Shown: one piece after another, positions 1 through 64,000 of the stretch
Numbering within the stretch: the first letter of the stretch is position 1
Layout of the letters: every line of letters begins with the position of its first letter
From: Candidatus Microgenomates bacterium
GTDB lineage: Bacteria > Patescibacteriota > Microgenomatia > JACQLA01
NCBI GenBank assembly: GCA_016204255.1
Contig: JACQLA010000005.1
Span: 132,339 to 196,338, forward strand
Reading direction: 5' to 3'
Length of the DNA: 64,000 bases
Made by a program: the position numbers and the translations under genes
The notes under the pieces: model-generated
What the model was told of the DNA's origin: nothing
Databases searched by the model: none
The model's input: only the letters and a program-made list of their open reading frames with translations

Positions 1-32
1 CGCGATCATCTTCGACAAATGTAAAATTTTCG

Positions 33-320
33 GTGTCGCCATTGTTTGTTGGTGAGAAAATGATTCGACTTTCATTTGCGGATGAATTTAAAAAGCGAGC
101 GGAAAAAGAGGGTTTTGAATTTTTAGGAATTTATGAGCAGAATTTGTTAGCTGAGCTAAATACTATCTGTAAACCAGGTTACGCTACAAAAATTACTAAT
201 CATCCCGGTTTACGTGGCTTTGTCCAAAGCCTTATCCACCAAGGTGAAAAAGTTAGTGGTGATGAGATAATTGAGCGACTTATTCTTAGTTCCTGGATGC
301 CCAAAACTAAACGAAAGTAA
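33..320 (+). CDS. hypothetical protein (95 aa)
   Basis: ORF-track frame only; no motif recognised. Confidence 0.3.
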   Translation: MSPLFVGEKMIRLSFADEFKKRAEKEGFEFLGIYEQNLLAELNTICKPGYATKITNHPGLRGFVQSLIHQGEKVSGDEIIERLILSSWMPKTKRK

Positions 321-328
321 TAGTAAAT

Positions 329-1159
329 TTACGGGCAATTTTGGGCGCGGCGCCAGCCGGCAGTCAGTGCCTCATCCTCCGAACAAAACCACCTCTCCCC
401 TTTTTCTTCAGAAATTACAGTTTTTGACCAGTATGGACAACTTGGAAGATGATAAATTTTTTCGCCCGAAGAAGAAATGTTGCCTTTAATTTGACACTCG
501 CCTATCGTTTCCGTTTTTCCACCTCCGCCGCATGCCGACCATAGTCCCCTTCCATTTTCCCTAGCTTCTTGTTCGGCCTGCCGTAATTGATCTTGATACT
601 TAATATCCGGTGGATAAGATGAGGCGTGGGCAAAACCCTGGCGGACAAGATAATCATTTATAAAAAGATCGTCGATGTAGATATACCGCAGCAGTCTCCC
701 ATATTTATCGGTCTCGGAAATATCTTTTTCCAGCTCAACATCTTTTCCTAAAACCAGTTCATTATTTTTATTAGATGCTTCCCGACCAAAACATTGGATA
801 CTCTTTCTTGGGTCAACTGTTTCCGGGGTGTCAATGCCGATATAGCGCACTCTGTTGCCATCCGAGAGCTCAATGGTGTCGCCATCAATTACCCGCGCCA
901 CCTGAGCTTTTTGACGTTGGGCAGAAAGAGAAAAAGACGAAGACTTCGTAGGTGTCAACGTAGGCGTGGGAGAAATAATTCTCGCCTCTTTCCCCGACCT
1001 CGAAGAAGCTTGTTTACCTCCCCTATCCTTTACCAAAAGTGAAAAACCGAGCAAAGAAAGAATAAGGATTAAAATAATACCAAAATACTTAGGCATTTCC
1101 CCCGTTTTGATCCAAATCACTGATTTAGCTCTCGTTTTTTGCTTTAGCTTTTTTGGCAA
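329..1159 (-). CDS. membrane-anchored thermonuclease (staphylococcal nuclease / SNase-like)
   Basis: N-terminal TM helix (YFGIILILILSLLGF). SNase core strings VIDGDTIEL..VRYIGIDTPE and DKYGRLLRYIY. Cys-containing C-terminal tail. An alternative start at 1096 (MPKYFG) would remove the overlap with the upstream gene. Confidence 0.8.
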   Translation of the reverse strand: MPKKLKQKTRAKSVIWIKTGEMPKYFGIILILILSLLGFSLLVKDRGGKQASSRSGKEARIISPTPTLTPTKSSSFSLSAQRQKAQVARVIDGDTIELSDGNRVRYIGIDTPETVDPRKSIQCFGREASNKNNELVLGKDVELEKDISETDKYGRLLRYIYIDDLFINDYLVRQGFAHASSYPPDIKYQDQLRQAEQEARENGRGLWSACGGGGKTETIGECQIKGNISSSGEKIYHLPSCPYWSKTVISEEKGERWFCSEDEALTAGWRRAQNCP

Positions 1160-1346
1160 AACAGCAAAGATAAATTATTTCCAAAATCCCGACTGTATTG
1201 ACAACTAAAATAACGATAAACCAGTTTTTTTGTTTTTGTCTGGCGGACTTCCATAGCGCCATTCCCTTCCAAACCAGAGACCAAACAATCAATATAAAAA
1301 GCAGCCATGGTGGAATATTGAAAAATTCGAAGGGCGTCAAACCCAT
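1125..1346 (-). CDS. small two-TM membrane protein (73 aa)
   Basis: Two hydrophobic helices with a basic tail; co-oriented with the nuclease gene. Confidence 0.45.
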   Translation of the reverse strand: MGLTPFEFFNIPPWLLFILIVWSLVWKGMALWKSARQKQKNWFIVILVVNTVGILEIIYLCCFAKKAKAKNES

Positions 1347-1498
1347 AATCTCTCACCGCCTTTGCCCCGATTGAATCGGGGTTTGGTCCGCCAAGAATCA
1401 TTTTATCTACCAGTCCTCGAGATTTTAAAGGTTTACTAAGATTCGACGGACATCCTATTTTATTGTACACCTTTTCTAAAATTTGTTAAAATTAGTCC

Positions 1499-2032
1499 AT
1501 GCCGTTTCCTTTTTTCCCGCATTTTAACCGAATTATTTCCGCAGGTTTTTTAAAAAACCTTTTAAATTGTGGGTTTTTAGCTTTAGTAGCCGGGTTTTTT
1601 GTCTCTAATTTTTTTTCTCTTCTAGTTCCTCTCTCTTCTTTCCAAAAAGCAAATCTTGCAGTTTTAAAAAGCTACAGCCAGTCGCAGGTTCATTTAAATC
1701 TTGCGGAAGAATATCTCATGGCTTTTGATTTAGACAATGCCCGCCGGGAACTGATCCTTGGCCTTGCCAATAACCCGACGGATAATAAATTACAAACGGC
1801 GTTTTTAAGAGTGGAGAATTTAATTAACCAGCCGGAACAGACGACGGCGGCAACTGAGGAATGGGAAAAAGTTAGTCGAGACTATCCCGACTTCCGGGAC
1901 GCCTATCTTAGACTTAGCCAGCTTTATTTCCAGCTGCACCAAAATGAGAAAGCAAAGAAAAATTTGGAGAAGGCCTTGGAAATTGATCCCAACTTTGATC
2001 CGGCAAAAGAGATGAAAAAAATTATTAGGTAA
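1499..2032 (+). CDS. TPR-repeat protein with N-terminal membrane anchor
   Basis: TPR-like repeats (AYLRLSQLYFQLHQNEKAKKNLEKALEIDPNF) after a hydrophobic N-terminus. Confidence 0.6.
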   Translation: MPFPFFPHFNRIISAGFLKNLLNCGFLALVAGFFVSNFFSLLVPLSSFQKANLAVLKSYSQSQVHLNLAEEYLMAFDLDNARRELILGLANNPTDNKLQTAFLRVENLINQPEQTTAATEEWEKVSRDYPDFRDAYLRLSQLYFQLHQNEKAKKNLEKALEIDPNFDPAKEMKKIIR

Positions 2033-2282
2033 GTCTCTTGTTTTTTTCGTCGAGAAGTTCTTGCTCAGTAACTACTACCAGTTGAACCCGATTTTTCTTG
2101 GAGCTTGTCAGGGCATCGTCCACTCGACTTTTTAACCAATCTCTATCCTTATCGTTTGGTTGATAGTTAAGCGGCAAAACGACAACTTGCTCAGCACTGC
2201 GCCGCTTGATTTGATCGACATAGCGATGAGCCAAAACGACTTGCTGAGATTCAAGCGAAGTAAAATGCTCTTTAGGAGACAT
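2025..2282 (-). CDS. hypothetical protein (85 aa), downstream of rplY in the same orientation
   Basis: ORF abuts the rplY stop (2286) with a 3-nt gap; no motif recognised. Confidence 0.4.
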   Translation of the reverse strand: MSPKEHFTSLESQQVVLAHRYVDQIKRRSAEQVVVLPLNYQPNDKDRDWLKSRVDDALTSSKKNRVQLVVVTEQELLDEKNKRLT

Positions 2283-2285
2283 GTT

Positions 2286-2990
2286 TTACTCTTTAGTTTT
2301 TTCTGGAGCGCCTTCTTTGGGAAACTCCTCCCCTGGGGCCTCTTCGGCGGCTGGCGCTTCTCCGGCTGTTTCTGCAGCTTGGGCGGCGGCTTCTTCCTCT
2401 TCTTTCTTAATCTCAGCTTCCATCTCGGCGGTAACCAACGCCCCGATTTTACAAATCCCCAGTGTCCCATCTGTTAAAATAGCAACACCGGCGGGGGCCT
2501 TTAGATCTTCAACTTTAATTTCCTGATCAACGTCGACTAAATTGGTTATGTCGACTTGAAAATTTTCAGGCAAGTCAGTGGGGAGAGCTTCAATTTCAAT
2601 TTCAGTTAAGGTCTGCAGCAAAACACCTTTTTTATCTTTAACGGCCAGCGCCTCGCCAACAATTTCTATCGGAACCATGCTTTTAACTTTTTCTTTAAGG
2701 TCAACCTGATAAAAATCGGCGTGGAGAACTAACCCACTAATAGGATCGCGTTGCAGATTATGGATCAAAACCGGACGAGATTTTTCCTCACCGACCAATG
2801 TAAGTTCGACCAAACCGGTCTCCCCGGCTTCTTTGAAAAGTTTTTCAAAATCTAAGCCCGGCAGTTGCAGGGATTCCGATTTAATGCTTTTTCCGTAAAG
2901 ATTAGCCGGCAAAACCCCTTGCTTTCTTAAGTTTTTAACTTTTTTACCCAGAGTCTTGCGTTTTTCTGCTTGAAGTTTATATTTTTTCAT
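2286..2990 (-). CDS. rplY: 50S ribosomal protein L25 / general stress protein Ctc, with acidic low-complexity tail
   Basis: N-terminus MKKYKLQAEKRKTLGKKVKNLRKQGVLPANLYG is typical of L25/Ctc; two-domain length; E/A-rich C-terminal tail. Confidence 0.85.
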   Translation of the reverse strand: MKKYKLQAEKRKTLGKKVKNLRKQGVLPANLYGKSIKSESLQLPGLDFEKLFKEAGETGLVELTLVGEEKSRPVLIHNLQRDPISGLVLHADFYQVDLKEKVKSMVPIEIVGEALAVKDKKGVLLQTLTEIEIEALPTDLPENFQVDITNLVDVDQEIKVEDLKAPAGVAILTDGTLGICKIGALVTAEMEAEIKKEEEEAAAQAAETAGEAPAAEEAPGEEFPKEGAPEKTKE

Positions 2991-5737
2991 TTTTGAAAAT
3001 CCACCTTTATTTTTTGATCAGCTGAAAGAAGATATAAGTTCTTCAGCTTGTATAACGTGTCCTTATACGACGTCGGGGGACTTGTATAATCCCCTTTCCG
3101 GGAATTATACTCTAAGTCATCTTGTGGCGTCAAGGCAGGAGCCGATCCCATTTTTTTCCAAGAATTGGGATAAGCTAAGACCAGCGAAGCCGGGTCGCCT
3201 TGAATTCCGGGTTGTTTTTGAATGAGGAAATTATATTGAAATTTTTCCGGCAGAAAAATTTTTCCAGGAACATTATAGCTCACCGCGATTTCTTTTTTTC
3301 CTTTACTGGGCACTTCGAAGTAAAAACCAAAAATTGTCTTCCCGGAAGCGGTAGCGATATCAGCGCTTTTGGTAGCCACACCATCGATTGTCAGACTATT
3401 TAGCATTGCCCCCTCGGGGGTATAGACTCGTAAATAGTTTTTATAAGCTCCGCCCATAAGAACCACGTCTTCGCTTTCGTTTCGGTATTTAAGAATCAGG
3501 TCGTGGTTGATCTGCCCGTCCTCGCCGATTTCTATCTGATCCTCGATTTGCTTTTTAACTTTGTTTCCGATTTTGTTCATTCCTAAATTAGCCTCAACAA
3601 TCTGCTGATAATCTCCTAGGCAGTTATCCAAACCACGGCAAGGAGTTTCTCCTATTCGCCCATCCCAGCCATTTTGTAAAACCAAATCTTCAATCCGAGA
3701 ATCAGCGAAATAAATTAAAAGATGGCCCTCATTTAAGGACTTGGTCAAGGCTTGTACTAAGGGCTTGGCGTTTTCGGTTTTTTGATCTTTAGCTTTCAAA
3801 ATAATTTGTCGAGCCAAATCGTTTAAAAAATTTCTTTTTTGGGTTGACCCGGGGAAGAAATTTTCCTGAGCGTGTCTTTCGGCAATTTCAAAAAGATTCT
3901 GGCTCGTAACAGTTTCCTGGTAGTCAGGCAGGTTTATCGGCCCCAAAACCGAGAGTAGATTTTGAGCCAAATTTAGATCAATTGCGATTACACCTTCGGT
4001 CTTGACACCCATTTCTTTTTCCAGAAACCACTGAGCTTTTTGAGCGCTTTGCGGAAAATCCGGATCCCAGTTTGAGTCTCGCAAAAACCAATGAATCTCG
4101 CCCAGATATTTTTTGATTGGCGCAGGCGGCTCAACATGTCCTCGTAACTGTCCATCCGCGGTATAAACGTCTTCAATTTTTAAATCCATGCGGCCTTTTT
4201 CAAAGGTAAAAAGACCGTAGGAACCGATGAATCCGCCTGTTGGTCTCAATTCCATATTGTTTTGTAAAAGTAAAAGATAGGTTTGTTTTTCCTCGGCGCC
4301 AATCAACTGGGGTAAAACTGCAAACCATCCTTTTCCAATACTTACAGCCCGTCGATATTTAGCAAGCTTCTCCCCGATTTGAGGCGACTGGGCGGCGGCT
4401 TGGGACCAAAGATCTTGAGCGGATTGAAGTCTTGTCTGTGCTTCTTTTATCTGTATGGAGTCGATCGCTTCCTCACCCATCAAAGTCCGACTGATTTTCT
4501 CCAAAATAACCCGGGTTTGAGCAAGCTCTTCAACACCGCCGGCAACATTTTCGCCAGCATCAAACTGACCCTGCCACAGGCCGAGGATTTTCTCCTGACG
4601 AGTCAGCTTAAACAACCACGCGATCTCCGTAAGTTTCTCGCCCCCTGCTTGAAAATGGAAACGGGCGTTTTTGGCTTGGGCAATTATTTTGGACGATGGG
4701 GCGGAAAAGAAGTTTTTTTCGACTCCCGAAAGATCCCGCTTGGCCCAAACGACATCCCAAAAAATCGATAACGCGGGAAAAAAGAGAGCAAGCAGTATTA
4801 GAAGTCCAAGAAAAAGATTTCTAAAAAATTTTGAGGGAGAAGTAGCCGACCTTATCAAATCGCTTTTTAATTCACGGGCCTCCGTTTTCGCCGTGACCGT
4901 TGGAATCTCGCGTGAAAACGAACCAACCGTTCCCTCAATTCCCCGCTCGATATGCGTCTGCGGTTGCCAACCGATTTCCTGTTGTGCCTTTTCCCCGTTT
5001 AGGATTTCCGATTCCCGCGATTTTTCCGGTTTAACAAATTCAATCTTTATCTTTTGGGGTGAGTTTTTTTGTAAGAGGTGGACAAAATCTAGAATACTTA
5101 TTGGCTGCCCGGCCAAATCGTAGTTTTTGCCTTTTATCCCCGGGGTTAATAAAACCTTAATAACTCCCGCGATGGCGTCTGCAATAAACAATGGAAAAAG
5201 ACTGTCTAGACCCTCCCCTGCAATCTCAATCTCTCCGCCCATTTTAGTCGCGTTAAATAGATCAGCAATTTGTGTGTCCTCCTCAAAATCCATCCCGGGC
5301 CCGTAAAGATCACCTAGCCTAACCAACCGATAGTCGCCCAAGAACGCCGGGGCCTTCATGTCGCCCACCGTTTTTCCCCGCCGCTGTATTAATAAAATCC
5401 GGGCGCTTTTTTGGGCCGCAAATTCAAGTAGTTTTGGGGTAAAAGTTTTTAATTCGAGACTTGATAAATCCCCGAAAAAAATAACATAGTTAAGTTGCTT
5501 AATTATATCCAGCGACTTAGATAAAGGATCGGGCAAAAGGGTAAGATTGGACCTCCCCATAATCTCATCGAGATTCTGTTTCCCGCGCTTGAATTGACCG
5601 TAAAAAATGCGGCAATTTTTCTCAAGTAAGTGTCGACAAAGGAGTCGCTCAAAAAAACTTCCGCCACCGATAACTAAAACGCTGGGAAGATCTTCCTCTG
5701 AAGGGGTGCTTTTAAACGAATGGCTGGTTTTCTCCAT
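2987..5737 (-). CDS. fusion protein: N-terminal Rossmann/NAD-epimerase-like domain, TM helix, large DUF4012-like extracytoplasmic domain
   Basis: N-terminal VLVIGGGSFFERLL glycine-rich loop. TM segment FLGLLILLALFFPALSIFW around residue 310. Long C-terminal region resembles DUF4012 proteins common in CPR genomes (from memory, not searched). Confidence 0.55.
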   Translation of the reverse strand: MEKTSHSFKSTPSEEDLPSVLVIGGGSFFERLLCRHLLEKNCRIFYGQFKRGKQNLDEIMGRSNLTLLPDPLSKSLDIIKQLNYVIFFGDLSSLELKTFTPKLLEFAAQKSARILLIQRRGKTVGDMKAPAFLGDYRLVRLGDLYGPGMDFEEDTQIADLFNATKMGGEIEIAGEGLDSLFPLFIADAIAGVIKVLLTPGIKGKNYDLAGQPISILDFVHLLQKNSPQKIKIEFVKPEKSRESEILNGEKAQQEIGWQPQTHIERGIEGTVGSFSREIPTVTAKTEARELKSDLIRSATSPSKFFRNLFLGLLILLALFFPALSIFWDVVWAKRDLSGVEKNFFSAPSSKIIAQAKNARFHFQAGGEKLTEIAWLFKLTRQEKILGLWQGQFDAGENVAGGVEELAQTRVILEKISRTLMGEEAIDSIQIKEAQTRLQSAQDLWSQAAAQSPQIGEKLAKYRRAVSIGKGWFAVLPQLIGAEEKQTYLLLLQNNMELRPTGGFIGSYGLFTFEKGRMDLKIEDVYTADGQLRGHVEPPAPIKKYLGEIHWFLRDSNWDPDFPQSAQKAQWFLEKEMGVKTEGVIAIDLNLAQNLLSVLGPINLPDYQETVTSQNLFEIAERHAQENFFPGSTQKRNFLNDLARQIILKAKDQKTENAKPLVQALTKSLNEGHLLIYFADSRIEDLVLQNGWDGRIGETPCRGLDNCLGDYQQIVEANLGMNKIGNKVKKQIEDQIEIGEDGQINHDLILKYRNESEDVVLMGGAYKNYLRVYTPEGAMLNSLTIDGVATKSADIATASGKTIFGFYFEVPSKGKKEIAVSYNVPGKIFLPEKFQYNFLIQKQPGIQGDPASLVLAYPNSWKKMGSAPALTPQDDLEYNSRKGDYTSPPTSYKDTLYKLKNLYLLSADQKIKVDFQK

Positions 5738-5820
5738 AGCCTTTATTTTACGTAAAAATGCCGCAGTAAGGCAAGAGATCGTAGTAATACAAAAGGGGCT
5801 AATTCCCGCAATAGGGATAG

Positions 5821-6240
5821 CTAATCGGCATCCAAAGCTTGATTGACTAGGGCATCGGCCTGGAAATTTTTTTCCCGGGGGATGTAATGGTAATTAATTT
5901 CTCCCTTGGCATCAATTTCCGCGGCCTTTGCTTGCAACAATAATTCCCGAAGGTGCGCGCTTTTTACCTTAAAAAGACCGTTGAGCTGAAAAACTACAAG
6001 CTGCGAGTCAATGTAAAAATTGGCAGTTATTAAGTGGGTACCGGTTAGTGTTTTCAGCCATTCCAGCGCTTTAACCACCGCAGTATATTCGGCCACATTA
6101 TTAGTCGTCTCACCGATTTTCTCGTTCTTTTGGGTGATAACCTCATTCTTTTCATTATAGGCAATAAATGCCCAAGCCGCCGGCCCGGGATTTCCTCTTG
6201 CCCCCCCATCACAAAAAATTTTAAGATTCATCGTCTGCAT
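5821..6240 (-). CDS. rnhA: ribonuclease HI
   Basis: LKIFCDGGARGNPGPAAWAF, ..TNNVAEYTAVVKALEW.., ..YIDSQLVV.. and C-terminal N..AD are RNase H type-1 catalytic-site contexts. Confidence 0.8.
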   Translation of the reverse strand: MQTMNLKIFCDGGARGNPGPAAWAFIAYNEKNEVITQKNEKIGETTNNVAEYTAVVKALEWLKTLTGTHLITANFYIDSQLVVFQLNGLFKVKSAHLRELLLQAKAAEIDAKGEINYHYIPREKNFQADALVNQALDAD

Positions 6241-6290
6241 AGTTTAGCAAATAGAATAACTTCTAACAACCTCTTGTACCGACAATCAAA

Positions 6291-7547
6291 CTATTGCCGG
6301 GGGCAATTTTTTAAAAAAGCAATGACGCCAGCACCAGTAAGCACCAACACAAGAAATTCCGAAGCGCCGGTGATACCTGCGGCAGCCAGATAGCCATATC
6401 GGGGAATTAGTACAACATTCAAAATTACATTTATAAGCATTGAGAGGCCATAAAAAATGGCCAAGAGCTTTTGTTTACCCCCGGCAATCAAAACCCACAT
6501 AAAAAGGGAGGAAAGAAAAAAAGCCGGCAGGGACAGCGAAAGCACCCTTAGCGCCAGGATCGAAGAAGAAAATTCTGCCTTAATCAAGGTTAAAAGTGGT
6601 GCCGCCACAAAAATAATCACCGTGATAAGAAATGCGGCCGAAATTAAAAAGATCGTGAGTTTTTTGATTAGTGGTTTTAAGTCGCCGTCTTTGACCCGAG
6701 CCAATATTACCGGGTAAGTACTGTTCATAAAAAATGTTGCAAACGCCAACGGAAATTCAAAAAATTTGTACGCCAAGCCGTAGATTCCAACCTCAATGTT
6801 TGGCCGCAAAAACGACAGGATCATCATGTCGGCGCGGAAATAGATTAAATTAAAAATCAGCGTCAGGCCTAGTGGTAAAGTTTGCCAAAAGATTTTTTTC
6901 CAAATTTTTAACTCAAACGTTAAGTAAAGTTGTTTTAGAAAGCGCCGTGCAAAAAATAACGCCATCGTTGCCATAACCACACCCCCGGCAATATAACCGC
7001 CGATGACCAAAAAAAGAGTGGCCCCAAGAGAAATCAAAATTATAGTCCAGAGTAAAAGGAAAAGAGTCCCAGTCGAGGCGGATAAAACCGAGAGATCATA
7101 GCGCAGGTTTTTTTGGAATAAAATATTTACGGTAGTAAAGATCGCTTGGGTCACAATGGTAAAAGAGGCAATAAAAATCCCCAATTTGACAAAACTGGAA
7201 AAACCCTGGTTTTGCGATTGGTAATAAGGAAGAAAGGCCGCAATAAAAATTGCGAGTAAAACTAAAATAACGGAGGAAAAAATACGCAGACTTAAAAAGT
7301 TGGCAAATATCTTTTCTTTCTCCGCCTCGTTCTCCGAAATTTGCTTTACGGCAATGGCATTTAATCCGAAGTCGGAAATTAAATAAAAGAAGGCTACAAA
7401 AGTCATTATTTTTGTAAATTCACCGTATCCTTCGGCACCGAACTCTCGCGCGATTAAAATGGTGATCAGAAAAGTCGTACCGGCAGTGATAAAGCGGCCG
7501 AGGATTTGAACAAAAGTGTTTGTGGCAATTTTAAACTTTAGACTCAC
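6291..7547 (-). CDS. polysaccharide/oligosaccharide flippase (Wzx / MOP superfamily)
   Basis: About 12 predicted TM helices; N-terminus NTFVQILGRFITAGTTFLITILIAREFGAEGYGEF is typical of polysaccharide-biosynthesis (Wzx) proteins. Confidence 0.7.
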   Translation of the reverse strand: MSLKFKIATNTFVQILGRFITAGTTFLITILIAREFGAEGYGEFTKIMTFVAFFYLISDFGLNAIAVKQISENEAEKEKIFANFLSLRIFSSVILVLLAIFIAAFLPYYQSQNQGFSSFVKLGIFIASFTIVTQAIFTTVNILFQKNLRYDLSVLSASTGTLFLLLWTIILISLGATLFLVIGGYIAGGVVMATMALFFARRFLKQLYLTFELKIWKKIFWQTLPLGLTLIFNLIYFRADMMILSFLRPNIEVGIYGLAYKFFEFPLAFATFFMNSTYPVILARVKDGDLKPLIKKLTIFLISAAFLITVIIFVAAPLLTLIKAEFSSSILALRVLSLSLPAFFLSSLFMWVLIAGGKQKLLAIFYGLSMLINVILNVVLIPRYGYLAAAGITGASEFLVLVLTGAGVIAFLKNCPRQ

Positions 7548-7561
7548 CGTTTAATTTTACA

Positions 7562-8806
7562 TTAATTTTTAATTTCTGCCCAGGATAAGCCCAAAATCAA
7601 GGAGAATAGAAGCTGGCCTTGCTGAAGGGTATAAAAATAATGGTCAAAAAATGAAAGAAAGAAAATAACGGAAAGGGCAATTATTAAAGAGTGTTTTACG
7701 ACCAAATTACCAGCGTGTCTAAGGCGCCGGTAGGTCATAAATATAAATACTAAGAATGCGGCCAAAGTTATAAGCCCGGCTTCAGCCCCAATCATTAAAT
7801 ACAAATTGTGTGCCGGCTGGAGAAAACGCACCCGCCCACGGTCCGGATAAAAGTTGGGCAGTTCAACAAGAAAATTACCCAAGCCCACGCCAGAAAGGGG
7901 ACGTGCCTTAATCATTTCCGCGGCGACAAGATTTAAATCATTACGTCGTTGCCAGCTTTCCCGGTCGGTGGTTACAAGAGTTTCAAAACGCGCATACATC
8001 AATCCCAAACTGATAACAAATAAAAAAAGGCCGGCGACAATTAACCATTTACTTTGCTTTGCTAACCAATAAAAACCTATTGAGAATCCGGCGATCCAAG
8101 CCACTCGGCTCATTGATAAAAAAAGGGTTAAAAACCCGGCGGCCAAAGTCAGCCGGGTTAAAAGACTTTTCGTTCCTAAATAGGCCGCCAGCACCAAGAC
8201 CACGACAAGAAATCCCGCTAGGACATTGGGGTGCGAGAATGTCCCGTAGGGACGTAAGAAAAGTTCTCCGGCCAGCTCTGCCTGGGCAATCCCGGGAGTT
8301 TGGGCGGAAAAGGTTCGCTCGCCAAACAACCAAAAAAGGCTACCGATTGATTTCTGTTCTAGAAACTGTGTGCCGACTATTATCGCTTCGAAAATTACCC
8401 CGCAAAAGAGGGGAGTTAAAATTTTTTGTAAAGACAGGCGGCTTTTTATTGCTCGACTTACATAAACTCCTAAAAAAATAAATTCTCCCATTTTCAGCAA
8501 TTTCATAATGCCAGCCCATGGATTTGCAGCTTGAAAAATTCCTAAACTTAACCAGAGAAAAAATAAGAAAAGCAGTAAAAGCCAGGGTTTTCTAATATTC
8601 TTTTTAAAAAAGCTTCCGGCTTCTGAAAGGCTTAAAACTAAAAGGAAAAAAATCAAAATATCGGTAAGATAGATCGTTGGAGACAAATAGTCGATGCGTA
8701 AGCCTAAAACCTGGGTCCATTCGGGCCAAAAATGGCGGCCGAGTTGTGTGGGAAGGAAAAGTAAGATTAGCCAAAAAATTTTTTGGCGCCAAGACCTCAT
8801 TCTCAC
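7562..8806 (-). CDS. O-antigen ligase / Wzy-like polymerase family membrane protein
   Basis: Polytopic membrane protein with a central loop (SRVAWIAG...) resembling the Wzy_C region; adjacent to the flippase. Confidence 0.6.
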   Translation of the reverse strand: MRMRSWRQKIFWLILLFLPTQLGRHFWPEWTQVLGLRIDYLSPTIYLTDILIFFLLVLSLSEAGSFFKKNIRKPWLLLLFLFFLWLSLGIFQAANPWAGIMKLLKMGEFIFLGVYVSRAIKSRLSLQKILTPLFCGVIFEAIIVGTQFLEQKSIGSLFWLFGERTFSAQTPGIAQAELAGELFLRPYGTFSHPNVLAGFLVVVLVLAAYLGTKSLLTRLTLAAGFLTLFLSMSRVAWIAGFSIGFYWLAKQSKWLIVAGLFLFVISLGLMYARFETLVTTDRESWQRRNDLNLVAAEMIKARPLSGVGLGNFLVELPNFYPDRGRVRFLQPAHNLYLMIGAEAGLITLAAFLVFIFMTYRRLRHAGNLVVKHSLIIALSVIFFLSFFDHYFYTLQQGQLLFSLILGLSWAEIKN

Positions 8807-9258
8807 TTTGGTTTGATGATAAGATAGCGTTCTTCGCCTTCGCCTTGGGATTCTGTCATTACCTTAGGATGGTCTTTTAAGACTAAGTGAATAAAACGCC
8901 GTTCAGCTGAATTAAGTCGGGGGAGAGGAGTTGCTTCGCCGGAAACCTCGACTCGATCCGCGATTTTTAAGGCCATTTCTTTTAAAGATTCTTCTCGTCG
9001 CTGACGCCAATCACCAACCTCAAGCAAAACTCTAACCCACTGGTCGGTCTTTTTGTGTATAATTAGCCCCAGGATTAACTGTAAAGAAGCCAGTGTTTCT
9101 CCATGATAGCCAATTAAAATCCCTGCCTCATCAGTTTCCAGCTTAACTTTAAAACTATCCTCCTCCAACTCCTCAACTTCAAATGTTGCCGTTACTTTTA
9201 AAAGCTCTAAAAGCTTATTTGTCTCTTCTTGAACAATGGTTTTAATATCATCTGTCAT
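8803..9258 (-). CDS. jag: Jag/KhpB-like RNA-binding protein (KH + R3H domains)
   Basis: C-terminal R3H context NSAERRFIHLVLKD; sits directly downstream of yidC as in the canonical origin operon. Confidence 0.75.
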   Translation of the reverse strand: MTDDIKTIVQEETNKLLELLKVTATFEVEELEEDSFKVKLETDEAGILIGYHGETLASLQLILGLIIHKKTDQWVRVLLEVGDWRQRREESLKEMALKIADRVEVSGEATPLPRLNSAERRFIHLVLKDHPKVMTESQGEGEERYLIIKPK

Positions 9259-9266
9259 ATTTAAAA

Positions 9267-10079
9267 CTACTTTCTAAACAACACCCAGGGCGGGATCTTA
9301 AAAATAAAATACTGCTGAATTATAGCTAAAATTGTGAAAGTATTCCAGTACAAAGAAAGTCCGATGGGGAAGCTGTAGGCAAAAAAACCAAACATCAGGG
9401 GGAAAAGAAAACTCATTGGCCCCTGTGTCATTGAAGACATGATGTCTTCCATATCTTCCTTCTTCGCTTTTTTAGGGGCTTCCTTCTTGACTCCGGCCGG
9501 AACCATCGTTTTGGTCTGGACCAAGTACAAAAGCGCGGTAATCGGCGGGATTAAAAGCAGCCACCAGCCAACGGATTGCCAATCTGAAGGTTTTTCAGCC
9601 AGATTGGCGCCAAAAAAATAAAGATCCAGTTCTTGAATTTTTAATGCTGGGAAGTAAACAATTTGATTAATCTGCTCGGTAATTTCTTTTAAGTTTCCGT
9701 TACTTAAAACCTTCCAAAAAACCTGATATAAAGAGATTAAAATTGGCATTGATAAAAGAAGAGGTAGACATCCGGCAGCAGGATTTACTCCATGCTCTTT
9801 ATAAAGCTGCATCTGTGCGGCGGCTAGTTTTTGCCGGTCTTTTCCATGCTTTTCTTTGAGAGAATCGAGATGGGGCTTAAGCTCCTGCATTTTTTTAGTT
9901 GATTTTAACTGAGCGTCCGTTAGGGGATAAAGAATCAAGCGAATCAGGACAGTCAAGGAGATAATCGCCCAGCCTAAACTCCCAGCCAGGCCTAAAAAAT
10001 CAAAGCCTTTTGTTAACGCAATCAAAACGTTTAAAATCGGCCAGATAAAAATTTGGTTCCAAAATGATGGGTCGGTCAT
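9267..10079 (-). CDS. yidC: membrane protein insertase YidC (short form)
   Basis: Polytopic; strings QLKSTKKMQELKPHLDSLKEKHGKD..QKLAAAQMQLYKEHGVNPAAGCLPLLLSMPI are the YidC/Oxa1 core. Confidence 0.85.
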   Translation of the reverse strand: MTDPSFWNQIFIWPILNVLIALTKGFDFLGLAGSLGWAIISLTVLIRLILYPLTDAQLKSTKKMQELKPHLDSLKEKHGKDRQKLAAAQMQLYKEHGVNPAAGCLPLLLSMPILISLYQVFWKVLSNGNLKEITEQINQIVYFPALKIQELDLYFFGANLAEKPSDWQSVGWWLLLIPPITALLYLVQTKTMVPAGVKKEAPKKAKKEDMEDIMSSMTQGPMSFLFPLMFGFFAYSFPIGLSLYWNTFTILAIIQQYFIFKIPPWVLFRK

Positions 10080-10312
10080 GGAATGGGATCAAAGCCTCCG
10101 TGAGAAAATGGGTGACAACGAATAATGCGTTTTAGCCCTAAACCAATGCCTTTGATTATACCATATTTTGTGATTGCGGAATACATATATTCGGAGCAAG
10201 TGGGGGAGAAGCGGCAACTATGGCCCACTAAACTTAACGGCCCAGACAAAGACGTCTTGCCCGATAAATTACGTTTGTAAAATCGTATTAAAAACAAACC
10301 AGCTGTTTTCAT
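10076..10312 (-). CDS. yidD: membrane protein insertion efficiency factor YidD
   Basis: CRFSPTCSEYMYSAI..G..KRIIRCHPF signature. Confidence 0.85.
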   Translation of the reverse strand: MKTAGLFLIRFYKRNLSGKTSLSGPLSLVGHSCRFSPTCSEYMYSAITKYGIIKGIGLGLKRIIRCHPFSHGGFDPIP

Positions 10313-10315
10313 TGT

Positions 10316-10687
10316 TTAAAATCCGGTTAGAATCCCTGCTTTCTTTAAAAGCCTTTCCATTTCCGTCTTTACCGTCGGAAGATCCTTGCCCAACAAGGCT
10401 TGCTTCGCCAAAACAACTACCGCCATCCCTGAAGACATATTGGGGAGAAATGATCGCGCAGCTTCACGAAGCAACCGTCTGGCCCGGTTCCGGGCTGTTG
10501 CCTGCTTAGAAACCTTGGTGGAGACAATGAAGCCAAAAACGGCTTCTTTCCCGCCACGTCCTTCCTTCTCCAGAGCGTCTCTCTTGGCAACAATGAGGCC
10601 AAAGAGGGGACCGGAGAACATTATCCCTTTGTTTTTGATTGTTATCCAGTAGTTTTTCAGAGGTAGCCGATGAGACCTGTGGAGCAT
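10316..10687 (-). CDS. rnpA: ribonuclease P protein component
   Basis: RNR motif ATARNRARRLLREA; lies between rpmH and yidD. Confidence 0.8.
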   Translation of the reverse strand: MLHRSHRLPLKNYWITIKNKGIMFSGPLFGLIVAKRDALEKEGRGGKEAVFGFIVSTKVSKQATARNRARRLLREAARSFLPNMSSGMAVVVLAKQALLGKDLPTVKTEMERLLKKAGILTGF

Positions 10688-10688
10688 T

Positions 10689-10826
10689 CTAGACAGTAAG
10701 TTTTTTTCTTCCTTTTTTAATTCTTCTTTTTAGCAACTTTCTCCCGGCATGGGTTTTCTTCTTGGCTAAAAAACCATGCTTCCTTTTCCTTTTTAGCTTT
10801 TTTGGCTGATAGGTCCGCTTGGTCAT
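10689..10826 (-). CDS. rpmH: 50S ribosomal protein L34 (45 aa; below the ORF-track size cut-off)
   Basis: Hand translation of the minus strand gives [45 protein letters not shown], which matches the L34 consensus; 1 nt upstream of rnpA. Confidence 0.85.
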
Positions 10827-10879
10827 ATTTCTCCCTTTAAATTTTAATGTAAATCACAGTTTATCACAGTTTTTTACTC

Positions 10880-10908
10880 TTGACAAATGTGGATAACTTA
10901 CCTATGAT
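10880..10908 (+). promoter_or_regulatory. candidate sigma-70 promoter of dnaA: TTGACA (10880-10885), 17-nt spacer, TATGAT (10903-10908)
   Basis: Read directly from the sequence; 57 nt upstream of the dnaA ATG. Confidence 0.5.
10888..10896 (-). promoter_or_regulatory. perfect DnaA box (TTATCCACA on the minus strand) inside the dnaA promoter spacer
   Basis: tgtggataa at 10888-10896 is the reverse complement of TTATCCACA. Two direct ATCACAGTT repeats lie at 10853-10871. Confidence 0.6.
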
Positions 10909-10964
10909 GAAATTCGCTTCTAAATTCTTTTAGAAACTGCCTCTTAAAACTTTTCTTTTAAAAA

Positions 10965-12323
10965 ATGGATAAAGATATTCTTTGGCAAAATGTTTTGGCG
11001 GAACTTGAATTAACCCTCACAAAAGGAACGTTTCAAACTTTTTTTAAAGATACTTCGCTGGAAAGCATAGAAAGCAATGTGGCAACCATTTCTTGTTCCT
11101 CAGCATATCTAAGAACCCTCATTGAAACCCGCTATTACAGTCTTTTAAAAACAAGCGTTGATCGCTTAACTAAAAATAACAACAGCTTGGTTTTTGTCGT
11201 TTCGACAAAAACCAGCAAGGCAGATCATGGCCCCCTCGGCCCGCTCTTCGCGGTCGAGGAACAAGAGCCGGGAATTGAGACGGCAGCCCGCAAGGCGCAT
11301 CTGCATCCGGGAATGACTTTTAAGAATTTTGCTGTCTCCTCTTCAAACCACATGGCTTTTGCCGCGGCACAAGCGGTGGCCGAAAAACCCGGAACCTCCT
11401 ATAACCCTCTTTTCTTCTACGGAGGAGTGGGGGTTGGGAAAACCCATCTGATGCAGGCTGTTGGCCATACTCTTTTGAGCCGAAATCCCAACACAAAAAT
11501 TATTTATTGCCTGGGCGAAGAATTTACAAATGAGATTATTGAGGCGATTAGAGAAAAGAATACAAAGATTTTTAAGGGAAAATATCGCTCCGTCCAAGCG
11601 CTTTTGATCGACGACATTCAATTTATAGCCGGTAAAACCACCGTCCAGGAAGAGTTTTTTCACACCTTTAACATTCTTTATCGGGAAGGTGCGCAGATTA
11701 TTTTAACGTCTGATAAGCCACCGTCAGAAATTAACCGCCTGGAGGAGAGATTGCGCTCGCGTTTCGAGGGGGGATTAATTATCGATATTCAGTCGCCCGA
11801 CTTCGAACTGCGAACAGCCATTCTTTTGATCAAAGCTACATCATTGAGCCTTCCTCTACCTATGGACGTAGCTCAGCTAATCGCTGCCAATATTGAAGAC
11901 ACCAGAAGGCTGGAGGGCTTCTTGCGCCGCCTTACAACCGAAATCCAAACCAGAAAAACCCCCCTTACTCCCGAAGTTGTCCGCCACCTTTTGGGAACTG
12001 ATGAAAAAGAAGAAAAGAGGTTTTTCCAAAACGTTTCTTTTAAAGAAATCGTCGAGGGAGTGGCCTCGCATTATGGGCTTCGCATCAATCAAATAAAGGG
12101 GCCAAAGCGCGACCGCCCCATCGCCCTTCCGCGGCAGATTTTGTATTATTTACTGCGAACGGAGCTTGGCCTAACACTAGAAGAGATTGGAGAAATCTGC
12201 GGAGGAAGAGACCACACCACTATTTTACACGGTATCGAAAAGATCACTAAGCTTCTGCCCGAGTCCGAAAAAATTCGCCAAGACATTTTAGTCATTAAAC
12301 AAGCGGCCAGTCGCTTAAGCTAG
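10965..12323 (+). CDS. dnaA: chromosomal replication initiator protein DnaA
   Basis: Walker A GGVGVGKTHL, LLIDDIQF, sensor and box VII regions, C-terminal DNA-binding helix (GGRDHTTILHG). Confidence 0.95.
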   Translation: MDKDILWQNVLAELELTLTKGTFQTFFKDTSLESIESNVATISCSSAYLRTLIETRYYSLLKTSVDRLTKNNNSLVFVVSTKTSKADHGPLGPLFAVEEQEPGIETAARKAHLHPGMTFKNFAVSSSNHMAFAAAQAVAEKPGTSYNPLFFYGGVGVGKTHLMQAVGHTLLSRNPNTKIIYCLGEEFTNEIIEAIREKNTKIFKGKYRSVQALLIDDIQFIAGKTTVQEEFFHTFNILYREGAQIILTSDKPPSEINRLEERLRSRFEGGLIIDIQSPDFELRTAILLIKATSLSLPLPMDVAQLIAANIEDTRRLEGFLRRLTTEIQTRKTPLTPEVVRHLLGTDEKEEKRFFQNVSFKEIVEGVASHYGLRINQIKGPKRDRPIALPRQILYYLLRTELGLTLEEIGEICGGRDHTTILHGIEKITKLLPESEKIRQDILVIKQAASRLS

Positions 12324-12388
12324 AATTTTGTGAAGAAGATGGGGATTTCTTTTTACAACAGTGGGGACGAAAGGATAAAAAAGGGGCC

Positions 12389-12608
12389 TTTTCCACTTAT
12401 CAACATCTTTTTAGTTTTTATCCCCATTTTTGTCCCCATTTCTCCAGCCTCCTTTTCCACACGAAAAGATCTTTTTTTACCCTGCTCCAACCGTCTTCTT
12501 ACAAAATTCTTACACTTTTTCACAAGACCTACTACTAATGCTAATGTATTGAAAAGATAAAAGATACGCGATAAGATTAAAAAGGTCTTTTGAAAGGAAA
12601 GGGGATAA
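12389..12608 (+). promoter_or_regulatory. candidate oriC segment: co-oriented near-consensus DnaA boxes followed by an AT-rich stretch
   Basis: TTTTCCACT 12389-12397, TTATCAACA 12397-12405, TTATCCCCA 12418-12426, TTGTCCCCA 12430-12438, TTTTCCACA 12453-12461 (1-2 mismatches to TTATCCACA), then an AT-rich tract up to the dnaN start. Confidence 0.5.
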
Positions 12609-13736
12609 ATGAGACTATCTTGTTTACAAGAGAACCTATGCAAGGCTCTTTCGATTGTAGGAAGAATAACAACAACCAAGGGGCAGCTACCTGCCTTAGA
12701 GAATATTCTTTTAACAACCGATAAAGAAAGACTAAAGCTTTCGGCAACAAATTTAGAAACGGGAATAAGTTTTTGGCTTGGAGCAAAAATAGAAAAACAA
12801 GGGACATTACTTCTTCCTGCCAGAGCCTTTTCTGAATTGGTCTCTAGCTTCCCGGCTGAAAAAATAACTCTTGAAGCAAGCGATAATATCTTAAAAATCT
12901 CTTGTGGCCCTCATGAAATAACCCTTAATGGGTTGGCCGCCGGGGAGTTCCCCGCCTTTCCGAGTTTTCAAAAAGAAAAAAATTTTTCTCTAGAGATGGA
13001 GTCTTTTTTGAATGGGATTTCTCAGGTAATTTTTTCCGCGGCGCAAGACGAGGGAAGGCCGGTTCTAACGGGGGTACAGATAAGCAAGGGCAAAAAAGGG
13101 ATTGCTCTTGCGTCAACAGACGGGTACAGGCTCTCGTTAAAAGAATCTCCCTCAGATGAAGAATGGGTTTTTGACGAGATCGTTATTTCCGCAAAATCTT
13201 TGGCGGAAGTTCTACATGTCTTTCTCGATGCGAGGAAAGAGAAAAAAACGCTGTCGGTGGCTGTTAACAAAGAGGGGGGGCAAGCGGTTTTTTCTACGGA
13301 CTCTGCGGAGATCTACACCAGGCTAATCGGCGAGAAGTTCCCGAGTTTTGAGAAAATTATTCCCCAGGGTTATTCCGCAAGAATCTATTTTGAAAAAGAA
13401 GACCTGCTAAAGGCCGTTAAAATAACCTCTGTTTTTGCGCGCGACGCCTCAAACATTGTTAAGTGGGAGATAAAGGATGACCGCGCGGTAATCTCCGCCA
13501 ACAGCCCTCAGGTTGGCACAAACAGGTCGGAGATCCCTATTAAGAAAGAGGGAGAGAACGGGGAAATTGCTTTTAACTACCGTTATCTGCTGGATTTTTT
13601 AGGGGCGGTTTCCGAAAAAGAGCTGGTTTTTGAAATGGCGGGGCCCTTGGCTCCCGGCGTTTTTCGTCTCTCTAAAGATAGTTCTTATCTTCACATTATC
13701 ATGCCGGTCCGAGTTCAGGGGCAGGAAGCCCCTTAA
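12609..13736 (+). CDS. dnaN: DNA polymerase III beta sliding clamp
   Basis: Three-domain length; N-terminus MRLSCLQENLCKALSIVGRI..LPALENILL; sits after dnaA. Confidence 0.9.
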   Translation: MRLSCLQENLCKALSIVGRITTTKGQLPALENILLTTDKERLKLSATNLETGISFWLGAKIEKQGTLLLPARAFSELVSSFPAEKITLEASDNILKISCGPHEITLNGLAAGEFPAFPSFQKEKNFSLEMESFLNGISQVIFSAAQDEGRPVLTGVQISKGKKGIALASTDGYRLSLKESPSDEEWVFDEIVISAKSLAEVLHVFLDARKEKKTLSVAVNKEGGQAVFSTDSAEIYTRLIGEKFPSFEKIIPQGYSARIYFEKEDLLKAVKITSVFARDASNIVKWEIKDDRAVISANSPQVGTNRSEIPIKKEGENGEIAFNYRYLLDFLGAVSEKELVFEMAGPLAPGVFRLSKDSSYLHIIMPVRVQGQEAP

Positions 13737-14305
13737 AAAGGCGCGGGGATTCCTACAGAGCCGTGGGGAAGACGCTCTCCGATATTGACATTGACTTTAT
13801 TAAAATCTGTTAACCCCCTCTCCTTAAGCCACGAAAGAGCCTTTTGCCGGTTTTTGTCAAACGGCGGACTGAGGGCGATAAGGAAAGTGTTTACCCGCGG
13901 AGAGTAGCTGATTTCAAAATCGGGAGAGACAAAGGGAAGGGAGGCAGCGATTTTCTCAAGAAGACGCTGGTCCTCCACAGACAAGATTATAACTTCGCTT
14001 GCCGGCGGGTTCAGTCCTTTTTTTGAAAACCACTCCTTAATGTTCTTTTGTATCTCTGGGGAATCAGCGGTTTTTAGTCGGACCAAAAACCCCTGTTTAT
14101 CCTTACTATAGACAATTTTCTCTACAGAAAAACCGCGATCTTCGTCGGCTGGGGGGATTTTTGATCCCTTCTCTGGCGAGAAGAGAAATATCCCGATAGA
14201 GAAAAGGAGCGCCAGGCCTACAAAAATGCCAGCTAAAAGCCTTTTCTTTTCTCTGAAGTTAGTTAAATTAATTAAGGGCATTGATATGTCTGATAGTGCT
14301 GCCAA
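13733..14305 (-). CDS. membrane-anchored hypothetical protein, last gene of the T4SS-like gene string
   Basis: Single N-terminal TM (LLAGIFVGLALLFSIGIFLF); overlaps the stop of the upstream 769-aa gene. Confidence 0.45.
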   Translation of the reverse strand: MAALSDISMPLINLTNFREKKRLLAGIFVGLALLFSIGIFLFSPEKGSKIPPADEDRGFSVEKIVYSKDKQGFLVRLKTADSPEIQKNIKEWFSKKGLNPPASEVIILSVEDQRLLEKIAASLPFVSPDFEISYSPRVNTFLIALSPPFDKNRQKALSWLKERGLTDFNKVNVNIGERLPHGSVGIPAPF

Positions 14306-16581
14306 ACGGCATCACAATAAAAAGCATTGCTTCCAGAACAACTTCCATAATACGCTGAGCCAGCCGCATAAACATTCTCAATCGTCCACCCGCAGCCGGC
14401 AGCGGCTCCAGATCGGGTTCTGAGCATTTTTGCCGCCGCAAAAACAGCATCTTTAATATTGCAAACATTTGGAGAGCGGCCTTCACCGGTTATATTAACG
14501 GCATCGGCATACCCGCCCCAGGTGTCCGGCATAAGCCTCCCGGTATACGATCCGCAGTCAGTAGCGACTCCATCATTTAAGAATTGCATGGGGCCTCTTG
14601 CCCCACACCCGTTGGGCGTGCAGTTTGTCGGGTCTTGGGCCCCAGGGAGGGAATATCTAACGACTTCCCCATCTGGATAACCGAAAATTTGTCTCCCCTC
14701 CCAATACATTATCCCGGCTAAGACCGGAGCAGGGACGTCGTAAGCATTCCCGGCGTCGACTAAAAGCTGTTGAAGGGCCAGGCTGGAGTTTCCAAGAGGA
14801 AAGCCGCCAGGGAGATTGCAGATCCCGCAGGATCCGGCAAGCGACGTGTCGCTGATATAGATTGTAAATGCGGCAACGCCTTTTTCATCTACTCGGCCTT
14901 CAGAGGGGATGTCTGCCAGGGCCGTAACCACGTTAGTGACTGTGGAGTCCTTAAAAGAAGAGTCGGCATGAATTTGATAGGTAATAGTTTCGGCTTGTCC
15001 CTGACTAATCTGGGGGAAAACCCACGGGCCGATTGGGGATCCATTTTTGTCTATGGTAATTTCCGAGGCTCCTCCTCCGGACGTCTTAGTTGTTTGTTCT
15101 GTTACGCGAACGTTTGTAAGATTGGTTTTTGTTGCCGTTAGAGTAATAGTATAGGAGATGTCTTTGCCGCCTTCCACGTCGGAATTCTGTAGAAATGAGG
15201 GAGCGGCACTTTTTGTTAAGGAAAAATATTCTGACGGAAGGGGGGGGATAGCGACCGGCGCTGGTTGTCGCATAAAGGCCGTCCCCACAATGGTAGTGCC
15301 AACAATAAAAGTTCCTCCGGCTGCTATTCCGACGGTGCCAAAAACAGGGACTGTAGCCGCCTGGGCTATTGAGATTCCCGACAGTTGGCTAAAGAGGCCA
15401 CCAATAAAATTACTTGTGGCTCCAATTGCTCCGCTTGCCCAGGAAAAGGCACTGCTTAAAAAGTTGCCGGCTCCGGTCCAAAAACCGCTCCAAAGCCCGG
15501 CAAAAAAGTTTCCGGCTCCGCCCGAAAGACTCCCGGCTCCGGTCCAAAGATTTTGGGCCGGTTGCCAAAGCCAGTGTTCTGCTGCATAGCCAATGGCTCC
15601 TCCTACTGCTGTTCCGATTGCCGCTCCGCCCAAGGCGCCAATGATAAAGCCGCTAATAGTTGTGATTGCTACGGTGATGCCATATAAGATCCAGCCAACC
15701 ACTGGGATTGCCAAAAGAGGGGCGCCGATTAAAAGACCAAGTTTAAAGCCTAAGAGAGCTCCGCCGATGCCGCCGGCAATTCCACCAACAACACTGCCAA
15801 CGATGGCTCCGGCTAGGGCCCAAACCCCCAAGGCTGAAAAGAAAGAATAGAGAGCATAAATAGCCCCGCCGAAATACTTAATGGCTTTTTTAACTAGTGC
15901 AAAGGAAATTAGGGCGGTAGTTATCGGGGTGAAAACGCCACCGAGGATTCTTAAAAATTTTGCTCTCTTAAGGAAATAGCCAATTTTTTTGCCTAAATCC
16001 GGTTTAATCTTTCCCCAGGATATTAAGGATTGCTTTTCAAGTCTTCCGGCAAAACGATTGCCAATCCTTGCCTTCTGCCAAAGAGGAGTCGCCGGATCCC
16101 TTTTTTCCACCTCTTCCTGCCAGTCTTGGGTAGTTTGATCAAGCTCTTTTGATAAAAGAGGGGTTTGAGTAGCGGTTTGGCTTTGTGCCTTTTTTCTTTC
16201 CAGTTCTTCCGTAGCCTCCTCAAATAGACGTTTGCTTTCCTCCGGATCATTGATGTGAGGCTCGGCAATATTTGGGTTTCCTTCTCGCTCTCGAGTCAGA
16301 CGAAGAGCTTTAAAATAGGCGGCTTCCTCCTTCTTTTGCTGGGTGATTTCCTCTGAACCTTGTTTTAAATTTTCCTCAAACTGACTAATTTTTTCTTGGG
16401 CTTTACTAAGAAAGCGCGGATCCGTAGGGTCTAAAATATCTTTCGGAGTGGAAAAATGGAGACTTAAAACAGAGAAACAGATTTCTTTAGAAACACCATA
16501 GTAATGGGTAGTCCCCGGGTTCTCTTGAAAATGGCGGGCAACTTTTTTTAAAAAATCCAGTCGGTCTGGGCGCATAGGCAT
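14272..16581 (-). CDS. multidomain membrane protein: cytoplasmic coiled-coil N-terminus, Gly-rich polytopic region, DUF11-like repeat, C-terminal SLT/VirB1-like lytic transglycosylase domain
   Basis: C-terminal motifs IMYWEG (catalytic Glu context), GARGPMQF (GLMQ-like) and VYAAGSAYY (AYNAG-like). Long G/A/I-rich TM block in the middle. Confidence 0.6.
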   Translation of the reverse strand: MPMRPDRLDFLKKVARHFQENPGTTHYYGVSKEICFSVLSLHFSTPKDILDPTDPRFLSKAQEKISQFEENLKQGSEEITQQKKEEAAYFKALRLTREREGNPNIAEPHINDPEESKRLFEEATEELERKKAQSQTATQTPLLSKELDQTTQDWQEEVEKRDPATPLWQKARIGNRFAGRLEKQSLISWGKIKPDLGKKIGYFLKRAKFLRILGGVFTPITTALISFALVKKAIKYFGGAIYALYSFFSALGVWALAGAIVGSVVGGIAGGIGGALLGFKLGLLIGAPLLAIPVVGWILYGITVAITTISGFIIGALGGAAIGTAVGGAIGYAAEHWLWQPAQNLWTGAGSLSGGAGNFFAGLWSGFWTGAGNFLSSAFSWASGAIGATSNFIGGLFSQLSGISIAQAATVPVFGTVGIAAGGTFIVGTTIVGTAFMRQPAPVAIPPLPSEYFSLTKSAAPSFLQNSDVEGGKDISYTITLTATKTNLTNVRVTEQTTKTSGGGASEITIDKNGSPIGPWVFPQISQGQAETITYQIHADSSFKDSTVTNVVTALADIPSEGRVDEKGVAAFTIYISDTSLAGSCGICNLPGGFPLGNSSLALQQLLVDAGNAYDVPAPVLAGIMYWEGRQIFGYPDGEVVRYSLPGAQDPTNCTPNGCGARGPMQFLNDGVATDCGSYTGRLMPDTWGGYADAVNITGEGRSPNVCNIKDAVFAAAKMLRTRSGAAAGCGWTIENVYAAGSAYYGSCSGSNAFYCDAVWQHYQTYQCP

Positions 16582-16586
16582 TCTTC

Positions 16587-18491
16587 CTATACTTTATCTC
16601 CGCCTTCCGGTTTAAAAAGATCAGCAAATGGGGCAGGGGGTTGATTTGAGGTATCCTGACTGTAGGGCGGTGTTTTTTCCTGCGACTTTGGCGCAGACGC
16701 GTGCGCCTTCTCCCTTCTTAAAATATCTTCGGGTTTTGAAGTAACCAGTTCATGTTCGAAAGGAGCCGCAATTATTCTTATAGCCGCGTGCGAGGACCCG
16801 GCAAAAAATAATCCCTCTCCCACATCGGCGGCCAGAAGCAAATGTTTTTCTCCCTGTGAAAGATAGAATGTCTCGGCCAGCTTATCAATTGCCGCCGTTG
16901 ATTGTTTTAAAAGAATTTGAATCGAGGAGTTGGTGATAATGGCTTTACCAAAATCTGAAGAAAGGAAGTCATTAACGTCCTGAGTAATGGTGGTGAGACC
17001 CAAAAAATATTTTCTGGCGCGTTTGGCGATCCCGTATAGAAAGCTGGCTGAGTCCGGATATTGCATTAAATACCATGCCTCATCAACAATCAAAATCCTT
17101 TTCTTCAGGCTTTTTTTAACTCGCGTCCAGACAAAGTCCAGGATAATAAACATCGCGATCGGGCGCAGCTCTTCTTCCAGGTCCTTGATGCAAAAGACGG
17201 TTAAATTGTTCTTGATGTCCACAGTTGAGGCTTGGGAAAAGATTCCGGCGAGCGACCCCTTGATAAATTTTTCCAGCCTTTCAGCCAGTCCTTTGGCCTC
17301 CGGCTCCTCCATCCCAAGGAGAACCTTGTAAAGGTCTTCCATCAGCGGAGGTTCCTTTTTTTGGGTTCTTGGGTCGGGAGTGATGCCTTTTTGTTTATAA
17401 GTTGTGATCAGAGCGCGGTCCAAAATGGCGTCTTCTTTTGGCGTTAATTGCCCCATGATAAGGCGCATCAAAGAATGAAGAGAGAGAATTTTCAGACCGA
17501 GCTCATTTTCTCCTTCCTCATAGACTCCAGAAAGATCAAACGGATTGATTTTATCCGGGGCGGAGAAAGAGAAGTCGATAAACTCACCCCCTAAAGCTTC
17601 GGCTACTTGGCGGTATTCTGCTTCGGGATCAATAATTAAAATCTCGGCGCCAAACATTAAAGACCGTAAAGCCTCAAGTTTTATCAAATAGCTTTTGCCG
17701 CCACCTGATTTTCCCAAAACAACTTCATTGGCATTTTCCATTGAGAAGCGATCAAAAATGACTAGGGAGTCGTTGTGTTCATTAATTCCGTAAAGAATCC
17801 CCTCGTTGGCTGAAAGATCGGAGGAGGTAAAAGGAAAAGTGGTCGCCAAAGAGGTTGTGTCCATGTTTCGGGTGATCATTAAAGTGTCAGTCCCAATAGG
17901 AAGGGTGGTTTTAAAGCCTTCTTCCATTTGGAGACTGGCGGGTTTGGCGACAATCATTAATGAACCAAGCGTGGAAATAACCTCTTTAGATACTTCCTCC
18001 AGTTTGTCTTGGGTTTCCGCTGGAATGGTGACATAGAGCCCAAATTGGAAAAAATGCTCGGCTCCTTTAGCCAACTGTGATTGAAGGGTAAGGGCATCAT
18101 CTAGGGCCACTTGGACCGCGGGATCAACCACTCGTCCTTGCTTAATATCAAGTTCAATGGTGGCTTCCATCTCGGCAACTTTTCTGCGCAGTTCATCCAA
18201 AATCGCCTTCGACTCTACCGGATAAATAAACATACTGACACGCAGAGTATGATCAAAGGAAATTAAAGGAGAAAGCCAGTTGGCAGACACATAGCGCGGG
18301 TAGGCGGCCGTGAAGAGACTGCGATAATAGGAGGGGCCAATTTTAAGGGAGGTAAAATCTACCTCGATTGCGCCCGGCGCAAGAATGTCTTTGACTGAAA
18401 CAAGGCCCTTGGTAAATGTTTCCAATTGCGAAGAAATAGGGGCTGGGGTTGCTTTGGCCTCTTTTTTTGAAAACGGTAAATTTAATTTCAT
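16587..18491 (-). CDS. virB4: VirB4/TrbE/TraC-family type IV secretion ATPase
   Basis: Walker A VLGKSGGGKSYL, Walker B ILIVDEAW, N-terminal VirB4-type domain (IGPSYYRSLFTAAYPRYVSANWL). Confidence 0.85.
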   Translation of the reverse strand: MKLNLPFSKKEAKATPAPISSQLETFTKGLVSVKDILAPGAIEVDFTSLKIGPSYYRSLFTAAYPRYVSANWLSPLISFDHTLRVSMFIYPVESKAILDELRRKVAEMEATIELDIKQGRVVDPAVQVALDDALTLQSQLAKGAEHFFQFGLYVTIPAETQDKLEEVSKEVISTLGSLMIVAKPASLQMEEGFKTTLPIGTDTLMITRNMDTTSLATTFPFTSSDLSANEGILYGINEHNDSLVIFDRFSMENANEVVLGKSGGGKSYLIKLEALRSLMFGAEILIIDPEAEYRQVAEALGGEFIDFSFSAPDKINPFDLSGVYEEGENELGLKILSLHSLMRLIMGQLTPKEDAILDRALITTYKQKGITPDPRTQKKEPPLMEDLYKVLLGMEEPEAKGLAERLEKFIKGSLAGIFSQASTVDIKNNLTVFCIKDLEEELRPIAMFIILDFVWTRVKKSLKKRILIVDEAWYLMQYPDSASFLYGIAKRARKYFLGLTTITQDVNDFLSSDFGKAIITNSSIQILLKQSTAAIDKLAETFYLSQGEKHLLLAADVGEGLFFAGSSHAAIRIIAAPFEHELVTSKPEDILRREKAHASAPKSQEKTPPYSQDTSNQPPAPFADLFKPEGGDKV

Positions 18492-19231
18492 TCTGTTTTT
18501 TCTCCTTCTTCTTTCTCAGGCCCTGTGGGTGGGGAGGGTTGAGGCGGAAGCGGCATTTCAAATCGGGCCTCAACCAGTGGTTTTTCATAGTCTTGGGCCT
18601 GGGCCATCTGTTCTCCCAACACCTGGTTATAAAGATCGTAAAAAAGCTCAAGAAGAGTCTGGGTATTAAGCTGAAAGGCTTTAAGCCCAATCCGGTTTAG
18701 CTGACGGACAAGATGATCCTTTTTTGGCAAAAGAGCGGTTTTGGCGCGCTCCAAAATGTATTCTTTCGGAAAAGGAAGTCCTCCTTTGCCGAATAACGAG
18801 CGACCAGCTCCTTTCACACCCAATTCAATCGCCGAAAAAGGAAGAACCAAATAAAAGTTTTTATCCAAAACGTTGCTTTTGCGGACTGTCTGCTCGATAA
18901 AATCACGATATTTACGGATTTGCTCGCGAACCCTTTCTTCTGTCGTTCGTTCCTCCTGTATCTGTAAGAGATGTAAGTAAGCAGATACGTCTTTTCGCTT
19001 GGAGATAACGACAATTTGGATAGGAAAAGAAAGAGAATTTAACAGGGAGGCATAAGCGTAGATCATGGCATCCTGTTCTTCTTCCGAAAGGAGACCGAAA
19101 TTAATAGCCGAAACCTCCAAAATTAGAGCGCAAGAGCCATCACGCAAAAGGACTAAGTCATCTTTGATGTCCTCAATCTCGAGAAATTCTTGAGTTGAGG
19201 CACGAATAGTAGCTTGGGCAGGAATTGCCAT
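18488..19231 (-). CDS. hypothetical protein resembling a free-standing VirB4 N-terminal domain; translationally coupled to virB4
   Basis: 4-nt overlap with the virB4 start. String EIEDIKDDLVLLRDGSCALILEVSAINFGLLSEEEQD parallels the N-terminal pattern of VirB4/PrgJ-type proteins. No P-loop. Confidence 0.45.
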   Translation of the reverse strand: MAIPAQATIRASTQEFLEIEDIKDDLVLLRDGSCALILEVSAINFGLLSEEEQDAMIYAYASLLNSLSFPIQIVVISKRKDVSAYLHLLQIQEERTTEERVREQIRKYRDFIEQTVRKSNVLDKNFYLVLPFSAIELGVKGAGRSLFGKGGLPFPKEYILERAKTALLPKKDHLVRQLNRIGLKAFQLNTQTLLELFYDLYNQVLGEQMAQAQDYEKPLVEARFEMPLPPQPSPPTGPEKEEGEKTE

Positions 19232-19240
19232 ATTATTTAA

Positions 19241-20596
19241 TTAATTTTTTACTCCAAAAAGAGAGTCTCTAATTTGCTCCCGGTTAACATCTGTTTGGCT
19301 CTTTGCGTAAATAACTAAGGGAGCCAAAACTTGACCCTCAAGCTTCACCTCTATTATATCAAAAGTAAACTGGTTTTGAGGATCTTCAAGCTCCAGCGTA
19401 TAAGTGCCATTTTCGAGGGGGGTAGCGGAAACAAATTGACCCAATTTATTAGTTTTAAAAGCCCGGACGGAATTCACGCTCTGGTCTTTAATGTCAACTA
19501 AAATATTGGCTAGGAAACTATTGTCGCGTCCCTGAACAATCCCGGTAATAACATTAGGAGTGCTTGTAAGCCTTGGTAGACCAACTTTCTTCGCCGCCTG
19601 AGGAGTAACGATGCGGACATTTTTTCCTTGCGCTTCCAAAACTTCTTCGGGGATTACCCCTTTAGGTCTAACCTTCATTTGCTGTTCTAATTTGATCATC
19701 TCGGCAATAAGGCCCTCTTTCTCCCTTTCGGCTTCTTCCAGCCGCTGTTCTAAAGAATTTAAACGTTCTTCATAAGAAAGAACCTCAGTAGGGGTGGCGG
19801 CAGAGGTTGGAGGCTTATTTTTTAGCTCTTCCAGCTCTCGTTTCAGCCCCTTAATTTCTTCAACGAGAATTTGGTTTCGGTCAGCGATTTTCGATCCTGG
19901 CGGGGCGATGGTTGCGATTTCTTTTTTCTCCTCTTCAAACATTAAGCGCCCGCTTTCACTAAAAACAAGTTTCTTCCCCGGAGGAGTTGATTTTTCCATC
20001 GCCGGCTTGGGTTTAAATGTTGGGAAAGGGGTTTCCTTTTGAGGGAGAAGGGGTTTTAAACCTCTTTTGGGCGAAGCGGAAGACTGTTGAGGATTCAATG
20101 GAGTTGAGGGGAGAGAGCCAATCGTAGCCGCAACGGCGGCAATTTTTTTAAGATGATCTTCTTCTTGGGCATCGAGCGCTGTCGGCAAATTTTTCGGCAG
20201 AGTTTTTAGATATTCCTCCAGCTTTTGCCGGCTTTCCCGGATCTGCAGCGTTGGGATTGCTTTATGCGTTATGGCCGGAAAATCCGGAGACAGGTAAAGA
20301 GGAACCCTTTGAGTTTTTTGATAAACAAATTGAGTGGGGGAATAGACCGATTTTAAAAAAGCCATCAACCAGCGGTGTAAAGGGCGATCTTCAAAGGGAA
20401 GAAAAGCAAAAGCAAAACCCAAAAAAAAGAAAAGTCCAGAGATAAAAATACGAATTATCTGTGGGAAGGGAAGCTGCCAAAAAACGTAGGCCAGTACACA
20501 TCCGGCGGCCAACAACCCAAACTGTTTAATTGTCATGTCGCCGATTAACCGGAACTGGAAGCTGGTGACATTTTGCGGGACAGGATGTTGCTCCAT
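19241..20596 (-). CDS. PrgI/VirB3-like membrane protein fused to a coiled coil and a C-terminal beta-sandwich-like domain
   Basis: N-terminus HPVPQNVTSFQFRLIGDMTIKQFGLLAAG plus two TM helices matches the PrgI-family opening. Central coiled coil. C-terminal CarboxypepD_reg-like string (GTYTLELED). Confidence 0.55.
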   Translation of the reverse strand: MEQHPVPQNVTSFQFRLIGDMTIKQFGLLAAGCVLAYVFWQLPFPQIIRIFISGLFFFLGFAFAFLPFEDRPLHRWLMAFLKSVYSPTQFVYQKTQRVPLYLSPDFPAITHKAIPTLQIRESRQKLEEYLKTLPKNLPTALDAQEEDHLKKIAAVAATIGSLPSTPLNPQQSSASPKRGLKPLLPQKETPFPTFKPKPAMEKSTPPGKKLVFSESGRLMFEEEKKEIATIAPPGSKIADRNQILVEEIKGLKRELEELKNKPPTSAATPTEVLSYEERLNSLEQRLEEAEREKEGLIAEMIKLEQQMKVRPKGVIPEEVLEAQGKNVRIVTPQAAKKVGLPRLTSTPNVITGIVQGRDNSFLANILVDIKDQSVNSVRAFKTNKLGQFVSATPLENGTYTLELEDPQNQFTFDIIEVKLEGQVLAPLVIYAKSQTDVNREQIRDSLFGVKN

Positions 20597-20690
20597 ATCA
20601 ATTTAGATGTAAATATTGTATTGCGTGAAAAAAACTATTGCAAGATTATCAAAGTAGGTCAAAGATAATCGGGAGTGGGTGAGATGTAAA

Positions 20691-21035
20691 TTATGGAGAC
20701 GGGTTAAGATGCTGTTGAATCTCTTCCTTAACGTCGGTTACCGCCTGTTGAGTTTCCAAGCCCTCAATTTTAGCCAGCAGGGAGGTGATAACTTTCTCTT
20801 CAATCAATTTAAAATCCTCAGGAGAGTGCTCTTGGCCTTCGGCCATCTCTTCCAGTGTCTTCTCGTATTCGGATTTCATCTCGTTTTCACAGCTGGAGGC
20901 AATATTTTCCCAGCAAATCTGTGACAGGCGCAATTTTTGCTCCTCATTCATTTTATCAAGATTGGCCAGAGCGTCTTTTTTGACATCTTCAGAAAGATTA
21001 GCTAATTGGATAAGTTGATTAAGTGTTAAGGCCAT
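20691..21035 (-). CDS. small acidic hypothetical protein (114 aa)
   Basis: ORF in the operon string; helical, acidic composition. Confidence 0.4.
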   Translation of the reverse strand: MALTLNQLIQLANLSEDVKKDALANLDKMNEEQKLRLSQICWENIASSCENEMKSEYEKTLEEMAEGQEHSPEDFKLIEEKVITSLLAKIEGLETQQAVTDVKEEIQQHLNPSP

Positions 21036-21040
21036 AGTTT

Positions 21041-22771
21041 TTAAGCAAACATATTTTGGAATGTCCGCTGCTCATGTGGCTCCAGTTGATTTACAACTCT
21101 ACCCATAAGCAAGGGAATTAATAAGGTAAGCAGTGCCAGGGAGTATCTGTCCCATTTATGAACGATTTTTTTAATTTCATCTGGAGGGAGCGTGGCATTG
21201 TAAATCCTGGCCAGATCCTTGATATTTGCAATTCTTTTGTCAAGCTCGGCGCCTCTTAGGTGGGCATCTGGGAAGCGAGAGGTGAGAGCAGCATCCATTT
21301 TAGTTCTTAAATCGATAATCACGGCCGGGTCGGTAAGATCTAAAGTTCCTCTTAAGCCCAGGGTTACTAGGTCCTCATCGTGCCATTCACCAAGCTTGTC
21401 GTGATCAATTGAATAGGAGCCATCTGCATTTTTTATGACAAGTTTTTCTGCATCTTCAACCATCTTTTTAGCCTGATCTTCCGGGACTCCCTGCCCCTTA
21501 AGGTAGGCTACCGGATCGCCGACCGGTGTTCTTTCGCCCCAATTATCAACCAGCCGCATGGCGGTTGCACTCGGAGTAAGACCAATTAAAGCCTCGCGAC
21601 TTAGTTTTTCCGGCGCCTGTCCAGCAATTCGTTCTTCGGGTTTTGGCTCAACGCCGCGATTTTCAGCAAAAGATTCAAGCTTGCCACGAAGTAATTCGCC
21701 AACAAAAGTGGTCGTGCCCATGATATCGGCCTCTTGATAGAATCGTTTAAAGGCCCGGTCGGGATCGCTTTTTAATCTGGCAATCTCACGCTCATCAAAG
21801 ACTCCAAGTTTTTTAATCATCGCATCAGCGATTTCAGTTTGGGAAAGAGTGGTATCATCAACGCCTAAAAAGCGTTGGAATTCATCCATTTTTTTAATTT
21901 TATTAAGAAGCGGCGCTTTTTTAAGTATTGCCTCTCGATCATCCTCTATTTTTTGAGCCCGCCGGGCTAAACGTTTTTCGGCATCAGTGCCGTGTTCCAA
22001 GGCATCCGCGATGAGATCTTCTGATGGGCCCTGCCGAACTTGTTCAAGAAGAGCCTGAACGCGTCCGTCATCAAATTGTCGGGACAATTCCTCACTGGTA
22101 TTACTAACAACCTGTCTTTTTTCGGCAGGATTAAGTGCAGCAAAGGGCCGCCCGCCGAAGCGCTCCTTTATTATTCGGTCGCGGACATTTTCGTAACTTT
22201 CCGTAATACGCGATTGTCTTGATGATTCGTTAATCTCGATGGTCGTTAAGGGACGCTCTGTATCCACTGCCTGCCAGGTCCGAGTGATCCTGATGCCCGG
22301 AATTCCCCATAGACGGTCAACCCTCTGCATATCCTCCGGCCTGCGGGTCTCTTGGGTTAAAAACCCATTAAGCTCATCGTGTAATGCTTTTAGTTCATTC
22401 TCCCGCTGTGTCCGCAAAGCGGTATCCTGCTGATAAAAAGGGGAGTTGGGATCGGCCAAACCAGCATCAAGCGCTTCGCGAGTGGCAATTAAAGCCTGGG
22501 CGATTTCGGTGGGTGATAGATTCTCTCCCCTTTGGGCTTTGGCGGCAACTTCGGCGGCCCTAAGCGCAGTCGTCGTTACCATTTTCCCTTCACGAGTAAG
22601 TTCATTCACCCGGGGAGCAATAGGAGCGAGACCATTTAAAACTGCTGTTTTCAGGTAAGCAGGTGAGGGGGGATATTTTTCTACCGGCCCGGTTTTACGG
22701 TAAGCGGCAGTAGTGTCTTTAAATTCGCCGGCAGCGGCAGTAGTGGCTGATATAGGTGCTTGGATTGGCAT
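21041..22771 (-). CDS. large hypothetical protein (576 aa) with C-terminal TM anchor
   Basis: Long uninterrupted ORF; hydrophobic LALLTLLIPLLMGRVV near the C-terminus; no known motif. Confidence 0.5.
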   Translation of the reverse strand: MPIQAPISATTAAAGEFKDTTAAYRKTGPVEKYPPSPAYLKTAVLNGLAPIAPRVNELTREGKMVTTTALRAAEVAAKAQRGENLSPTEIAQALIATREALDAGLADPNSPFYQQDTALRTQRENELKALHDELNGFLTQETRRPEDMQRVDRLWGIPGIRITRTWQAVDTERPLTTIEINESSRQSRITESYENVRDRIIKERFGGRPFAALNPAEKRQVVSNTSEELSRQFDDGRVQALLEQVRQGPSEDLIADALEHGTDAEKRLARRAQKIEDDREAILKKAPLLNKIKKMDEFQRFLGVDDTTLSQTEIADAMIKKLGVFDEREIARLKSDPDRAFKRFYQEADIMGTTTFVGELLRGKLESFAENRGVEPKPEERIAGQAPEKLSREALIGLTPSATAMRLVDNWGERTPVGDPVAYLKGQGVPEDQAKKMVEDAEKLVIKNADGSYSIDHDKLGEWHDEDLVTLGLRGTLDLTDPAVIIDLRTKMDAALTSRFPDAHLRGAELDKRIANIKDLARIYNATLPPDEIKKIVHKWDRYSLALLTLLIPLLMGRVVNQLEPHEQRTFQNMFA

Positions 22772-22825
22772 ACCCTATAAGCTACCGTATCAAAAAAGAG
22801 TCTTTCTTGTCAAGAGGATTTTAGA

Positions 22826-24187
22826 TTAGGGGCTAAACCGAAAACCGCGACCTTTAATTGTCTGCAGATGCTGGGGATTTTTAGGATCAGCCTCAGTTTT
22901 TTTCCGCAAACGAAAAATCATCTGGTCAATGGCCTCATCAGAAACCCCCTGATTGGTCGTTCCCGGCCAAACAGCATCGATAATTTCTCCTCGCTCGCAG
23001 ACGCGGTCGGGGTTTTGTAAAAGAAACTTTAAAAGTCGAAATTCCTGGGGAGAAAGACCACTGGAGATAACCTCGCCCCCTTTTAAAATCTCGTTAGTTT
23101 CAACCTGAAAATAAATTTTTTCCTCAGGCTTGATGTAGTTTTGAAAATGATTGGCCAGGAGCGGGATAGTGATTAAAAATTTACTTCCGGTTTTTTTAAT
23201 AAGGTCAAGATCGCTCAAAAAACTTAAAGTTTCATCCTCGGGCACCGGTTGTCCTTGCGCGATTTTGGTTAAAACTTCTTGTTCCTGCGAAGTAAGTGCG
23301 GATAATATCTCAAAAAGAGCTCCCTGAACTGGAGGTTGGGAAAGCAAAAACTCTGAAAGATTATCAACTTTCTTTTGCCGGAGAAGGGTTTCGATGGCAA
23401 CCTTAGTTAGCTTCCCATGCCCGCCAGTTAAAACCAGCACACTCTCCTTAATTTTCGTTTCTAGTTTCTCCCCGGATGTTTTTTCAAGATAAGCGAGGCG
23501 AAAATTCATTCCCGGGTCATCGTGCAGGGGAATATAAACAGTATGTCCGACGAAGAATTCATAAAATTCTTTATAAACCCAACCGTCAAGACTTTTTTCC
23601 AGGGGCCGCGTCAGAGAAAAAATGACCGCGAAACGGTATTTTGCCAAAGACCGTAGAGTCCTTAAGTTAAGGAAAAACTCGCTTGTAGCATTTTTAAAAT
23701 ATTCCTCAAAGCGGTCAAATAACAAAACAAGGGAAAGCCCTTCCTGATTGGCGATGATATCTACGGCTTTTTTGAGATTTTGCCAAAGAATTAAAGGATC
23801 GTTAAGAGAAAGGGCTTCTTTAAAAAGATTCTGAATTTTTTCAAGTGTTTCCTGATATTTTCTTTCGCCTAAAGACTCAAGAAGGTTAAGAAAAATAAAT
23901 TTGTTGACCTCGTGAAGACCGGCTTGACCGGCCTCGGCGAAATTTAAATAAACAAAATGAAAATCTTTTTGCCGCTCGCCTAAGTGTTTAATACGCACGT
24001 TTCTATTGAAAGCTAAAAGCCCCAAAAGATTGGCTCGGCCGACGCCGGGAACACCGATCGCCTGACATGAAAGGCCGGCCCGGACATACCCCAGAATTTT
24101 CTTAATTTCTTCCTCCCGGCTGTTTCCAGGGTAGAGGGACTCGAAGCGAACGGACTCCATATTATCTATAGATCTATTATCTAACAT
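22826..24187 (-). CDS. AAA/ORC-like ATPase domain fused to a C-terminal OmpR/PhoB-type winged-helix DNA-binding domain
   Basis: Degenerate P-loop GVPGVGRANL; Walker-B-like LVLLFDRFEE; C-terminus LSPQEFRLLKFLLQNPDRVCERGEIIDAVW...RLRKK...LQTIKGRGFRF is a Trans_reg_C signature. Confidence 0.65.
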   Translation of the reverse strand: MLDNRSIDNMESVRFESLYPGNSREEEIKKILGYVRAGLSCQAIGVPGVGRANLLGLLAFNRNVRIKHLGERQKDFHFVYLNFAEAGQAGLHEVNKFIFLNLLESLGERKYQETLEKIQNLFKEALSLNDPLILWQNLKKAVDIIANQEGLSLVLLFDRFEEYFKNATSEFFLNLRTLRSLAKYRFAVIFSLTRPLEKSLDGWVYKEFYEFFVGHTVYIPLHDDPGMNFRLAYLEKTSGEKLETKIKESVLVLTGGHGKLTKVAIETLLRQKKVDNLSEFLLSQPPVQGALFEILSALTSQEQEVLTKIAQGQPVPEDETLSFLSDLDLIKKTGSKFLITIPLLANHFQNYIKPEEKIYFQVETNEILKGGEVISSGLSPQEFRLLKFLLQNPDRVCERGEIIDAVWPGTTNQGVSDEAIDQMIFRLRKKTEADPKNPQHLQTIKGRGFRFSP

Positions 24188-24206
24188 CTATCAAATTGAT
24201 ATTTTA

Positions 24207-24575
24207 TCATTTTTGCCGCTCTTTGGCTGTTTTTACGGAACTCATAAAAATCTTAAAAATTTGTCGGCCTTCATCAATCAATGGGAGCATACGCGTTTGA
24301 AGCGATGGGTTAGTTCCAAAAATTAACTCCAGCCAATAGATAGTTTCCTTCGATTCTTTGCGACACTTATTTAAGTCGTGCGAAAAATCTGCATTTGTAT
24401 GAGCGCAGGTAGCTTCTGCATAGTTGGCGCCAATTGAGGATGACGAACGAATAACCTGTCGACCGTAGATAATATTTTCTTCCGTTCTCGGCAAGCTTTT
24501 GATTAGCTTAAGAACTCTTAGAGTAAATTCTTTGAGTCGCTTCTCCAACTCTTCCTGTTTTTGGACTTGATTCAT
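24207..24575 (-). CDS. four-helix-bundle protein (23S rRNA intervening-sequence / S23p family)
   Basis: QVIRSSSSIGANYAEA motif and ~120-aa length are typical of this family. Confidence 0.7.
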   Translation of the reverse strand: MNQVQKQEELEKRLKEFTLRVLKLIKSLPRTEENIIYGRQVIRSSSSIGANYAEATCAHTNADFSHDLNKCRKESKETIYWLELIFGTNPSLQTRMLPLIDEGRQIFKIFMSSVKTAKERQK

Positions 24576-24684
24576 TTATAAATTATAAATATTAAATCAT
24601 AAATCAGCTAACTGTAGCAATGTCGTTAGCTGATTGTAATGTAAATATCAAGCCAGAATGCGCCTCACGGGCTAGACTGAGGCC

Positions 24685-27339
24685 ATGAGCAACGAGTTTT
24701 TAAGGGGACCATATCAGGGTCAAAATGAAGGGACCAAATTGACAATTCGGCCTCAAACCCTATATAGTGAAAGGCGAGGTAACTCTATGGACGAAAGTCA
24801 AGGCGAAATTCCTAAATTAACAAGCCCTGCGTTAAAAACCCCCGGTGGTTCTAAACCAAGCCAGCAGACAGGTTCTCAAGCAATCGGCGAAAAACTGACA
24901 ATTGCCGAGGCATTTGACAAAGTTAGAGGTAGCTTTCCGCCCCCACCCCAGGAATTTTTTCCTCACATGGAAGATAAACTAACCGAGGAGCAAAGGGAAC
25001 AGAGGAGAGAAGCGATGGCGGCGCGAAAAGGGCCGGAGGGGGTAGAGGCGCTTAATCAAATAGATGAAGATGAAGAGGAAGGAAGCGTAAGAAGGAGAGG
25101 CATTTATGGAGAACGCAGGCTGACGAATCCTGAAAAAAGATTGATCCTGGCTGGCAGGATTGAGGCAGATAGACTTTTTAACCGAATGTTTATTCGGGTC
25201 GATGCCAAGCCCAAAGAAGAATTTCGAGAAGCGTTTGGAACTGCTGGAGAAATTGAGTATAACGAATTTATTACCACTTTTACCGAGGCTTTAGAGGATG
25301 CGTCTCGGGAAAATCGTGAAAAATACGAAAGACTAATAACCAAATATAGTCACGAAAAAGATCTCCGGGAAATTTTGCATAATGCCAATTATTCTCTTTT
25401 AGCAAATGTTAATAGTGAAAAATTTGTCGGATTTTTTCAAAACTTTACTTCGGATATGGCTGATGCTGCCTATCGAACGACCGGAGTTACTTTAGCTGCC
25501 CATGTTTATGAGCAGGCCTTGCGAAAGGTGATCGATGAAAACAGAGGGTATTTACCGGCTGTTGAAGTTGCAGTTGATCCTAATGCTCATGGGGTAACAG
25601 GGAGAGAAGGAAGGGTTGAGAGCTTAGCTCAGGAGTATTTTGATGATGCGATCAGGGCGGGGCTTTTAAAAGGGCCGAATGGTTGGCCAATAGAGCACTT
25701 ACAAGACTGGGAAAAAAAGCGTGCCTTATCATTGGCTCGAGGAATGGGAATTGTAACAATGAGAACCATTGAGATCTTGGGTCAGGTAAAACTTCCCGAA
25801 AAAGCCCAAGGCCTGCCGAGTCTTTATGGTCAGGATATTGTCAGAGACCTGGTTCCCTTCCGTCATCTTATTGGTAAATTTGGCATTGGGATGGAAAGAC
25901 TGGCAATTTTGGGTTTTAAGACTGGTCCTGGAGGTTTTGGTTGGTCTCAAAAAGAGCTGATTGAATTTAAGGACGCCCCCGAAGGCTCACACGGAATTGT
26001 TAATGGCGAGGCATCATATTTGGGGGAACGTTATATTCAGCAGGTTAACCCTTATGAAAGCGGAAGTATTTTTTCCCACACCGGCTGGCGGGCTAAAGTT
26101 GCGACTACTCATCTTGATAGAAACGGTAATGATTGGGAATGGTTAGGCACTGGAGTGAGACTAGAGCGATTAAGGAGCGATGTTAAGAAAGAGAAGGGCT
26201 TACCTGAGGACCAACAGAAAAAAACACAAGAGATGATGGGAATTCTGAGAAAAATTGCCGAGATCCAGCCTTTAAAACTTTTCCGTCAAATGCCGGATTT
26301 GGATTTGCAAGAAGCACACGACCAAATTATCCAGCAACTTTTTGGTTTTTCGCCCCAAGAACTTAAAGATCTAAAAGTAAAGAAAGACACCTTTACAGGT
26401 TTTGAGCAGTCGGCTAGACTACAGCGATTAGAAGAACTGGCCAAACATTTTAACCAGGCGGAGAAGGATTTAACTCTCCTTCAGGAAAAAGCCGTTCAAG
26501 ATGGTACCGGAGGACGATTTAGCTTCAACGACGCTCGACTTGATTTTGAACAACCTTTTCTCGCGGATGCAACAGGGCAAAGAAAAGCAAATGCTCAAAG
26601 GCTTGCTGATGCTATAAAAAATGTTTTCTTGGATGGAGAAAGAAAACCACGAGAGCCACTCACGCGCCTGGCGGAAAAAATCGGACGCGATGATTGGCCC
26701 TTTGTTTTTGGTTCTGAAGACGTTCCGCACGATCAATACCGCTATGTTGAGGGAGGACCCACAGCAATTGCCCGCACATTGCGGGATTTTGGTGCTGAAA
26801 GTAAGGCCGTTGCCGGAACTATAAAAATTCTACGCAAAATGGATTCTTATAAAAAGCCGGAGCAGATAATGGAGGATTTAAGAGAAGTTTACGAGAGCAT
26901 CTCCGGTTATGATGAAACTAAAGCCAGACGCGTGATTTCGGAGCTGGCGGAGGGTATTATGAAATTTTACGGTAAGGACTGGTGGGCGAGGCTTCCTTTG
27001 GGTGCGGGGACAGCCTTGGGATTTCTTGCCGCGCGTGGTGTGCCCATGGGCGGGCTTGCCGGTTTATCCTGGGGTGAGCAGATTAAATCGTCTTACGCTA
27101 AGACCGCCTTTGGGAACGAGGCTTTGGGCTGGGATGAAACAGACAAATGGAAATTTACCAAGGCTTTGGAAGGAGCTGGAATGATTGGTTATAGTGAGCT
27201 TGAAGAGTTAAGAAAGAGAGTCGGGGCAACCCGTTGGCACTATACAATGGATCTGGCGCGCACTTTTGGGCCTCTTGCCATACTGATTGCTTTAATGGAA
27301 TTTTCTAGGACAGCTACTAAAGATCTCGCGAGAACCTGA
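24685..27339 (+). CDS. very large hypothetical protein (884 aa) with C-terminal hydrophobic segments
   Basis: Single long ORF, the only plus-strand gene inside the T4SS-like locus; C-terminal TM-like LPLGAGTALGFLAARGV and FGPLAILIALMEF. Confidence 0.55.
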   Translation: MSNEFLRGPYQGQNEGTKLTIRPQTLYSERRGNSMDESQGEIPKLTSPALKTPGGSKPSQQTGSQAIGEKLTIAEAFDKVRGSFPPPPQEFFPHMEDKLTEEQREQRREAMAARKGPEGVEALNQIDEDEEEGSVRRRGIYGERRLTNPEKRLILAGRIEADRLFNRMFIRVDAKPKEEFREAFGTAGEIEYNEFITTFTEALEDASRENREKYERLITKYSHEKDLREILHNANYSLLANVNSEKFVGFFQNFTSDMADAAYRTTGVTLAAHVYEQALRKVIDENRGYLPAVEVAVDPNAHGVTGREGRVESLAQEYFDDAIRAGLLKGPNGWPIEHLQDWEKKRALSLARGMGIVTMRTIEILGQVKLPEKAQGLPSLYGQDIVRDLVPFRHLIGKFGIGMERLAILGFKTGPGGFGWSQKELIEFKDAPEGSHGIVNGEASYLGERYIQQVNPYESGSIFSHTGWRAKVATTHLDRNGNDWEWLGTGVRLERLRSDVKKEKGLPEDQQKKTQEMMGILRKIAEIQPLKLFRQMPDLDLQEAHDQIIQQLFGFSPQELKDLKVKKDTFTGFEQSARLQRLEELAKHFNQAEKDLTLLQEKAVQDGTGGRFSFNDARLDFEQPFLADATGQRKANAQRLADAIKNVFLDGERKPREPLTRLAEKIGRDDWPFVFGSEDVPHDQYRYVEGGPTAIARTLRDFGAESKAVAGTIKILRKMDSYKKPEQIMEDLREVYESISGYDETKARRVISELAEGIMKFYGKDWWARLPLGAGTALGFLAARGVPMGGLAGLSWGEQIKSSYAKTAFGNEALGWDETDKWKFTKALEGAGMIGYSELEELRKRVGATRWHYTMDLARTFGPLAILIALMEFSRTATKDLART

Positions 27340-27354
27340 TTATATTAAGTATAT

Positions 27355-28755
27355 TTATCGGAATAGAGCCCGCCATTGCACCTGTCGTGATTGTCCGCCT
27401 GGGCCCATTTCATAACTTGCCGCCATTCCTGCTCTTCTGGCTATTCCTGTTCCCATTGCCGGGCCCGCACCCAAGGCTTGGCCAATCGCAGCGCCATAGG
27501 GGAAGGGAGGAGGCTTGATGGCATCAGTCATCATCTGGGCAACAGCGGGAGTAAGCAGGATTATTCCTAGAGCGATTAAAGCTTGGACAATGGCCGGACT
27601 ATTGCCGCCGATTAAGGGAGCTACCCAGCCAGTGGCCCCCGGTTGCCCAGCTTTAGTTAGCTGGATAAGGGTAGAGGCTAAAGCAAACATTGCAATTGTG
27701 GTAGGAAAGACCATCAAATTAGCAAAAATACCTCTGACCCAACCGGAAATACCGAGACTACTTCCCCCGGGTAAGGCACCTAATAGAAGCTGGAAAGGGG
27801 CAAAAATAATCATTACCAAGACCCAAACGTAAGCTTTAATGAGTATAAAGAGAAGTCGGAATAGAGCCCAAAGAATGGCAACTGCAAAAACAGCGGTGGC
27901 AATTCCTCGAGCGCCTGTGCTGAGAAAACCAGAAAGAATAAACAGGTTTCCGGTGATTTCCTCAACAAACTTACTAATTCCTTCGGCTGGTTTATTTATG
28001 CTCTCAAAACCCAAGTTCGACACGGATGACCAGTAGCCAAAAACATTTGCTCCTGAAAATTGGTCAAAACCGTCAAAATTAATTCCGGGGACACTCTTAA
28101 AAAGATTAAGTATAAGGTAAATAATAACGTACATTAAATCGATTAATAGTCCGGCGATGGCATAGGAGAGGGTAATTAGAACAAGGGTAATTAAAAGTCG
28201 CGGCAAAGCAGTTTGAATCGAAACGACAGCCTGGGGAGATATTTTGATCCGGAGCATAATCATTATTCCGACAACCATAAAAATAAGAATGAAAACAAAA
28301 TAGGCGGCATTACGAAAGGCAGCCCAAATGGGGAGAAGATAGGATAAACCTTTAAAACCGGTTCCCTGAGCATAAGCAGGAGTAGCCAGACCCACGTTTT
28401 GTTTAAGGTAGGCTATATAGTCAGCTGTGGAGGCAGGTGGTACATAGAGTTTGCTGATTAGAGTGCCGACTGCTCCGATTGCTCCGCTGTTACCAAGATC
28501 AAGAAGTTCCGGGTGGGCTTCTGACTGGCCTGTCAATAAGTAGTTGAGGCTGTCGACCGTGCCAGCCATCTGATTAAGGTTAAAAGCTTTATCATCAAAA
28601 CCCGGTCCCTGCGAAGAAGGATCGAGTATAGTTTGGTTTTCCTGCTGGAGGAGTTGGGCGCGTACCGGGGTGGCAATAAAAACAGTTATGCTTAAAGCCA
28701 AAAAAAAGGAAAAAATAACAAAAATTCTCGGCAGGATTTTCATTTTACCTTTCAA
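27355..28755 (-). CDS. polytopic membrane protein, VirB6/TrbL-like candidate
   Basis: Signal peptide plus about 8 TM helices; size and position next to the pilin genes resemble VirB6/TrbL; no sequence motif verified. Confidence 0.45.
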   Translation of the reverse strand: MKGKMKILPRIFVIFSFFLALSITVFIATPVRAQLLQQENQTILDPSSQGPGFDDKAFNLNQMAGTVDSLNYLLTGQSEAHPELLDLGNSGAIGAVGTLISKLYVPPASTADYIAYLKQNVGLATPAYAQGTGFKGLSYLLPIWAAFRNAAYFVFILIFMVVGIMIMLRIKISPQAVVSIQTALPRLLITLVLITLSYAIAGLLIDLMYVIIYLILNLFKSVPGINFDGFDQFSGANVFGYWSSVSNLGFESINKPAEGISKFVEEITGNLFILSGFLSTGARGIATAVFAVAILWALFRLLFILIKAYVWVLVMIIFAPFQLLLGALPGGSSLGISGWVRGIFANLMVFPTTIAMFALASTLIQLTKAGQPGATGWVAPLIGGNSPAIVQALIALGIILLTPAVAQMMTDAIKPPPFPYGAAIGQALGAGPAMGTGIARRAGMAASYEMGPGGQSRQVQWRALFR

Positions 28756-28802
28756 CGGTACAAAAAATAAGTCTAATTGTCAAGTTTAAATGTTGCGTCT
28801 CA

Positions 28803-30545
28803 TTATTGAGATGGCCAGAGAGATCTTCTGACCCAATCGCCGGCATTTTTCACCCCGGCAATAAAATCAGGATAGGCAACTGTTTCTGTGGGAGGAACGA
28901 ATGTTGCATTTCCGCCAAGACTTTCGTAGTCAAGATTTGGAGTCTCGCCATGTTTTTCGTATTGAACTTGGTTTAAAATGACTCCGGTTTCAACTGCCGG
29001 GGTGAAAAAACCCCAGAAACCAGTTTTCTTATTTTCTAAATCGCTGGTACTTTTATTCCAAATGGATTTCAAATAGGGGACAAAAACCGTCATGTCAATA
29101 GGGATATCAACTGTTTTTTGGCCCGGGGTGTAGGTCGTGGAACTTGAACATGTATAGCCACAACAGGCTGGATTTAATTGTGAGGTGTATCCCGGTGGTC
29201 TTCCCCATTCGCCGTCAGCGGTGCACTGCCAGACTTCTTCAATCCCGCCCGACGGGCAACCTTCAAGACATTGTGTGTAAAACTCTCCCGGCGTGCAAGA
29301 GCCGCTCGGCGGCCCAGGGCAGAGAGAAGTAGTCGAGGAATTAGCACAAACAAAAACCCGACTGTTTGTATTATTCGAGATAATACTGATTCTGTCAGGC
29401 ATGCAAAATTGGTCCCCATCTCCCTGATCAGCGGGAGGTGTAAGATGACAACCGCTATGATCTTCATTAATAATGGTTGTCATGTCTAAGACGTCACCGG
29501 CCGGAGAAAAATTTGTTTGAGTAGCAGCAAGCAAAACTGGCTGGTTTTTAAATGGCTTTAAAGCCGGAGCTGATGATGTATGTAGACTACAACTGGAAGA
29601 TTCGTTGTTGGCTAATGAGTTATCTTGGGAATTATTCGAAAGAGGGGATTGGGCGACCTTGGGAAGTAACAATTGATTAAGTCCAGCTGAGACACGATTA
29701 GTTCGAAAATACTCCGGAATTGTGAGATCATAACGAGGGGCAGGGCAGCTTACCTCAGATGGTGCTTTTGGATTTCCCCAATCATCCAGCGCGCGACCAG
29801 CGGCCCCAAGCTTTCCAGTAGCTTTATCGTTGGCGGCAATCGGAATCTTATCCCAGTATCGACCCCAGGTATTTGCCCAGAGTTCTTTTTCTGCCGCACT
29901 TGATTTTTCGGTCGGTGGGTAATAACAGTTTGGATTAGAAGAACAATACTTATCATAAAGCTGTTTAATAGTTAGGGCTGGACCATTACCATAAACATCT
30001 GTGTAGGTAAACTTGGCATCGTTGCGAGTAGACTTGTCTAAAATATACTGCACATATTTTAGTTTTAGACCACTGGTTTCACCAAAATCTTGATTGAAAA
30101 TAATTTTGGGAGTTAATTTTTGAGCAGGGCCATTATAATTATTCCATTGGCTAGAGTTTAAATTAAAAAAATCTGTTTGTTGATGGTTACCACTTGTATC
30201 TTGAAAATCTCCTTCCAGATAGTCTGAATTATATTTGGCAAAGACCGACTCAAGATCTTCAATTTTAAAATCCATTTGCCAATTTACAGTAACCCACTGG
30301 CCTTTTCCGCTCGCACAGCTGCCTCCAGGCGGAGGGTCTTCGTAAGGTAAACTACTATTTCCCTGAAAAACAACGCGCGCCATTGGTCCTTCAATTGGTA
30401 TAGGGGTCAAAGGTCCGGTTTCTGGTAAAGTACAATCGTTACCAGCAGCTTGGATAGTACCAGGGAGGAGGAGAAGACTAATTAAAATAAGGAAAAAAAA
30501 TGAGCAGAGCCTGAACATTTTAGGGATAGACAATTTTAAAAGCAC
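28803..30545 (-). CDS. secreted Cys-rich protein (580 aa)
   Basis: Signal peptide (LCSFFFLILISLLLLPGTIQA); many Cys clustered in the C-terminal third (CANSSTTSLCPGPPSGSCTPGEFYTQCLEGCPSGG..WQC..ACCGYTC). Confidence 0.55.
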   Translation of the reverse strand: MLLKLSIPKMFRLCSFFFLILISLLLLPGTIQAAGNDCTLPETGPLTPIPIEGPMARVVFQGNSSLPYEDPPPGGSCASGKGQWVTVNWQMDFKIEDLESVFAKYNSDYLEGDFQDTSGNHQQTDFFNLNSSQWNNYNGPAQKLTPKIIFNQDFGETSGLKLKYVQYILDKSTRNDAKFTYTDVYGNGPALTIKQLYDKYCSSNPNCYYPPTEKSSAAEKELWANTWGRYWDKIPIAANDKATGKLGAAGRALDDWGNPKAPSEVSCPAPRYDLTIPEYFRTNRVSAGLNQLLLPKVAQSPLSNNSQDNSLANNESSSCSLHTSSAPALKPFKNQPVLLAATQTNFSPAGDVLDMTTIINEDHSGCHLTPPADQGDGDQFCMPDRISIISNNTNSRVFVCANSSTTSLCPGPPSGSCTPGEFYTQCLEGCPSGGIEEVWQCTADGEWGRPPGYTSQLNPACCGYTCSSSTTYTPGQKTVDIPIDMTVFVPYLKSIWNKSTSDLENKKTGFWGFFTPAVETGVILNQVQYEKHGETPNLDYESLGGNATFVPPTETVAYPDFIAGVKNAGDWVRRSLWPSQ

Positions 30546-30924
30546 CTATCAAATCCACTCCGGTCATTGTTTTAATGGCACTGAGGATAAGATAAGCAGA
30601 GAAGATTATAACTAAACCTAAAATAGCATAGGTCATGGTTTTTTTTGCCACTTCCACATTCTTCGGGTCTCCACTGGAAGTAATAAATTTAATTCCTCCC
30701 CAGAGTAAAAAAAAGAGACACACAACTGGAGCGATGACAAAAAGGACTTTGATTATACTCTGGATATAATTTTCTAAACATCCTAGCGTTAGCACCTGTT
30801 CACCAGGCAATCCGGCAATATCATTATATATGCAATCATTTTGGGCCAAACTGGAGCGAGTAGAGAAAATCAAAAGAATGAAATAAAAAAAAGAGAACAA
30901 GAAAAATTTAGAGAGGATCCTCAT
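30520..30924 (-). CDS. T4SS pilin-like protein (VirB2/TrbC-like), paralogue 1
   Basis: Signal peptide, then helix-GGIKFITSSGDPKNVEVAKK-helix, the hairpin motif shared by all four paralogues. Confidence 0.7.
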   Translation of the reverse strand: MRILSKFFLFSFFYFILLIFSTRSSLAQNDCIYNDIAGLPGEQVLTLGCLENYIQSIIKVLFVIAPVVCLFFLLWGGIKFITSSGDPKNVEVAKKTMTYAILGLVIIFSAYLILSAIKTMTGVDLIGAFKIVYP

Positions 30925-30946
30925 ATTTTTACCTTACTAAACCAAA

Positions 30947-30970
30947 GACCTTCCGTCAAGACGGAAGGTC
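30947..30970 (-). terminator. candidate intrinsic terminator after pilin paralogue 2
   Basis: Perfect 9-bp stem GACCTTCCG/CGGAAGGTC with a 6-nt loop; on the minus strand it is followed by TTTGGTTT. Confidence 0.45.
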
Positions 30971-31029
30971 ATAATTCCTTTCAGTTAATACTTAATCAAA
31001 ATTTCTTAAACCGAAATAACTATATCCCG

Positions 31030-31431
31030 CTATTGATACAGGCCAGGGATAACGACATTCGTACTACTAATAATAGAGATACCAAAAAGCTGCTCGATGA
31101 CAGAGATGATTAACCAGGCTGCCAAGACAATGATCAAGCCGATAACAGCTGCTGTTAAAGTTCCTCTGGCTGACTCAGCCGCGGCCTTATCTCCACCAGA
31201 GAGAATCCATCGGATTCCGCCAATGATTAAAAAGACGAAGGCTACGATAAAGGCAACTACCAATAACAACCTAATGATGCCCGGAATAGCTGAGTTGAAA
31301 TTAATGTTTTGTAAATTTCCAAATCCTGGTGGCGCATTTAGGATTGGTTGCGCAAAGGCTATGCCAGCGCTTGTTAATAGAGCTGCTGTCCCCGAAATTG
31401 CACCAAGGCCAATTTTAATTTTTGTTTTCAT
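31030..31431 (-). CDS. T4SS pilin-like protein, paralogue 2
   Basis: Signal peptide; FLIIGGIRWILSGGDKAAAESARG followed by a hydrophobic helix. Confidence 0.7.
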   Translation of the reverse strand: MKTKIKIGLGAISGTAALLTSAGIAFAQPILNAPPGFGNLQNINFNSAIPGIIRLLLVVAFIVAFVFLIIGGIRWILSGGDKAAAESARGTLTAAVIGLIIVLAAWLIISVIEQLFGISIISSTNVVIPGLYQ

Positions 31432-31508
31432 TTTTCACCTCCTCTCGCTATGTGAAGTTTGTGCAGTTAAATTTAGCATAGTCTAAATTCTTTACCCTTG
31501 TCAAGTTT

Positions 31509-31850
31509 TTAAAAACCTATGGATTCGGGTCTGACCCCGAACATCCGGGTTAGTGTATAAACTATAAAGAAAGAGAGTAAAGCCAGGATAAGGCCTAAAA
31601 TTGCGTAAGTAACTCTGGCTTTTGCTTTCCCGACGCCTTCTTTGTTGCCGCCTGAAGTGATCCAAGAGATCCCGCCCAGTAAAAGAAAGATTAAGGCTAC
31701 AATAAAGGAAACAACCAGAAGAAGCTTAATTATACCGGGGATAATTCCGGTTTCGATGGTCGTCCAGCTACGAGGGATGTTATAAGGAACATTGATTTGT
31801 CCTTGCGCAAAGGCTTTAGGCGCCAGATTTAAAAATAAAAAAATTGGCAT
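31509..31850 (-). CDS. T4SS pilin-like protein, paralogue 3
   Basis: FLLLGGISWITSGGNKEGVGKAKA followed by a hydrophobic helix. Confidence 0.7.
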   Translation of the reverse strand: MPIFLFLNLAPKAFAQGQINVPYNIPRSWTTIETGIIPGIIKLLLVVSFIVALIFLLLGGISWITSGGNKEGVGKAKARVTYAILGLILALLSFFIVYTLTRMFGVRPESIGF

Positions 31851-31862
31851 AGTCCTGAATGA

Positions 31863-32612
31863 TTATTCCGGGCGAAAAAGTTGTATTGGTATTCCCGGTA
31901 TACCACCGAAGATTTTTATATTGAAAAAATCTAAAATGACAACTGCAAAAATCAAAAACAAAAGACCAACGACAGCGGCGGTTAAAAGTTGTTTGGCGCC
32001 TTGTAGTTTTTCCGGGTTGCCGGATGAAGTGAGGATTTGAAAGCCGGCGACGAAAAAAAGAAAAAGTGCTATGGCGCCAGCAATACCGATAATGTATTTG
32101 AGAAAAAAACTGGCAAAACCGGTGGCCGATGTTGGGATACAACCAATAGCGGTTTCAATGCCGCCGCCAGCACATGTAGCAGGCTGAAAGCCAGGGCCGG
32201 CGGGTCCTCCGCCTATTGAACCGGCTTTCGCAACGGTGACTTCCGAAATCGAGCAACCTTTATTGTAGCTTTCTTCCAGTGTTAAAAAATAAATACCGGT
32301 CGGTTTGTCCGTAGGGATCCGTATAGTTCTATTTTCTATTAGGCCGTTTCCGTCAGCTCTTGTCGTATAGAAGATAGAATAAGGGTCACTGATTGCGAGA
32401 GCCTTTTTAAGACCAACAGAAACGGTTGCGTAAGAACTAAATCCGGAAGCGTTAAGCACAAAATAATCGCCTTGCTCCAAAGAGACGGGTGCGGAAGGGG
32501 TGATTGAACAGTTTTGAGCCAAAATAAGCCCTGGGCTTTTGGCTACGAAGAAAGCAAATAAAAACAAAAAGGATAAGCAAAGGATAAATAGTTTTAATTT
32601 AAGCTTCTCCAT
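31863..32612 (-). CDS. T4SS pilin-like protein, paralogue 4, with an extra ~130-aa N-terminal extracellular domain
   Basis: Signal peptide, extra beta-rich domain, then FFVAGFQILTSSGNPEKLQGAKQ plus a hydrophobic helix. Confidence 0.65.
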   Translation of the reverse strand: MEKLKLKLFILCLSFLFLFAFFVAKSPGLILAQNCSITPSAPVSLEQGDYFVLNASGFSSYATVSVGLKKALAISDPYSIFYTTRADGNGLIENRTIRIPTDKPTGIYFLTLEESYNKGCSISEVTVAKAGSIGGGPAGPGFQPATCAGGGIETAIGCIPTSATGFASFFLKYIIGIAGAIALFLFFVAGFQILTSSGNPEKLQGAKQLLTAAVVGLLFLIFAVVILDFFNIKIFGGIPGIPIQLFRPE

Positions 32613-32643
32613 TAATTTCCAGCATAGCGTACCTTTTTTTCTT

Positions 32644-32672
32644 TTGCAAGAGGGCCAGATTTTTGTTAAAAT
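32644..32672 (+). promoter_or_regulatory. candidate promoter of the SpoIID-like gene: TTGCAA, 17-nt spacer, TAAAAT
   Basis: Read directly from the sequence; 22 nt upstream of the ATG at 32694. Confidence 0.4.
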
Positions 32673-32693
32673 GGGCGATAGGTTCTTTGCCCA

Positions 32694-34406
32694 ATGAAAT
32701 TTAAGCTACTCCTTTTAATTCCCGCGGTTATAGTCTCTGTTGTCTTTTGGCCAACGATTGTTTTGGCAGATGATTGCGATACTTCTAAAGTCTCCAGCAT
32801 GGATCTTGATCAGATTAATGATCTTTTGGCTAAATGTGAGCGGGCCCGTCAGATGTCGATTGATGCTACCAGACCTTTAGAGGGTAGCTTGAGTAAGCTG
32901 GAAATTCAACTAAAAAATATTCAGGGGAGAGTAGGGCAGATTGAAGCGGATTTGATTAACAAAGAGAAAAAAATTAAGGAAGGAGAAGCGAATCTAGTGG
33001 GTCAGGAAGAAATTCTGGGTAAAAGAGCCCGCCGTTTTTATATCCGCAGCCATTACAACTTCCCCCTTTTAATGCTTTTTGCTCAAAACACAGCTGCTGA
33101 TTTAACCCATGAGCTTGCTTATCAAAAAACCTTAACCGATCAGGATAAACAGTTAATCATTAAGACCGCCTTGGAAATTAAGGATTTGGAGGACAAAAAG
33201 AAGAATCTGGAATCAGAAAAAATTACCTTGGCCAAGGTCAAGGAAGAAACCGATAAACAAGCCGCTTTTTTCCGCAAAGAAATCGAAGGAGCCAAAGATT
33301 ATCAGTCTCAACTATCACAGGATATCGTCGGTATCACTCAGCGACAGCAAGAAATCTTGTCCGCCCGATCAGGTCAATTTATCGCCAGTATTGGAGATAG
33401 TGAACTAGCCGATGATTACAACGCTTCGATTAAAGGTTTTAGGGAGGCCGCTCCTTCCGGCTCTTTCGCAGTTTTTTCTTTTGGAGCTTATACTCACAGA
33501 AAAGGTATGAGCCAATATGGGGCCAGGGGTAGAGCAATGAACGGTCAGGATTATAAAGCCATCCTTAAAGCCTATTACGGAAAAGAGCCGGTCAGTAAAG
33601 ACACAGGAGGAGATATTAAAGTTTCTGGAATGGGATCAATGAATTTTGAAGAAAAATATTTATATGGTATTGCAGAGATGCCTTCTACTTGGCATCCGGA
33701 AGCGCTGAAAGTTCAGGCCGTGGCAGCCAGAACTTATGCTTACCGTTATAAGCAGGAAGGTAAGGAGATTTGTACGTCTGAAGCCTGTCAGGTCTTTTCC
33801 AAATCCAAGTCCGATAATCCACCCCAGGCATGGAAAGATGCGGTTAATGCTACTAGGGGTCAAGTGATTGAAGATGTAATTACTTATTATGCTTCCACCC
33901 ACGGAGGTTATACAACTACCATGGGTTGGGATACCACAGATGGGGGCGGAGGCTCTAATTTTGTAGATAAATCTTACGATAAAGTAGGCGGTTCTCCTTG
34001 GATCTATAAGGCTTGGTATACTCAAGGCTATAGTGTTAACAGCGATAAATGCGGGCGTTCAAACCCTTGGCTTAATGGCGTTGAGATGGCCGATATTGTT
34101 AACGCGGCCTTAGTGTTGGTCAAAGGTAGTGGTGATGAGATATCCCGTATCACTCCGGTTTCTTCTTGTTGGGGTGGAGATCCCTACAGCATGGACGAGT
34201 TGCGCTCTGTGGCGGGTAAATATGGGGGTATTTCTTCCGCCTCCAGCGTCGGTGTGGTTCAAGGTACCGGTAATACCAATCAGGTAACTATTAATGGTGT
34301 CGTTTTATCCGGCGCTGATTTTAAAAAAGCGTTTAACTTAAGAGCCCCCGGCAGAATGTCTATTCCTCAAAGCGGCTTTGCCTTCTTTAATATTGAGAAA
34401 AAGTAA
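32694..34406 (+). CDS. SpoIID/LytB-domain cell-wall protein with N-terminal coiled coil
   Basis: MSQYGARGRAMNGQDYKAILKAYYG and EALKVQAVAARTYA are SpoIID signatures; signal/TM plus coiled coil at the N-terminus. Confidence 0.8.
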   Translation: MKFKLLLLIPAVIVSVVFWPTIVLADDCDTSKVSSMDLDQINDLLAKCERARQMSIDATRPLEGSLSKLEIQLKNIQGRVGQIEADLINKEKKIKEGEANLVGQEEILGKRARRFYIRSHYNFPLLMLFAQNTAADLTHELAYQKTLTDQDKQLIIKTALEIKDLEDKKKNLESEKITLAKVKEETDKQAAFFRKEIEGAKDYQSQLSQDIVGITQRQQEILSARSGQFIASIGDSELADDYNASIKGFREAAPSGSFAVFSFGAYTHRKGMSQYGARGRAMNGQDYKAILKAYYGKEPVSKDTGGDIKVSGMGSMNFEEKYLYGIAEMPSTWHPEALKVQAVAARTYAYRYKQEGKEICTSEACQVFSKSKSDNPPQAWKDAVNATRGQVIEDVITYYASTHGGYTTTMGWDTTDGGGGSNFVDKSYDKVGGSPWIYKAWYTQGYSVNSDKCGRSNPWLNGVEMADIVNAALVLVKGSGDEISRITPVSSCWGGDPYSMDELRSVAGKYGGISSASSVGVVQGTGNTNQVTINGVVLSGADFKKAFNLRAPGRMSIPQSGFAFFNIEKK

Positions 34407-35548
34407 TGGATTTTTTTTCACTGGACGTAGCACATTATTTCAACTTAGCAAATAAATTCTTTGAGGGTCAGGCTCCTTATAAAGACTATTTCGTTAATTA
34501 TCTTCCTGGTGCTTTTTTGTTCTTTTTAACTCCCAGACTTTTGACAACACAGCTGATTCCTTATTTTGTAGCTTTTTCATCGCTTGTAATGATTTTTTTT
34601 CTTTTTGGACTCTCCTTTTTGATTAGAGAATGGGAAAAGGCTGGAAAAGAAAAAATCTGGTTAGTTATCCTTATTTTATCAAGTATCCTCATACTGCCCC
34701 TATCTTTAATGCGTTTTGATTTGTTTCCAACAATCCTAACTTTGGTCGCTCTCAATATATTTTTAAGGAAAGGTTTTTTACTGGGAGAATTTTATTTGGC
34801 CCTAGGTGCAGTTACTAAAATTTTTCCGGCGATTTTTCTACCTTTTTTCTTAATCGAGTTTTGGCAAAAAAAGGAAAAAGTGAGGGCCCTGAAGGGCCTC
34901 TCAGTGTTCTTTTTAACTAGTTTCATCGTACTCTTACCCTATATCGCTTTTGGGGGTGGAAAGGGTTTATTGGATAGCTTGGAATATAATTTCGACCGGA
35001 CGATTCAGATCGAAAGCGTTCCGGCGAGTTTTTTATTTGCCGGCTTTCTTTTGGGAAAGCCAGTGGAGACCTTTGGCGCTTTTGCCTCATGGAACGTGGG
35101 TTCAAATTGGGATGGGGGTTTAACCTCAGCCTTTTTAATTTTATGGTTGACTGCTTTTGCTTGGCTATTTTTTTGGTTTTACCGCCGAACAAAAATAATA
35201 AAGGACGTTAGGGAAAAAGAATTTTTACTCATTAAGGCTGTTTTAATTGCAATTTTAATCACTGTCAGCTTTAGCCGGACATTTTCCCCTCAATACCTGA
35301 TTTGGTCTTGGCCATTTACTCTTTGGTTTTTTCTTTATCTTACTAAGACAAGAATGGTCGTTTTGGGCAGTCTCTGGTGTCTTATTCTTTTTATAACAAT
35401 GCTAAATCTGGCCCGCTATACAGAGTTGATTGCCTTAGAGCCCCTGGCTGTCTCAAGCGGAATCTTAAGAAACATCCTTTACTTAGCACTTCTTGTTGGA
35501 GTTGCTGCTACTTCAATTTCTGAAGGGAATGTGAAAGAGGCGGTTTAA
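34406..35548 (+). CDS. polytopic GT-C-like glycosyltransferase / DUF2029-like membrane protein
   Basis: About 10 TM helices with an early cytoplasmic/periplasmic loop; family assignment from general appearance only. Confidence 0.45.
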   Translation: MDFFSLDVAHYFNLANKFFEGQAPYKDYFVNYLPGAFLFFLTPRLLTTQLIPYFVAFSSLVMIFFLFGLSFLIREWEKAGKEKIWLVILILSSILILPLSLMRFDLFPTILTLVALNIFLRKGFLLGEFYLALGAVTKIFPAIFLPFFLIEFWQKKEKVRALKGLSVFFLTSFIVLLPYIAFGGGKGLLDSLEYNFDRTIQIESVPASFLFAGFLLGKPVETFGAFASWNVGSNWDGGLTSAFLILWLTAFAWLFFWFYRRTKIIKDVREKEFLLIKAVLIAILITVSFSRTFSPQYLIWSWPFTLWFFLYLTKTRMVVLGSLWCLILFITMLNLARYTELIALEPLAVSSGILRNILYLALLVGVAATSISEGNVKEAV

Positions 35549-35554
35549 AACACA

Positions 35555-37009
35555 ATGAAGAAGATTATTATCATTCTTGCTTTTTTAGCCATTTTTTTTC
35601 TTGGGATCAAGGCTCCGACTGATCCGGATTTTTTCTGGCATTTAAGATATGGAGAAGAGATTTTTAAAACCGGCCAAATCCCTTATGAAGATCGGTTTTC
35701 TTTTACTTTCGAGGGTTATCGCTGGGCTGATTCTTATTGGTTATCCGAGGTTTTAATTTTTTTACTGGTTTCCAAGACTGGATTTTTTCTGCCGGTCTTG
35801 GTTTTTGCCACCATCTCTGCGGCGACCTTTTTGGCGGTGGGATTTTGGGCAAGGATTAAGCCGGTAAATATTTGGGCAACTGCATCAGCTGCTTTTATAA
35901 GTGCGATTGTCTCCGGGTCGATTTTTGGCTTGCGGCCACAAACTATTTCCCTGGCACTTTTCGGATTGGTAGTAATCATTCTTCATCAATTTTGGCGAAA
36001 ACCCAATTCGCGTTTAATTTTCCTTTTACCCCTGATTTTTATTTTTTGGGTCAATTCTCACGCCGGATTTATCTTAGGCCTTATTTTAATCTGGACGTTT
36101 TGGCTGGGAGAATTTGGCCGGCTTTTATGGAAAAGATTTTTCTCCGGGACGAAATTTACCTCTCCTCAACTTTCCTTCCGGCAATTAAGATCCCTTGCTT
36201 TGTCTAACCTCCTTTCAATACTTGCGACTCTTATAAATCCATATGGACTGGGTCTTTGGCGGTCAGTTTTAAACGATGCCTCCTCAGCTGTTATCAAAAA
36301 CCAGATTGTTGAATGGACAGCACCTGATTCTCACAGCGAGGTTGGGCTGCTTTTTTTTACTTTTGTTTTAACCTTAGCAATATTGGCTTATTTAATACGA
36401 ATGAGAGTCAATCAGACACAACTTTTTTTGCTTTCGACTTTTTATTTTTTTGCTTTAGCAGCCGTTCGCCATGTTTCGGTTTTCGCACTTCTGGCCACCC
36501 CGCTTTTAGCTGAGGAACTGGCTAGGATTAATTGGGGAAAAATCAGAGTTCCGGATAAGAAATTAATCTTAATACTTTTCTTTCTCATTTTTTCGTTAAC
36601 CTACGCTTTTCAATTTTTCCCTCAAATTCATAAGGACACAAGAGACATTGAAAATTTAGCTCTGGCCGGGAATTTTCCCTATCGGGCTGTTGAATATCTT
36701 AAGGATTATCCACAAAAAGAGACCTTTAATTATTACAGCTGGGGAGGGTATTTAATCTGGCAACTACCGGAAAACAAAACTTTTATTGACGGCCGAATGT
36801 CCGGTTGGAAAAAGGACAAACACATCATTTTAAATGATCATGATGAGATAATTCATACGAGAATAGGTTTTGAAGAGATTATAAATTTTTGGCAGATTAA
36901 ATCGTTTTTAATACCTGTTGATTCTCCACTGGCACAATATTTAAAGATTAGCTCCGCCTGGGAAAAAGTTTATGAGGATAAGATAGCCGTAATTTTTGTT
37001 CGGCGGTAA
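35555..37009 (+). CDS. polytopic GT-C-like (ArnT/PMT-like) membrane protein
   Basis: Multi-TM N-terminal part plus a soluble C-terminal domain; N-terminal DPDFFWHLRYGE loop. Confidence 0.45.
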   Translation: MKKIIIILAFLAIFFLGIKAPTDPDFFWHLRYGEEIFKTGQIPYEDRFSFTFEGYRWADSYWLSEVLIFLLVSKTGFFLPVLVFATISAATFLAVGFWARIKPVNIWATASAAFISAIVSGSIFGLRPQTISLALFGLVVIILHQFWRKPNSRLIFLLPLIFIFWVNSHAGFILGLILIWTFWLGEFGRLLWKRFFSGTKFTSPQLSFRQLRSLALSNLLSILATLINPYGLGLWRSVLNDASSAVIKNQIVEWTAPDSHSEVGLLFFTFVLTLAILAYLIRMRVNQTQLFLLSTFYFFALAAVRHVSVFALLATPLLAEELARINWGKIRVPDKKLILILFFLIFSLTYAFQFFPQIHKDTRDIENLALAGNFPYRAVEYLKDYPQKETFNYYSWGGYLIWQLPENKTFIDGRMSGWKKDKHIILNDHDEIIHTRIGFEEIINFWQIKSFLIPVDSPLAQYLKISSAWEKVYEDKIAVIFVRR

Positions 37010-37083
37010 CCTCCAGTTAAGGAATAAATGACGGGTCTTGGGAAAAGTGTTAAAATGTTAAGAGCATAAATAGTGAATATAAA

Positions 37084-37734
37084 ATGCCAGATATTTTTGT
37101 TGCTCAGCCCCCATCTTTGTCAAAAGAGACGGAAGAAGAAAAACCATTAGAAAAAAAACCGGTCAACAACTTTGCCTCCACCCCTCCATTGTCTGCCTTC
37201 ATGTTGCATCCTAAGGGTGTTTGTTTCAAAAACCAGGATCCTGATGAGGAGGTTCTGATTCTTTTGCGCCGACATTGGGTTACTAACGTTCCCTGGATTA
37301 CCTTCGGGATATTTATGTTTTTGGTTCCCGCAATCTTAACGCTCGTAAATGTTTTTTTAGGCATAAATTTTGATATTTCATCTTCTACAATTTGGATTGC
37401 AAGAATTTTTTGGTATCTTGTTACCTTTGGCTATCTTCTGATCAATTTTTTAATATGGTATTTTAACGTCCATCTGGTAACTAACGAAAGACTCGTCGAT
37501 ATCGATTTTCATAACCTGCTTTATAAAGAAGTTTCCTCTGCACAGCTTGATAAGATACAGGCTGTGACTTTTAAAATGGGAGGCGTTGTTCGGCATATTT
37601 TCAACTACGGTGATGTTTTTATTCAAACCGCGGGGACCGAACCTAACTTTGATTTTTTGGCCGTACCAAAGCCGGCCATGGTCAGCGATAAGATTGGCGA
37701 AATATTAGAGGAGCTGGGTAAAAATAAACCATGA
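37084..37734 (+). CDS. membrane protein with bacterial PH (YdbT/DUF304-like) architecture
   Basis: Two TM helices followed by a ~90-aa soluble domain; low-specificity call. Confidence 0.4.
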   Translation: MPDIFVAQPPSLSKETEEEKPLEKKPVNNFASTPPLSAFMLHPKGVCFKNQDPDEEVLILLRRHWVTNVPWITFGIFMFLVPAILTLVNVFLGINFDISSSTIWIARIFWYLVTFGYLLINFLIWYFNVHLVTNERLVDIDFHNLLYKEVSSAQLDKIQAVTFKMGGVVRHIFNYGDVFIQTAGTEPNFDFLAVPKPAMVSDKIGEILEELGKNKP

Positions 37735-37970
37735 ACTTACAGGACCTTTCTAGTATTTTATCAATTTTTACGGTTTCCCTGGGGGCAAATATTTTCCTCT
37801 TAACCTTTATTTTTTTCTACATAATTTTATCAATAGTTATTCTCCGGCAGACGCAGCTGATGACGAAGGTTTTAGATGAGGTTTCCTTTTCTCCTTTTCT
37901 TAACCTTTTGGCATTGTTTAATCTCCTTGCAGCAATTGGTGTTTTTATATTAGCCATAATATTCCTTTAA
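37731..37970 (+). CDS. small two-TM membrane protein (79 aa)
   Basis: 4-nt overlap with the upstream gene; hydrophobic. Confidence 0.4.
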   Translation: MNLQDLSSILSIFTVSLGANIFLLTFIFFYIILSIVILRQTQLMTKVLDEVSFSPFLNLLALFNLLAAIGVFILAIIFL

Positions 37971-37973
37971 AAA

Positions 37974-39824
37974 ATGCGAGCTAATGCCTTTTCTACACAA
38001 AAGGCCAAAATCGTGGGGAACTCTCAGGATGAGAGCTGGTCTCAAGCCCTGACTTTGGTCAATTTACAAATTGTTTTAAGTCTCTCCGGTGGCGATGAAA
38101 ATTCAACGCTGGGAAAAGAGCTGATCGCCTTTTTAACGCAAGAAGATCATTTTCAAAAAGAGAACCTTGCCGAGCTTGCTCTGCTCGGGCAAAAGTTAAA
38201 AGAAAAAGTTCCCCCGGAAAAAAACTTATCCTTAATTTTAGGATTGACGGTCAGAAACGCTCTTTATTTGGTATCTTTTGGCGGCCAGGCCTTTTTAAAG
38301 CGGGGAGAAAAAATGGTGGAGGTTTTAAATGGGGAAGGAAAGACTTCGGGATTTCTAAACGATGAGGATATTGTTATTTTGGGGACGAACCATTTTTTTC
38401 AGGTTATTTCTGAAGACTTGGTTCAAAATCTGGATCATCACTCTCCTGAGGAGATTGCAGAAAGATTAGCCTCGTTGATTTTGAAAGCAGAGGAAAATGG
38501 CGATTGTGCCGCCTTAATTTTAAAATTTGCAAAAAACCAGGAAGATCAGGTTTGGGAAGAAGAGACAAGGGTGGAGGAAAAAATGACGACGACGGTGGTT
38601 ACAGAAGAACATGGAGAAGAAAGGTCTAAAAATAATTATTTTAACCTCTCTGTTTTTCTAAATTTTTTAAAATCGAGGATACCAAAATCTAAGCGACCGT
38701 TGTATCTTGCGGGGTCGGGTGAAGAACGGTCTAAAAAAACTCTTTTGACGGTAGCCTTGCTCATTATTGTTTTACTCATTATAAGTATTGTTTTGGGTGC
38801 CGTTAAAAAACGCCAGGATGAGCAATCTGCGCAATTTAATGAGCTCTATCAATCAGTCAATCAGAAGTATGAGGATGGTAAGGGTTTACTTGGCCTAAAT
38901 GATGCCTTGGCTAAGGAACAGCTTTCTCAGGCTTTAAGGGGGATGGAGGAGATTAACGCGGTAGACACCTGGAATTCCGGACAAAAGAAAAAAATTGAGG
39001 AACTTGAGAAGAAAATTAATGAAGATTTGGTAACCGCCTCGCGCCTTTATAAAATCCCTGAGCCTTCCGTTTTTTGGGATACAACTTTAGTTAAAGAAGG
39101 CAGTCAGGGAAAAAAGTTGGCCATTGCGGCTGATAAAATGGCGATTTTAGATATTAAAAATCATTTAGTTTATTTTCTTTCTATTAAAACAAAAGCGGTT
39201 AAAACACTGGGAATAAAGAACTTGACCGGGGAGAAGTCTTTAGCGATTTTGGGAGATAAAGTTTATGTTTTGGGCGAAGAGGGAGTGGTGGAAATCAACG
39301 CTAAAAATCAAAGCAGCCAGCGGGTAATTAATAAAGAAAATGATTGGGGGGAAACCCAGTTTTTGTCCGCTTACGGTTCAAGTCTGTATATTTTAGACAA
39401 AAATGGTCGGATTTGGAAGTATGCTCAAGGAGACAGCGGTTTTACGTCCGGCCGGAATTATCTTAAGGCAGAAATTACGCCCGATTTTTCTGAAGCCCTG
39501 GGCTTGGCCGTTGATAGCTCCGTTTGGGTTTTATCGGGAGCGGAAATTGTTAAATTTTCCCTTGGAAATCCTGAGAGCTTTTCTATTTCGGGTATTGAGA
39601 GTCTGGGTAATCCCGGCGCCTTTTTCACCAATGAAGAAAATAATAAACTTTATCTTTGGGCTTCTAATCAGCGAAAACTTATAGTTTTAGATAAAAGCGG
39701 CGTTTATCAGTTTCAATATGAATTGGGAGACATTGGGCCGGTAGGCGATATAGCCGCTTCCGAAGAGGAGAAGAAGATCTTTCTTTTGGGGGGAAGTAAA
39801 ATTTACGGCCTAGACATTAAGTAA
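37974..39824 (+). CDS. single-pass membrane protein, C-terminal repeat (beta-propeller-like) domain
   Basis: TM LLTVALLIIVLLIISIVLGAV around residue 255; repeated V(Y/W)VL..G..(I/V) strands in the C-terminal half. Confidence 0.45.
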   Translation: MRANAFSTQKAKIVGNSQDESWSQALTLVNLQIVLSLSGGDENSTLGKELIAFLTQEDHFQKENLAELALLGQKLKEKVPPEKNLSLILGLTVRNALYLVSFGGQAFLKRGEKMVEVLNGEGKTSGFLNDEDIVILGTNHFFQVISEDLVQNLDHHSPEEIAERLASLILKAEENGDCAALILKFAKNQEDQVWEEETRVEEKMTTTVVTEEHGEERSKNNYFNLSVFLNFLKSRIPKSKRPLYLAGSGEERSKKTLLTVALLIIVLLIISIVLGAVKKRQDEQSAQFNELYQSVNQKYEDGKGLLGLNDALAKEQLSQALRGMEEINAVDTWNSGQKKKIEELEKKINEDLVTASRLYKIPEPSVFWDTTLVKEGSQGKKLAIAADKMAILDIKNHLVYFLSIKTKAVKTLGIKNLTGEKSLAILGDKVYVLGEEGVVEINAKNQSSQRVINKENDWGETQFLSAYGSSLYILDKNGRIWKYAQGDSGFTSGRNYLKAEITPDFSEALGLAVDSSVWVLSGAEIVKFSLGNPESFSISGIESLGNPGAFFTNEENNKLYLWASNQRKLIVLDKSGVYQFQYELGDIGPVGDIAASEEEKKIFLLGGSKIYGLDIK

Positions 39825-39845
39825 CTTTCTAGTAAAATCCTACCT

Positions 39846-40283
39846 ATGCGTATTGTAAACCGACGTGTCATTCACGACTTTCAGATTTTAGAGAAATTTG
39901 AGGCGGGGATAAACTTGACCGGTCCGGAGGTGAAGGCGGTAAAAGGGGAGCACCTGGACTTGACGGGAAGTTTTGTAAAAGTAGTCGGGAGCGAGATTTA
40001 TTTGGTTAATGCCAAAATCTATGCACCCAGTTATGCTCAATCGCAGGATTATGATTTGGCCCGAACCCGTAAACTGCTTTTACACAAAAAACAGATATTA
40101 GCGCTGAGGACAAAAATGGCCCAGAGTAATTTGACAATCGTGCCTCTGACATGCTATACTAAGCACGGTTTAATCAAGCTCGAAATAGCTTTGGCCAAAG
40201 GTAAAAAACAGTCAGACAAACGGGAAGAGTTGAGAAGAAAAGATATCGATCGGGAACTTGAACGAGAATTACGAAGAAAATAA
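39846..40283 (+). CDS. smpB: SsrA-binding protein SmpB
   Basis: NRRVIHDFQILEKFEAGINLTGPEVKA... and ...LLLHKKQI signatures; followed by the tmRNA gene. Confidence 0.9.
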   Translation: MRIVNRRVIHDFQILEKFEAGINLTGPEVKAVKGEHLDLTGSFVKVVGSEIYLVNAKIYAPSYAQSQDYDLARTRKLLLHKKQILALRTKMAQSNLTIVPLTCYTKHGLIKLEIALAKGKKQSDKREELRRKDIDRELERELRRK

Positions 40284-40301
40284 ATATAAAATATTTTAAA
40301 C

Positions 40302-40719
40302 GGGGATGTTAAGATTCGACGGGGAAGCACTTTGAAAACTGCAAGCCGACTTTGATCAAAAGCCGTTAAACAGGGTCAAAAAAACAAATGTCAACAAATT
40401 AGTTGGCAAGGTTACAGGAGCGATGAATGCGTTCGCGCGTGTTTTTACTCCGGTAGCTCCGAATTACGCTTTTGCCTAAAAGCGCTTTGGCGTAAAACGG
40501 CATTTATAGGGTTTTTTCCTGATGAGGCCTTATAGGTGTAAACCTAGTCAGGATGAGAAAAGTTGAGTAGCTGACGTCAGCTTTTCAAATAAAAAGTTAG
40601 CTAGTCTTAATTTTCCAGTCGAAAGGACCAGATTAAGGCGAAACTTTAAATTTCGACTAAGCTTGTAGAAATTTTCAATTTGAATTTCTCGGACCCGGGC
40701 TCATTACCCGGCATCTCCA
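40302..40719 (+). ncRNA. ssrA: tmRNA (ssrA); tag reading frame ends ...APNYAFA* (stop TAA 40477-40479); CCA not encoded
   Basis: 5' GGGGATGTTAAGATTCGACGGGG. 3' T-arm CCGGG/CCCGG. Acceptor GGGGATG pairs with CATCTCC, including the G3:U pair, with discriminator A. Tag ORF gct ccg aat tac gct ttt gcc taa. Confidence 0.8.
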
Positions 40720-40865
40720 CTCTTCGCTCCTAAGGTAAAACTTAGGAGCTGCGAGGTGGCACAGCCACTTTAATTAGTAAGTTCACGGGAATCATAGGCG
40801 GAGAGTGTCCCTACCGTAGCTCGCCAGAGCGAAGGGGGGCTTTTTTATTTTGATAGAATAATTTT

Positions 40866-41108
40866 GTGTATTATGTTTATATATTAAAGCTCAGAGATCA
40901 GACTCATTACATCGGATATTCGGCAGCTTTAAAAGAAAGAGTAAAAGAGCACGCTAAGGGAACTATTTCTCAAACAAAACATCTTTTACCGTGCAATCTT
41001 GTCTTTTATGCGGCTTTCTCATCTAAATTAAAGGCCTTGCAATTCGAAAAATATTTAAAAACTAACTCCGGCTTTGCTTTTAGAAATAAAAGATTGATCG
41101 AAAGATAG
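40866..41108 (+). CDS. small GIY-YIG (URI-domain) nuclease, copy 1 (80 aa)
   Basis: MYYVYILK...HYIGYS...RVKEH...VFYAAF carries the GIY/YIG/R/E pattern; lies 146 nt after the tmRNA 3' end. Confidence 0.8.
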   Translation: MYYVYILKLRDQTHYIGYSAALKERVKEHAKGTISQTKHLLPCNLVFYAAFSSKLKALQFEKYLKTNSGFAFRNKRLIER

Positions 41109-41111
41109 AAG

Positions 41112-41927
41112 ATGAAAAAATTGTATATTTTAAAACTTGGCGGAAGCCTGCTGACCGAAAAGAAAAGCGGACAGCCCAAAGCTAGAATAGCCCAAATCCA
41201 AAGGATCGCCCGGGAGATCAAGCTGGCCCAGGAGAAAAATAACTTTTCTTTAGTTCTGGTGCACGGCGTGGGTTCTTTCGGTCATCCACGGGCCCAAGAG
41301 TATAAGCTTTGGCAGGGAATCTTTAATCGGAAGCAGTATCTAGAATTTTGTCGCAATAATCTTGATGACCTGACTCTTAATAAAATTTTACTGGAGAATT
41401 TTTTAGAAAAAGATTTACCGGTTTTTCCCGTTCAGCCAAGTGCCGTAATTACCCAAGTGAATGGTAAGATAAAAACTTTTGAAACGAAGATTATTAAGGA
41501 GCTGTTGCAAAAAAATTTTATTCCCGTTCTTTACGGTAATGTGGTTTTAGACTCGGCCCTCAACGGTTCGGTTTGTTCCGGAGATGCTATTGTTTGCTAT
41601 TTAGCCAAAAAACTAAAAGCAGCTAGGGTCTTTTTTGCTACCGATGTGGATGGGGTTTATACCGCCGATCCTAATTCAGACACCCAAGCGATTCTGATAA
41701 AAAAGATCGATAAAAAAAATTTTGAGCAGATTTTCCCGGGAATTGGCAAATCAAGCGCTAAAACCGATGCCGGGGGAGGAATGAGAGGAAAAATTTTGGA
41801 GATTAAAGAACAGATTTCTCAGATTGAAACAAGTATTTTTAACGGCTCGCAACCTGAAAATATTTTTGAAGTTTTGACTGGAAAGTGTTTGGGAACCCTA
41901 ATTCGGTTTGGAGAGCGGGCAGGTTGA
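41112..41927 (+). CDS. isopentenyl phosphate kinase (amino-acid-kinase fold)
   Basis: ILKLGGSLLTEK and LVLVHGVGSFGHP match the IPK signature (LKLGGS / HGGGAFGH in archaeal IPKs, from memory). Confidence 0.7.
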   Translation: MKKLYILKLGGSLLTEKKSGQPKARIAQIQRIAREIKLAQEKNNFSLVLVHGVGSFGHPRAQEYKLWQGIFNRKQYLEFCRNNLDDLTLNKILLENFLEKDLPVFPVQPSAVITQVNGKIKTFETKIIKELLQKNFIPVLYGNVVLDSALNGSVCSGDAIVCYLAKKLKAARVFFATDVDGVYTADPNSDTQAILIKKIDKKNFEQIFPGIGKSSAKTDAGGGMRGKILEIKEQISQIETSIFNGSQPENIFEVLTGKCLGTLIRFGERAG

Positions 41928-42717
41928 CTATCAACCGCTGAATTATTTTTGATACATAGGGCCGAAAAATTTGATCGTTCGGATAGTCTTCGGGGATGTG
42001 TAGTTCTTCTCGTCCTGTTGCCACACCAGATTTTAAAAGCATCATTTTCTCTAAAGGAGAAAGTCTTTTTAAGATTGACGGCTCATGATTTTCTGAGGCG
42101 AATAACGATAAAGGAATAGCCCGAGAATCAACTGTATCTGAAATATGGCCGTCAACGCAAAAAGGAATGGGCGGGATGTCCAAGTCAGGAATGTAAGTAA
42201 CAAAAATATCTATCACGGCTCCTGCTTCATCGACAAAAATAAGTTTTTGTGCTGGTTTGAGTTTTGTTTGAACCGCCTCTTCGGGCTTGATTTGCCGTGG
42301 ATTATCGTAGATCCGCTGAAAGGGAACACTGCAATCAGTCACGATAAGAACATGTTGGTAGGGAGGTTTTTCCGTAACATTTGGAGCAGAGAAGCGTCCT
42401 AAATACACCAATTTACCGGGATTTTCAATTTTAATTCCGGTCTCAGCGTACAATTCTCGCTCTGCCGTTTTACGCGCTGCCCCTTTTTCTATAGATCCAT
42501 CCTTATCTTCGTTTACACGCCCGACTGGAAACGAGGAAGACCCGCAAACTTTTAAGAGACCATAATCGGTTCTAGTCTCCGTAATAAAAACTGCTGAAGG
42601 GCCATTTTCAGTATCGGTAAGTACGATAGTTCCAGCAGTATGCAGTCTTCCGTTTTCCCGGCGACAATAAGCAGGGGCGGGCTCTTTTGATAAAAGGACT
42701 TCGTGTGGATTTCTCAT
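41839..42717 (-). CDS. NUDIX-domain protein with a C-terminal extension
   Basis: Nudix box GRVNEDKDGSIEKGAARKTAERELYAETGI (G-x5-E-x7-REUxEExGU-like); its 3' end overlaps the IPK gene convergently by 89 nt. Confidence 0.55.
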   Translation of the reverse strand: MRNPHEVLLSKEPAPAYCRRENGRLHTAGTIVLTDTENGPSAVFITETRTDYGLLKVCGSSSFPVGRVNEDKDGSIEKGAARKTAERELYAETGIKIENPGKLVYLGRFSAPNVTEKPPYQHVLIVTDCSVPFQRIYDNPRQIKPEEAVQTKLKPAQKLIFVDEAGAVIDIFVTYIPDLDIPPIPFCVDGHISDTVDSRAIPLSLFASENHEPSILKRLSPLEKMMLLKSGVATGREELHIPEDYPNDQIFRPYVSKIIQRLIVNLPALQTELGFPNTFQSKLQKYFQVASR

Positions 42718-42724
42718 AGTAAAA

Positions 42725-43453
42725 TTGATCGTCGTATACTACTATAAAGGTGTGATTTTATCAACTTTACTGGATCTTTTTTTCCCCAAGCGCTGTGTGG
42801 CATGCGGGAAGCATGGTTTCTATCTTTGTTTTTCATGCTTATCCCAGATTAAGTTTGTTAAAGATCCAGTTTGTCCGCTTTGCGAGCGTCCAGCGATCGG
42901 CGGCGCTGCTCATCCGGGTTGTCAAAAACAAAACAGCCTTGACGGTTTAATTTCTGTCTGTTTTTATCAGGGGCCGTTAAGGGAAGCTATTAAGCGGTTG
43001 AAATATAAACCGTGGATTACGGATTTGGGGCAGATTTTAGGTGAGATAATGATTAAAAACGAAAGGTTGTTGCGATTGATTAGTGATAAGGGCCAATGGT
43101 TTCTTATCCCGATTCCCCTGCATCCTAGCCGGGAAAGACAACGCGGGTTTAATCAATCGGAAATTTTAGGCAGGTTACTAGCTGAAAAATTAAAAATAGA
43201 CTTTAGTCCTGCCTTGCTGGTTCGGCAAAAAAGAACTTTACCACAGGCAGAATTACGGGGGACGGAGCGACAGCAAAATATCAGAGGCGTTTTTTCTCTC
43301 AACCCTCGAATTAATAAAAAGATTGATCTAAGGAATCGATCGATTCTTTTAATTGATGATGTTTGGACAACAGGTGCAACATTGCGTGCCGGCGGCCAAA
43401 TTCTTAAAAAATCCGGGGCAAAACGAGTTTGGGGTCTAACTCTGGCGCGTTGA
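42725..43453 (+). CDS. comF: ComF-family phosphoribosyltransferase-like protein
   Basis: N-terminal Cys4 (CVACG..CFSC..CPLC) and PRTase loop LLIDDVWTTGATL. Confidence 0.75.
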   Translation: MIVVYYYKGVILSTLLDLFFPKRCVACGKHGFYLCFSCLSQIKFVKDPVCPLCERPAIGGAAHPGCQKQNSLDGLISVCFYQGPLREAIKRLKYKPWITDLGQILGEIMIKNERLLRLISDKGQWFLIPIPLHPSRERQRGFNQSEILGRLLAEKLKIDFSPALLVRQKRTLPQAELRGTERQQNIRGVFSLNPRINKKIDLRNRSILLIDDVWTTGATLRAGGQILKKSGAKRVWGLTLAR

Positions 43454-43478
43454 ATCGAGGCTCGTTTTTTGCTATACT
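43450..43478 (+). promoter_or_regulatory. candidate promoter for tRNA-Ser(GCT): TTGAAT, 17-nt spacer, TATACT
   Basis: Read directly from the sequence; 10 nt upstream of the tRNA 5' end. Confidence 0.45.
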
Positions 43479-43488
43479 CAAGCTGACT

Positions 43489-43574
43489 GGAGGAGTGACC
43501 GAGTGGCTTATGGTGCAGGTTTGCTAAACCTGTGTCCTGTAAAGGGCGCGTGGGTTCGAATCCCACCTCCTCCG
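43489..43574 (+). tRNA. tRNA-Ser(GCT), class II, CCA not encoded
   Basis: Hand-folded cloverleaf: acceptor GGAGGAG/CTCCTCC, anticodon loop TTGCTAA, long variable arm, T-arm GTGGG-TTCGAAT-CCCAC. Confidence 0.85.
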
Positions 43575-43577
43575 CAA

Positions 43578-43644
43578 CGTAAGAAATCGCTAGGCGATTT
43601 CAACGTTGCTGGAGCGTTGAAATTCACGAAGTGAATTTCTTACG
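43578..43644 (+). repeat. 67-nt nested-palindrome leader (element D) between tRNA-Ser(GCT) and GIY-YIG copy 2
   Basis: CGTAAGAAAT|CGC-TAG-GCG|ATTTCAACG-TTGCTGGAG-CGTTGAAAT|TCAC-GAA-GTGA|ATTTCTTACG. All four helices are perfectly complementary. Confidence 0.7.
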
Positions 43645-43652
43645 CTGCCGCC

Positions 43653-43913
43653 ATGTTCTATTATGTATATATTCTCCGAAGCCAAAAAAGTGGTAGTCTG
43701 TATATCGGATATACGACAGATTTAATAAAGAGGTTCGAACAGCATAATAACGGTAAAAGTCAAGCAACAAAGCCATTCCGACCCTATAAACTTATTTATT
43801 ATGAAGCGTTTTTGGATAGAGTTGATGCAAAGAGGAGAGAGGTATATCTGAAAAGTGGATATGGGAGAAAAACGATAAATAGATTACTTAACAAATATTT
43901 AAAGCAGGGTTAG
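43653..43913 (+). CDS. small GIY-YIG nuclease, copy 2 (86 aa)
   Basis: MFYYVYILRS..LYIGYTTDL..RFEQH..LIYYEAF. Confidence 0.85.
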   Translation: MFYYVYILRSQKSGSLYIGYTTDLIKRFEQHNNGKSQATKPFRPYKLIYYEAFLDRVDAKRREVYLKSGYGRKTINRLLNKYLKQG

Positions 43914-43936
43914 AATATAAAAAATATATTAAGTTT

Positions 43937-44341
43937 ATGGAAATAACAAACGAAAAACTTATCCAAAGGGCACAAAAAATAGTTAAACCAACTAAGCAGC
44001 GGAATGGTTTTTCGATTGCTGATTGTGGGGCCGCTTTGTTGACGGATAAGGGAAATATTTATTTGGGGTTAAGTATTGATACTCCATCAAGTATGGGTTT
44101 TTGTAGCGAACATGCAGCAATAGCTACCATGGTTACTGCCGGAGAATATAAAATCAAAAAAATTGTGGCAGTTCTTGAAGACGGCACAATTTTACCCCCA
44201 TGCGGAAGATGCCGCGAATTCATTTACCAAATTGATAGAGGAAATTTGGAGACAGAGGTGATAATTGCCGAGAACGAAGTGGTTAAACTGAAAGATTTAC
44301 TTCCTTATCCGTGGGATGAGAATTTAGAAAATAGGTTCTAA
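43937..44341 (+). CDS. cdd: cytidine deaminase
   Basis: Zinc ligand motifs CSEHAAI and PCGRCREF. Confidence 0.8.
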   Translation: MEITNEKLIQRAQKIVKPTKQRNGFSIADCGAALLTDKGNIYLGLSIDTPSSMGFCSEHAAIATMVTAGEYKIKKIVAVLEDGTILPPCGRCREFIYQIDRGNLETEVIIAENEVVKLKDLLPYPWDENLENRF

Positions 44342-44370
44342 TGGTGCCAATGGTTCGCCGCAGATATAGA

Positions 44371-44459
44371 GGAAGGGTGTCCGAGTGGTTTAAGGAGATG
44401 GTCTTGAAAACCATTGGATCGTAAGATCCTCGTGGGTTCGAATCCCACCCCTTCCGCCA
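44371..44459 (+). tRNA. tRNA-Ser(TGA), CCA encoded
   Basis: Acceptor GGAAGGG/CCCTTCC, anticodon loop CTTGAAA, long variable arm, T-arm GTGGG-TTCGAAT-CCCAC, GCCA 3' end. Confidence 0.85.
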
Positions 44460-44478
44460 ATTTTTTAAAACTTTTGAT

Positions 44479-44838
44479 ATGAGTATAAAAATTGAGAGAG
44501 CAAATCTTGCTCCCCAAATAGCTTATGATCTTGAGGCTCAAGCGATCACTATTCAGTGGGCTTTAACGGAAGGAGAGCTGGTTAAAATTGCACGTTTTCT
44601 GGAACGGGTTGAGTTAATTGAAGAGCTCGGACTCGAATGGTACCGATTGTATTATAAAAGTGATCAGGGTGATTCAGTGGCCACTGTTTGTAAAGAACAT
44701 GTAGATCAAGCAGTGTTAGATGAAATGAATACCGGAGACACGATGACTTTTATTCAAACCCGAGAGCGAAAGCCAGAAGTTTTTGACGGGCGAGAATTGT
44801 GCGCAGTAGCCGCAATCCTGTCGGGAGAACAGCTTTAA
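44479..44838 (+). CDS. hypothetical protein (119 aa)
   Basis: ORF track only. Confidence 0.4.
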   Translation: MSIKIERANLAPQIAYDLEAQAITIQWALTEGELVKIARFLERVELIEELGLEWYRLYYKSDQGDSVATVCKEHVDQAVLDEMNTGDTMTFIQTRERKPEVFDGRELCAVAAILSGEQL

Positions 44839-44944
44839 AGAAGAAAAAATAACCCGAAGCACCAATTAAATTAATGCCGACATCTTGAAGGCCGAGAAAA
44901 TGATATAATTATTGTGTTCTTCAAGAACAACAAAAGGAGGAAGT

Positions 44945-45562
44945 ATGCCTGCCCGAGAAAATTTAACGGTTATAAGCTCGCAAACGCCTAAAAATAATCC
45001 AGGCGGAGCTCAAAACCAGGTTAGCACATTGAAAGAAAATTCAGGTAAAGAGCAAGAAGAGGTTAGAACTCTCCTTTCCTGGAAGGCAAATTCCCGGCCC
45101 TTTAAAGAGCGGGGGAAGGAGTATTTTAAAACCCTGGGAGCGATTCTTTTTTTTGTCAGTGTGGTTTTGCTTTTTATCAAAGAGTGGCTTTTAATCGGGG
45201 CGATTTGGGCTTTTTTCTTTATTACGTATGTTTTAAGCCGGGTTCCGCCCGAAGATGTTGAGCACAAGATTACTACTCAAGGTATTACGACCGGAGGAAA
45301 AGTTTATCTTTGGCGGGAATTGTCAGACTTCTGGTTTACTCAAAATCATGGCCAGACAGTCTTAAACATTGATATCCTGCCGACAGGGAGGGTTAGATTT
45401 TTAGGACGGCTGCTGATTCTTTTGGGTGATCAATCCGAAACAAAAGTCAGAGAAATTTTGGCTAAATACTTGTCCTACCGCGAGATTCCGGAAAAAAACT
45501 GGATGGATAACGCAAGCGGTTGGCTGGCCAGAAAAATTCCGCTGGAAAAAAGTACAAACTAA
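44945..45562 (+). CDS. two-TM membrane protein (start moved to MPARENL)
   Basis: AGGAGG at 44934-44939, 5 nt before the ATG at 44945; TM pair LGAILFFVSVVLLFI / LLIGAIWAFFFITYVL. Confidence 0.5.
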   Translation: MPARENLTVISSQTPKNNPGGAQNQVSTLKENSGKEQEEVRTLLSWKANSRPFKERGKEYFKTLGAILFFVSVVLLFIKEWLLIGAIWAFFFITYVLSRVPPEDVEHKITTQGITTGGKVYLWRELSDFWFTQNHGQTVLNIDILPTGRVRFLGRLLILLGDQSETKVREILAKYLSYREIPEKNWMDNASGWLARKIPLEKSTN

Positions 45563-45586
45563 TTTCTGCCCGGATCACAACTGTTT

Positions 45587-45660
45587 GTGCCCGTAGCTTA
45601 ACTGGATAGAGCACAAGATTGCGGATCTTGAGGTTGGAGGTTCAAGTCCTCCCGGGCACG
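45587..45660 (+). tRNA. tRNA-Arg(GCG), CCA not encoded
   Basis: Acceptor GTGCCCG/CGGGCAC, anticodon stem CAAGA/TCTTG with loop TTGCGGA, T-arm GGAGG-TTCAAGT-CCTCC. Confidence 0.8.
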
Positions 45661-45662
45661 CA

Positions 45663-45723
45663 ACGTACAAAATCAAAGATTTTTACGTTGCTGAGACGTA
45701 AAATTACTTTGTAATTTGTACGT
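45663..45723 (+). repeat. 61-nt nested-palindrome leader (element A) between tRNA-Arg(GCG) and GIY-YIG copy 3
   Basis: ACGTACAAA|ATC-AAA-GAT|TTTTACGT-TGCTGAG-ACGTAAAA|TTAC-TTT-GTAA|TTTGTACGT. Same architecture as element D with different helix sequences. Confidence 0.7.
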
Positions 45724-45730
45724 CTCGCCC

Positions 45731-45982
45731 ATGTATTTTGTTTATGTGCTCAGAAGCGATAAAGATGCTAGCCTATACATAGGCTATACGGGTAATCTGA
45801 AAAAGCGTTTTATAGAGCACATCACCGGTTTGTCATTAGCCACGAGATATAAAAGACCTTACTCATTGATCTACTATGAAGCTTTTGTAGATAGAGTTGA
45901 CGCAAAAGACAGGGAAATTTATTTGAAAAGCGGCTGGGGCTTTAGAAGCATAAAAAAGATATTAAAGCGGTCTTTAAAGTAG
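45731..45982 (+). CDS. small GIY-YIG nuclease, copy 3 (83 aa; start moved from 45716 to the MYFVYVLRS ATG)
   Basis: MYFVYVLRS..LYIGYTGNL..RFIEH..LIYYEAF. The other copies all start directly at the M(Y/F)(Y/F)VY motif. The stop lies 2 nt before tRNA-Ser(CGA). Confidence 0.85.
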   Translation: MYFVYVLRSDKDASLYIGYTGNLKKRFIEHITGLSLATRYKRPYSLIYYEAFVDRVDAKDREIYLKSGWGFRSIKKILKRSLK

Positions 45983-45984
45983 CT

Positions 45985-46068
45985 GGAGGGTTGGCCGAGC
46001 GGTTTAAGGCGCTGGTTTCGAAAACCAGTGGGCGTAAGCCCTCACAGGTTCGAATCCTGTACCCTCCG
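45985..46068 (+). tRNA. tRNA-Ser(CGA)
   Basis: Acceptor GGAGGGT/ACCCTCC, anticodon loop TTCGAAA, long variable arm, T-arm ACAGG-TTCGAAT-CCTGT. Confidence 0.85.
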
Positions 46069-46098
46069 CCCGTATCGCTAACGAAACTTCGCTAAGTT

Positions 46099-46172
46099 GT
46101 GCCCGTAGCTCAGTGGATTAGAGCATCAGTTTCCGGAACTGGGGGTCGGAGGTTCGAATCCTCCCGGGCACG
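46099..46172 (+). tRNA. tRNA-Arg(CCG)
   Basis: Acceptor GTGCCCG/CGGGCAC (identical to the GCG isoacceptor), anticodon loop TTCCGGA, T-arm GGAGG-TTCGAAT-CCTCC. Confidence 0.85.
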
Positions 46173-46183
46173 CAGTTAATTTT

Positions 46184-46267
46184 GGAGGAGTCGGATAGCG
46201 GTTCATTCCACACGCTTGGAAAGCGTGCGAGCGCAAGCTCACGTGGGTTCGAATCCCACCTCCTCCG
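46184..46267 (+). tRNA. tRNA-Ser(GGA)
   Basis: Acceptor GGAGGAG/CTCCTCC, anticodon stem CACGC/GCGTG with loop TTGGAAA, variable arm GAGC-GCAA-GCTC, T-arm GTGGG-TTCGAAT-CCCAC. Confidence 0.85.
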
Positions 46268-46269
46268 CA

Positions 46270-46312
46270 GCGTCAAACGCGGCTGGGACGTAAAATTACT
46301 GGCAATTTGCGT
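46270..46312 (+). repeat. solo leader-like element C (hairpin, GGCTGGG linker, ACGTAAAATT hairpin) with no GIY-YIG ORF
   Basis: GCG-TCAAA-CGC, GGCTGGG, ACGTAAAATT-ACTGGC-AATTTGCGT. Shares the GCTGGRACGTAAAATTAC core with elements A and B. Confidence 0.6.
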
Positions 46313-46334
46313 CTTGCCATTGATTATCTCTACT

Positions 46335-46757
46335 ATGAAAATAATGATTTGCGGTAGCATGCATTTTTCCCGGGAAATGATGATCGCCAAGGAAAAGCTG
46401 GAAAAAGCCGGCCACCAGGTTTCACTGCCAACCGATATTGATCTCCATTTAAACGACCCCGAGTTTATTGATAATTTTGATTTAAATTACGAACATTGTT
46501 TAAAAAACGATGTCATGTGGAAATGTTTTGATCTGGTGGCTCAAGCCGAGGCCATTTTGGTTTTAAATTATCCCCGCAGCGAAATTTCGGGTTACATTGG
46601 GGCCTCATCTTTAATGGAGATCGGCCTGGCTTATTATTTACATAAAAAAATCTTTCTTTTATATCCTGTCCCCAAACCATCTCAGGCCCGCTGGGCTCAT
46701 GAAATTGAGATTATTCAGCCGGTGATTTTAAACGGCGATTTGTCCAAAATCAAATAG
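46335..46757 (+). CDS. nucleoside 2-deoxyribosyltransferase-like protein (start moved out of the tRNA to MKIMICGS)
   Basis: The track ORF start (46182) runs through tRNA-Ser(GGA). MKIMICGSM... and ...SSLMEIGLAYYLHKKIFLL resemble the NDT-like fold. Weak call. Confidence 0.45.
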   Translation: MKIMICGSMHFSREMMIAKEKLEKAGHQVSLPTDIDLHLNDPEFIDNFDLNYEHCLKNDVMWKCFDLVAQAEAILVLNYPRSEISGYIGASSLMEIGLAYYLHKKIFLLYPVPKPSQARWAHEIEIIQPVILNGDLSKIK

Positions 46758-46776
46758 ATTTTTTACGCGTCAGCTT

Positions 46777-48618
46777 TTGAGTCGTGGTAGAATGGGGAAC
46801 ACAATGGACCAGCTCGAGGAAATAAAATCCAAAATTGATATCGTTGAGTTTCTCAACAACTACCTTTCCTTAAAAAAAGCCGGCCGAAATTTTAAAGCCA
46901 ATTGTCCCTTCCATTCGGAAAAAACAGCCTCATTTATAATCTCGCCCGAGCGACAGATCTGGCATTGTTTTGGGGCCTGTAATGACGGCGGGGATATTTT
47001 CAAATTTTTGATGAAATGGGAAAATTTGGAATTTCCCGAGGCTTTAAAAATCTTGGCCCAGCGCGCCGGCGTTGCTTTAAAAGAATATCCGGTCGGCGAA
47101 GCTTTACAAAAAAAAGAGAAAATTTTTGCCGTTAACCACATGGCCTCAGAATTTTACCATTATTTGCTTCTAAATCATCCCGCCGGTAAAAAAGCCCTGG
47201 ACTATCTGCGTCAAAGAGGGATTAAAGATAAATCCATTGAACTGTTTCGGATTGGTTATGCCCCCAATCTTTGGGAGGGTTTAAGCAAGTATTTGGTGGG
47301 GAAAAAAGGTTATAAGATAAATGATTTGGAGCAGGCGGGGCTTATAGTCAGAAGCGGCCCGCGGACCTACGACCGTTTTCGGGGAAGACTGATGTTTACT
47401 TTAAAAAATCATCGCGGACAGGTAGTCGGTTTTGCCGGAAGAATTCTGGAGGATTTAAAAGAAGCCCCACTTCGCCCCGCTCAAGGCGGGGCTTCGCAGG
47501 GGCAAGCAAAGTATATTAATACGCCCGAAACCTCAGTTTACATTAAAGGCGAGATTTTATACGGGATGGATTTGGCAGCTGATGCTATAAAAAAGGAAAA
47601 TTTGGCCATTTTAGTTGAGGGAGAGCTTGATGCAATTCAGGCCTTTCAAGCCGGAACCTCCAATATCGTGGCGATTAAAGGCAGCGCTTTAACCGAAGGT
47701 CAAATCACGCTTTTAAAACGATTCACGGAAAATATTGCCTTAGCTTTAGATCAGGATCTGGCCGGGGAGGCCGCGGCCCGGCGGGGAATTGAGATGGCTG
47801 ATCAGGCCGGATTAAATATTCGTGTTATTCAAATTAAAGAGGGTAAAGACCCGGATGAGTGCTTAAGAAAAAATCCTGCCGCCTGGTTTGCGGCCTTAAA
47901 AAACGCCCGCTCTTTTTATGATTTTTTATTTCAGTCCTCCCTTGATCGCCATAGCGGGGAAACGCCTGAAGACAAAAAGAAAATTGGCGAGGAACTTTTG
48001 CCCACTTTGGCCAAAATCTCAAATGAGATTGTCAAAGCTCATTATCTTAAGAAACTGGCTCAGGAACTGGAGATTTCCGAGGAGGGAGTGCGGGCGGCGA
48101 TTAATAAATTGGAAAAGAAAGAGAAGGGCAAGGGGGAGGAGCGGAAAATAATTTCTCGATCAACCCGGGACGAAATCTTGGAAGAATATTTACTGAGCTT
48201 ACTTTTACAAAGCAAAAACCCGCAAGAGCTATTAAAAGATATCGGGGATAAAATAACCTGCGAAAACCCGGGAAAGTGCTTTTTACATCCGGCCCTGCAA
48301 AAAATATTTAAATCTCTGATTGAGTATTTAAACAATTTAGGCAGCAATGAATTTGTCATTGACCGCTTCACCCGCAGCCAGCCAAAAGAGCTGACGGATC
48401 TGATTGACCGGCTTTATCTGACTGATTTGGGCGAATTTACCGCCGGTGAGACAATGGAGAAAGAGTTTAAAAAGGCGGCGCTGGAGCTTAAAAGCCTGGC
48501 TTTACGGCGGCGGTTGAAACAGCTGACCGCAATGATCAAGGAAGAAAGTGATGAAGGGAAAGTGGAGTCTTTAAGTCGACAGTTTCAACAAATATCCACT
48601 GAGCTTAGAAAAAATTGA
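46777..48618 (+). CDS. dnaG: DNA primase DnaG
   Basis: Zinc ribbon CPFHSEKTASF..CFGC, TOPRIM (LVEGELDAI...DQDLAG), KYINTPET motif; the true start may be the ATG at 46804 (MDQLEE). Confidence 0.9.
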   Translation: MSRGRMGNTMDQLEEIKSKIDIVEFLNNYLSLKKAGRNFKANCPFHSEKTASFIISPERQIWHCFGACNDGGDIFKFLMKWENLEFPEALKILAQRAGVALKEYPVGEALQKKEKIFAVNHMASEFYHYLLLNHPAGKKALDYLRQRGIKDKSIELFRIGYAPNLWEGLSKYLVGKKGYKINDLEQAGLIVRSGPRTYDRFRGRLMFTLKNHRGQVVGFAGRILEDLKEAPLRPAQGGASQGQAKYINTPETSVYIKGEILYGMDLAADAIKKENLAILVEGELDAIQAFQAGTSNIVAIKGSALTEGQITLLKRFTENIALALDQDLAGEAAARRGIEMADQAGLNIRVIQIKEGKDPDECLRKNPAAWFAALKNARSFYDFLFQSSLDRHSGETPEDKKKIGEELLPTLAKISNEIVKAHYLKKLAQELEISEEGVRAAINKLEKKEKGKGEERKIISRSTRDEILEEYLLSLLLQSKNPQELLKDIGDKITCENPGKCFLHPALQKIFKSLIEYLNNLGSNEFVIDRFTRSQPKELTDLIDRLYLTDLGEFTAGETMEKEFKKAALELKSLALRRRLKQLTAMIKEESDEGKVESLSRQFQQISTELRKN

Positions 48619-48652
48619 AATTTTGTGCCTAAAGGAGTAGAATAAACTTAGA

Positions 48653-49741
48653 ATGGCAAAGAAAAACCCAGTCCTATCCGCCAAGCAGTTGTTGACTAAG
48701 GCTAAAAAACGAGGGTATATTACCCAGGATGAAATTCTGGCGGTTTATCCCCAGGCGGAAAAACACATCGTCGAAATTGATTTGCTTTATGACCGGCTCC
48801 TGCGGGACGGGATTGATATTTTTGAATCCGTCTCCGAACCGGCCGAAGGCAAGGCCGAAATTTCCAAACTGGAAAAAGAGCTGGATGATTTGGTAACCCT
48901 GGATCAGGGAATTGCTTCCAACGACCCGGTCAGGATGTATCTTAAAGAAATCGGTCGGGTACCACTCTTGATTTTTGAAGAGGAAATTGCTTTGGCCAAA
49001 AGAGCGGAAAAGGGTGATAAAGCGGCCCGACATAAGCTGATTGAATCTAACTTAAGACTAGTTGTTTCAATCGCTAAAAAATATGTCGGCCGAGGATTAA
49101 GTCTTATGGATTTAATTCAGGAAGGCAATATCGGTCTGCAGAAAGCAGTGGAAAAATATAATTGGCGCAAAGGTTATAAGTTTTCAACCTATGCGACCTG
49201 GTGGATTAGGCAAGCTATAACCCGGGCGATTGCCGATCAGGCTCGGACCATCCGTATCCCGGTTCATATGGTGGAAACCATCAACCGCTATATCCGGATT
49301 AACCGCCGGATGATGCAAGAGCTGGGAAGAGAGCCGCTAGCTGAGGAAGTGGCTGAGGCCATGGGTGTGGATGTAGCCAAAATCCGCGAGATCATCAAAG
49401 TTTCTCAGGAGCCGACTTCGCTTGAAACGCCAGTGGGAGATGAGGAAGACTCGCATTTAGGCGATTTTATAGAAGATACAAAAGTTGCCGGGCCTTATGA
49501 TGCGACCTCGCGGGCCCTTTTAAAAGAGCAGATCGAAGAAGTTTTATCCACCTTAAACGACCGGGAGAAAAAAGTTTTAATCCTGCGTTTTGGTTTGGAA
49601 GACGGCCGTCCCCGGACTTTGGAAGAGGTGGGGCGGGAGTTTCAGGTGACCCGTGAGCGAATTCGTCAGATCGAGTCAAAGGCTTTGCGAAAATTAAAGC
49701 ATCCCTCAAGAAGTAAAAAGCTGCGCGATTACCTAGAATAA
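48653..49741 (+). CDS. rpoD: RNA polymerase primary sigma factor (sigma-70 family)
   Basis: Regions 1.2-4.2 are present: [61 protein letters not shown]. Confidence 0.9.
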
Positions 49742-51175
49742 ATGGTATCCACCAAGATTATTGCCACCATCGGCCCATCTTGCGATTCAATACACAGGAT
49801 TAAAAATCTTATTCGCGCTGGAGTGAATGTCTTCCGTTTCAACTTAAAACACAATACTCAAGTTTGGCATAGTGAACGCATTGCTCGCGTACGTCAGGCG
49901 AGCAGGGAACTTCAATTACCGGCGGCAATCCTTCTTGATCTTCAAGGACCGGATATTCGCATCGGTAGTTTTAAAGATGGCGAAATTTTACTTAAAAAGA
50001 AAGAAATAGTTTTTTTTGTTCTCAGCCCGAGTAATAAAAAAAGGAAAGAAATTATCATCGATAGCCTTTCTCTTTTAGAGAAATTAGAGAAGAATCACGA
50101 ATTCACTATAGATGATGGCCGCTTCCGTTTCCGGGTGGTGGGAAAAACAAAAAAGGAAATAGAAGCCAAAGTTTTGGAAGGCGGGATTTTAAAAAGTCAA
50201 AAGGGAGTTAATACCCCGGGTCTTGAATTGGATTTGCCGACCTTGGTCAAAAAAGATTTAGAAGATATTTCTTTGGCCGCCCGGGAGGATGTTGATTTTG
50301 TCGCTTTATCCTTTGTCCGCAGCGTTCAAGATATTGAGATTTTGAAAAGTGAGCTTGATCGACAAAAACTTAAGGCCAAAATCATTTCCAAAATTGAAAC
50401 AGTCCAGGCCTTGCAAAATTTTGAAGAGATTTTGAAACAAACCGATGGCGTGATGATTGCCCGCGGCGACTTGGGTGTGGAGTTGGCATTGGAGCAGGTC
50501 CCCTTTTATCAAAAAGAAATTATTAAACGCTGTTTGGAAGTGGGAAAACCGGTCATTACCGCCACTCAAATGCTTGAAAGCACGATTGTCGAGCCCTATC
50601 CGACCCGGGCTGAGGTTAGCGATGTGGCCAATGCGATTTATGATTTTACCGATGCGGTGATGTTATCAGCTGAAAGTGCGATCGGTAAACATCCGGAGGC
50701 GGCGGTGAAAATGATGGTTAAAATCGCCGGTTTTATTGAAGGAAAACGTCCTCGTCCCGAAAAGCTAAATTTTGAGGTTAGACATCAAACCGCCGCTGTG
50801 ACCTTTTCCGCCCATAATCTTTGGGAAAGTGAATTTTGTCAAAAGGAAAAGATCAGGGCCTTTGTTGTTTTGACCGAAACCGGGATGAGCGCCCGGATGC
50901 TTGCCCGTCTGCGTCCCCAAATTCCCATCCTGGCTTTAACCAGACACGCAAAAATTAGAGACCAGTTGCTTTTGGTTTGGGGTGTCACCCCGATACTTTC
51001 CAATCATGTTAACAACCCCTACGGCAAAAAAACTGTTGAGCAAATTCGGCAAATGCTTAAGGTTATTAAAGAGAAAAAATATGTTAAATCCGGAGAAAAA
51101 GTGATTATGGTTTATGGTGAGGATTGGGGAACCCCGGGAAAAACCTCGGTTGTCCGCATTCAAGAAGTGAATTAA
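49742..51175 (+). CDS. pyk: pyruvate kinase
   Basis: TKIIATIGPS, FRFNLKH, IARGDLGVE, MLSAESA motifs; the start abuts the rpoD stop. Confidence 0.9.
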   Translation: MVSTKIIATIGPSCDSIHRIKNLIRAGVNVFRFNLKHNTQVWHSERIARVRQASRELQLPAAILLDLQGPDIRIGSFKDGEILLKKKEIVFFVLSPSNKKRKEIIIDSLSLLEKLEKNHEFTIDDGRFRFRVVGKTKKEIEAKVLEGGILKSQKGVNTPGLELDLPTLVKKDLEDISLAAREDVDFVALSFVRSVQDIEILKSELDRQKLKAKIISKIETVQALQNFEEILKQTDGVMIARGDLGVELALEQVPFYQKEIIKRCLEVGKPVITATQMLESTIVEPYPTRAEVSDVANAIYDFTDAVMLSAESAIGKHPEAAVKMMVKIAGFIEGKRPRPEKLNFEVRHQTAAVTFSAHNLWESEFCQKEKIRAFVVLTETGMSARMLARLRPQIPILALTRHAKIRDQLLLVWGVTPILSNHVNNPYGKKTVEQIRQMLKVIKEKKYVKSGEKVIMVYGEDWGTPGKTSVVRIQEVN

Positions 51176-51236
51176 AATAGGCTGGATTTCTTCTTATTTG
51201 AATGATAAAATAGCAAGCGTAATTTAATACAATCCG

Positions 51237-51287
51237 CCACGTCTAGCGTGGCTGGAACGTAAAATTACTTTGTAATTTATACGTTCC
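51237..51287 (+). repeat. leader element B (hairpin CCACG-TCTAG-CGTGG, CTGGA linker, long hairpin GGAACGTAAAATTAC-TTT-GTAATTTATACGTTCC)
   Basis: The second hairpin differs from that of element A by a single G-to-A substitution (ACGTAAAATTACTTTGTAATTT[G/A]TACGT). Confidence 0.6.
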
Positions 51288-51337
51288 GCGGTAGCTCTCC
51301 GCCAGCTGGCGGAGGTAGAGTGGCGTCCTAAAGATAA

Positions 51338-51589
51338 ATGTATTTTGTGTACGCTATTTATAATAGAAAACACGGTAAAATTTATATTGGGCAAACGAAA
51401 GATTTAGAAACAAGATTGTATCTTCATGAAGAACATGTGTTTAACAATAGTTTTACCGCCATGTTTGATGGAGCTTGGGAATTAATTTATAAAGAGGCGG
51501 TGGAGGATCGCAGACGAGCTTTGTTAAGAGAAAAACAACTCAAAAGTTTTAGAGGAAGAGAATTTGTAAAAAGACATATTCCGCGGTAG
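51338..51589 (+). CDS. small GIY-YIG nuclease, copy 4 (83 aa); stop codon lies inside tRNA-Asn
   Basis: MYFVYAIYN..IYIGQT..RLYLH..LIYKEA; the last codons ccg cgg tag are tRNA-Asn positions 2-10. Confidence 0.75.
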   Translation: MYFVYAIYNRKHGKIYIGQTKDLETRLYLHEEHVFNNSFTAMFDGAWELIYKEAVEDRRRALLREKQLKSFRGREFVKRHIPR

Positions 51590-51654
51590 CTCAATGGTAG
51601 AGCAAATCCCTGTTAAGGATGAGGTTGCTGGTCCGAATCCAGCCCGCGGAGCCA
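51580..51654 (+). tRNA. tRNA-Asn(GTT), CCA encoded
   Basis: Acceptor TCCGCGG/CCGCGGA, D-arm GCTC-AATGGTA-GAGC, anticodon loop CTGTTAA, T-arm GCTGG-TCCGAAT-CCAGC, GCCA 3' end. Confidence 0.85.
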
Positions 51655-51689
51655 AGCGGCACTTAATATACCCAAAAAGAAACGTATTT

Positions 51690-52373
51690 ATGGCGCCTAC
51701 CCCTTTAGATACAAAACATTATAAGATTCAGAATCTGGAAAAAATTGCTGAATTGGTGGGATGTAAAGATAGACTAGAAAAATATATTGGAGATATAGAA
51801 AAAGTTTTTCCTACCATAGAAGAGATATTCGGTAAAAAATGGAATGACGATTACATTTATATTGAGCTGACTGATTCTACAGATTCTGGTGGATATGGTC
51901 GTCCAGGTGGTCGTCATGCTGTCTCTATAGGAATTTACGATAAAATTATTCAGGAAAAAGAGTATCCAGAAAATTTGTGGGGTTGTTTGCTTCACGAAAC
52001 TTTACATGCATTTATGAATCCAATTATTCATGGACCACCCGAAAGGTCTAAACAGGGAGGTCCAAATAAATTAGATGGATGTTTTGATAATGAACCTTTT
52101 ACTAGAGCTTTCCAAGGATTAGTCTATCTATCTTTGAAGAAAAAAGGGGAGATAACTACCGATTTATGTAATGAGTTTTTAAATAGATTAGAAAACGAAT
52201 TAAATCAAGAAGCACGGATTAGACTTTATAAAAGATATATCACTTTTTTTACGAAAAATGCTAGTTTTTTCTCAATATTTATAAGGAATTTGGATTTGTC
52301 TCCAAGCTCCATTATCCGAGATAATTTTTGGGAAGATTTAGAAAAACTTGAGAAAAAGGTAGAGGGTATTTAA
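51690..52373 (+). CDS. HExxH-motif protein (putative zinc metallopeptidase-like); start moved downstream of the tRNA
   Basis: LLHETLHAFMNP; the track start 51594 lies inside tRNA-Asn, and the first ATG after the tRNA is 51690. Confidence 0.45.
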   Translation: MAPTPLDTKHYKIQNLEKIAELVGCKDRLEKYIGDIEKVFPTIEEIFGKKWNDDYIYIELTDSTDSGGYGRPGGRHAVSIGIYDKIIQEKEYPENLWGCLLHETLHAFMNPIIHGPPERSKQGGPNKLDGCFDNEPFTRAFQGLVYLSLKKKGEITTDLCNEFLNRLENELNQEARIRLYKRYITFFTKNASFFSIFIRNLDLSPSSIIRDNFWEDLEKLEKKVEGI

Positions 52374-52382
52374 TAACCAATT

Positions 52383-54068
52383 TTAGGCAACAGCTGGAAC
52401 AAGAGAGGGTCTGACTTTCTCTATTTCTTCTCTTATCTGCTGAACTAGCCTAAAATCCTCAAAAGTTTTGATAGTACATGCTAATTTTGTGGCTATATTT
52501 GAATTATGATTCTCAGTGCTTATTATGCCAAGTTTAGCCTCGTTGAGGACTTTAAGTGCTGGACTGTATTCAACTTCCACTATTCTCTTATCTTGTAACC
52601 ATATCTTTTGGAAGAAGAAATGCAGATAGGCTCTTTTGTGGTCTATATCAGCTTTGTTGTAGGCTTTGACTATATTTTGAGTAAGGAATAGCACTTCATC
52701 AATAGCGGATATATCAATCGTTCGTACTTTGTCCTGTTCAGCAAGCTCTTTTTGAATATCAAGCAGTTCAGAATCTAACTTTGCATTTATACGTTTAAAT
52801 GCCTCACCGCCAACATTTCCTTCCATCAATTGAGCTTCTAGTTTCTCCCGTTTCATTTCTATACCATCACGTCTGTTGCAGAGAGCCTTTTTAGCTGTTT
52901 TTACTAGACCAACACTGTTGTCATATACTTGTTTAATGTTTGTTGTAACTGCATCAACAAATTCTTGGGTAAACTCAAGTTTGGCTACTTCTTCCTGTAC
53001 TTGTTTCTCTAAATTCTCAAGTTCAACATATTTAGAATCACATTGACCTCTTTTTCCAACCTGAGAACAGTGGTAGTAACCTATTCGACCACCCCTTGTT
53101 TTAAATTTAGGATGATAGTGCCATTCAGCTGTATACCTTTTTTTACAGTTCCGACAAAAGATAAGACCTCTTAAAAGAAAGTTATGTGTTCTTCTTCTCA
53201 ACCCGTAAGTTCCTTTTTCACTGAGTATCCGTTGGACTAGATCAAAAGTTTCCTTATCAATAAGGGAAGTGTGTTTACCCATACCTTCATGCCCGCCATG
53301 CTGCATCCAACCCCAATAAAATTTATTTTTTAACATTGTATGAGTAACTGAGAACTGGATTGGTCTTCCTTTTCTGCCCAAAACACCATTTTTATGTAAG
53401 TATTGTCTGATATCGTATATCGAATAATCCCTCGTGGCATACATTTGAAATGCTTTTGTTATAAATGGCGCTCTTGTAGGGTCAGGAACAACTATCTTTT
53501 TATCGTATACACCTGTTGGGTTCTTATTAACAACATTGTTATAGCCTAGTGGGGCGACTGAAGGATAATAACCTGCTTTGAATTTTTCTGCGGCTGTTTG
53601 TTTTACTTTGTAACTTGTTAATCGAGGCGGGATTGAGTGGATTACTGCTATTAATTCGTCAATGGCATCCCCAAAAGGATTATCATCAAAACTTACTATT
53701 CCTGTTAATGGAATTATTTTTGTATTGTATTTTCGAAGGGTTTGCTTGATGACTAAGTACTCTAATGTATTTCTTGCTACTCTCGAACTATCCTGGACGA
53801 TAACAAAGTCAATATCACCATTAGCACAACGAGTTAATATTTCCTGAAAAGCAAGACGGTTTGTTAGAGAAGTACCCGAAACACCGCCATCGACATAAAC
53901 GTCTTCTACAAGTTCACCATTTAGTTCTTGAACCTTTGTGATTATCTGTGTTTGTTGAACGTCTAAACTAAGTCCATTATCCCGCTGGTCTGGGGTACTT
54001 ACCCTCACGTAACCCAGGCATTTAGGTTTTCCATTATTTGATGTATTTTGTGTTTCTTGTAATTGCAT
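52383..54068 (-). CDS. large serine recombinase (resolvase domain, recombinase domain, zinc ribbon, coiled coil)
   Basis: N-terminal YVRVSTPDQ catalytic Ser context; CRNC...C..C Cys cluster; C-terminal coiled coil; 561 aa. Confidence 0.85.
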   Translation of the reverse strand: MQLQETQNTSNNGKPKCLGYVRVSTPDQRDNGLSLDVQQTQIITKVQELNGELVEDVYVDGGVSGTSLTNRLAFQEILTRCANGDIDFVIVQDSSRVARNTLEYLVIKQTLRKYNTKIIPLTGIVSFDDNPFGDAIDELIAVIHSIPPRLTSYKVKQTAAEKFKAGYYPSVAPLGYNNVVNKNPTGVYDKKIVVPDPTRAPFITKAFQMYATRDYSIYDIRQYLHKNGVLGRKGRPIQFSVTHTMLKNKFYWGWMQHGGHEGMGKHTSLIDKETFDLVQRILSEKGTYGLRRRTHNFLLRGLIFCRNCKKRYTAEWHYHPKFKTRGGRIGYYHCSQVGKRGQCDSKYVELENLEKQVQEEVAKLEFTQEFVDAVTTNIKQVYDNSVGLVKTAKKALCNRRDGIEMKREKLEAQLMEGNVGGEAFKRINAKLDSELLDIQKELAEQDKVRTIDISAIDEVLFLTQNIVKAYNKADIDHKRAYLHFFFQKIWLQDKRIVEVEYSPALKVLNEAKLGIISTENHNSNIATKLACTIKTFEDFRLVQQIREEIEKVRPSLVPAVA

Positions 54069-54146
54069 AGTTTAATGATTTATTAGTGATCTATATTTAT
54101 ATTTTCAATGGTTTTAGGTTCAATGGCACCGACCAACCTCTGTTGA

Positions 54147-54425
54147 TTATGCTTCTTGCATCTGGTTGAGCAATAGCCCACACCAAGCCTTAGCCAACTT
54201 TTCTACTTCTTTATTAGCTTGACCGGGGGTAGTATCTTTCCTTTGAACCAACTTTCTACCTAGCCCATTTCCTTTTATGGAATTATTAGTTTTAACTGAT
54301 ATCTCTCTTTGTGATATAAGGGCGGATGTGGCCTTACTGCCATTTCTATTAACTATTTGCTTAGAGTCTCGAACTTCGAGGCTAGGAACTCTTAAAATAG
54401 TCTTATTTTGTAAATTTGTAGTCAT
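54147..54425 (-). CDS. hypothetical protein (92 aa)
   Basis: ORF track; co-oriented with its neighbours. Confidence 0.35.
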   Translation of the reverse strand: MTTNLQNKTILRVPSLEVRDSKQIVNRNGSKATSALISQREISVKTNNSIKGNGLGRKLVQRKDTTPGQANKEVEKLAKAWCGLLLNQMQEA

Positions 54426-54464
54426 GTGTTTTTAGTTAAAAATCAATGCAATCTTTTATTTTTT

Positions 54465-55187
54465 TTAGCTAGTAATTAAATGTTTTCGGTATTCATCCCA
54501 ATTGCCATCAAAGAAAACATTTACAACATCTTTTTCTTGCTGATCGTCTTCAATTTCAACCTTTTCTCTGACGTTTTCATCAATCCATCTCATGTCTTCC
54601 GTGGATAAGTTTTGAAAATTATTTTCGTGTCGAATTTTAAGATAATCAGCTTCACTTCTTACTGATTGACTAATAAGAACTACTTTCTTAGAATCATTAA
54701 AAGGAACCCTATACTTACCCTTAGAAGAACCTAGAGCTTTAGATGTGTCTTTTAAGGCTAAAACAGTATTATTTAAAGGGTTTATTTCCGTCTTTTCAGG
54801 GGAAAAACAGATATTTTGAAGGATAAAATCCAAGGTTGGGGTATTTTTTTCGCTCTTAGCAAATTCATTCGCTTTGCCACCAAATGCAGTTACATATCTT
54901 TTAGGTGATTTAATTCTAAATATTTCCCGTTTTTTGTTAACTAGCTCAATAAATCCTTTATTTAACAGTCCGTTGTGCCAATCCTTGATAGTTTCTTCTT
55001 CTTTATTGAAGTATTGTTTTGTTTCTTCGGTAAATGCTACAAATAATCCAAAATTCTCATGACTGAGATCAAAGTCCATTGAGTCAAGATAAAACTCAAA
55101 CAATAGAAATTCTTGAGGTGCTAAAACACCATTTTTAAGAAGTAACCACCTGTTTCTATGACTTGCTCTGTGTCCGCTTATCTTCAT
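54465..55187 (-). CDS. hypothetical protein (240 aa)
   Basis: ORF track; no motif recognised. Confidence 0.45.
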   Translation of the reverse strand: MKISGHRASHRNRWLLLKNGVLAPQEFLLFEFYLDSMDFDLSHENFGLFVAFTEETKQYFNKEEETIKDWHNGLLNKGFIELVNKKREIFRIKSPKRYVTAFGGKANEFAKSEKNTPTLDFILQNICFSPEKTEINPLNNTVLALKDTSKALGSSKGKYRVPFNDSKKVVLISQSVRSEADYLKIRHENNFQNLSTEDMRWIDENVREKVEIEDDQQEKDVVNVFFDGNWDEYRKHLITS

Positions 55188-55254
55188 AACCCAATTTTAT
55201 CTGTCTTTGGGTTTGAATCTGCGGTCAGTTGTGAGGGGTAAATAAGTGCGACAA

Positions 55255-56253
55255 TTAGCGGTCAATGAGTTTGTGAAGATTGCTCCAATTATCAAGTTTG
55301 TCAGGAACAGCATTTTTTATTCTTTTATTCATTCTGTTTACTATTTTCCGAATACTTTCCAACTCTAGGTATTTGATTCTCTTAGCTTCTTTTCTATCTA
55401 TACTTTTTTCTGCTTTATCTTTTACCGCTTCCTCTTTTTTTACATTGGAATAAATTTTATCACCACGTTGCCTGCTGGTTTTATGGTTGATATAGGAGCG
55501 ATAGATAAAATAATCTCTTTTAATGTCATCTGTTTTAGATTCGTTATCCCTAGTAGAACTTTTTATCTCTGTTAACCCTATTGTTATGTTTTTTCGGTTT
55601 CTTTCAATTAATTCTTCAAGGTCTTTGAATGTAGTACCAGGGTAAAGTGTTATTGATAGTGTTACTCTTTTTCCTGATTTCATACGGATATTTATACTTT
55701 GTTCATCGAATACTGCATTCCAGTTTTCTAATGTTTTTAAAATACGTTCTGGGTATAATAAAATTAAGAGCTGTCTTAATATAATGATCCAACTAGCCAT
55801 ATTTCTTGTATCCCTCAATTTTAGGAAGGACATCATAATATGGATAGGAGTATTTACCAGCTCTTGACATACTGATTGACGAGAAATATGGGAAATTTTT
55901 CTTTTTGCATTTGAACGAGCTAACTTTTTTAGTATTGACTCTTCTGTTTTTTTAATCATAATTGCTATCTTGGGGTCTATTATTTTTCCTGATCTATATT
56001 CTGTTACGACCTCGTGTATTTTTTGTTGCCACTCTTGAAACTCTGGCTCACTTTTAAATCCATCTATAGGTATGTATATGCTTAAACGACTACCCCTTAG
56101 TAAATATTGGAAGTCTTTATTTAGAAGAATGTATATAACATAGTTAAGTATGTTTTTTGAGTGATTATTGAGTTCATATTCGCTTGCCTTCTCAAGCAGG
56201 GTGTTTATGTATTCATCAATACGAGGGGTAATAACATTGTCTAAATAACCCAT
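55255..56253 (-). CDS. hypothetical protein (332 aa), basic C-terminal tail
   Basis: ORF track; no motif recognised. Confidence 0.45.
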   Translation of the reverse strand: MGYLDNVITPRIDEYINTLLEKASEYELNNHSKNILNYVIYILLNKDFQYLLRGSRLSIYIPIDGFKSEPEFQEWQQKIHEVVTEYRSGKIIDPKIAIMIKKTEESILKKLARSNAKRKISHISRQSVCQELVNTPIHIMMSFLKLRDTRNMASWIIILRQLLILLYPERILKTLENWNAVFDEQSINIRMKSGKRVTLSITLYPGTTFKDLEELIERNRKNITIGLTEIKSSTRDNESKTDDIKRDYFIYRSYINHKTSRQRGDKIYSNVKKEEAVKDKAEKSIDRKEAKRIKYLELESIRKIVNRMNKRIKNAVPDKLDNWSNLHKLIDR

Positions 56254-56345
56254 GTTTTATAATTTTCTTAATTTTCACCCTCTATTCTACTAAGAAATGA
56301 GCTAAAGTTACCAGTTTTACCAGAAAGAGCGAGGGGAAAGATGAG

Positions 56346-57032
56346 TTAGTTGCTGATTTTCCATAAATCACTGCAATTATAGATACCGCAATCAATCGTA
56401 AGGCTTTGAGTGGAAACTGTTGTCCCTATGCCTATTGTTCCTGTTCCTTGTATTAACACTCCATTATTGCTCGGATTACTGAAATTTAATAATCCCCATG
56501 TTGGAAATGGCCTATCGGGAACAGTAATAGTTTGTTTTTTGTGTTTTTCTGTTCCTTGCCAGAAAACATAAACATCTGTTTCAAAAGTAGTTCCGCTCGG
56601 CGGAATATTACTTGTTCTAAATGTAATTCCATGGCAATTACCAGCACCGTAGATGTCTCCGGTACTTAAATGAGCGGTTGCTCTTGCAGTTGCATCTGAA
56701 TCAATTACTGCATTATTCCACGAGCAGTTGTTCGGTGGGGTGGTGGGTATAGTGAGGGGACTATCACCAGTAGTTCGCAGAATGAATCTGTCTTCATAAA
56801 ACTCAGTACCCCATTGATTAGGTAAATCAAACTCAACTTTCTTTTCCAATTCAGCAATTCTTATTTCGTGGTTATCTATTTTCTGAATTAGAGAGTTTAT
56901 AGAATCTTGAATTGGCTTTATTGCATTAGTGAACCAAGGGGGAAGAAGAGAGTTTTCTTTTGCATATATTGGGGAAGCTACAATTATAAGCAACACCAAA
57001 ATAACAAATGACAGACTAATTATCTTCTTCAT
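56346..57032 (-). CDS. secreted hypothetical protein (228 aa)
   Basis: Signal peptide MKKIISLSFVILVLLIIVASPIYA, short coiled coil, beta-rich C-terminus with 4 Cys. Confidence 0.5.
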   Translation of the reverse strand: MKKIISLSFVILVLLIIVASPIYAKENSLLPPWFTNAIKPIQDSINSLIQKIDNHEIRIAELEKKVEFDLPNQWGTEFYEDRFILRTTGDSPLTIPTTPPNNCSWNNAVIDSDATARATAHLSTGDIYGAGNCHGITFRTSNIPPSGTTFETDVYVFWQGTEKHKKQTITVPDRPFPTWGLLNFSNPSNNGVLIQGTGTIGIGTTVSTQSLTIDCGIYNCSDLWKISN

Positions 57033-57150
57033 AATTTTCTCTATAAATATATCTTAGTATTTCTAAGAGTTAATATCAACCCATTTTCAAGGCGAGTTGC
57101 TTAGAAATATTTAGTTGAGTATAGGCTTCTGGCATATCACAATTTTATAT

Positions 57151-57372
57151 ATGCCGAAAACAACAGATGAGACACTAAAAAGCCTGGGTAAGAAAGTACA
57201 AAAGCTAAGGAAGGAACAGAACTTAACCCAAGAGGAATTAGCCCATCAATTAAGTATCTCAAGGGTTTATATGGGGTATATTGAACAAGGGCGAGAGAGT
57301 CCCTCGTTAAAGCTCCTGATGAAAATATCACGAAAGTTTAATGTAAAAGTTGAAGACTTGTTTCACAGATAA
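57151..57372 (+). CDS. XRE-family helix-turn-helix transcriptional regulator (73 aa)
   Basis: LRKEQNLTQEELAHQLSISRVYMGYIEQGRESPSLKLLMKISRKFNV is an HTH_3 signature; start moved to the ATG at 57151. Confidence 0.75.
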   Translation: MPKTTDETLKSLGKKVQKLRKEQNLTQEELAHQLSISRVYMGYIEQGRESPSLKLLMKISRKFNVKVEDLFHR

Positions 57373-57406
57373 ATTTTATTTACCAATCTTGAATATTTAG
57401 TAGATA

Positions 57407-58435
57407 TGTAGCGAAATAACTGTCAGCATTTCCCCTTACCCCATCTGTTAGGTTGGAACTCTGGTAAAGTTATATATACATGCAATAGTTTGGATAGGTA
57501 AGTCCAGATTTTGCTGATTTGTAATCCTGCCTCTGAACTTCTGGTTTAAAATCCCAAAGTGTTTTAGGTAAGAGAGTGAATGTTCTACTCTTACCCTAAT
57601 GGAGGAAATAGTCCTGTTGGCAGCTTTTTCCTCTTGTGAAAGTTCTCCTCCAGGTGGTTTCTTTTTAGGAATAACCATTTTAAGATGGGAGTTGTTCCCA
57701 TCAGCTCCCTGGTAGGCCGAATCACCCATACCCACTGAATCCGGTGGAGCTCTTAAGAAAGCAGGATCATAATCAAAGATCTTTTTGTCATGAATGGTTC
57801 CGGGCAGAGTCGGAGAGACAGACAGAATCCTGTTAGTTTGGGGTGAAACCAGAATTTGATTTTTAATACAATGTGCTTTCTTTTTACCTGAGTAATGTTC
57901 CTGTTGAATACGATTATCTTTTGGCCTTTGAATTAATCTCTCTGTACAGTCAATAATGAACTCAGCAAGTTCCGGATATTCCTCCAGCCATAAATCCCAC
58001 CTTGAGATTCTTTTTCTAACCTTAAGTGTTAACTCATACCCTAATGTAGAAAACAGCACTGAAGCCAGGAATTTAACCCACAGCTGAATGTTCCTTTTAT
58101 CCAGTCCATAGATGACCTGGGCAAACCTGAAAGTGGGATAGGTTTTGTAGTAAAAGAGGATGAAGAAGAGCTTTTGATAGTCATCTGCTAACTTGGCTTT
58201 TCTTCCTCCGCCAATCTCCCGGAGTCTTTTCCTTGAATATGCTTTTTTAATTTCAGCTTGTCTTAAAACCCCGGTAAATTTAGGCAACAGTTTCTGAAAC
58301 TGACTGAAGGTAATGCCAATTACATATTGAAAAAGTTCTCTGTGTTTGAGAAGATATTCCTGGTTTAACATTTAAGGCAGGTCTAACTGGAAAAATTAAG
58401 CCTGCCTTAATATTAACAGGTATTATTTCGCTACA
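57407..58435 (-). mobile_element. insertion sequence with perfect 13-bp terminal inverted repeats (TGTAGCGAAATAA) and a DDE_Tnp_4-type transposase
   Basis: 57407-57419 tgtagcgaaataa equals the reverse complement of 58423-58435 ttatttcgctaca, bracketing the single transposase ORF. Confidence 0.75.
57448..58371 (-). CDS. DDE transposase (DDE_Tnp_4 / Harbinger-PIF-like, IS5-related)
   Basis: IIDCTERLIQRP, GMGDSAYQG and IRVRVEHSLSYLK give a D-D-E triad context; N-terminal HTH region. Confidence 0.75.
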   Translation of the reverse strand: MLNQEYLLKHRELFQYVIGITFSQFQKLLPKFTGVLRQAEIKKAYSRKRLREIGGGRKAKLADDYQKLFFILFYYKTYPTFRFAQVIYGLDKRNIQLWVKFLASVLFSTLGYELTLKVRKRISRWDLWLEEYPELAEFIIDCTERLIQRPKDNRIQQEHYSGKKKAHCIKNQILVSPQTNRILSVSPTLPGTIHDKKIFDYDPAFLRAPPDSVGMGDSAYQGADGNNSHLKMVIPKKKPPGGELSQEEKAANRTISSIRVRVEHSLSYLKHFGILNQKFRGRITNQQNLDLPIQTIACIYNFTRVPT

Positions 58436-58442
58436 AGTTTAG

Positions 58443-59333
58443 TTATTCGTTAGCTTGGAGACGTTTAGTTATTAATTCGTAGAATTCTTTTTCTTTCTCA
58501 ATAGCAATATATCTTCTTTTATATTTTTGAGTTACTAAAGGTAGAGTACCGCTTCCTGCGAATGGGTCAATAATTATATCTTTTTCTTTTGTTGCTCCAA
58601 TGACAATCCTTTTAATTATTTCTATTGGTTTTTGAGTAGGATGTTTACCTTGTTTTCTCTCAGCTGTAGGAGTACCTAGAACATCCCACATATTGCGCAT
58701 CTGCAGATTTATTGATTTTAAATTGTTATTACCACAGAATGGGCAATATTTATAATTTGAGTCTAGAGTCTTTTTACATTTATCACATTTTTTTATTTGA
58801 TTAAGTTTTTTTATTGCAGCATAGTTAAATGTCCAATTTTTGGCTTCTTTTTGTGAATTGTTTACTGCCCAGATAATAAATTCAGTGCTATCACATAACA
58901 TTCTATGGGTGATATTAGGAAAGGCATTTCTTTTATACCAAGTTATGAAGTTAAGTATTTTTTTACCCTCCTTTTCTAAAATTGAAGCGATTTTAAAGAT
59001 GTTATGATGACTACCGAAAATTATAATATTGCCATTTGGTTTAATAATTCTAAATATTTCTTTCAACCACACTTGAGTAAAATCCTCATACGTTTTGTTT
59101 GAAAAACTATCCCATTTCTCATCTACTTTATTAAAATTTTTTTCACCTGTCCAATAACCGTTAGACTTTAACCATCCAATTTTTTTCTTTCCGTCATATC
59201 CTGAAATATTATAAGGTGGGTCTGTTATGCAATGGTCAACAGAATGAGCTTCAATTTTAGGTAGAACTAACAAAGAATCATTCAGTATGAGGTTGTTTTC
59301 TAGCCCTGAGTTATAATCTGTGTTTATTTTCAT
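58443..59333 (-). CDS. beta-class N6/N4 DNA methyltransferase (DPPY type) with inserted zinc ribbon
   Basis: Motif IV CITDPPYN near the N-terminus, motif I IIDPFAGSGT near the C-terminus, insert CDKCKK..CPFCG. Confidence 0.8.
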   Translation of the reverse strand: MKINTDYNSGLENNLILNDSLLVLPKIEAHSVDHCITDPPYNISGYDGKKKIGWLKSNGYWTGEKNFNKVDEKWDSFSNKTYEDFTQVWLKEIFRIIKPNGNIIIFGSHHNIFKIASILEKEGKKILNFITWYKRNAFPNITHRMLCDSTEFIIWAVNNSQKEAKNWTFNYAAIKKLNQIKKCDKCKKTLDSNYKYCPFCGNNNLKSINLQMRNMWDVLGTPTAERKQGKHPTQKPIEIIKRIVIGATKEKDIIIDPFAGSGTLPLVTQKYKRRYIAIEKEKEFYELITKRLQANE

Positions 59334-59411
59334 AATAATTCTCTTTATAAGTCATCACTATGCTAGAATATCTACATACAAATTTTATCAGATTCTTGGT
59401 TGGATTGAACT

Positions 59412-60383
59412 ATGGAAGATGAATTGAAAACTCTTATTAACAGATTAGTAAATATCCAAGATGAAATATTGAGCAAGTACGGGTTAGTGGATATTTACTC
59501 TAGTAGCAAAATATTCGAGATTATTATTTCAGATTGCTTAAATCATATTTTGTTACCCAGTCATGCAGGCTCAAGAGATGGAAAGGATGATTCAGGAGAA
59601 TATGAATATAAACACTATAAAGAATCAAGCTCCAATCATAGTTGGACGTTCAATGATTTTAGCGATACTACTATTGAAAAATTAAATCATTGTTATGTTG
59701 TTATTTTTGCCCACATTGAAGACCAGAAAGAATTGCCAGAGTTTGATTGGTTTTATCAAGTTCCGGGTAAAGTAATTAGTGGTTATTTGAAACAAGCGAC
59801 TATAAAAATTAAAAATACAAGAAAAATGATTAACGTCAGCCCTTCGCAAATAGAGAGTGTTATGGGAATAAATAAAACTTTTACCAAAAACCTTCCTTGT
59901 AAGCATTTTTACACCTCTTATTTAAAAGAAATATTTTCGGTAACAAGAAGAATTGAAAAAATCGTAGGCACAAAAGATATTTTAACAAGCAACAAGCTCT
60001 GGGAAATATTAGTTTCCTTACAGACAGGACATAAAGTACTTTCTGAACAAAAAGCTCATGATGCTGTTGATGAAAAAGGAGAATTCTATGAATATAAAGT
60101 AGCACGAAATTATTCATGGAATTTTGAAGATATTTCCCCTAAGGTCTTATCGAAATTTTTACAAGAAAAAGCTGTTGTTTTGGCAATAATAGATAAGGCA
60201 AGGATGAAAATATTAAAAATCTTTTTTGCTGACCCAATTAAAGTGGTAAAAAGATTAGAAGAAAAACTTGAAGAAAAAAGAATTCGCTTCAGTAAAGAAG
60301 GCAAGGTTGTAAGAAGATTGCAGGTTTCATTAAGCGCTGGAGACCTTGCGAAAGTAGAAGCCAGTCAAGTATTTCCTCGATAA
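59412..60383 (+). CDS. putative restriction endonuclease built from two tandem homologous PD-(D/E)xK-like halves
   Basis: Sandwiched between the two MTases. Internal repeat: FEII..RDGKDDSGEYEYKHY..HSWTFNDFS versus WEIL..HDAVDEKGEFYEYKVA..YSWNFEDIS (E...D...ExK pattern in each half). Confidence 0.45.
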   Translation: MEDELKTLINRLVNIQDEILSKYGLVDIYSSSKIFEIIISDCLNHILLPSHAGSRDGKDDSGEYEYKHYKESSSNHSWTFNDFSDTTIEKLNHCYVVIFAHIEDQKELPEFDWFYQVPGKVISGYLKQATIKIKNTRKMINVSPSQIESVMGINKTFTKNLPCKHFYTSYLKEIFSVTRRIEKIVGTKDILTSNKLWEILVSLQTGHKVLSEQKAHDAVDEKGEFYEYKVARNYSWNFEDISPKVLSKFLQEKAVVLAIIDKARMKILKIFFADPIKVVKRLEEKLEEKRIRFSKEGKVVRRLQVSLSAGDLAKVEASQVFPR

Positions 60384-60387
60384 TTGA

Positions 60388-61092
60388 CTAAAATAGAGTG
60401 GTTGGGGTTGTTCCTACTCGTTCTATTGCTTTTTTACAGTATTCCTTGTCAATTTCAAATCCAATATAATTCCTTTTTAAGATTTTACATGCTGCAGCGG
60501 TAGTTCCGCTTCCCATAAATGGGTCAACTACTAAGTCATCTTTGTTTGTGGTTAACTCTATTAGTTTTTCAATTAATTCGAGCGGTTTTTGTGTAGGGTG
60601 TATTCTGTTTTTTCCCTTAGGAGCCTGAAATTTTAGAATATTGTGTTGATAGTTACTATTCCAAGTTGATCCTGGCTTTTTACCTATAATTGCCACTTCC
60701 CATGCATTTAAAAATCTTGACTTAGCATTTAATGGTAAAGGGTCAGGTTTTTGCCAAGCCAAAGCATCAACCGCTATGAATCCATCTTTTTCCAAAGCAT
60801 TCCAATAGATTCCTAAGTCCTTTTTAGCACAAAACGAAATAAACCACCCTTTTACTTTTGGTATACTTATTCCTATCCATTCCTCATTAAACTTATCCCA
60901 CTCTCCAAATTCGAAGTCTAATTTAGCAGTTGTTCCCAGTCGTTTACCCTTACAATTTAATTTTTTACTGATTCCATATGGAGGGTCAGCAATTAAAAGG
61001 TCAATTGAATTGTCGGGGAGTTCTTTTAGACCTTCCAAACAATCAATACATTGAATTGTGTTTAACCAGCTCTGGATAATATTATTTGTCAT
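60388..61092 (-). CDS. beta-class N6/N4 DNA methyltransferase (DPPY type), second copy
   Basis: LIADPPYG (motif IV) and VVDPFMGSGT (motif I). Confidence 0.8.
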   Translation of the reverse strand: MTNNIIQSWLNTIQCIDCLEGLKELPDNSIDLLIADPPYGISKKLNCKGKRLGTTAKLDFEFGEWDKFNEEWIGISIPKVKGWFISFCAKKDLGIYWNALEKDGFIAVDALAWQKPDPLPLNAKSRFLNAWEVAIIGKKPGSTWNSNYQHNILKFQAPKGKNRIHPTQKPLELIEKLIELTTNKDDLVVDPFMGSGTTAAACKILKRNYIGFEIDKEYCKKAIERVGTTPTTLF

Positions 61093-61096
61093 TGTT

Positions 61097-61708
61097 TTAA
61101 ATCGAACTATTTCTAATCAATCCTTTAAATATACCTCTAATTTCTAACGAATGGGGATAAATATTTTCTAACCGTTTATTTCTTGGCTCTAAGAATATTG
61201 TACCGTTTTTGCTTCTAAATATTTTAAGTGTTGCACCACCTTCAGTAACTGCAACTACAGTATCTCCGTTATCGGCAGTTTGTTGACTTTTAATTACTAC
61301 AATATCTCCATTCCAAATACCATCTTCAATCATACTATCACCCTTAACTTTTAAAGCATAGAAATCACCTTGTCTTGAGACTAAATTCTTGGGTACTTTT
61401 ATCGGTTCTGGATTCTCAATAGGCTCTATTGGTGTTCCAGCAGCTATAATTCCCAAAAGAGGAATTTCTACTGAATCGGGTGTTTGCTCAAACAGAGATA
61501 CTCCTCGTGGTTGATTTTCCTCTTTTTTCAGATAACCTTTGGTTTCCAGGGCTTTAACGTGTTGATGTACTGTTGAGATAGCAAGCTCAAATTTCTTACC
61601 TATCTCCTCCAAAGAGGGGGCATACCCCTTATCAGTAGAAAAAGATGTAATGAAATCAAGTATGTGCTTCTGCTTAGGGGTCAATGTCCTCTTGAGTTTT
61701 CCATTCAT
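61097..61708 (-). CDS. lexA: LexA-type repressor (LexA DNA-binding domain plus S24 peptidase)
   Basis: LTPKQKHILDFI..GYAPSLEEIG...VHQHVKALETKGYL; Ala-Gly cleavage context IIAAGTPIEP; catalytic GDSM and ..TLKIF Lys context. Confidence 0.8.
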   Translation of the reverse strand: MNGKLKRTLTPKQKHILDFITSFSTDKGYAPSLEEIGKKFELAISTVHQHVKALETKGYLKKEENQPRGVSLFEQTPDSVEIPLLGIIAAGTPIEPIENPEPIKVPKNLVSRQGDFYALKVKGDSMIEDGIWNGDIVVIKSQQTADNGDTVVAVTEGGATLKIFRSKNGTIFLEPRNKRLENIYPHSLEIRGIFKGLIRNSSI

Positions 61709-61733
61709 ATAGTATATATTAATAATACCGAAA

Positions 61734-61752
61734 CTGTTACGAAAGTCAACAG
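61734..61752. promoter_or_regulatory. inverted repeat CTGTT-N9-AACAG in the lexA / large-ORF divergent promoter region (candidate operator)
   Basis: Overlaps a minus-strand TTGACT (61744-61749) with 16-nt spacer and TATTAT promoter for lexA. It lies 6 nt upstream of a plus-strand TTGACT (61759-61764) with 18-nt spacer and TTTAAT promoter. Confidence 0.3.
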
Positions 61753-61803
61753 GGAAAATTGACTTTTATAACAACGGGAGAATTTAATTTTATATTAATA
61801 ATT

Positions 61804-64000
61804 ATGAGTTATAGCAATCCAGACTACAAAAATGTTACAGCCTCTGTTCGAACTCCAAAAGTAGTTACTTTTATTAGCACGAGCGATAAACACTGGAAAC
61901 ATACAGTAATGAGAATTATTGAGTGGTACAGCAAAATGTGGGGCGGTGCATACAATTTAATAATCCCAACAGATGGAACAACTATAGATAAAGATTTTTG
62001 GCAAATCTTAGAAAGATACAGCCCCGATTATCTAGTTTCCTATTACTACACTTTCGCTGGGCTATCTTTGGCTGATCCCAAAGCATATGAGCGAGGGATA
62101 AAAAATAGATACTCGCAGTTAGAAAAAGCATTTCCCGATATGACTGAGGATTCAATTAAAGAGCATGTTAATCAAGAGGCGGAAATGAGTGTTTATCATA
62201 AATTTAATTTTACAGACCAGCTTCAACAAGAATTAAAACAAAGGCTATCTCCCTTCTATTTTGAAGACCATATTGTTAGAGAAAAAGTAACTTGGAATAG
62301 CAAAGTAACTTTCCCTTTAACACCAATTGAAAAGATAATTCCTCATAGCGATATAAACAATATTTTTTCTGTTAATCTTCCAAAGAAATATCAAAATTCT
62401 GATTTGAAACTTATTGTTTACTCGGTATCAGGTTTTGCAACGAATGAATATCTTAAAGAACTTGAAAAAATAGGGGTAACAATAGACTACGTGCCAAATA
62501 GTTATCCTATTAAAAGTATTTTAGAAGATGTAGTTAAAGGAGGGGTTGATTTAAGTTCACAAAAACTTGAAAGAGAGCTATCAGAGACTCTTAATAATAA
62601 AGCTAAAAAGGAGTGGATGCCTGAAACCGACTATTTAAGACAGTCTCCATTTTCAGTATCAATGCTTAAATTAGGAAGATATCACAAGGTAACGGAGCAT
62701 AGAGATTGGGAGGAGCCTGTTGTATTGGTCGTGGGAGATACGATTCAAGACTTCTGCTATTACTATTCGCTTTCTAAAGCTCATGGTGATTTTTATTGGA
62801 TGCCTAAATCTTTACTAGATAAATTCGATAGGGCTTTATCGAAAAAGATAAAAGCAAATAAATATCTTACTGAACTTGAGGCTGTTCCCTATGCGATAGT
62901 AAATGTTCTTTATAGCAAGATTGGTTATGGGTATGACGATAAAAAGATACTTCTTACGAGCCGATCTCTTTTGAATCAAGAACTAGACCGACTAAGGGAT
63001 ATACTTATAAAAGCAATTAATAGCGGAAATTTTTCTAAAAGTATCGAAGTTGCAAATGGACAAGATTTTACTAAGTGCATGTTAAATGTAATAGAACAGG
63101 ATAACTATACTAACCAGCAGACACAAACATTTGTAGATGGGCAAAGTATTGGAAGGATTGAAACACCAAAACCTAAAAACTTCAAATACATTGATCCAAG
63201 AGAACATCGCTGGATTACGGAAATAAGCATAGATGGTTATAAACTACCTCAATTACATTTTTTAGGCCATCAAGCCATACCAATTAGTAATGCTCATGAC
63301 GTAAGGATTTCGAGTGAAGGAATTTCTTACTTTTGCCCCAATATTAGCTATTTCGGTGGAGATATTGATGTTGTATTGATGAAACCAAAACTAAATTTAA
63401 TTGAGCCAATTGAGATTTTCAGGGAATACTACAAAGAAGCAGGTTATAAACAGGTTTCAATTTCTGACAAAGGTCAGCTATCACAAAGAGCAATTGCAAA
63501 ATTTGGATCGCTTGATCGAGTTGGGGTCTTCTTAATCCCTGAGAAAAACCGCAACCTCATAGAAAAGTTTATAAAAGCACCGCCAACAGCAGATGAATCT
63601 ACTGGTGAGGAAATAGTTTTTGTTAACCAGAGAAATTATCTCAATTTCAAATCAATTGCTATCACTTTAGGGGATGAGAAAGAGGCAATATCTTTAATAG
63701 ATGAGTTCATTTTAAAGGAGATATTTCACAAGGGTTTTATTTTTCACTGCGAGGCATGTCTTAAATCAGATTGGTATGGTGTTGAATCGATTACTTCAAA
63801 GTTTAAATGTAGCAGGTGCGGCCATGAACAAACTTATAGCCATAAACACTGGAAAAGTCCACAGGAACCCTCTTGGTATTACAAGTTAGACGAAGTAATC
63901 AGAGAAGGGTTCGTACAAAATATGACTGTGCCTCTACTAACTCTTTATTTTCTAAAAAGAAAGTCACCAGAAAGTTTTCTATATGTACCTGAATTAGGTT
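61804..64000 (+). CDS. large hypothetical protein, >732 aa, truncated by the window end (absent from the ORF track)
   Basis: Hand translation from the ATG at 61804 (MSYSNPDYKNVTASVRTPKVVTFISTSDKHW...) is open to 64000. Late Cys4 zinc-ribbon-like CEAC...CSRC. No other motif recognised. Confidence 0.65.
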   Translation, partial: MSYSNPDYKNVTASVRTPKVVTFISTSDKHWKHTVMRIIEWYSKMWGGAYNLIIPTDGTTIDKDFWQILERYSPDYLVSYYYTFAGLSLADPKAYERGIKNRYSQLEKAFPDMTEDSIKEHVNQEAEMSVYHKFNFTDQLQQELKQRLSPFYFEDHIVREKVTWNSKVTFPLTPIEKIIPHSDINNIFSVNLPKKYQNSDLKLIVYSVSGFATNEYLKELEKIGVTIDYVPNSYPIKSILEDVVKGGVDLSSQKLERELSETLNNKAKKEWMPETDYLRQSPFSVSMLKLGRYHKVTEHRDWEEPVVLVVGDTIQDFCYYYSLSKAHGDFYWMPKSLLDKFDRALSKKIKANKYLTELEAVPYAIVNVLYSKIGYGYDDKKILLTSRSLLNQELDRLRDILIKAINSGNFSKSIEVANGQDFTKCMLNVIEQDNYTNQQTQTFVDGQSIGRIETPKPKNFKYIDPREHRWITEISIDGYKLPQLHFLGHQAIPISNAHDVRISSEGISYFCPNISYFGGDIDVVLMKPKLNLIEPIEIFREYYKEAGYKQVSISDKGQLSQRAIAKFGSLDRVGVFLIPEKNRNLIEKFIKAPPTADESTGEEIVFVNQRNYLNFKSIAITLGDEKEAISLIDEFILKEIFHKGFIFHCEACLKSDWYGVESITSKFKCSRCGHEQTYSHKHWKSPQEPSWYYKLDEVIREGFVQNMTVPLLTLYFLKRKSPESFLYVPELG

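Follow-up and report, generated by a model that had tools for sequence, protein, structure and literature searches.

What is the palindromic sequence that fills the space between a tRNA-Arg(GCG) gene and a small GIY-YIG nuclease gene in this stretch, and is it a signal of the tRNA operon, a leader of the nuclease gene or an element in its own right? Throughout, the window denotes the whole 64-kb stretch of DNA that was analysed, and all coordinates refer to it.

Two bulged hairpins with covarying stems

In the tRNA-Arg(GCG) gene the acceptor 3' strand occupies 45653-45659 and the discriminator is G45660; CCA is not encoded, and the 3' end reads G-CAA. After G45660 the sequence continues with CA and then with ACGTACAAAATCAAAGATTTTTACGT-TGCTGAG-ACGTAAAATTACTTTGTAATTTGTACGT up to 45723, from where the 7 nt CTCGCCC lead to the ATG of the GIY-YIG gene at 45731. 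The first-pass annotation had set the element at 45663-45723, with an offset of 2 nt from the tRNA, a gap of 7 nt to the ATG and CAA in the place of CCA, and all of these values were correct when the sequence was re-checked. The paired structure is, however, larger than that annotation had it: two adjacent bulged hairpins, H1 and H2, followed by GCC, occupy 45660-45729 between the tRNA gene and the 83-aa GIY-YIG gene (Table 1), and the module exactly fills this gap, as had been claimed.

Table 1. Coordinates of the studied module, its neighbours and the other module copies in the window
Feature	Coordinates	Strand	Evidence or remark
tRNA-Arg(GCG)	45587..45661	+	ARAGORN; Rfam tRNA match 68 bits
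H1, tRNA-proximal hairpin	45660..45691	+	RNA and DNA folds; covariation across copies
Single-T spacer, H1/H2 junction	45692..45692	+	T in 72/76 aligned copies
H2, distal hairpin	45693..45726	+	Folds; 10/15 pairs covary; near-identical copy at 51254-51287
Box 3, GCC(C), discriminator+CC-like tail	45727..45730	+	Directly after H2 stem, immediately before ATG; GCC at 45727-45729
GIY-YIG copy 3, 83 aa, minimal Slx1/UPF0213-type nuclease	45731..45982	+	Pfam PF01541, E = 4e-12
tRNA-Ser(CGA), right border of insertion	45984..46071	+	ARAGORN; empty-site comparison
Module copy after tRNA-Ser(GCT), directly before GIY-YIG copy 2 (43653-43913)	43574..43652	+	Covariance model 78.4 bits; fold z = -5.9
Degenerate module copy after tRNA-Ser(GGA), no nuclease gene next	46267..46319	+	Covariance model 20.9 bits; repeat family D5
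Module copy with short H1 (GCCACG..CGTGGC) and near-verbatim H2	51236..51291	+	Covariance model 48.2 bits; sequence

H1 reads GCAACGTA(C)AAAATC-AAA-GATTTTTACGTTGC, with a bulged C in its 5' arm and an outer stem GCAACGT...ACGTTGC, and it begins with the discriminator of the tRNA. H2 reads GAGACGTAAAATTAC-TTT-GTAATTT(G)TACGTCTC; its outer stem is GAGACGT...ACGTCTC, its bulge is mirrored, lying on the 3' arm, and its core approximates the reverse complement of the H1 core. The layout of the module is accordingly box 1 (GCMA), H1, box 2 (TKGC), T, H2 and box 3 (GCM), box 2 being represented here by the TTGC that closes H1 directly before the single-T spacer.

The RNA folding z-scores are -7.3 for the studied copy and -5.9 for the copy at 43574-43652, with none of 200 shuffles folding as well. 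As DNA, the two strands of the studied copy give z = -8.8 and -7.5 with energies of -22.1 and -21.9 kcal/mol, which is to say that both fold equally well. Across 70 distinct copies 94% of the stem positions are paired, 18 of the 31 pairs covary, and compensatory double changes are seen in 283 cells as against 77 in shuffles. Covariation in this repeat family is strong and strictly of the Watson-Crick kind. The mismatches among the approximately 2010 stem cells comprise 18 G·T, 11 A·C and 18 others, so that G·U makes up 0.9% of the stem cells and is not clearly favoured over A·C (18 versus 11). The GC content of the module ranges from 27 to 48%, and some scarcity of G·U is to be expected in AT-rich stems.

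H1 is closed by GCAA..TTGC in 45 copies and by GCCA..TGGC in 23; among 70 copies, a single one departs from the covariation of CCA:TGG and CAA:TTG. The CAA that had been described as replacing CCA is thus indeed present, but it is a covarying stem position rather than just a lost CCA, since the change of CCA to CAA is compensated by that of TGG to TTG. The same annotation had regarded the palindromes as nested. A nested or four-way structure in which H1 pairs with H2 would have 90% of the positions paired, versus 92% for local hairpins; it is not required, because the outer stems, where covariation is strong, form only within each hairpin and because two loci, L005 and L007, combine different hairpin types.

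With filters off, the covariance model detects four module copies in the window (82, 78, 48 and 21 bits), all of them in the tRNA cluster and adjoining tRNA genes or tRNA fragments; the next match, at 18 bits, lies inside a coding region. The weak match at 38615-38682 lies within a 616-aa ORF and was rejected as a copy. The 12-mer ACGTAAAATTAC has exactly three occurrences in the window (45696, 46288 and 51257), where about 0.008 would be expected by chance. We conclude that the repeat is genuine, that it did not arise by chance and that within the window it is restricted to the tRNA cluster; the repetition announced by the first-pass annotation holds good in all four copies. Of the individual recurrences it had named, that at 46288-46312 is indeed a degenerate copy, sitting after the last tRNA of a three-tRNA cluster, and the other is near-verbatim, with a single substitution at the bulge, but stands at 51257-51284 and not at 51258-51285, since the 12-mer occurs at 51257. 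The latter copy is followed by a 5' fragment of tRNA-Asn and GIY-YIG copy 4 (51338-51589). No module accompanies the tRNA-Ser(TGA), Ser(CGA), Arg(CCG) and Asn genes of the window. Only tRNA and tmRNA pass the Rfam gathering thresholds, and within 43400-46450 the module is unmatched at E <= 10.

Neither a T-run nor a terminator call was found at 43574-43652 or 45660-45730, where H2 is followed by CTCGCCCATG. An intrinsic terminator was rejected, there being no T/U run and the copies lying only at tRNA genes or fragments and not at unrelated units; the generic terminator that the first-pass annotation had itself feared is likewise at odds with four copies in 64 kb. A search of the + strand from 45350 to 46313 found no promoter-like site, so the tRNA genes for Ser-CGA, Arg-CCG and Ser-GGA, whose anticodons occur nowhere else in the window, must rely on read-through. 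A promoter inside the module was discarded too: there was no sigma-70-like call, and TTGCTG...TAATTT proved a poor match on manual checking.

Register at tRNA ends and distribution in CPR

The first-pass annotation had proposed that recurrence of the hairpin be sought in relatives, and there it was found: by the covariance model, the nine closest GIY-YIG homologues (at least 58% identity; L002-L009 and L046) are all preceded by the module, and they come from MAGs labelled Woese-, Curtiss-, Gottesman-, Berkel- and Saccharibacteria. A scan with H1 detected it in at least 120 metagenome contigs. The sample used for position counts was picked by H1 sequence only and holds 118 copies among the matches listed, of which 67 adjoin the 3' end of one of 11 different tRNA genes and 17 adjoin a tRNA 5' end in flipped orientation, a tRNA end thus being adjoined by 84 of the 118. 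With H1 beginning at the discriminator, the module shares positions 73-76 with the tRNA. The family stands in a fixed register at the ends of tRNA genes of CPR/Patescibacteria.

The left flank GCMA always pairs with TKGC, yet it is part of the H1 stem anyway, and the match on the right flank depends on the class of copy: box 3 is GCC in 20 of 24 nuclease-linked copies, in 11 of 26 solo tRNA-adjacent copies (Fisher p = 0.004 for nuclease-linked versus solo) and in none of 14 flipped copies. A 3-nt target-site duplication, with GCM on the left equal to GCM on the right, was considered and rejected; the association (Fisher p = 6e-4) stems from the flipped class, and of the 11 nuclease-linked copies that carry GCA on the left, 10 carry GCC on the right, so that duplication of the target is not supported.

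A phage-borne element was discounted because the H1 pattern was absent from a collection of 2.9 million viral contigs. The literature searched on GIY-YIG, tRNA, hairpins and Patescibacteria, on UPF0213/YhbQ and COG2827 and on CPR palindromic repeats does not describe the element. It is a widespread double-hairpin repeat of CPR without an Rfam or literature match.

The nuclease partner and the insertion

Among the matches listed, a GIY-YIG gene lies within 200 nt of 37 of 110 copies, and about two thirds of the copies have no nuclease gene in cis. With 67 of 118 copies at tRNA 3' ends and a GIY-YIG gene beside 37 of 110 (matches listed), the designation of the module as a leader of the nuclease gene does not describe its primary role. 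Clustering of 941 neighbouring ORFs nevertheless recovers GIY-YIG as the only recurrent position-fixed family, and no transposase, RAYT, integrase, TnpA, TnpB or tyrosine recombinase recurs among them. The only recombinase seen in the window is a serine recombinase at 52383-54068. At 43 GIY-YIG loci the gene is on the same strand and starts about 76 nt past the start of H1. The ATG lies 3-15 nt past H2 in most copies, and 0-10 nt past the H2 stem plus GCC. A Shine-Dalgarno-like tetramer was seen in 1 of 38 copies as against 15% of long ORFs, a marginal depletion (p = 0.04) that is weak evidence because use of this sequence is low in the background too. Most copies have their nuclease gene outside the H1-H2 pair; only in L003 is it between the hairpins, and only in L157 is it flanked by inverted modules. 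No common right-end motif was found past the GIY-YIG stop codon, the sequence there being variously the 5' end of a tRNA, another module, a module in inverted orientation, or none of these.

All four GIY-YIG copies of the window match PF01541. In the 83-aa protein the GIY-YIG domain spans residues 1-67, and Y5, Y16, G18, R26, H30 and E62 are invariant in 22 sequences. A profile search against the PDB retrieved the UPF0213 structures 1zg2 (2e-13) and 1ywl (2e-10) and SLX1 (2e-5), while I-TevI was matched with an E of 0.006 only. The protein consists of the catalytic domain with its Tyr, Tyr, Arg and Glu and has no auxiliary domain, as in minimal Slx1/UPF0213 nucleases, and on these sequence features it belongs to that lineage; prokaryotic Slx1-like proteins have been described as consisting of a minimal domain, with no auxiliary domain for DNA binding (PMC1564403). 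GIY-YIG proteins of the minimal UPF0213/Slx1-like kind are abundant, frequently with several copies per genome, and in the literature searched we found neither a function nor a genomic context for them. Across phyla, about 32 of 80 homologues lie at most 400 nt from a same-strand tRNA or tmRNA gene.

In related genomes the spacer from Arg(GCG) to Ser(CGA) measures 4-8 nt in L090, L097, L141 and L143 and 24 nt in L133, whereas the window and L179 have 322 nt. Both module and gene are missing from the empty sites, and in the window tRNA-Ser(CGA) starts 1-2 nt past the stop codon of GIY-YIG copy 3. Module and nuclease gene together thus make up an insertion of about 320 bp between the two tRNA genes of one transcription unit. 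A flank-synteny BLAST search for exact empty sites was swamped by cross-matches among tRNAs and modules; clean empty sites were obtained for this junction only.

Several further loci have the appearance of a repeat that spreads. Three identical modules follow three different tRNA-Ser genes in L183, tandem or nested modules are present in L092, L093, L098 and L111, and in L004, L005, L006, L038 and L002 modules without a tRNA are preceded by remnants of a tRNA 3' end. GIY-YIG copy 4 of the window is inserted with duplication of the 5' part of tRNA-Asn. Members of the family are found in either orientation, in tandem arrays and, as identical copies, at different tRNA genes, and related genomes differ in whether they have them; identical copies may also be explained by gene conversion or concerted evolution. 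Relative to the orthologous cassette of L179, about 66 of the 70 module positions are identical, with changes in the loops only, the tRNA being approximately 80% and the nuclease CDS approximately 68% identical. The better conservation of the module than of the CDS is confined to this orthologous pair; as a general rule it was rejected, since paralogous cassettes give similar mean identities (r = 0.42).

Nature of the element and competing explanations

The reading that we favour, with a probability of about one half, is that of a double-hairpin DNA element, mobile or evolving in concert, that is docked on tRNA ends and has a minimal Slx1-like nuclease as its partner. It looks like a selfish insertion cassette of a new kind and not like an ordinary terminator or leader. 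Its mobility is suggested by comparative patterns, and its mechanism is what we infer from them. The folded hairpins, or a cruciform, with the bulge marking the strand, would act at the DNA level in the manner of REP/BIME, attC and IS200 ends; the folded module could be the structure recognised by a domain-less, structure-specific nuclease for spread or maintenance of the cassette. What makes tRNA genes a target may be a stem followed by GCCA in their DNA, or a branched structure resembling a cloverleaf, and solo modules would be non-autonomous relatives. As a secondary layer, the cassette, having no promoter or terminator of its own, would be read through together with the tRNAs. Cutting of the flanking tRNAs by RNase P and RNase Z could then free a nuclease mRNA starting with H1-H2, whose 5' end might be set or protected by the H2 stem plus GCC, an acceptor-end look-alike. 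The better conservation of box 3 in nuclease-linked copies points to a role at the level of RNA or expression, which is secondary in the favoured model.

An RNA-level explanation taken as primary is rather less probable. By this account the hairpins are selected as RNA: H1 sequesters the 3' tail of the tRNA and the H2+GCC minihelix is cut by RNase Z or P, which releases the tRNA and yields a hairpin-protected or near-leaderless nuclease mRNA. The location of the cassette inside a tRNA operon with no promoter of its own, the short distance from H2 to the ATG with a Shine-Dalgarno-like tetramer in a single copy, the preference for GCC in nuclease-linked copies and the very stable RNA folds are all in keeping with it, as is the TrmH-GIY-YIG fusion on the basis of which others have proposed an RNA role for prokaryotic Slx1-like proteins (PMC1564403). 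However, the majority of the listed copies have no nuclease gene downstream, and those that are flipped would be antisense ahead of a tRNA 5' end, where the logic of a minihelix with GCC fails. Moreover, G·U pairs are not clearly above A·C, both DNA strands fold equally well, the stem sequence is near-invariant between orthologues beyond what pairing demands, and low genome-wide use of the Shine-Dalgarno sequence weakens the argument from its absence.

Improbable in our view is a second alternative, in which the module is an immobile, conserved host sequence flanking tRNA genes that is cut by a free-standing GIY-YIG enzyme, whose gene is then copied beside it by repair. The fixed spacing of the GIY-YIG genes directly after modules, the presence or absence of the gene between one tRNA pair in related genomes, the proximity of homologues to tRNA and tmRNA genes and the duplicated part of tRNA-Asn at copy 4 would fit such homing. 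Enzymes of the SegB type have about 200 aa or more and possess DNA-binding modules, whereas the nuclease found here is an 83-aa bare catalytic domain, of the Slx1/UPF0213 lineage, that lacks the DNA-binding domain needed by sequence-specific homing enzymes; we also know of no palindromic module described for Seg genes. The likeness to SegB of phage T4, a GIY-YIG homing enzyme within a tRNA cluster, lies in the placement of the gene between tRNA genes and in its presence/absence polymorphism (PMC2330249). Against homing it also counts that the empty Arg(GCG)-Ser(CGA) sites are devoid of the module too, that the module by itself behaves as a repeat element (it occurs either way round, in tandem and in identical form at different tRNAs) and that homology for repair is available on one side only.

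A host signal of the tRNA operon (a terminator, processing signal or operator) with coincidental nuclease neighbours is very improbable: a fixed position at tRNA ends, strongly conserved stems and the copy after the last tRNA of a three-tRNA cluster agree with it, but there is no U-tract or terminator call, efficient termination would be harmful because three single-anticodon tRNA genes lie downstream of the studied copy with no promoter-like site between, several tRNA genes of the window and the orthologous tRNA junctions of relatives lack the module, covariation at variable stem positions opposes a plain double-stranded operator, and GIY-YIG genes adjoin the listed copies far above chance.

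The docked double-hairpin element that we favour has parallels in several known systems. In the mitochondria of fungi and sponges, double-hairpin elements (DHEs) or repetitive hairpin elements consist of two adjacent stem-loops and form intergenic repeats often located by tRNA genes; their copies are identical or nearly so across species, with differences in the loops, and they are suspected to be mobile by a mechanism not yet solved (PMC10085805, PMC4618339, PMC2800124). Compared by description, the module shares with them the two adjacent stem-loops, the intergenic repetition, the conserved stems and the variable loops, and the loop-only changes between the window and L179 follow the same pattern. 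DHEs are, however, mitochondrial and GC-rich, with no described 73-76 register and no established partner gene, whereas the module is bacterial (on a MAG contig), AT-rich, overlaps the discriminator and CCA positions and is linked to GIY-YIG. To our knowledge, how DHEs move in mitochondria is still unsolved.

With the REP/BIME (REPIN)-RAYT system the module has in common imperfect palindromes of conserved asymmetry, inverted doublets and extragenic location in multiple copies, many of them solo and a few beside one nuclease-type gene, sometimes with flanking inverted repeats (L003, L157). Unlike REPs it has no GTAG tetranucleotide, its conserved boxes being GCMA/TKGC and ACGT; its partner is a GIY-YIG nuclease and not a Y1 (HUH) RAYT, a type of Pfam domain absent from the neighbouring ORFs of the window; and it is anchored to tRNA ends, whereas REPs are dispersed after many genes. 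The ends of IS200/IS605 elements, PATEs and integron attC sites function as folded single strands of DNA, in the form of hairpins with extrahelical bases. The module resembles all of these in its bulged hairpins, its recognition as a single strand being conjectural, and the complementarity of the GCMA flank to TKGC at the hairpin foot is reminiscent of guide/cleavage-site pairing in IS200/IS605. In contrast to IS200/IS605 and PATEs, it has no TnpA/TnpB, and its hairpins are inverted while theirs are in direct orientation. It differs from attC in having no GTTRRRY core and no recurring IntI or cassette-array integrase.

A bolder proposal, which we hold only tentatively and consider unlikely as it stands, is that of an unrecognised class of prokaryotic mobile elements, in which the 83-aa nuclease, itself devoid of a DNA-binding domain, would address DNA secondary structure, namely its own module and the stem-plus-GCCA or cloverleaf-like folds of single-stranded DNA of tRNA genes, insert precisely at either tRNA end and leave non-autonomous copies behind. 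If true, it would be the GIY-YIG counterpart of the REP/RAYT system and the bacterial counterpart of mitochondrial double-hairpin elements.

The finding as a whole would offer a bacterial model system for double-hairpin elements, and through it the UPF0213/Slx1-like GIY-YIG family would gain a testable partner, a DNA or RNA hairpin pair, and a tRNA-end logic. The overlap of the module with tRNA positions 73-76, with CCA changed to CAA in compensated form, matters for the calling of tRNA ends and for inference of the 3'-maturation pathway. The finding would also mean that CPR genomes of about 1 Mb tolerate selfish cassettes within essential tRNA operons.

Structure of the double hairpin behind tRNA-Arg(GCG)

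The stretch from 45660 to 45735, which joins the tRNA-Arg(GCG) gene to the third of the window's four minimal GIY-YIG nuclease genes (copy 3), reads G(discriminator)-CA-ACGTACAAAATCAAAGATTTTTACGT-TGCTGAG-ACGTAAAATTACTTTGTAATTTGTACGT-CTCGCCC-ATG. The first-pass annotation had placed here a 61-nt nested-palindrome leader, and its offsets for the sequence, the tRNA and the GIY-YIG ORF are correct; the element is present as described, but the paired structure extends further, forming a tRNA-proximal hairpin (H1) and a distal one (H2) followed by a GCC box. The RNA of this region is predicted to fold at -29.2 kcal/mol (z = -7.3), and the DNA folds of the two strands are nearly equal (-22.1 and -21.9 kcal/mol).

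Features of the module copy between tRNA-Arg(GCG) and GIY-YIG copy 3 (window positions)
Feature	Position	Strand	Remark
tRNA-Arg(GCG)	45587-45660/61	+	ARAGORN, Rfam
H1	45660-45691		first base is the tRNA discriminator
H2	45693-45726
GCC box	45727-45729		after H2
GIY-YIG domain ORF	start 45731		83 aa

The canonical layout of the module is tRNA-G73-CCA-CGTAATAAAT..loop..ATTTAAACG-TGG-C, then T, H2, GCC(A) and ATG, so that the encoded CCA pairs with TGG inside H1; in the copy studied here the change of CCA to CAA is matched by a change of TGG to TTG. In eight copies chosen by hand, 92% of the two-hairpin structure is paired, 13 pairs being changed on both sides and none on one side only. An alignment of 70 distinct metagenome copies among the matches listed, which was fitted to the model and hence favours the structure, is 94% paired and contains 283 double-change cells versus 77±8 in shuffles, the hand alignment of eight giving the same pattern. 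When the partners in these 70 listed copies are slid by 1-3 columns, pairing falls to 33-45%; mismatches in their approximately 2010 cells are rare and without G·U bias (G·T 18, A·C 11, other 18). A conserved asymmetric irregularity interrupts each hairpin, in the 5' arm of H1 and the 3' arm of H2; it takes the form of either a single-base bulge or a 2x1 internal loop.

The nested alternative originally proposed, in which the arms of H1 pair with those of H2, fits the copies equally well (90%), because H2 is nearly the reverse complement of H1. However, two relatives' loci (L005, L007) mix hairpin types within one element and the strongest covarying pairs (3:38 and 44-46:77-79) are local to a hairpin, for which reason we regard H1 and H2 as independent of each other.

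The possibility that the hairpin is a generic intrinsic terminator did not hold, as there is neither a T-run nor a terminator call at the module. The module lies upstream of tRNA-Ser(CGA), tRNA-Arg(CCG) and tRNA-Ser(GGA), and no promoter-like site was found between 45350 and 46313; efficient termination would thus shut off all three of these tRNA genes, and each of their anticodons is found in the window a single time. An embedded promoter was likewise rejected, none being present, as was a known RNA family, the module having no match in the Rfam search. No hairpin module that flanks tRNAs and is linked to GIY-YIG genes is described in the literature searched.

Copies and their surroundings in the window

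The recurrence of the hairpin noted earlier at elements B (51236-51291) and C (46267-46319) was borne out: the window has exactly three occurrences of the 12-mer ACGTAAAATTAC (45696, 46288 and 51257), and repeat family D5 unites the three. A fourth copy of the same architecture lies at 43574-43652, 3' of tRNA-Ser(GCT). A covariance model run with filters off recovers these four copies, in agreement with the earlier count, and no further credible one in the 64 kb; an 18-bit match at 38615 was rejected as it lies within a coding region. These counts cover 64 kb of the source genome, the flanks elsewhere being at most 14 kb. The gene content of the window (tmRNA, SmpB, small genes, relatives labelled Microgenomates) fits the Candidate Phyla Radiation (CPR).

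A good sigma-70-like promoter (43450-43478, plus strand; TTGAAT-17-TATACT with extended TG) lies 10 nt 5' of tRNA-Ser(GCT), which is consistent with this tRNA, its module and GIY-YIG copy 2 forming a single transcript. The tmRNA (40302-40722) and, behind it, GIY-YIG copy 1 (40866-41108) are separated by a pair of unrelated hairpins and a terminator-like site with a T-run, the module being absent from this interval (40302-41108); a GIY-YIG gene also stands behind the tmRNA in one relative (L074).

Between module B and GIY-YIG copy 4 there is a 5' fragment of tRNA-Asn (51285-51320), in which the initial 13 nt (TCCGCGGTAGCTC) are separated from the D-arm GGTAGAG by a palindrome of 16 nt (TCCGCCAGCTGGCGGA). 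The stop codon TAG of copy 4 (51587-51589) falls within the intact tRNA-Asn, as its U8-A9-G10 (51580-51592), and copy 4 looks like a nuclease cassette inserted into the 5' part of a tRNA with a restoring duplication. At two relatives' loci (L141, L016) ORF ends similarly overlap or directly adjoin the next tRNA. The following ORF (51594-52373, plus strand), whose product has no Pfam match, has a mechanical start at 51594 within tRNA-Asn, so that the ATG at 51681 is its probable true start. A large serine recombinase with Resolvase, Recombinase and Zn-ribbon domains (52383-54068, minus strand), lying downstream of tRNA-Asn by about 730 bp, may mark an element integrated at this tRNA.

The partner nuclease and the behaviour of the module

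All four window copies of the nuclease (4/4) match the Pfam GIY-YIG domain. A profile of 22 sequences searched against PDB found bacterial UPF0213 NMR structures (2e-13 and 2e-10) and SLX1 of several eukaryotes (2e-5 to 2e-4), I-TevI reaching only 6e-3; the residues Y5, Y16, G18, R26, H30 and E62 are invariant. Slx1-family proteins from prokaryotes are minimal stand-alone GIY-YIG domains, and a fusion to a TrmH-like tRNA methyltransferase has also been noted (Dunin-Horkawicz et al., PMC1564403). Slx1 itself is a structure-selective nuclease that acts on branched DNA.

Searching species-representative genomes with the nuclease yielded 80 loci of relatives (L002-L081); in about 32 of them a tRNA or tmRNA on the same strand lies no more than 400 nt away, often 0-20 nt from the start or stop codon. 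The linked loci are labelled Patescibacteria, Desulfobacterota, Bacteroidota, Omnitrophota, Zixibacteria and others; we found no description of a general tRNA linkage of minimal GIY-YIG genes in the literature searched. At every locus encoding a protein with 58% or more identity to copy 3 (9/9 loci), the same double hairpin lies between a tRNA, or a tRNA 3'-end remnant, and the ATG. Desulfobacterota loci have a GC-rich version with the same logic, in which hairpins are closed by GCCA..TGGC and a GCCA end precedes the ATG. Some of these form arrays of such hairpins, the last GCCA standing just before the GIY-YIG ATG (L018 2780-2870, L026 278-472, L028 2788-3001; for example GCCATGCACC-ACGTAG-GGTGCATGGC), alike in architecture to the CPR module and unrelated in sequence.

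We scanned JGI metagenome contigs with a pattern for H1 alone, ACGTAMNAAATN{3,25}ATTTNWACGTKGCT, which biases the sample toward canonical copies and returned at least 128 instances on at least 120 contigs; the pattern had no match in 2.9 million viral contigs. Among the matches listed, 118 had enough flank to be classed: 67 adjoin a same-strand tRNA 3' end, 17 adjoin the 5' end of an opposite-strand tRNA, with the module flipped and H1 still tRNA-proximal, and 34 adjoin neither, several of the latter having tRNA-end remnants and two being chance matches within genes. In a stricter subset of 110 listed matches, the same-strand tRNAs whose 3' end a module adjoins number 63 (Ser 47, Asp 7, Arg 4, Trp 3 and Glu 2), and in 37 of the 110 a GIY-YIG ORF begins no more than 200 nt downstream of H1, 28 together with a tRNA and nine without. 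When the 941 ORFs within 2 kb of the listed modules were clustered, GIY-YIG alone kept a constant position and strand (43 loci); other recurrent families were syntenic housekeeping neighbours, and no recurrent transposase or integrase was among them. The module is a double hairpin anchored on tRNA positions 73-76 or on position +1; it is conserved and strand-symmetric, and its pairs covary.

It also behaves as a repeat element, with a domain-less Slx1-like nuclease as its single recurrent partner. The earlier statement that it fills the gap between tRNA and nuclease fits, and can be widened: the tRNA-Arg(GCG) and tRNA-Ser(CGA) genes are 4-8 nt apart in L090, L097, L141 and L143 and 24 nt apart in L133, versus 322 nt in the window and L179, where module and nuclease gene fill the interval exactly. 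In the former five loci a module is present at tRNA-Ser(CGA), where the window has none. On one contig (L183), three different tRNA-Ser genes each have a module on their 3' side, and the three modules share more than 85 nt without a difference, a stretch that takes in part of a further element beyond box 3 (the GCC box); this points to recent spread or gene conversion. L092, L093, L098 and L111 contain tandem or nested copies, and the nuclease gene is found between H1 after tRNA-Asp and H2 copies before tRNA-Phe (L003 2946-3338), between a module and an inverted module (L157 2967-3407), or ahead of a tRNA-Ser 3' remnant and a second module (L002 1467-1909). At L021 (4800-4975) a complete tRNA-Arg(GCG) stands between the arms of an H2-like hairpin (CGGCACGT...ACGTGCCG), and upstream of it are H1 and a 5' half-copy of the same tRNA that breaks off in the anticodon loop, apparently the result of a module or cassette event within a tRNA gene. 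The window and L179 agree at about 66 of 70 module positions, every change being in the two loops, while the same alignment gives about 80% identity for tRNA-Arg and about 68% for the nuclease CDS; in paralogous cassettes the module and CDS identities merely co-vary (r = 0.42).

Possible mechanisms and known systems

From these observations we infer mobility, a role for the nuclease and steps of RNA processing. In the reading that we prefer, with a probability of about 0.5, the hairpins would work as folded DNA, the bulge marking the strand, and would be the structure recognised by the nuclease. The targeted tRNA genes would be hit because their single-stranded DNA offers a stem plus GCCA or a branched fold, and solo modules would be non-autonomous relatives. 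Apart from this, the cassette would be expressed by read-through of the tRNA operon, and processing of the flanking tRNAs would leave an mRNA starting with H1-H2.

That the module acts purely as an RNA leader of the nuclease mRNA is a less likely but serious alternative. The H2 stem with GCC resembles a tRNA acceptor end, and among the matches listed GCC is kept in 20/24 nuclease-linked copies versus 11/26 solo and 0/14 flipped ones (p = 0.004); it is this retention that keeps the alternative in consideration, and nothing else speaks as strongly for the module having a further role at the RNA level. A module serving as the target of GIY-YIG homing is less consistent with the data, and we consider it improbable. 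Least probable is a host tRNA-operon signal, which also agrees less well with the data.

The closest described things are the fungal mitochondrial double-hairpin elements, with REP/BIME-RAYT also close. The former share with the module two adjacent stem-loops, an intergenic location often near tRNAs, cross-species identity with changes only in the loops, and suspected mobility of unknown mechanism (PMC10085805, PMC4618339, PMC2800124). IS200/IS605 ends and attC sites have in common bulged hairpins read as single strands, and T4 SegB a GIY-YIG gene within a tRNA cluster (PMC2330249). As the module lacks at least one tested defining feature of each of these systems, we class it as a palindromic repeat with a partner nuclease rather than as a member of any of them. 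We rate such a pairing of repeat and nuclease as already known; new in this module are its partner, its register on the target and the group of its hosts.

Follow-up and report, generated by a model that had tools for sequence, protein, structure and literature searches.

A free-standing GIY-YIG nuclease gene that ends inside an intact tRNA-Asn gene of a Candidatus Microgenomates bacterium is, with a probability of roughly 0.6, a selfish cassette lodged in the tRNA-Asn transcription unit of Patescibacteria. The locus lies in a 64,000-nt stretch of DNA (GCA_016204255.1, contig JACQLA010000005.1, positions 132,339 to 196,338 of the forward strand), referred to here as the window. In the proposed arrangement, the native 5' part of the tRNA gene, from about position -2 to 26 and at most to the anticodon loop, would remain behind its native promoter-like flank, a 16-nt palindrome in the D-loop would disable it, and the nuclease ORF together with a second, complete 5' part downstream would restore an intact tRNA-Asn. 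Judged from sequence comparison, the arrangement is widespread in Patescibacteria (CPR bacteria) and present in hundreds of species-level genomes. It is apparently undescribed to date, and searches of the literature for GIY-YIG proteins together with tRNA-Asn, Patescibacteria or YhbQ found nothing relevant.

Table 1. Features of the tRNA-Asn locus in the window, in order of position.
Feature	Position	Strand	Basis or content
Hairpins hpA (51236-51252) and hpB (51254-51287), abutting the fragment	51236..51287	+	context only
Displaced 5' fragment, part 1: copy of tRNA-Asn positions 1-13	51285..51297	+	exact 13-mer repeat; acceptor 5' strand, U8 A9, D-stem 5' half
Palindrome TCCGCC-AGCT-GGCGGA, in place of D-loop nucleotides 14-16	51298..51313	.
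Displaced 5' fragment, part 2: GGTAGAG, tRNA positions 18-24	51314..51320	+	D-loop GG and D-stem 3' half
Spacer: decayed anticodon-stem remnant TGGCGTCCT, then AAAGATAA up to the ATG	51321..51337	+
GIY-YIG nuclease ORF (copy 4), 83 aa	51338..51589	+	PF01541, E 4.5e-14
Intact tRNA-Asn(GTT), without intron	51580..51654	+	ARAGORN; Rfam RF00005, 66.1 bits

The layout of the locus agrees in most respects with an earlier note made from the sequence of the window. The 13-nt repeat TCCGCGGTAGCTC does bracket the ORF; even with two mismatches allowed, its copies at 51285-51297 and 51580-51592 remain the sole matches in the 64 kb. Its second copy forms positions 1-13 of the intact tRNA-Asn, as the note had proposed and as both ARAGORN and the Rfam placement confirm; the two calls start at 51580 and end at 51654 or 51651. 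The upstream copy continues, as described there, into a 6-bp hairpin and GGTAGAG before diverging. The hairpin, TCCGCCAGCTGGCGGA, consists of a 6-bp stem and a 4-nt loop and occurs as a single exact copy in the window, and the divergence begins after position 51320. The spacer does not match the anticodon stem of the window's own tRNA (AAATCC). It aligns with GGCTCCCTGTTAA-AGATAAA in a relative (L084) whose fragment reaches tRNA position 38, and it is the anticodon stem of that relative that the window fragment resembles. The stop codon was also correctly placed inside the tRNA: the ORF has none of its own and borrows TAG from tRNA nucleotides 8-10, such that its last codons, ATT CCG CGG TAG, are tRNA positions 1-10 and its last 10 nt are the first 10 nt of the intact tRNA-Asn.

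The two hairpins upstream of the fragment were considered as cassette ends and rejected. The same pair also lies 3' of tRNA-Ser(gct), tRNA-Arg(gcg) and tRNA-Ser(gga) in the window, and the ORF-free tRNA spacers of another relative (L184) hold an analogous pair of different sequence. To judge by this recurrence, hpA and hpB are ordinary trailer hairpins of the tRNAs and genes of this genome, outside the cassette. Over the 660 bases around the cassette, one Logan run agrees base for base with the NCBI assembly, and a second Logan run yields a 2.8-kb contig that matches the window with zero mismatches. Several contigs of metagenome-assembled genomes break at the cassette locus.

A string GTAGCTC..GCCAG that precedes the first of the four GIY-YIG copies in the window had been called related to the repeat. 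It lies at 40816-40827, inside a conserved terminator-like hairpin downstream of the tmRNA. Because this hairpin reads CGGAGCTTTAGCG and similar in relatives, the string is not a piece of tRNA, nor is it the palindrome; it was rejected as a second example of either, and the resemblance is coincidental. On its own, the heptamer GTAGCTC is present 7 times in the window, where 3.2 occurrences would be expected.

The arrangement was traced through 341 relatives in species-representative genomes, a number to be read as a minimum, since the search relied on peptide patterns, and the best 80 loci were kept. About 76 of these 80 carry the same module, which reads from 5' to 3' as a promoter-like flank, positions 1-13 of the locus's own tRNA-Asn, the palindrome, positions 18-26 (sometimes prolonged to the anticodon loop), the ORF and the intact tRNA-Asn. 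Chance is excluded because about 76 of 80 independent genomes share the order of fragment, palindrome, ORF and tRNA. Rather than a recent event specific to one genome, the locus is one instance of a family-wide architecture over many CPR phyla, and the stop codon within the tRNA is part of what is conserved. The palindrome is followed by tRNA-Asn in 64 of the 80 loci, by tRNA-Lys in one, and by a 5' exon only, at an intron or contig end, in 11. In the tRNA-Lys case (L069), the fragment is derived from tRNA-Lys, and the palindrome and the 10-nt overlap are the same. Of the 73 scored loci, 32 have an overlap between ORF and tRNA of exactly 10 nt, or 35 if one base is allowed in calling the tRNA start; where TAG is missing at tRNA positions 8-10, the ORF continues to the next stop inside the tRNA, and the family C-terminus reads ..IP[R/L/G/A]. 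Tandem or re-iterated units are present at L008, L010, L011, L032, L045 and L068. A promoter-like -10 hexamer lies 3-40 nt 5' of the fragment in 43 of 62 loci, versus 15 of 62 in a control window, and the ORF and the tRNA are probably both transcribed from the tRNA promoter.

The ORF product looks intact as a predicted nuclease, with its catalytic residues kept and a confident structural model. The match to PF01541 scores 52.9 bits against a cut-off of 22.6 and covers residues 1-70. Among 25 sequences, including all four copies in the window, residues Y5, Y16, G18, R26 and E65 never vary, and H30 is nearly invariant; Y5, Y16, R26 and E65 presumably have the catalytic roles of their aligned counterparts in I-TevI. 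The AlphaFold model (pLDDT 95.5) has the beta-beta-alpha-beta-alpha-alpha order of the GIY-YIG fold. In Foldseek comparisons, the nearest folds are UPF0213, Slx1 and HIGLE, followed by I-TevI and UvrC, and the top PDB matches are all GIY-YIG proteins, with probabilities of 0.92-1.00 for 1zg2, 6seh, 4xm5, 1ywl and 7wme at only 20-26% sequence identity. The 83 residues make up the catalytic domain alone, and a separate DNA-binding domain of the I-TevI or Seg type is absent. The group I intron endonuclease model TIGR01453 aligns to residues 2-34 only and scores 26 against 56 bits, below its cut-off. The closest folds are those of structure-selective nucleases, not of sequence-specific homing enzymes, which counts against a homing reading. 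No record of a tRNA linkage for proteins of the UPF0213, Slx1 or HIGLE type was found in searchable sources.

Across the family, the protein has a fixed length and a mean column identity of 71%. Such strong conservation is unusual for homing endonuclease genes and is compatible with a host-beneficial or regulatory role. With its intact catalytic residues, it would suit a vertically inherited host GIY-YIG protein, co-transcribed with tRNA-Asn, for which the fragment and palindrome would serve as a regulatory leader or operator and the patchy distribution would result from repeated precise loss via the direct repeats. This domesticated operon is an unlikely explanation, though one with several observations on its side. 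The palindrome, with invariant 6-nt arms and a variable 4-nt center, resembles a dimeric operator; it stands 11-47 nt (median 20) before the ATG, with a -10-like box in between in 18 of 62 loci. There is a shallow vertical signal, in that the ORFs of Daviesbacteria, Gottesmanbacteria and Paceibacterota loci pair up, and the rpoD neighborhood is common to the window and two relatives, L085 and L182. A signal at the level of the superphyla is not apparent, however: ORF identity is 0.613 within and 0.609 between Microgenomates and Parcubacteria, for a protein that is short and possibly saturated. Only the 341 relatives, as a lower bound, were detected in species-representative genomes, and the tandem units and the tRNA-Lys variant also speak against a host operon. 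A regulatory leader, moreover, needs no copy of the acceptor strand. The notion that fragment and tRNA co-vary because the fragment base-pairs, as RNA, with the tRNA 3' acceptor strand is not supported, given that the mismatches in L022, L048, L049 and L064 are not compensatory.

The domesticated operon is further opposed by the absence of the cassette from the orthologous site of a close relative. The relative L182, with an RpoD that is 84% identical, has the order rpoD-IVP-tRNA-Asn without the ORF and without the palindrome. For about 165 nt, the flank in L182 can be aligned with that of the fragment in the filled loci L084 and L085, where the fragment holds the place of the intact tRNA 5' end of L182. 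Because these flanks align, the fragment is taken to be the original tRNA 5' end left in place. The orthologous site is therefore polymorphic for presence and absence, being empty in L182 and filled, behind a homologous upstream flank, in L084, L085 and the window. The comparison with an ORF-free relative, which the earlier note had suggested, thus identifies an empty site. Positions 1-25 and 44-76 are the same in the tRNA-Asn genes of the window and L182, which differ in both strands of the anticodon stem and nowhere else. The L182 site could have become empty by loss instead of never having gained the cassette. The L084 tRNA has mismatched acceptor strands and may be an assembly chimera.

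The palindrome is found in a strict copy within 130 nt 5' of the ATG in 69 of 73 loci. Its stem is TCCGCC/GGCGGA in 67 loci and the compensatory TCCGGC/GCCGGA in two, and its loop is variable. This pattern points to a near-invariant 16-nt element with a low-copy distribution of its own, rather than incidental decay. The upstream copy had been described as a decayed or disrupted tRNA 5' fragment; it is indeed disrupted, but the hairpin is not mere decay. The palindrome was rejected as an abundant dispersed repeat, with one copy in the window and about one per 70 kb elsewhere. A PvuII-like enzyme of the downstream island that would read the CAGCTG core was also discarded, as the faint Pfam hint of it was not reproduced.

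The palindrome also occurs outside the D-loop. It lies in the T-loop of 3' fragments that follow the tRNA (L023, L048 and L074), in an intron loop (L035), in frame in dnaG (L021) and in intergenic DNA (L038), it is nested in itself in L020, L023, L024, L026, L033, L057 and L084, and its position within the fragment differs between lineages. In 229 kb of unrelated CPR loci it has three matches where about 0.01 would be expected, and in low-GC viral contigs it caps longer hairpins. Together with the nearest folds, which are those of branched-DNA nucleases, these occurrences speak for the improbable proposal that the palindrome itself is the real mobile or recognized unit, a low-copy CPR motif at hairpin tips. 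An Slx1- or UPF0213-like nuclease would then act on the cruciform, breaks beside its own gene would drive duplication, excision and transfer, and the tRNA-Asn fragments would be survivable landing sites. This proposal must contend with the single copy in the 64-kb window, and inserting a templated 16-mer has no known mechanism. In addition, slippage can produce duplications of the arms, and most of the viral matches are in GC-rich DNA, at about the level of chance. Likewise improbable is a bolder reading, by which the palindrome and the 83-aa protein would jointly make up a minimal mobile system of a new kind. The protein, as a structure-selective nuclease of the Slx1 or UPF0213 type, would recognize the TCCGCC-N4-GGCGGA cruciform or hairpin at the D-arm, the T-arm and other stem tips, the breaks would drive duplication, excision and horizontal re-insertion of the gene at tRNA-Asn, and the palindrome would be a dispersed "nano-element" of CPR genomes. 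In a wider form of this reading, distinct small GIY-YIG subfamilies might each be dedicated to one tRNA-like gene, which in the window would be the tmRNA, tRNA-Ser and tRNA-Asn.

The fragment follows the tRNA beside which it lies. Its acceptor 7-mer is that of its own tRNA in 54 of 60 loci, which carry 17 different 7-mers, whereas a permutation control gave a mean of 7.5 and a maximum of 16 matching loci. Per-position identity between fragment and tRNA in 43 loci is 0.91-1.00 at positions 1-26 and 0.2-0.6 beyond. In the same loci, the homology begins at about -2, with an "AT" at -2/-1 common to both, and runs up to position 26, both before and after the palindrome. Position 26 is the modal end; in a subset the homology reaches the anticodon loop (positions 33-38), and it extends to position 38 in L006, L051 and L084. 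The suggestion that the fragment is exactly the 5' exon (1-35) of an intron-bearing tRNA was rejected, as it is true of a subset and the modal end is 26. The sequence on either side of the palindrome agrees with the resident tRNA, as would be predicted alike by target duplication and by co-transfer of fragment and tRNA.

The extent of this homology bears on the literal reading of the earlier note, by which an element transposed into the tRNA-Asn D-arm with a 13-bp target-site duplication. The perfect 13-nt direct repeat around the ORF and the position of the palindrome exactly at the 13/14 junction would suit such an event. The repeat is not a 13-nt target-site duplication, however, because the homology runs from about -2 to 26, past the palindrome, resuming at 18-26 in nearly all loci. 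The duplicated tract is about 28-40 nt, variable and interrupted by the palindrome, and therefore does not fit a fixed staggered cut. The element would also need to carry positions 18-26 that happen to match each host, and neither a transposase nor terminal inverted repeats were found. Transposition of this kind is very improbable, and the 13-bp duplication was rejected. What stands of the note's proposal that an insertion regenerated an intact tRNA is the added DNA relative to L182 and the intact tRNA downstream. Least credible of all is an inert relic, in which a decayed tandem duplicate of tRNA-Asn lies beside an unrelated small ORF with no functional link: the fragment does lack a 3' half, and its anticodon-stem part is decayed in the window, but about 76 of 80 genomes from many phyla repeat the module with its invariant palindrome, its 10-nt overlap and the co-variation.

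For the selfish cassette, a route of spread can be proposed. The cassette may move by homologous recombination that is stimulated by the nuclease or mediated by transformation, with tRNA sequence as the homology arms. Viable crossovers would fall 5' of the palindrome, and the break would be made at or close to the D-loop or the anticodon region in a tRNA-Asn gene that lacks the cassette. As a required cis-site, the palindrome would either be bound, as an operator or otherwise, by the nuclease or by some other protein, or serve as a cruciform substrate. The ORF ends on U8-A9-G10 of the restored tRNA, and an imprecise deletion therefore cannot part it from the essential tRNA. On sequence grounds, the acceptor and D-arm of tRNA-Asn make a reasonable hypothesis for the cleavage target, with the difficulty that the intact tRNA adjoining the ORF retains that sequence. 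Any target wholly within tRNA-Asn would pose a self-cleavage problem because it persists in that tRNA; the problem is eased in the roughly 10% of loci with an intron. The window, for one, keeps a tRNA-Asn that equals the L182 gene at positions 1-25 and 44-76, which leaves immunity of the carrier without an explanation in the sequence. Carriage of the cassette by phage was rejected, as no true family member was found among the viral contigs of IMG/VR.

Patescibacteria have minimal genomes, yet retain selfish RNA and DNA elements in essential genes, and here a nuclease gene is interlocked with the same tRNA gene that hosts the group I introns surveyed in this phylum. If the cassette is an active homing or recombination element, it is a candidate driver of intron spread and of mosaic tRNA-Asn genes between relatives. 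It would also mean that, by duplicating half of an essential 75-nt gene, an element can colonize it with no intron involved. Under the same condition, tRNA-Asn DNA with or without the palindrome would be a concrete substrate for the widespread orphan mini-nucleases of the UPF0213 type, and the locus would matter for annotation and assembly, given the contig breaks and a stop codon inside a tRNA.

The cassette shares single features with several known systems. The UPF0213 proteins (BH0048, EF2693; YhbQ/YazA-type) and the Slx1 and HIGLE nucleases are its best structural matches, and those of the UPF0213 type, at about 80-100 aa, are of similar size. Slx1 requires Slx4. Integrative elements that insert into tRNA genes are driven by an integrase, duplicate the 3' end, are kilobases long and regenerate the tRNA. 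The cassette likewise leaves an intact tRNA and a partial copy as a direct repeat, but it duplicates the 5' end, its insert is about 290 nt, and it has no recombinase of its own. The serine recombinase at 52383-54068 belongs to a separate island, which lies across the tRNA from the cassette, and no tRNA-Asn 3' fragment that could serve as an att site for that island was found elsewhere in the window. I-TevI represses its own expression via an operator that resembles its homing site and is bound by a separate DNA-binding domain. By analogy, the cassette has a target-like sequence just 5' of the GIY-YIG gene, overlapping the promoter region, although its protein lacks such a domain.

Among free-standing nucleases, the Seg proteins of T-even phages are GIY-YIG homing endonucleases, and SegB lies in the tRNA gene cluster of T4. 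Free-standing endonucleases can also act with introns, in what is termed collaborative homing. Like the seg genes, the cassette gene lies between or beside other genes, is inherited with flanking markers, and is tied to tRNA genes and intron-bearing targets. The Seg proteins are about 200 aa long and have DNA-binding domains, and polymorphism of the target protects the genome that encodes them; unlike the cassette, their system has neither a partial gene duplication nor a palindrome.

Group I introns at position 35/36 of tRNA-Asn and tRNA-Asp have been surveyed in Patescibacteria (Nakagawa et al. 2026, PMC13011429). In that work, endonuclease genes were sought inside introns only, where HNH genes were reported, and the tRNA-Asn introns were described as mostly lacking homing endonucleases and hence hardly mobile; GIY-YIG proteins, palindromes and duplications are not mentioned. 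The cassette occupies the same gene in the same phylum, and its longest fragments end at or near the 35/36 site. At least 7 of the 80 cassette loci, about 10%, have a group I intron at 35/36 of the adjacent tRNA-Asn, downstream of the ORF and within the tRNA. In contrast to the intron system, the tRNA-Asn of the window has no intron, and the GIY-YIG ORF lies outside both tRNA and intron. A search of the window with the Rfam model Intron_gpI gave no match, and the ORF, 5' of the tRNA, is not intron-encoded.

By analogy, the cassette is a bacterial tRNA counterpart of the "mobile ORF" (mORF) arrangement of fungal mitochondria, which is described for atp6 of Allomyces macrogynus and for atp6, atp9, cox2 and nad3 of Glomus (PMC3630166). 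There, an endonuclease ORF, of the GIY-YIG type in atp9, sits in an essential gene, an accompanying second gene end preserves function, and the native end persists as a displaced fragment at its original flank; some of these ORFs have no stop codon of their own and read in phase with host sequence (PMC3630166). The cassette has the same free-standing endonuclease ORF, duplicated host-gene end, displaced native end and borrowed stop, with the partial duplication flanking the ORF as one functional and one truncated copy. Unlike the fungal mORFs, its host is a bacterial tRNA gene, its duplicated end is the 5' end, and its nuclease has only 83 aa. In further contrast, the fragment always comes with the conserved 16-nt palindrome, and at positions 1-26 it does not diverge from the functional copy but stays identical to it.

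The tRNA-Asn locus of the window is best read as a GIY-YIG cassette, selfish and free-standing, that is interlocked with the tRNA gene, a reading given a probability of roughly 0.6. The 13-nt sequence TCCGCGGTAGCTC has just two matches in the 64 kb, with up to two mismatches allowed, one opening a displaced 5' fragment of the tRNA and the other opening the intact gene. The 83-amino-acid ORF between them is copy 4 of the window's four small GIY-YIG ORFs, and nucleotides 1-10 of the tRNA double as its final codons, ATT CCG CGG TAG. Beyond 51320, the sequence upstream of the ORF no longer resembles the resident tRNA-Asn. The earlier note had described this repeat, the hairpin and the stop codon inside the tRNA, and on re-reading the description is exact. 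The 660 bases around the cassette recur without a difference in the assembly GCA_964420235.1 (Candidatus Microgenomates bacterium) and in one Logan run, and a second run contains a 2.8-kb contig with zero mismatches to the window; therefore, the arrangement is no assembly accident.

Features of the tRNA-Asn cassette and its surroundings, in window positions
Feature	Position	Strand	Remarks
tmRNA	40302-40722		Rfam, full-length, 119 bits; ARAGORN gave no report
GIY-YIG copy 1	40866-41108		3' of tmRNA
GIY-YIG copies 2 and 3	43653-43913; 45731-45982
Paired A/T-rich hairpins	43576-43650; 45662-45727; 46269-46310; 51236-51287		ACGT-containing stems
TCCGCGGTAGCTC, first and second copy	51285-51297; 51580-51592
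Palindrome TCCGCCAGCTGGCGGA	51298-51313		Directly 3' of the upstream TCCGCGGTAGCTC copy
GGTAGAG	51314-51320		tRNA positions 18-24, after TCCGCCAGCTGGCGGA
GIY-YIG domain ORF (copy 4)	51338-51589		83 aa; PF01541, E 4.5e-14
tRNA-Asn(GTT)	51580-51654		ARAGORN and Rfam
Island 3' of tRNA-Asn	51690-61600
Large serine recombinase, CcrB/XisF-like	52383-54068	minus	Within the island

Homologues of the copy-4 protein, 60-86% identical and drawn from many CPR lineages, are nearly all 82-86 amino acids long and end in ...IP[R/L/G/A], the expected product of fusion to N-CCN-NNN-TAG at tRNA positions 1-10. A family scan with one genome per species yielded 341 relatives, of which the best 80 loci entered a census. 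Among these best 80, the palindrome is followed 230-700 nt on by tRNA-Asn(GTT) in 64, the ORF is followed only by the tRNA-Asn 5' exon (cut off by an intron or by the contig end) in 11, the arrangement is variant or truncated in four, and tRNA-Lys takes the place of tRNA-Asn in one. Of 73 scored loci, 32 have a tRNA start exactly 9 nt ahead of the ORF end, or 35 if a one-base tolerance is allowed in calling the tRNA start. Where TGG replaces TAG at tRNA positions 8-10, the ORF continues to the next stop within the tRNA; the ORF thus has no terminator of its own. The switch to tRNA-Lys(TTT) is seen in a Wolfebacteria genome (L069 3940-4320), where the same ORF family and palindrome accompany a tRNA-Lys-derived fragment, with the same 10-nt overlap and the stop on tRNA nucleotides 8-10.

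Ahead of the ORF, nearly all loci have nucleotides 1-13 of the species' own tRNA-Asn, the palindrome and then GGTAGAGC..., and an AT at -2/-1 is common to fragment and tRNA. Fragment and tRNA co-vary: fragment and downstream tRNA agree over the whole 7-nt acceptor strand in 54 of 60 loci despite 17 different 7-mers, against a mean of 7.5 and a maximum of 16 matches upon random re-pairing. Over 43 loci, per-position identity is 0.91-1.00 at positions 1-13 and 18-26, the variable positions 4-7 and 26 included, and falls to 0.40-0.60 at 27-31 and 0.19-0.44 at 32-36. The match reaches the anticodon loop in seven loci (L006, L022, L047, L051, L052, L076, L084), is likewise kept to that loop in two forms with a replaced D-arm (L075, L082), and extends past about position 39 in none of the loci compared. 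In the six loci with mismatched acceptor strands, the differences do not compensate for the 3' acceptor strand, which argues against an RNA-pairing constraint.

An uninterrupted relative is provided by L182, a contig from among the closest RpoD relatives (84% identity), with the order dnaG-rpoD-23S_rRNA_IVP-tRNA-Asn and with both the GIY-YIG gene and the palindrome absent from this locus. The nearest relatives of the ORF (L084/L085, 86% amino acid identity) have the order rpoD, a 3'-end remnant of the IVP gene, fragment, nested palindrome, ORF and tRNA-Asn. The approximately 165 nt 5' of the intact L182 tRNA align with what precedes the fragment in L084/L085, right up to TCCGCGGTAGCTC, so the fragment is the original 5' end of the gene with its native flank kept. 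The added DNA is the whole stretch from the palindrome to the second copy of the tRNA 5' end. The comparison, which the earlier note had called for, supports the core of its proposal, that a cassette entered the tRNA gene by insertion or recombination and an intact tRNA was restored. Consistent with a native flank, 43 of 62 loci have a -10-like hexamer 3-40 nt ahead of the fragment (16 exact TATAAT), versus 15 of 62 (2 exact) in a control window.

Signs of recombination are found at the locus. The unit is repeated in six loci (L008, L010, L011, L032, L045, L068): after the end of the ORF come positions 1-13 and the palindrome once more, then a whole or deleted second ORF, and finally the tRNA. 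Positions 1-25 and 44-76 of tRNA-Asn are the same in the window and in L182, but the anticodon stem is wholly different on both strands (AAATCC/GGATGA versus GCTCGC/GCGAAG), and L084 has a third version; GGCGTCC in the window fragment is closer to the L084 stem GGCTCC than to the window's own tRNA. This mosaic pattern (window 51604-51623, L182 6001-6020) is centered on the intron/cassette site. ORF identity is 0.613 within and 0.609 between Microgenomates and Parcubacteria, with shallow clustering only. The L084 tRNA-Asn (483-558) has acceptor strands unpaired at 5-68 and 6-67 (5' TCCGCGG, 3' CGCCGGA), and reflects either recombination in the tRNA or a chimeric metagenome assembly; L085 (510-582) has upstream sequence in common with L084 and perfect acceptor pairing. 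The two sequences part within or after the tRNA, and at least seven MAG contigs (L006, L012, L021, L049, L067, L073, L078) end within a few bases of the tRNA-Asn 3' end, which suggests strain-variable downstream DNA or assembly breaks caused by the repeat.

The adjacent tRNA-Asn is also a site for group I introns, present in at least seven of the best 80 loci (L009, L011, L014, L056, L060, L062, L063; RF00028, 59-88 bits) and by eye in L021, L035 and L039. The insertion point in cassette loci is after ...CTGT (position 35/36), and ARAGORN misses the tRNA because of the interruption. Exactly these 35/36 introns have recently been described in Patescibacteria and shown to self-splice (Nakagawa et al. 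2026, PMC13011429). HNH genes were reported in four tRNA-Asn introns, and most introns were concluded to lack homing endonucleases, the search for which was confined to intron interiors; GIY-YIG, palindromes and duplications are nowhere mentioned in the text. The further ORFs with a CxxC motif in the introns of L014 and L063 are probably of this HNH type. Further literature searches found nothing on a tRNA-Asn GIY-YIG cassette.

In 69 of 73 loci, a strict palindrome TCCG[C/G]C-N4-G[C/G]CGGA precedes the ATG by no more than 130 nt, with a one-base variant in three more, and it ends 11-47 nt (median 20) before the start codon. Its arms read TCCGCC/GGCGGA in 67 loci, two loci show the symmetric double change TCCGGC/GCCGGA, and the 4-nt center varies (AGCT 47, AACT 11, others 11). 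Arms that are invariant while the ORFs have diverged to 60-70% amino acid identity mean sequence-specific selection, beyond the mere upkeep of a hairpin. The commonest site is between C13/A14 and G18 of the fragment; others are after position 3-4 (L013, L016, L034), 8 (L056), 10 with the D-arm replaced (L032, L058, L068, L075, L082), 21 (L067) and 25 (L051). The palindrome is nested in itself in seven loci (L020, L023, L024, L026, L033, L057, L084), and the window holds one copy only. In unrelated CPR loci there are 3 matches in 229 kb versus about 0.01 expected.

The palindrome has also been seen in other settings. tRNA-Asn 3' fragments with the same palindrome in the T-loop (L023 4343-4385, L048 4370-4415, L074 1375-1460) follow the intact tRNA after 25-50 nt that contain no ORF, a mirror image of the 5' fragment. 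Further copies are in-frame in dnaG as IRQLAD (L021 355-372), intergenic 25 nt before lepA (L038 1299-1314), within a loop of the group I intron in tRNA-Asn (L035 4337-4352) and in unrelated CPR contigs (L194 346; L261 2488). In low-GC viral contigs, the palindrome forms the tip of longer hairpins.

The other GIY-YIG copies have their own neighbors. Copy 1 belongs to a subfamily of 78-80 amino acids with Microgenomates homologues 63-78% identical, which directly follows smpB-tmRNA in all three relatives examined (among loci L266-L269), with a conserved hairpin set between the tmRNA and the ORF. The string GTAGCTCGCCAG before copy 1, which the earlier note had called related, belongs to a hairpin conserved at these loci and is no tRNA fragment. 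Among loci L186-L265, close relatives of copies 2 and 3 (at least 57% identity) lie mostly 69-161 nt downstream of a same-strand tRNA, usually tRNA-Ser of any anticodon; this does not hold for the more distant relatives. L184 (1-1300) has the same Ser/Arg tRNA array, in which tRNA-Arg(gcg) and tRNA-Ser(cga) are just 73 nt apart, making it an empty site for copy 3. Each small GIY-YIG subfamily of the window thus keeps to one tRNA-like gene, and only the tRNA-Asn family among them has the fragment, palindrome and overlap.

The A/T-rich hairpin pairs lie directly 3' of tRNA ends, with one pair 5' of the tRNA-Asn fragment, and are candidates for a terminator, a processing signal or a REP-like repeat. 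The second hairpins at 45696-45723 and 51257-51284 follow the same 28-nt pattern with one free position (G versus A), and L184 has two hairpins arranged in the same way but of another sequence (CACTAAAAAA...TTTTTCAGTG). The island 3' of tRNA-Asn (5368-15363 in L001) also encodes a 227-amino-acid protein without a family match, an HTH protein, a DDE transposase, a LexA/S24-like protein and two N6/N4 DNA methylases on either side of a 323-amino-acid ORF. The 64-kb window contains no 3' fragment of tRNA-Asn as a candidate att site for the island.

The AlphaFold model of the 83-amino-acid protein is confident (pLDDT 95.5) and has GIY-YIG topology. By sequence, the I-TevI catalytic domain is the nearest domain of solved structure (E 0.005); by fold, UPF0213 proteins (1zg2, 1ywl), Slx1 and the plant resolvase HIGLE rank best, with I-TevI and UvrC behind, and a TIGR01453 match covers residues 2-34 only and is below its cut-off. 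Unlike I-TevI, the protein has no DNA-binding domain, being the catalytic domain alone and too short for one of the I-TevI type. An enzyme without a recognition domain that resembles structure-selective nucleases speaks against a selfish cassette, as does the persistence of any purely intragenic target in the intact tRNA beside the ORF. Strong conservation of the protein would also fit a domesticated operon with a regulatory leader, although that alternative is unlikely overall. A mechanism centered on the palindrome is more doubtful still, and an inert remnant or the footprint of a plain transposon has little probability left. The selfish cassette would spread by homologous recombination with tRNA sequence as homology arms, stimulated by the nuclease or following DNA uptake, and the palindrome may be a required cis-site. 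Only crossovers 5' of the palindrome would leave a live tRNA, which would explain the perfect positions 1-13. On this favored reading, the cassette is the bacterial tRNA analogue of the mobile ORFs of fungal mitochondria, which bring in a duplicated host-gene end while the native one persists as a fragment (PMC3630166).

Follow-up and report, generated by a model that had tools for sequence, protein, structure and literature searches.

CPR bacteria have genomes of ~1 Mb and few known mobile elements. In a Candidatus Microgenomates bacterium, an earlier note on 64,000 nt of DNA (contig JACQLA010000005.1, positions 132,339 to 196,338; hereafter the window) described an AT-rich island that begins exactly at the 3' end of a tRNA-Asn gene, and left the type of element undefined. 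Which kind of element occupies this locus, and how it came to lie against the tRNA gene, is the question addressed here. Our analysis favors, with a probability of about 0.75, an integrated, non-phage and non-conjugative mobile island of ~15 kb (51655 to ~66,629 in extended coordinates), driven by a large serine recombinase (LSR) at tRNA-Asn.

Limits and gene content of the island

The tRNA-Asn(GTT) gene was located by ARAGORN at 51580-51654 on the + strand. When GC content was compared in 1-kb windows before and after the gene, it was found to drop at the tRNA 3' end from 0.431 (sd 0.031, n=51) to ~0.343-0.346 (sd 0.021, n=16; Mann-Whitney p = 1.3e-9). The correlation of tetranucleotide usage with the host profile was 0.90-0.97 upstream, 0.77-0.81 at 52-68 kb and 0.92 past 68 kb. 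Both measures shift exactly at the tRNA end, where the earlier note had placed the boundary; the sliding profile is thus non-uniform, with near-host values from ~68 kb.

The right end had been expected beyond the window, and within the 64 kb a second copy of the tRNA-Asn 3' end is indeed absent, even when 3 mismatches are allowed. It was read from another assembly of the same organism (L098), which is 99.93% identical across 6,992 bp and adds 7 kb; a matching repeat was found in this extension, 14,977 bp downstream of the left copy. That the right-end sequence does not come from the window's own contig was counted against the mobile-island reading. The features are as follows.

51580-51654, + strand: tRNA-Asn 3' half, bacterial arm of the left junction (attL)
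51649-51675, + strand: left repeat copy (27 bp, GAGCCA-AGCG-GCACTTAATATACCCAA), with the putative crossover region (GAGC) and the element arm P'
51690-52373, + strand: orf227, an uncharacterized HExxH-motif protein, inserted as one gene between the outer P' arm and the tail of the recombinase
52376-52535: 'X' sequence joined to the recombinase 3' end, encoding a 'class B' C-terminal tail
52383-54068, - strand: large serine recombinase, 561 aa (PF00239, PF07508, PF13408)
54147-54425, - strand: orf92, small conserved ORF immediately upstream of the recombinase
54465-55187, - strand: orf240, backbone protein with 40 homologs and a predicted winged-helix fold at its N-terminus
55255-56253, - strand: orf332, unknown backbone protein with homologs at 24-31% in L111, L132 and L003
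56346-57032, - strand: orf228, opening the operon whose last gene encodes the recombinase
57115-57372, + strand: XRE-family HTH regulator (PF01381, 1.5e-13), divergent from the orf228-to-recombinase operon
57401-58437, - strand: IS5-like insertion sequence with a DDE_Tnp_4 transposase at 57448-58371 (PF13359, 7e-29)
58443-59333, - strand: type II DNA methyltransferase 1 (N6/N4, beta class; PF01555, 2.8e-44; PADLOC MTase_II, 8.9e-69)
59412-60383, + strand: candidate type II restriction endonuclease (weak match, PADLOC REase_II, 1e-05)
60388-61092, - strand: type II DNA methyltransferase 2 (PF01555, 1.8e-40)
61097-61708, - strand: LexA, S24 peptidase with a LexA DNA-binding domain (PF01726, PF00717)
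61709-61803: divergent promoter region, left edge of the variable cargo slot
61804-64000, + strand: cargo gene P0001, with its stop at 64275 outside the window
66626-66652 of the extension: right repeat copy, 24/27 identical to the left copy

All the gene types listed in the earlier note (serine recombinase, small ORFs, XRE regulator, insertion sequence, restriction-modification (R-M) module, LexA and a large ORF) were recovered. The ORF it had called giant is present, but its size is 823 aa, with the stop 275 bp past the window end.

Homologs of orf92 adjoin the recombinase in 13 loci (35-85% identical); the protein has no family match in Pfam and may be an accessory or directionality factor. 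The AF2 model of orf240 (pLDDT 79) gave weak Foldseek matches to MarR/ArsR/Rep-type winged-helix proteins (E 0.03-0.3), and orf332 showed no family (Pfam, PHROG) or PDB match. A replication role for orf240 and orf332 was considered and rejected, as neither had a significant PDB sequence match and the orf240 model matched winged-helix folds only weakly. The orf228 product is predicted from its hydrophobic N-terminus to be secreted or membrane-anchored, and its homologs occupy the same position in L009, L099, L095, L115 and L132 (48-76% identical). The XRE gene likewise keeps its position in L009, L095, L099, L111 and L136, and its layout with the divergent operon resembles a lysogeny switch. 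The IS5-like element has terminal inverted repeats of 13 bp (TGTAGCGAAATAA) and a target duplication of the TTAG type; it is precisely missing from the otherwise 96.8% identical module of L095, and its insertion is recent. The backbone common to the relatives consists of the recombinase, small ORFs, XRE, R-M, LexA, a 76-aa ORF and a 2-hydroxyacid dehydrogenase, and its operon that closes with the recombinase is taken to be under XRE control.

In the candidate R-M module, two clear N6_N4 methyltransferases flank the candidate endonuclease, on which a faint precomputed PF09225 (Endonuc-PvuII) match also falls. Methyltransferase 2 recurs as an identical protein on at least 23 contigs that represent several element backgrounds. 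LexA scored 170.9 bits against TIGR00498, above the equivalog cutoff of 110.95, and is thus a true LexA; homologs lie within related recombinase elements at 12 loci. The protein is annotated at 195 aa in L098, and public gene calls probably use another start. Its promoter (TTGACT-17-ATTATT) contains the near-palindrome CGTAACAGTTTCG inside the spacer. SOS control of the cargo gene was considered but found no support: the conserved near-palindrome falls within the spacer of the LexA promoter, and the promoter region facing the cargo is not conserved between variants.

The serine recombinase and its junctions with tRNA-Asn

The recombinase contains the catalytic domain (PF00239, 1.2e-19), the recombinase domain (PF07508, 2.8e-14) and the zinc beta-ribbon (PF13408, 1.6e-09) of large serine recombinases, and it matched the phrog_95 integrase family (4.6e-84). 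Its ORF is intact, with the catalytic Ser24 in YVRVSTPDQ, and R22, S24, R96 and R99 were invariant in an alignment of 20 family sequences (A1). Nearly all of its 156 homologs belong to Microgenomates. In 25 of 30 related loci, the last codons of the recombinase gene run antisense over the 3' end of a tRNA gene (tRNA-Asn in 24, tRNA-Gln in 1), and a 73%-identical recombinase occupies tRNA-Gln instead. tRNA genes are textbook targets of tyrosine integrases, and serine integrases generally insert at other sites; mycobacterial prophages and PICIs, for example, use tyrosine integrases at tRNA sites and serine integrases elsewhere (PMC10654092). The literature searched contained no description of serine recombinases that target tRNA genes in CPR bacteria.

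The direct repeat has the pattern GAGCCA-N4-GCACTTAATATACCCAA. Across the 71 kb, the exact 17-mer GCACTTAATATACCCAA occurs at 51659 and 66636 only, both times following GAGCCA-N4, and it is the reverse complement of the terminal codons (LGILSA) of the recombinase family. The last 6 nt of the tRNA (GAGCCA) constitute its portion of the repeat, and the other 21 bp come from downstream; the candidate att repeat proposed earlier, CCAGCCCGCGGAGCCA, is therefore not the repeat. Such a short shared core fits a serine recombinase. The conserved element terminus AG-N-GCACTTAATATACCCAA begins right behind the tRNA in the window, in Daviesbacteria L009 and at tRNA-Gln in L006, as well as in most metagenome loci.

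The alignment of X copies revealed that X at 52376-52535 is an attP-like junction from which a 9-bp core, GAGCCAGTT, has been deleted. Homologous copies were found in the extension (66525-66629 and 67877-67979) and at the distal element ends in L095, L013, L105, L108 and L134; the aligned copies end in GAGC. An RNA gene of known type was ruled out for X, since Rfam was empty there at E <= 0.1. The X-GAGC-17-mer site has inverted 14-15-nt motifs, TGGTTATATTAAAGT and ACTTAATATACCCA, each 11 nt from the GAGC centre, and identity between the junctions and the tRNA is limited to GAGC(CA).

These sites suggest how the island may have entered. The LSR would target the extreme 3' end of tRNA-Asn and recombine at GAGC with the tRNA end (...GGAGC), with the exact crossover dinucleotide presumably inside this motif. 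Recombination would set the P' arm and the recombinase gene beside the tRNA and X at the distal end, and integration would supply the 'CA' of the tRNA's encoded CCA. The circular form is predicted to carry the attP X-GAGC-CAGTTG-GCACTTAATATACCCAA-recombinase, with the circle junction X'...GATTCTCGAGC/CAAGCGGCACTT (slash, point of joining; in read-level form, ...GTTACGATTCTCGAGC/CAAGCGGCACTTAATATACCCAAAAAG) and the deletion junction tRNA...GGAGC/CAGTTGGCACTTAATATACCCAATATTTT. The chromosome would read ...CCAGCCCGCGGAGC/CAGTTGGCACTTAATATACCCAATATTTTATGG after loss of the 15-kb unit and ...CGCGGAGC/TAGGTTTTTTAAATC when fully empty. The element may still be able to excise, and its transfer probably would proceed by uptake of the excised circle.

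The island forms part of a tandem array of 16.3 kb, closed by a third att-like site near 67,979 (X''-GAGC/TAGG). The unit on the tRNA side is a single gene, orf227; it is missing in L009, where CCCAAAA runs straight into TTAGGCAA, and neither a Pfam, PHROG, PADLOC or NCBIfam match nor a homolog among ~180 fetched loci was found for it. The distal unit is 1.35 kb in length, with two ORFs and no recombinase. Tandem arrays also occur in L105, L108, L113 and L117, which was counted in favor of a mobile island. The distal site, in which X-GAGC is followed by a P'-type 17-mer and not by host sequence, was counted against it, as this arrangement needs tandem accretion via an attL-like target. To our knowledge, canonical serine integrases do not pair such sites.

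The arrays also allow a bolder and doubtful proposal, in which the tRNA-Asn locus of Microgenomates would be an integron-like cassette platform where one serine recombinase captures, stacks and exchanges units bounded by X and P'. Such units would be anything from one gene to a 15-kb element, with newcomers inserted on the tRNA side at the attL-like site.

Occupied and empty tRNA-Asn loci in relatives

A tRNA-Asn ortholog lies downstream of dnaG-rpoD in L009, L015, L016, L017 and L021, and the rpoD-tRNA-Asn locus carries the same backbone in L009, L102, L105, L111 and L136. In the empty-site comparison that the earlier note had suggested, the site was vacant in L016, L017 and L021, which are distant relatives from other genera. 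The empty sites end in ...GGGGAGC/A and lack both an encoded CCA and the 17-mer. Within-species variants were sought by a pyruvate-kinase look-up, and every contig returned bore the island; neither an empty site nor a circular junction was found on any of the species' long contigs. Conserved synteny in all relatives, which the earlier note had named as evidence against an island, was observed in part: many Microgenomates do carry a related element, but the three sites above are empty. Since a related element occupies the orthologous locus in many genomes and is lacking in others, the pattern points to recurrent or ancient site-specific occupation and not to ordinary chromosome.

Modules have been exchanged between elements. 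The 3.3-kb LexA-R-M module shares 96.8% DNA identity with that of L095, whereas the recombinases are ~69% identical and cargo and flanks differ. Between the window and L009, LexA is ~86%, the recombinase 65-68% and the host DnaG 48-54% identical. A dehydrogenase of housekeeping type and a genuine LexA belong to the backbone, and the locus is widely occupied; both points also fit long vertical residence.

The strongest rival to the mobile island is a fixed relic, an ancient element turned into a permanent tRNA-Asn hot spot whose content is changed by homologous recombination and insertion sequences. It would account for the island on every long contig of the species and for the related backbone at rpoD-tRNA-Asn across Microgenomates, with recombinase identities (61-65%) similar to those of RpoD (60-70%), and the module edges do resemble homologous-exchange breakpoints. 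The 9-bp core deletion at the recombinase's own X junction, together with the IS insertion, suggests that the element may be decaying. A relic is nevertheless unlikely, given the intact and clearly conserved recombinase ORF with its catalytic residues, the exact 17-mer retained in the outer repeats and the existence of empty sites. The related recombinase at tRNA-Gln, and a 3.3-kb module nearly identical between otherwise diverged elements with different flanks, also argue for a mobile island.

The cargo slot and the nature of the element

The slot for variable cargo is bounded by LexA and the 76-aa ORF. At its left edge, homology to relatives ends at 61749 (L095) or 61766 (L009), and two Logan contigs, L001 and L002, break at 61722. 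The slot contains a putative Can2/Card1-like nuclease gene, P0001, in the window, CBASS in L095 and pAgo in L009. P0001 is predicted to combine N-terminal domains of Rossmann/CARF-like type with a Zn ribbon (C649, C652, C669 and C672) and a C-terminal PD-(D/E)xK nuclease motif (D754...E761-x-K763) in invariant columns. Its AF2 model (pLDDT 83.4, pTM 0.79) had VC1899 (1.3e-4), Can2 (5.5e-4 to 1e-2) and Card1 (1.5e-2) as top Foldseek matches, with probabilities of 0.96-1.0 but E values of only 1e-4 to 1e-2 and a TM of ~0.3. Unlike these nucleases, P0001 is twice their size and has the extra Zn ribbon. No sequence-family match was obtained in Pfam, PADLOC and NCBIfam scans and no match in a scan of GTDB, and no cyclase gene adjoins P0001 in the window. 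In L012 and L013, the gene just before the P0001 homolog is a 256-aa ORF that gave a weak HEPN match. Its place in the slot marks P0001, a putative CARF-like nuclease, as a candidate defence effector.

The element appears neither phage nor conjugative; the earlier note had likewise seen no capsid, terminase or conjugation genes. A prophage remnant or PICI-like satellite, spread by helper-phage packaging, would share the ~15-kb size, the integrase and XRE gene in a switch-like divergent layout and an S24-peptidase LexA of repressor type, and a GP3_package (small-terminase-like) protein is encoded in the distantly related element L012, which also has a P0001 homolog. This origin is very improbable, however, because no capsid, portal, terminase, tail, lysis or primase family was matched in the island (Pfam, PHROGs), the recombinase had no relatives in 2.9 million IMG/VR contigs by single sequence or family profile, and LexA exceeds the cutoff for true LexA. 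An integrative conjugative or mobilizable element moved by a type IV secretion system is the least credible of all, since tRNA integration and the accretion of recombinase-less units do recall ICE/CIME arrays, but no relaxase, coupling protein, T4SS/VirB4 or oriT-associated family was found in Pfam searches of all ORFs of the 16.3-kb array.

Among known systems, the mobile island reads as SCC-like in its logic. SCCmec uses the large serine recombinases CcrAB/CcrC and inserts at the 3' end of rlmH/orfX. Both are LSR-driven islands without transfer or phage machinery of their own, entering a single conserved gene at its 3' end with a short repeat at each junction, and both form tandem composite arrays with recombinase-less units and carry accessory cargo, including R-M, which is a candidate module in the island. 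Unlike SCC, the island targets a tRNA 3' end in a CPR host and has a single recombinase gene; this gene lies directly at the junction and, in most relatives, runs antisense into the tRNA. With phiC31, Bxb1 and A118 it shares a three-domain recombinase and, as far as the predicted sites go, an attP-like dyad around a short core and the lack of long attL/attR identity; it differs in having no phage genes, a tRNA target and a P'-type arm at the distal junction. As in tRNA islands, it starts at a tRNA 3' end beside an integrase gene, has a repeat that contains tRNA sequence, deviates in composition and is absent from some relatives. Like tyrosine-integrase tRNA islands and ICE/CIME elements, it leaves the tRNA intact and grows by tandem accretion, whereas its recombinase is of the serine class and its repeats include only ~6 nt of the tRNA. 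In defence hot spots of P4-like satellites and P2-like prophages, a conserved mobile backbone has a fixed slot where unrelated anti-phage systems replace one another. The island resembles these hot spots in swapping a putative Can2-like nuclease, CBASS and pAgo, and differs in not being phage or satellite by gene content and in having its slot between LexA and the 76-aa ORF.

In summary, the island would give CPR bacteria both a vehicle and a set slot for exchanging defence systems, and a whole LSR family is dedicated to the 3'-terminal bases of tRNA-Asn, with its gene overlapping the tRNA antisense. As the predicted att sites are short, these recombinases could be tested for genome engineering, with a tRNA gene as the landing site. 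If the cassette platform were real, the locus would be the main exchange point for CBASS, pAgo, CARF-like nucleases and R-M systems in these tiny genomes, and the cell's LexA would be carried on it.

Composition and gene content of the island

The tRNA-Asn(GTT) gene was located at 51580-51654 on the + strand by ARAGORN, and the mean GC content was 0.431 for positions 1-51654 versus 0.343 for 51655-64000 (Mann-Whitney p = 1.3e-9, 1-kb windows). The tetranucleotide correlation with the host profile was 0.90-0.97 upstream of tRNA-Asn and 0.77-0.81 from 52 kb on, and both measures bear out the composition break that an earlier note had read from the sequence.

The ORF at the window end was identical to an 823-aa hypothetical protein (P0001) from Candidatus Microgenomates bacterium. 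Logan contig L001 matched 61722-64000 exactly and added 1,161 bp, whereas L098, another assembly of the same organism found via the exact methyltransferase protein, was 99.93% identical to window 57009-64000 and reached 7,092 bp further. Coordinates above 64000 refer to the L098 extension, with collinearity of both assemblies assumed. In this extension the GC content was 0.356 in 66630-67979 and 0.404 further out, and the tetranucleotide profile returned to 0.92 past 68 kb. The features, in order, are as follows.

Features of the tandem array
51649-51675, junction tRNA-Asn-GAGC-P' (P', element arm after GAGC)
51690-52373, +, unit 1: orf227 alone, a 227-aa HExxH ORF
Dead junction: X (the other arm, about 100 bp), whose core carries a 9-bp deletion, joined to the recombinase
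Main unit, to 66,629:
52383-54068, -, 561-aa large serine recombinase (Resolvase, Recombinase and Zn-ribbon domains)
54147-57032, -, orf92, orf240, orf332 and orf228, without assigned function
57115-57372, +, divergent XRE regulator
57448-58371, -, DDE_Tnp_4 transposase of the IS (57401-58437, 13-bp inverted repeats)
58443-61092, -, +, -, two N6/N4 methyltransferases flanking a weakly supported candidate type II endonuclease
61097-61708, -, LexA (score exceeding the NCBIfam equivalog threshold)
61804 onward, +, P0001, leaving the window at its end
Distal ORFs (L098 extension): orf76, a 229-aa ORF and a 2-hydroxyacid dehydrogenase
Internal junction: X'-GAGC-P'
66,630-67,979, unit B: 210-aa and 174-aa ORFs, without a recombinase
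Outer junction: X''-GAGC-host sequence

Every gene type named in the earlier note was recovered with Pfam, PHROGs, PADLOC and NCBIfam, and its remark that capsid, terminase and conjugation genes are absent also held, as no island ORF matched phage structural or conjugation genes in Pfam or PHROGs. The 210-aa and 174-aa ORFs (66659-67838; L098 3255-4434), orf227 and the 229-aa ORF showed neither a family match nor a homolog among about 180 fetched loci. We infer that orf92 is a candidate accessory or directionality factor. ORFs of 113-220 aa comprising only the resolvase catalytic domain lie directly upstream of the large recombinase in L003 (9234-9680), L095 (15926-16267) and L113 (8974-9636); the window has no such ORF.

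The recombinase family and its tRNA targets

For the window recombinase, 156 strong homologs were found, nearly all in Microgenomates; most are 520-534 aa long and have the C-terminus ...AKLGILSANWLP(R). This tail is encoded antisense across a tRNA 3' end, TGG being complementary to CCA; the recombinase gene of L006/L007 shares 13 bp with tRNA-Gln at its stop codon. The 23 bp right after the window tRNA, AGCGGCACTTAATATACCCAAAA, are the reverse complement of the family's terminal codons, and the same motif lies 3' of the tRNA in L009 (Daviesbacteria) and L006. Therefore, a conserved element terminus starts exactly there, which supports the start that the earlier note had placed at the tRNA 3' end.

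A metagenome scan gave 80 loci, including 30 family members (at least 50% identical) with enough downstream sequence to classify. Script scoring assigned 13 to intact tRNA-Asn, 8 to a tRNA with a T-arm and with TTAC replacing TTAACAG, 1 to tRNA-Gln and 8 to non-tRNA sites. Three of the last group, with the T-loop TCGGA rather than TCGAA, were moved by eye (L119 to intact tRNA-Asn, L129 and L132 to the TTAC group), so that in the end 14 loci had an intact tRNA-Asn, 10 had a tRNA-Asn that an intron appears to split, 1 had tRNA-Gln and 5 lay at non-tRNA sites. An intron was proposed on the model of L009, whose orthologous tRNA-Asn (11749-12030, minus strand) has a group I intron (Rfam RF00028, 81.9 bits) in the anticodon loop and is therefore missed by ARAGORN. 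The TTAC form was seen in about a third of related loci (L102, L103, L105, L106, L122, L129, L130, L132, L136).

Attachment sites and the tandem array

Within the 71 kb of extended sequence, the 17-mer GCACTTAATATACCCAA has only two exact copies, at 51659 and 66636, with GAGCCA-N4 before each; the direct repeat is 27 bp (24/27 identical, spacing 14,977 bp). No second copy of the tRNA 3' end was found within the 64-kb window and the right end lies outside it, both as the earlier note had proposed. Directly before the distal copy lies X, which is homologous to the atypical 'class B' C-terminal tail of the window recombinase (...TENHNSNIATKLACTIKTFEDFRLVQQIREEIEKV...). Copies of X were found at 52376-52535, 66525-66629 and 67877-67979, and at distal ends of related elements (L095, L013, L105, L108, L134). 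Every copy ends in ...GATTCTCGAGC; 3' of its GAGC stands a P'-type 17-mer at internal junctions and unrelated sequence at outer junctions (third copy, GAGC followed by TAGGTTTT).

The comparison with relatives suggested in the earlier note yielded empty tRNA-Asn sites in L016, L017 and L021, which end ...GGGGAGC followed by A, without CCA and without the 17-mer. Therefore, the crossover, with its inferred dinucleotide, probably lies in or adjoins GAGC, and the 'CA' of the encoded CCA of the window tRNA is element-derived. Dyad symmetry is expected of a serine-integrase attP, and in the predicted site X-GAGC-17-mer it may be represented by TGGTTATATTAAAGT and ACTTAATATACCCA, which are inverted relative to each other and lie 11 nt from the centre on opposite sides.

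Comparable tandem layouts were found in L105, L113 and L117, and in L108 a second recombinase runs into X of the first element. These arrangements indicate that a recombinase with an X-type tail belongs to an older unit behind a newer one, and the canonical short tail marks a unit sitting directly at the tRNA. In L009, which has no orf227, the 23-mer adjoins X directly. Pairing of attP with an attL-type site is not known among canonical serine integrases. The presence of X-GAGC-P' at internal junctions nevertheless implies that units entered on the tRNA-proximal side of an element already in place, or that homologous exchange took place.

Cargo exchange, regulation and classification

Orthologs of the host flank dnaG-rpoD-(pyk, GIY-YIG)-tRNA-Asn are present in L009, L015, L016, L017, L021, L102, L105 and L136; among these sites, some are empty, others carry a distant serine recombinase (25% identical) and many share the backbone. 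Identity between the window and L009 was about 86% for LexA, 65-68% for the recombinase, 48-54% for host DnaG and about 70% for RpoD. The 3.3-kb LexA-R-M module was 96.8% identical in DNA to L095-L097, whose recombinase is about 69% identical and whose cargo and flanks differ; the IS is precisely missing from the module in L095. All long contigs with this species' pyruvate kinase bear the island, which counts against present mobility. The island would be competent for excision, and uptake of the excised circle is suggested as its transfer route.

A six-tRNA cluster (Ser x4, Arg x2; 43489-46268) upstream of dnaG-rpoD is partly syntenic in L009, L015, L018 and L028. Three GIY-YIG genes lie in 17 kb of the window (43653-43913, 45731-45982, 51338-51589), one of them stopping 2 bp ahead of tRNA-Ser(cga). 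The last of the three, of 83 aa, lies within 51285-51592, where the initial 13 nt of tRNA-Asn, TCCGCGGTAGCTC, are present on both sides of it, at 51285 and 51580; a GIY-YIG gene of L006 (11560-11978) is likewise enclosed by a 15-nt repeat of the tRNA-Gln 5' end. This arrangement looks like a mobile GIY-YIG cassette that would insert into, and duplicate, the 5' part of tRNA genes.

The window, L009 and L095 are homologous across LexA and the adjoining 41-58 bp of the intergenic region; homology then ceases until the 76-aa ORF, 23 bp past the stop codon of P0001. The slot between these two homologous stretches holds the following.

Content of the variable slot
Window: P0001
L095-L097: CBASS (CD-NTase, Cap15, two more ORFs)
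L009-L011: pAgo (Piwi), DpnII/MboI-like nuclease, NucS-like protein

Logan contigs bearing P0001 break at 61722, within the shared region, which fits variants co-existing in one community. P0001 had no sequence-family match; the folds nearest to its AF2 model (pLDDT 83.4, pTM 0.79) were VC1899, Can2 and Card1, which are CARF and PD-(D/E)xK nucleases. P0001 further has a ribbon of four cysteines and the invariant motif D754...E761-x-K763; it is a candidate ligand-gated nuclease effector. In L012 and L013, its homologs lie distally, at the end of other serine-recombinase elements, and are preceded by a 256-aa ORF that weakly matches HEPN.

Transcription of the XRE regulator diverges from that of the operon whose last gene is the recombinase, as in a repressor switch. 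In the LexA promoter (TTGACT-17-ATTATT; 61709-61760) the spacer contains the near-palindrome CGTAACAGTTTCG, and both are conserved in five elements (window, L009, L095, L111 and L123). It differs from the LexA box GAAC-N4-GTTC and is a plausible candidate for an autoregulatory LexA operator of this lineage. The analysis gave no support for control of the cargo promoter by LexA. The window and L009 each have two TTGACT boxes back to back, which make up the inverted repeat AAAGTCAA-N9-TTGACTTT.

A prophage was ruled out by the lack of structural genes and of recombinase relatives in IMG/VR, and an ICE or mobilizable element by the lack of relaxase and T4SS genes. The best analogy is with the staphylococcal SCC elements, which likewise have a serine recombinase, insertion at the 3' end of one conserved gene, short junction repeats, composite arrays including recombinase-less units, and cargo without a transfer apparatus. 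In contrast to SCC, the island has a tRNA target, an overlap of recombinase gene and tRNA, and a different host. We found no report of this tRNA-directed recombinase family in the literature; in mycobacterial prophages and PICIs, tRNA sites are used by tyrosine integrases and serine integrases act elsewhere (PMC10654092). One of the P0001-homolog elements, L012, encodes a different 530-aa large serine recombinase (5330-6922; C-terminus ...LGFEPR...) antisense over the whole tRNA-Glu gene (5354-5430), and thus tRNA targeting by CPR serine recombinases spans more than one family.
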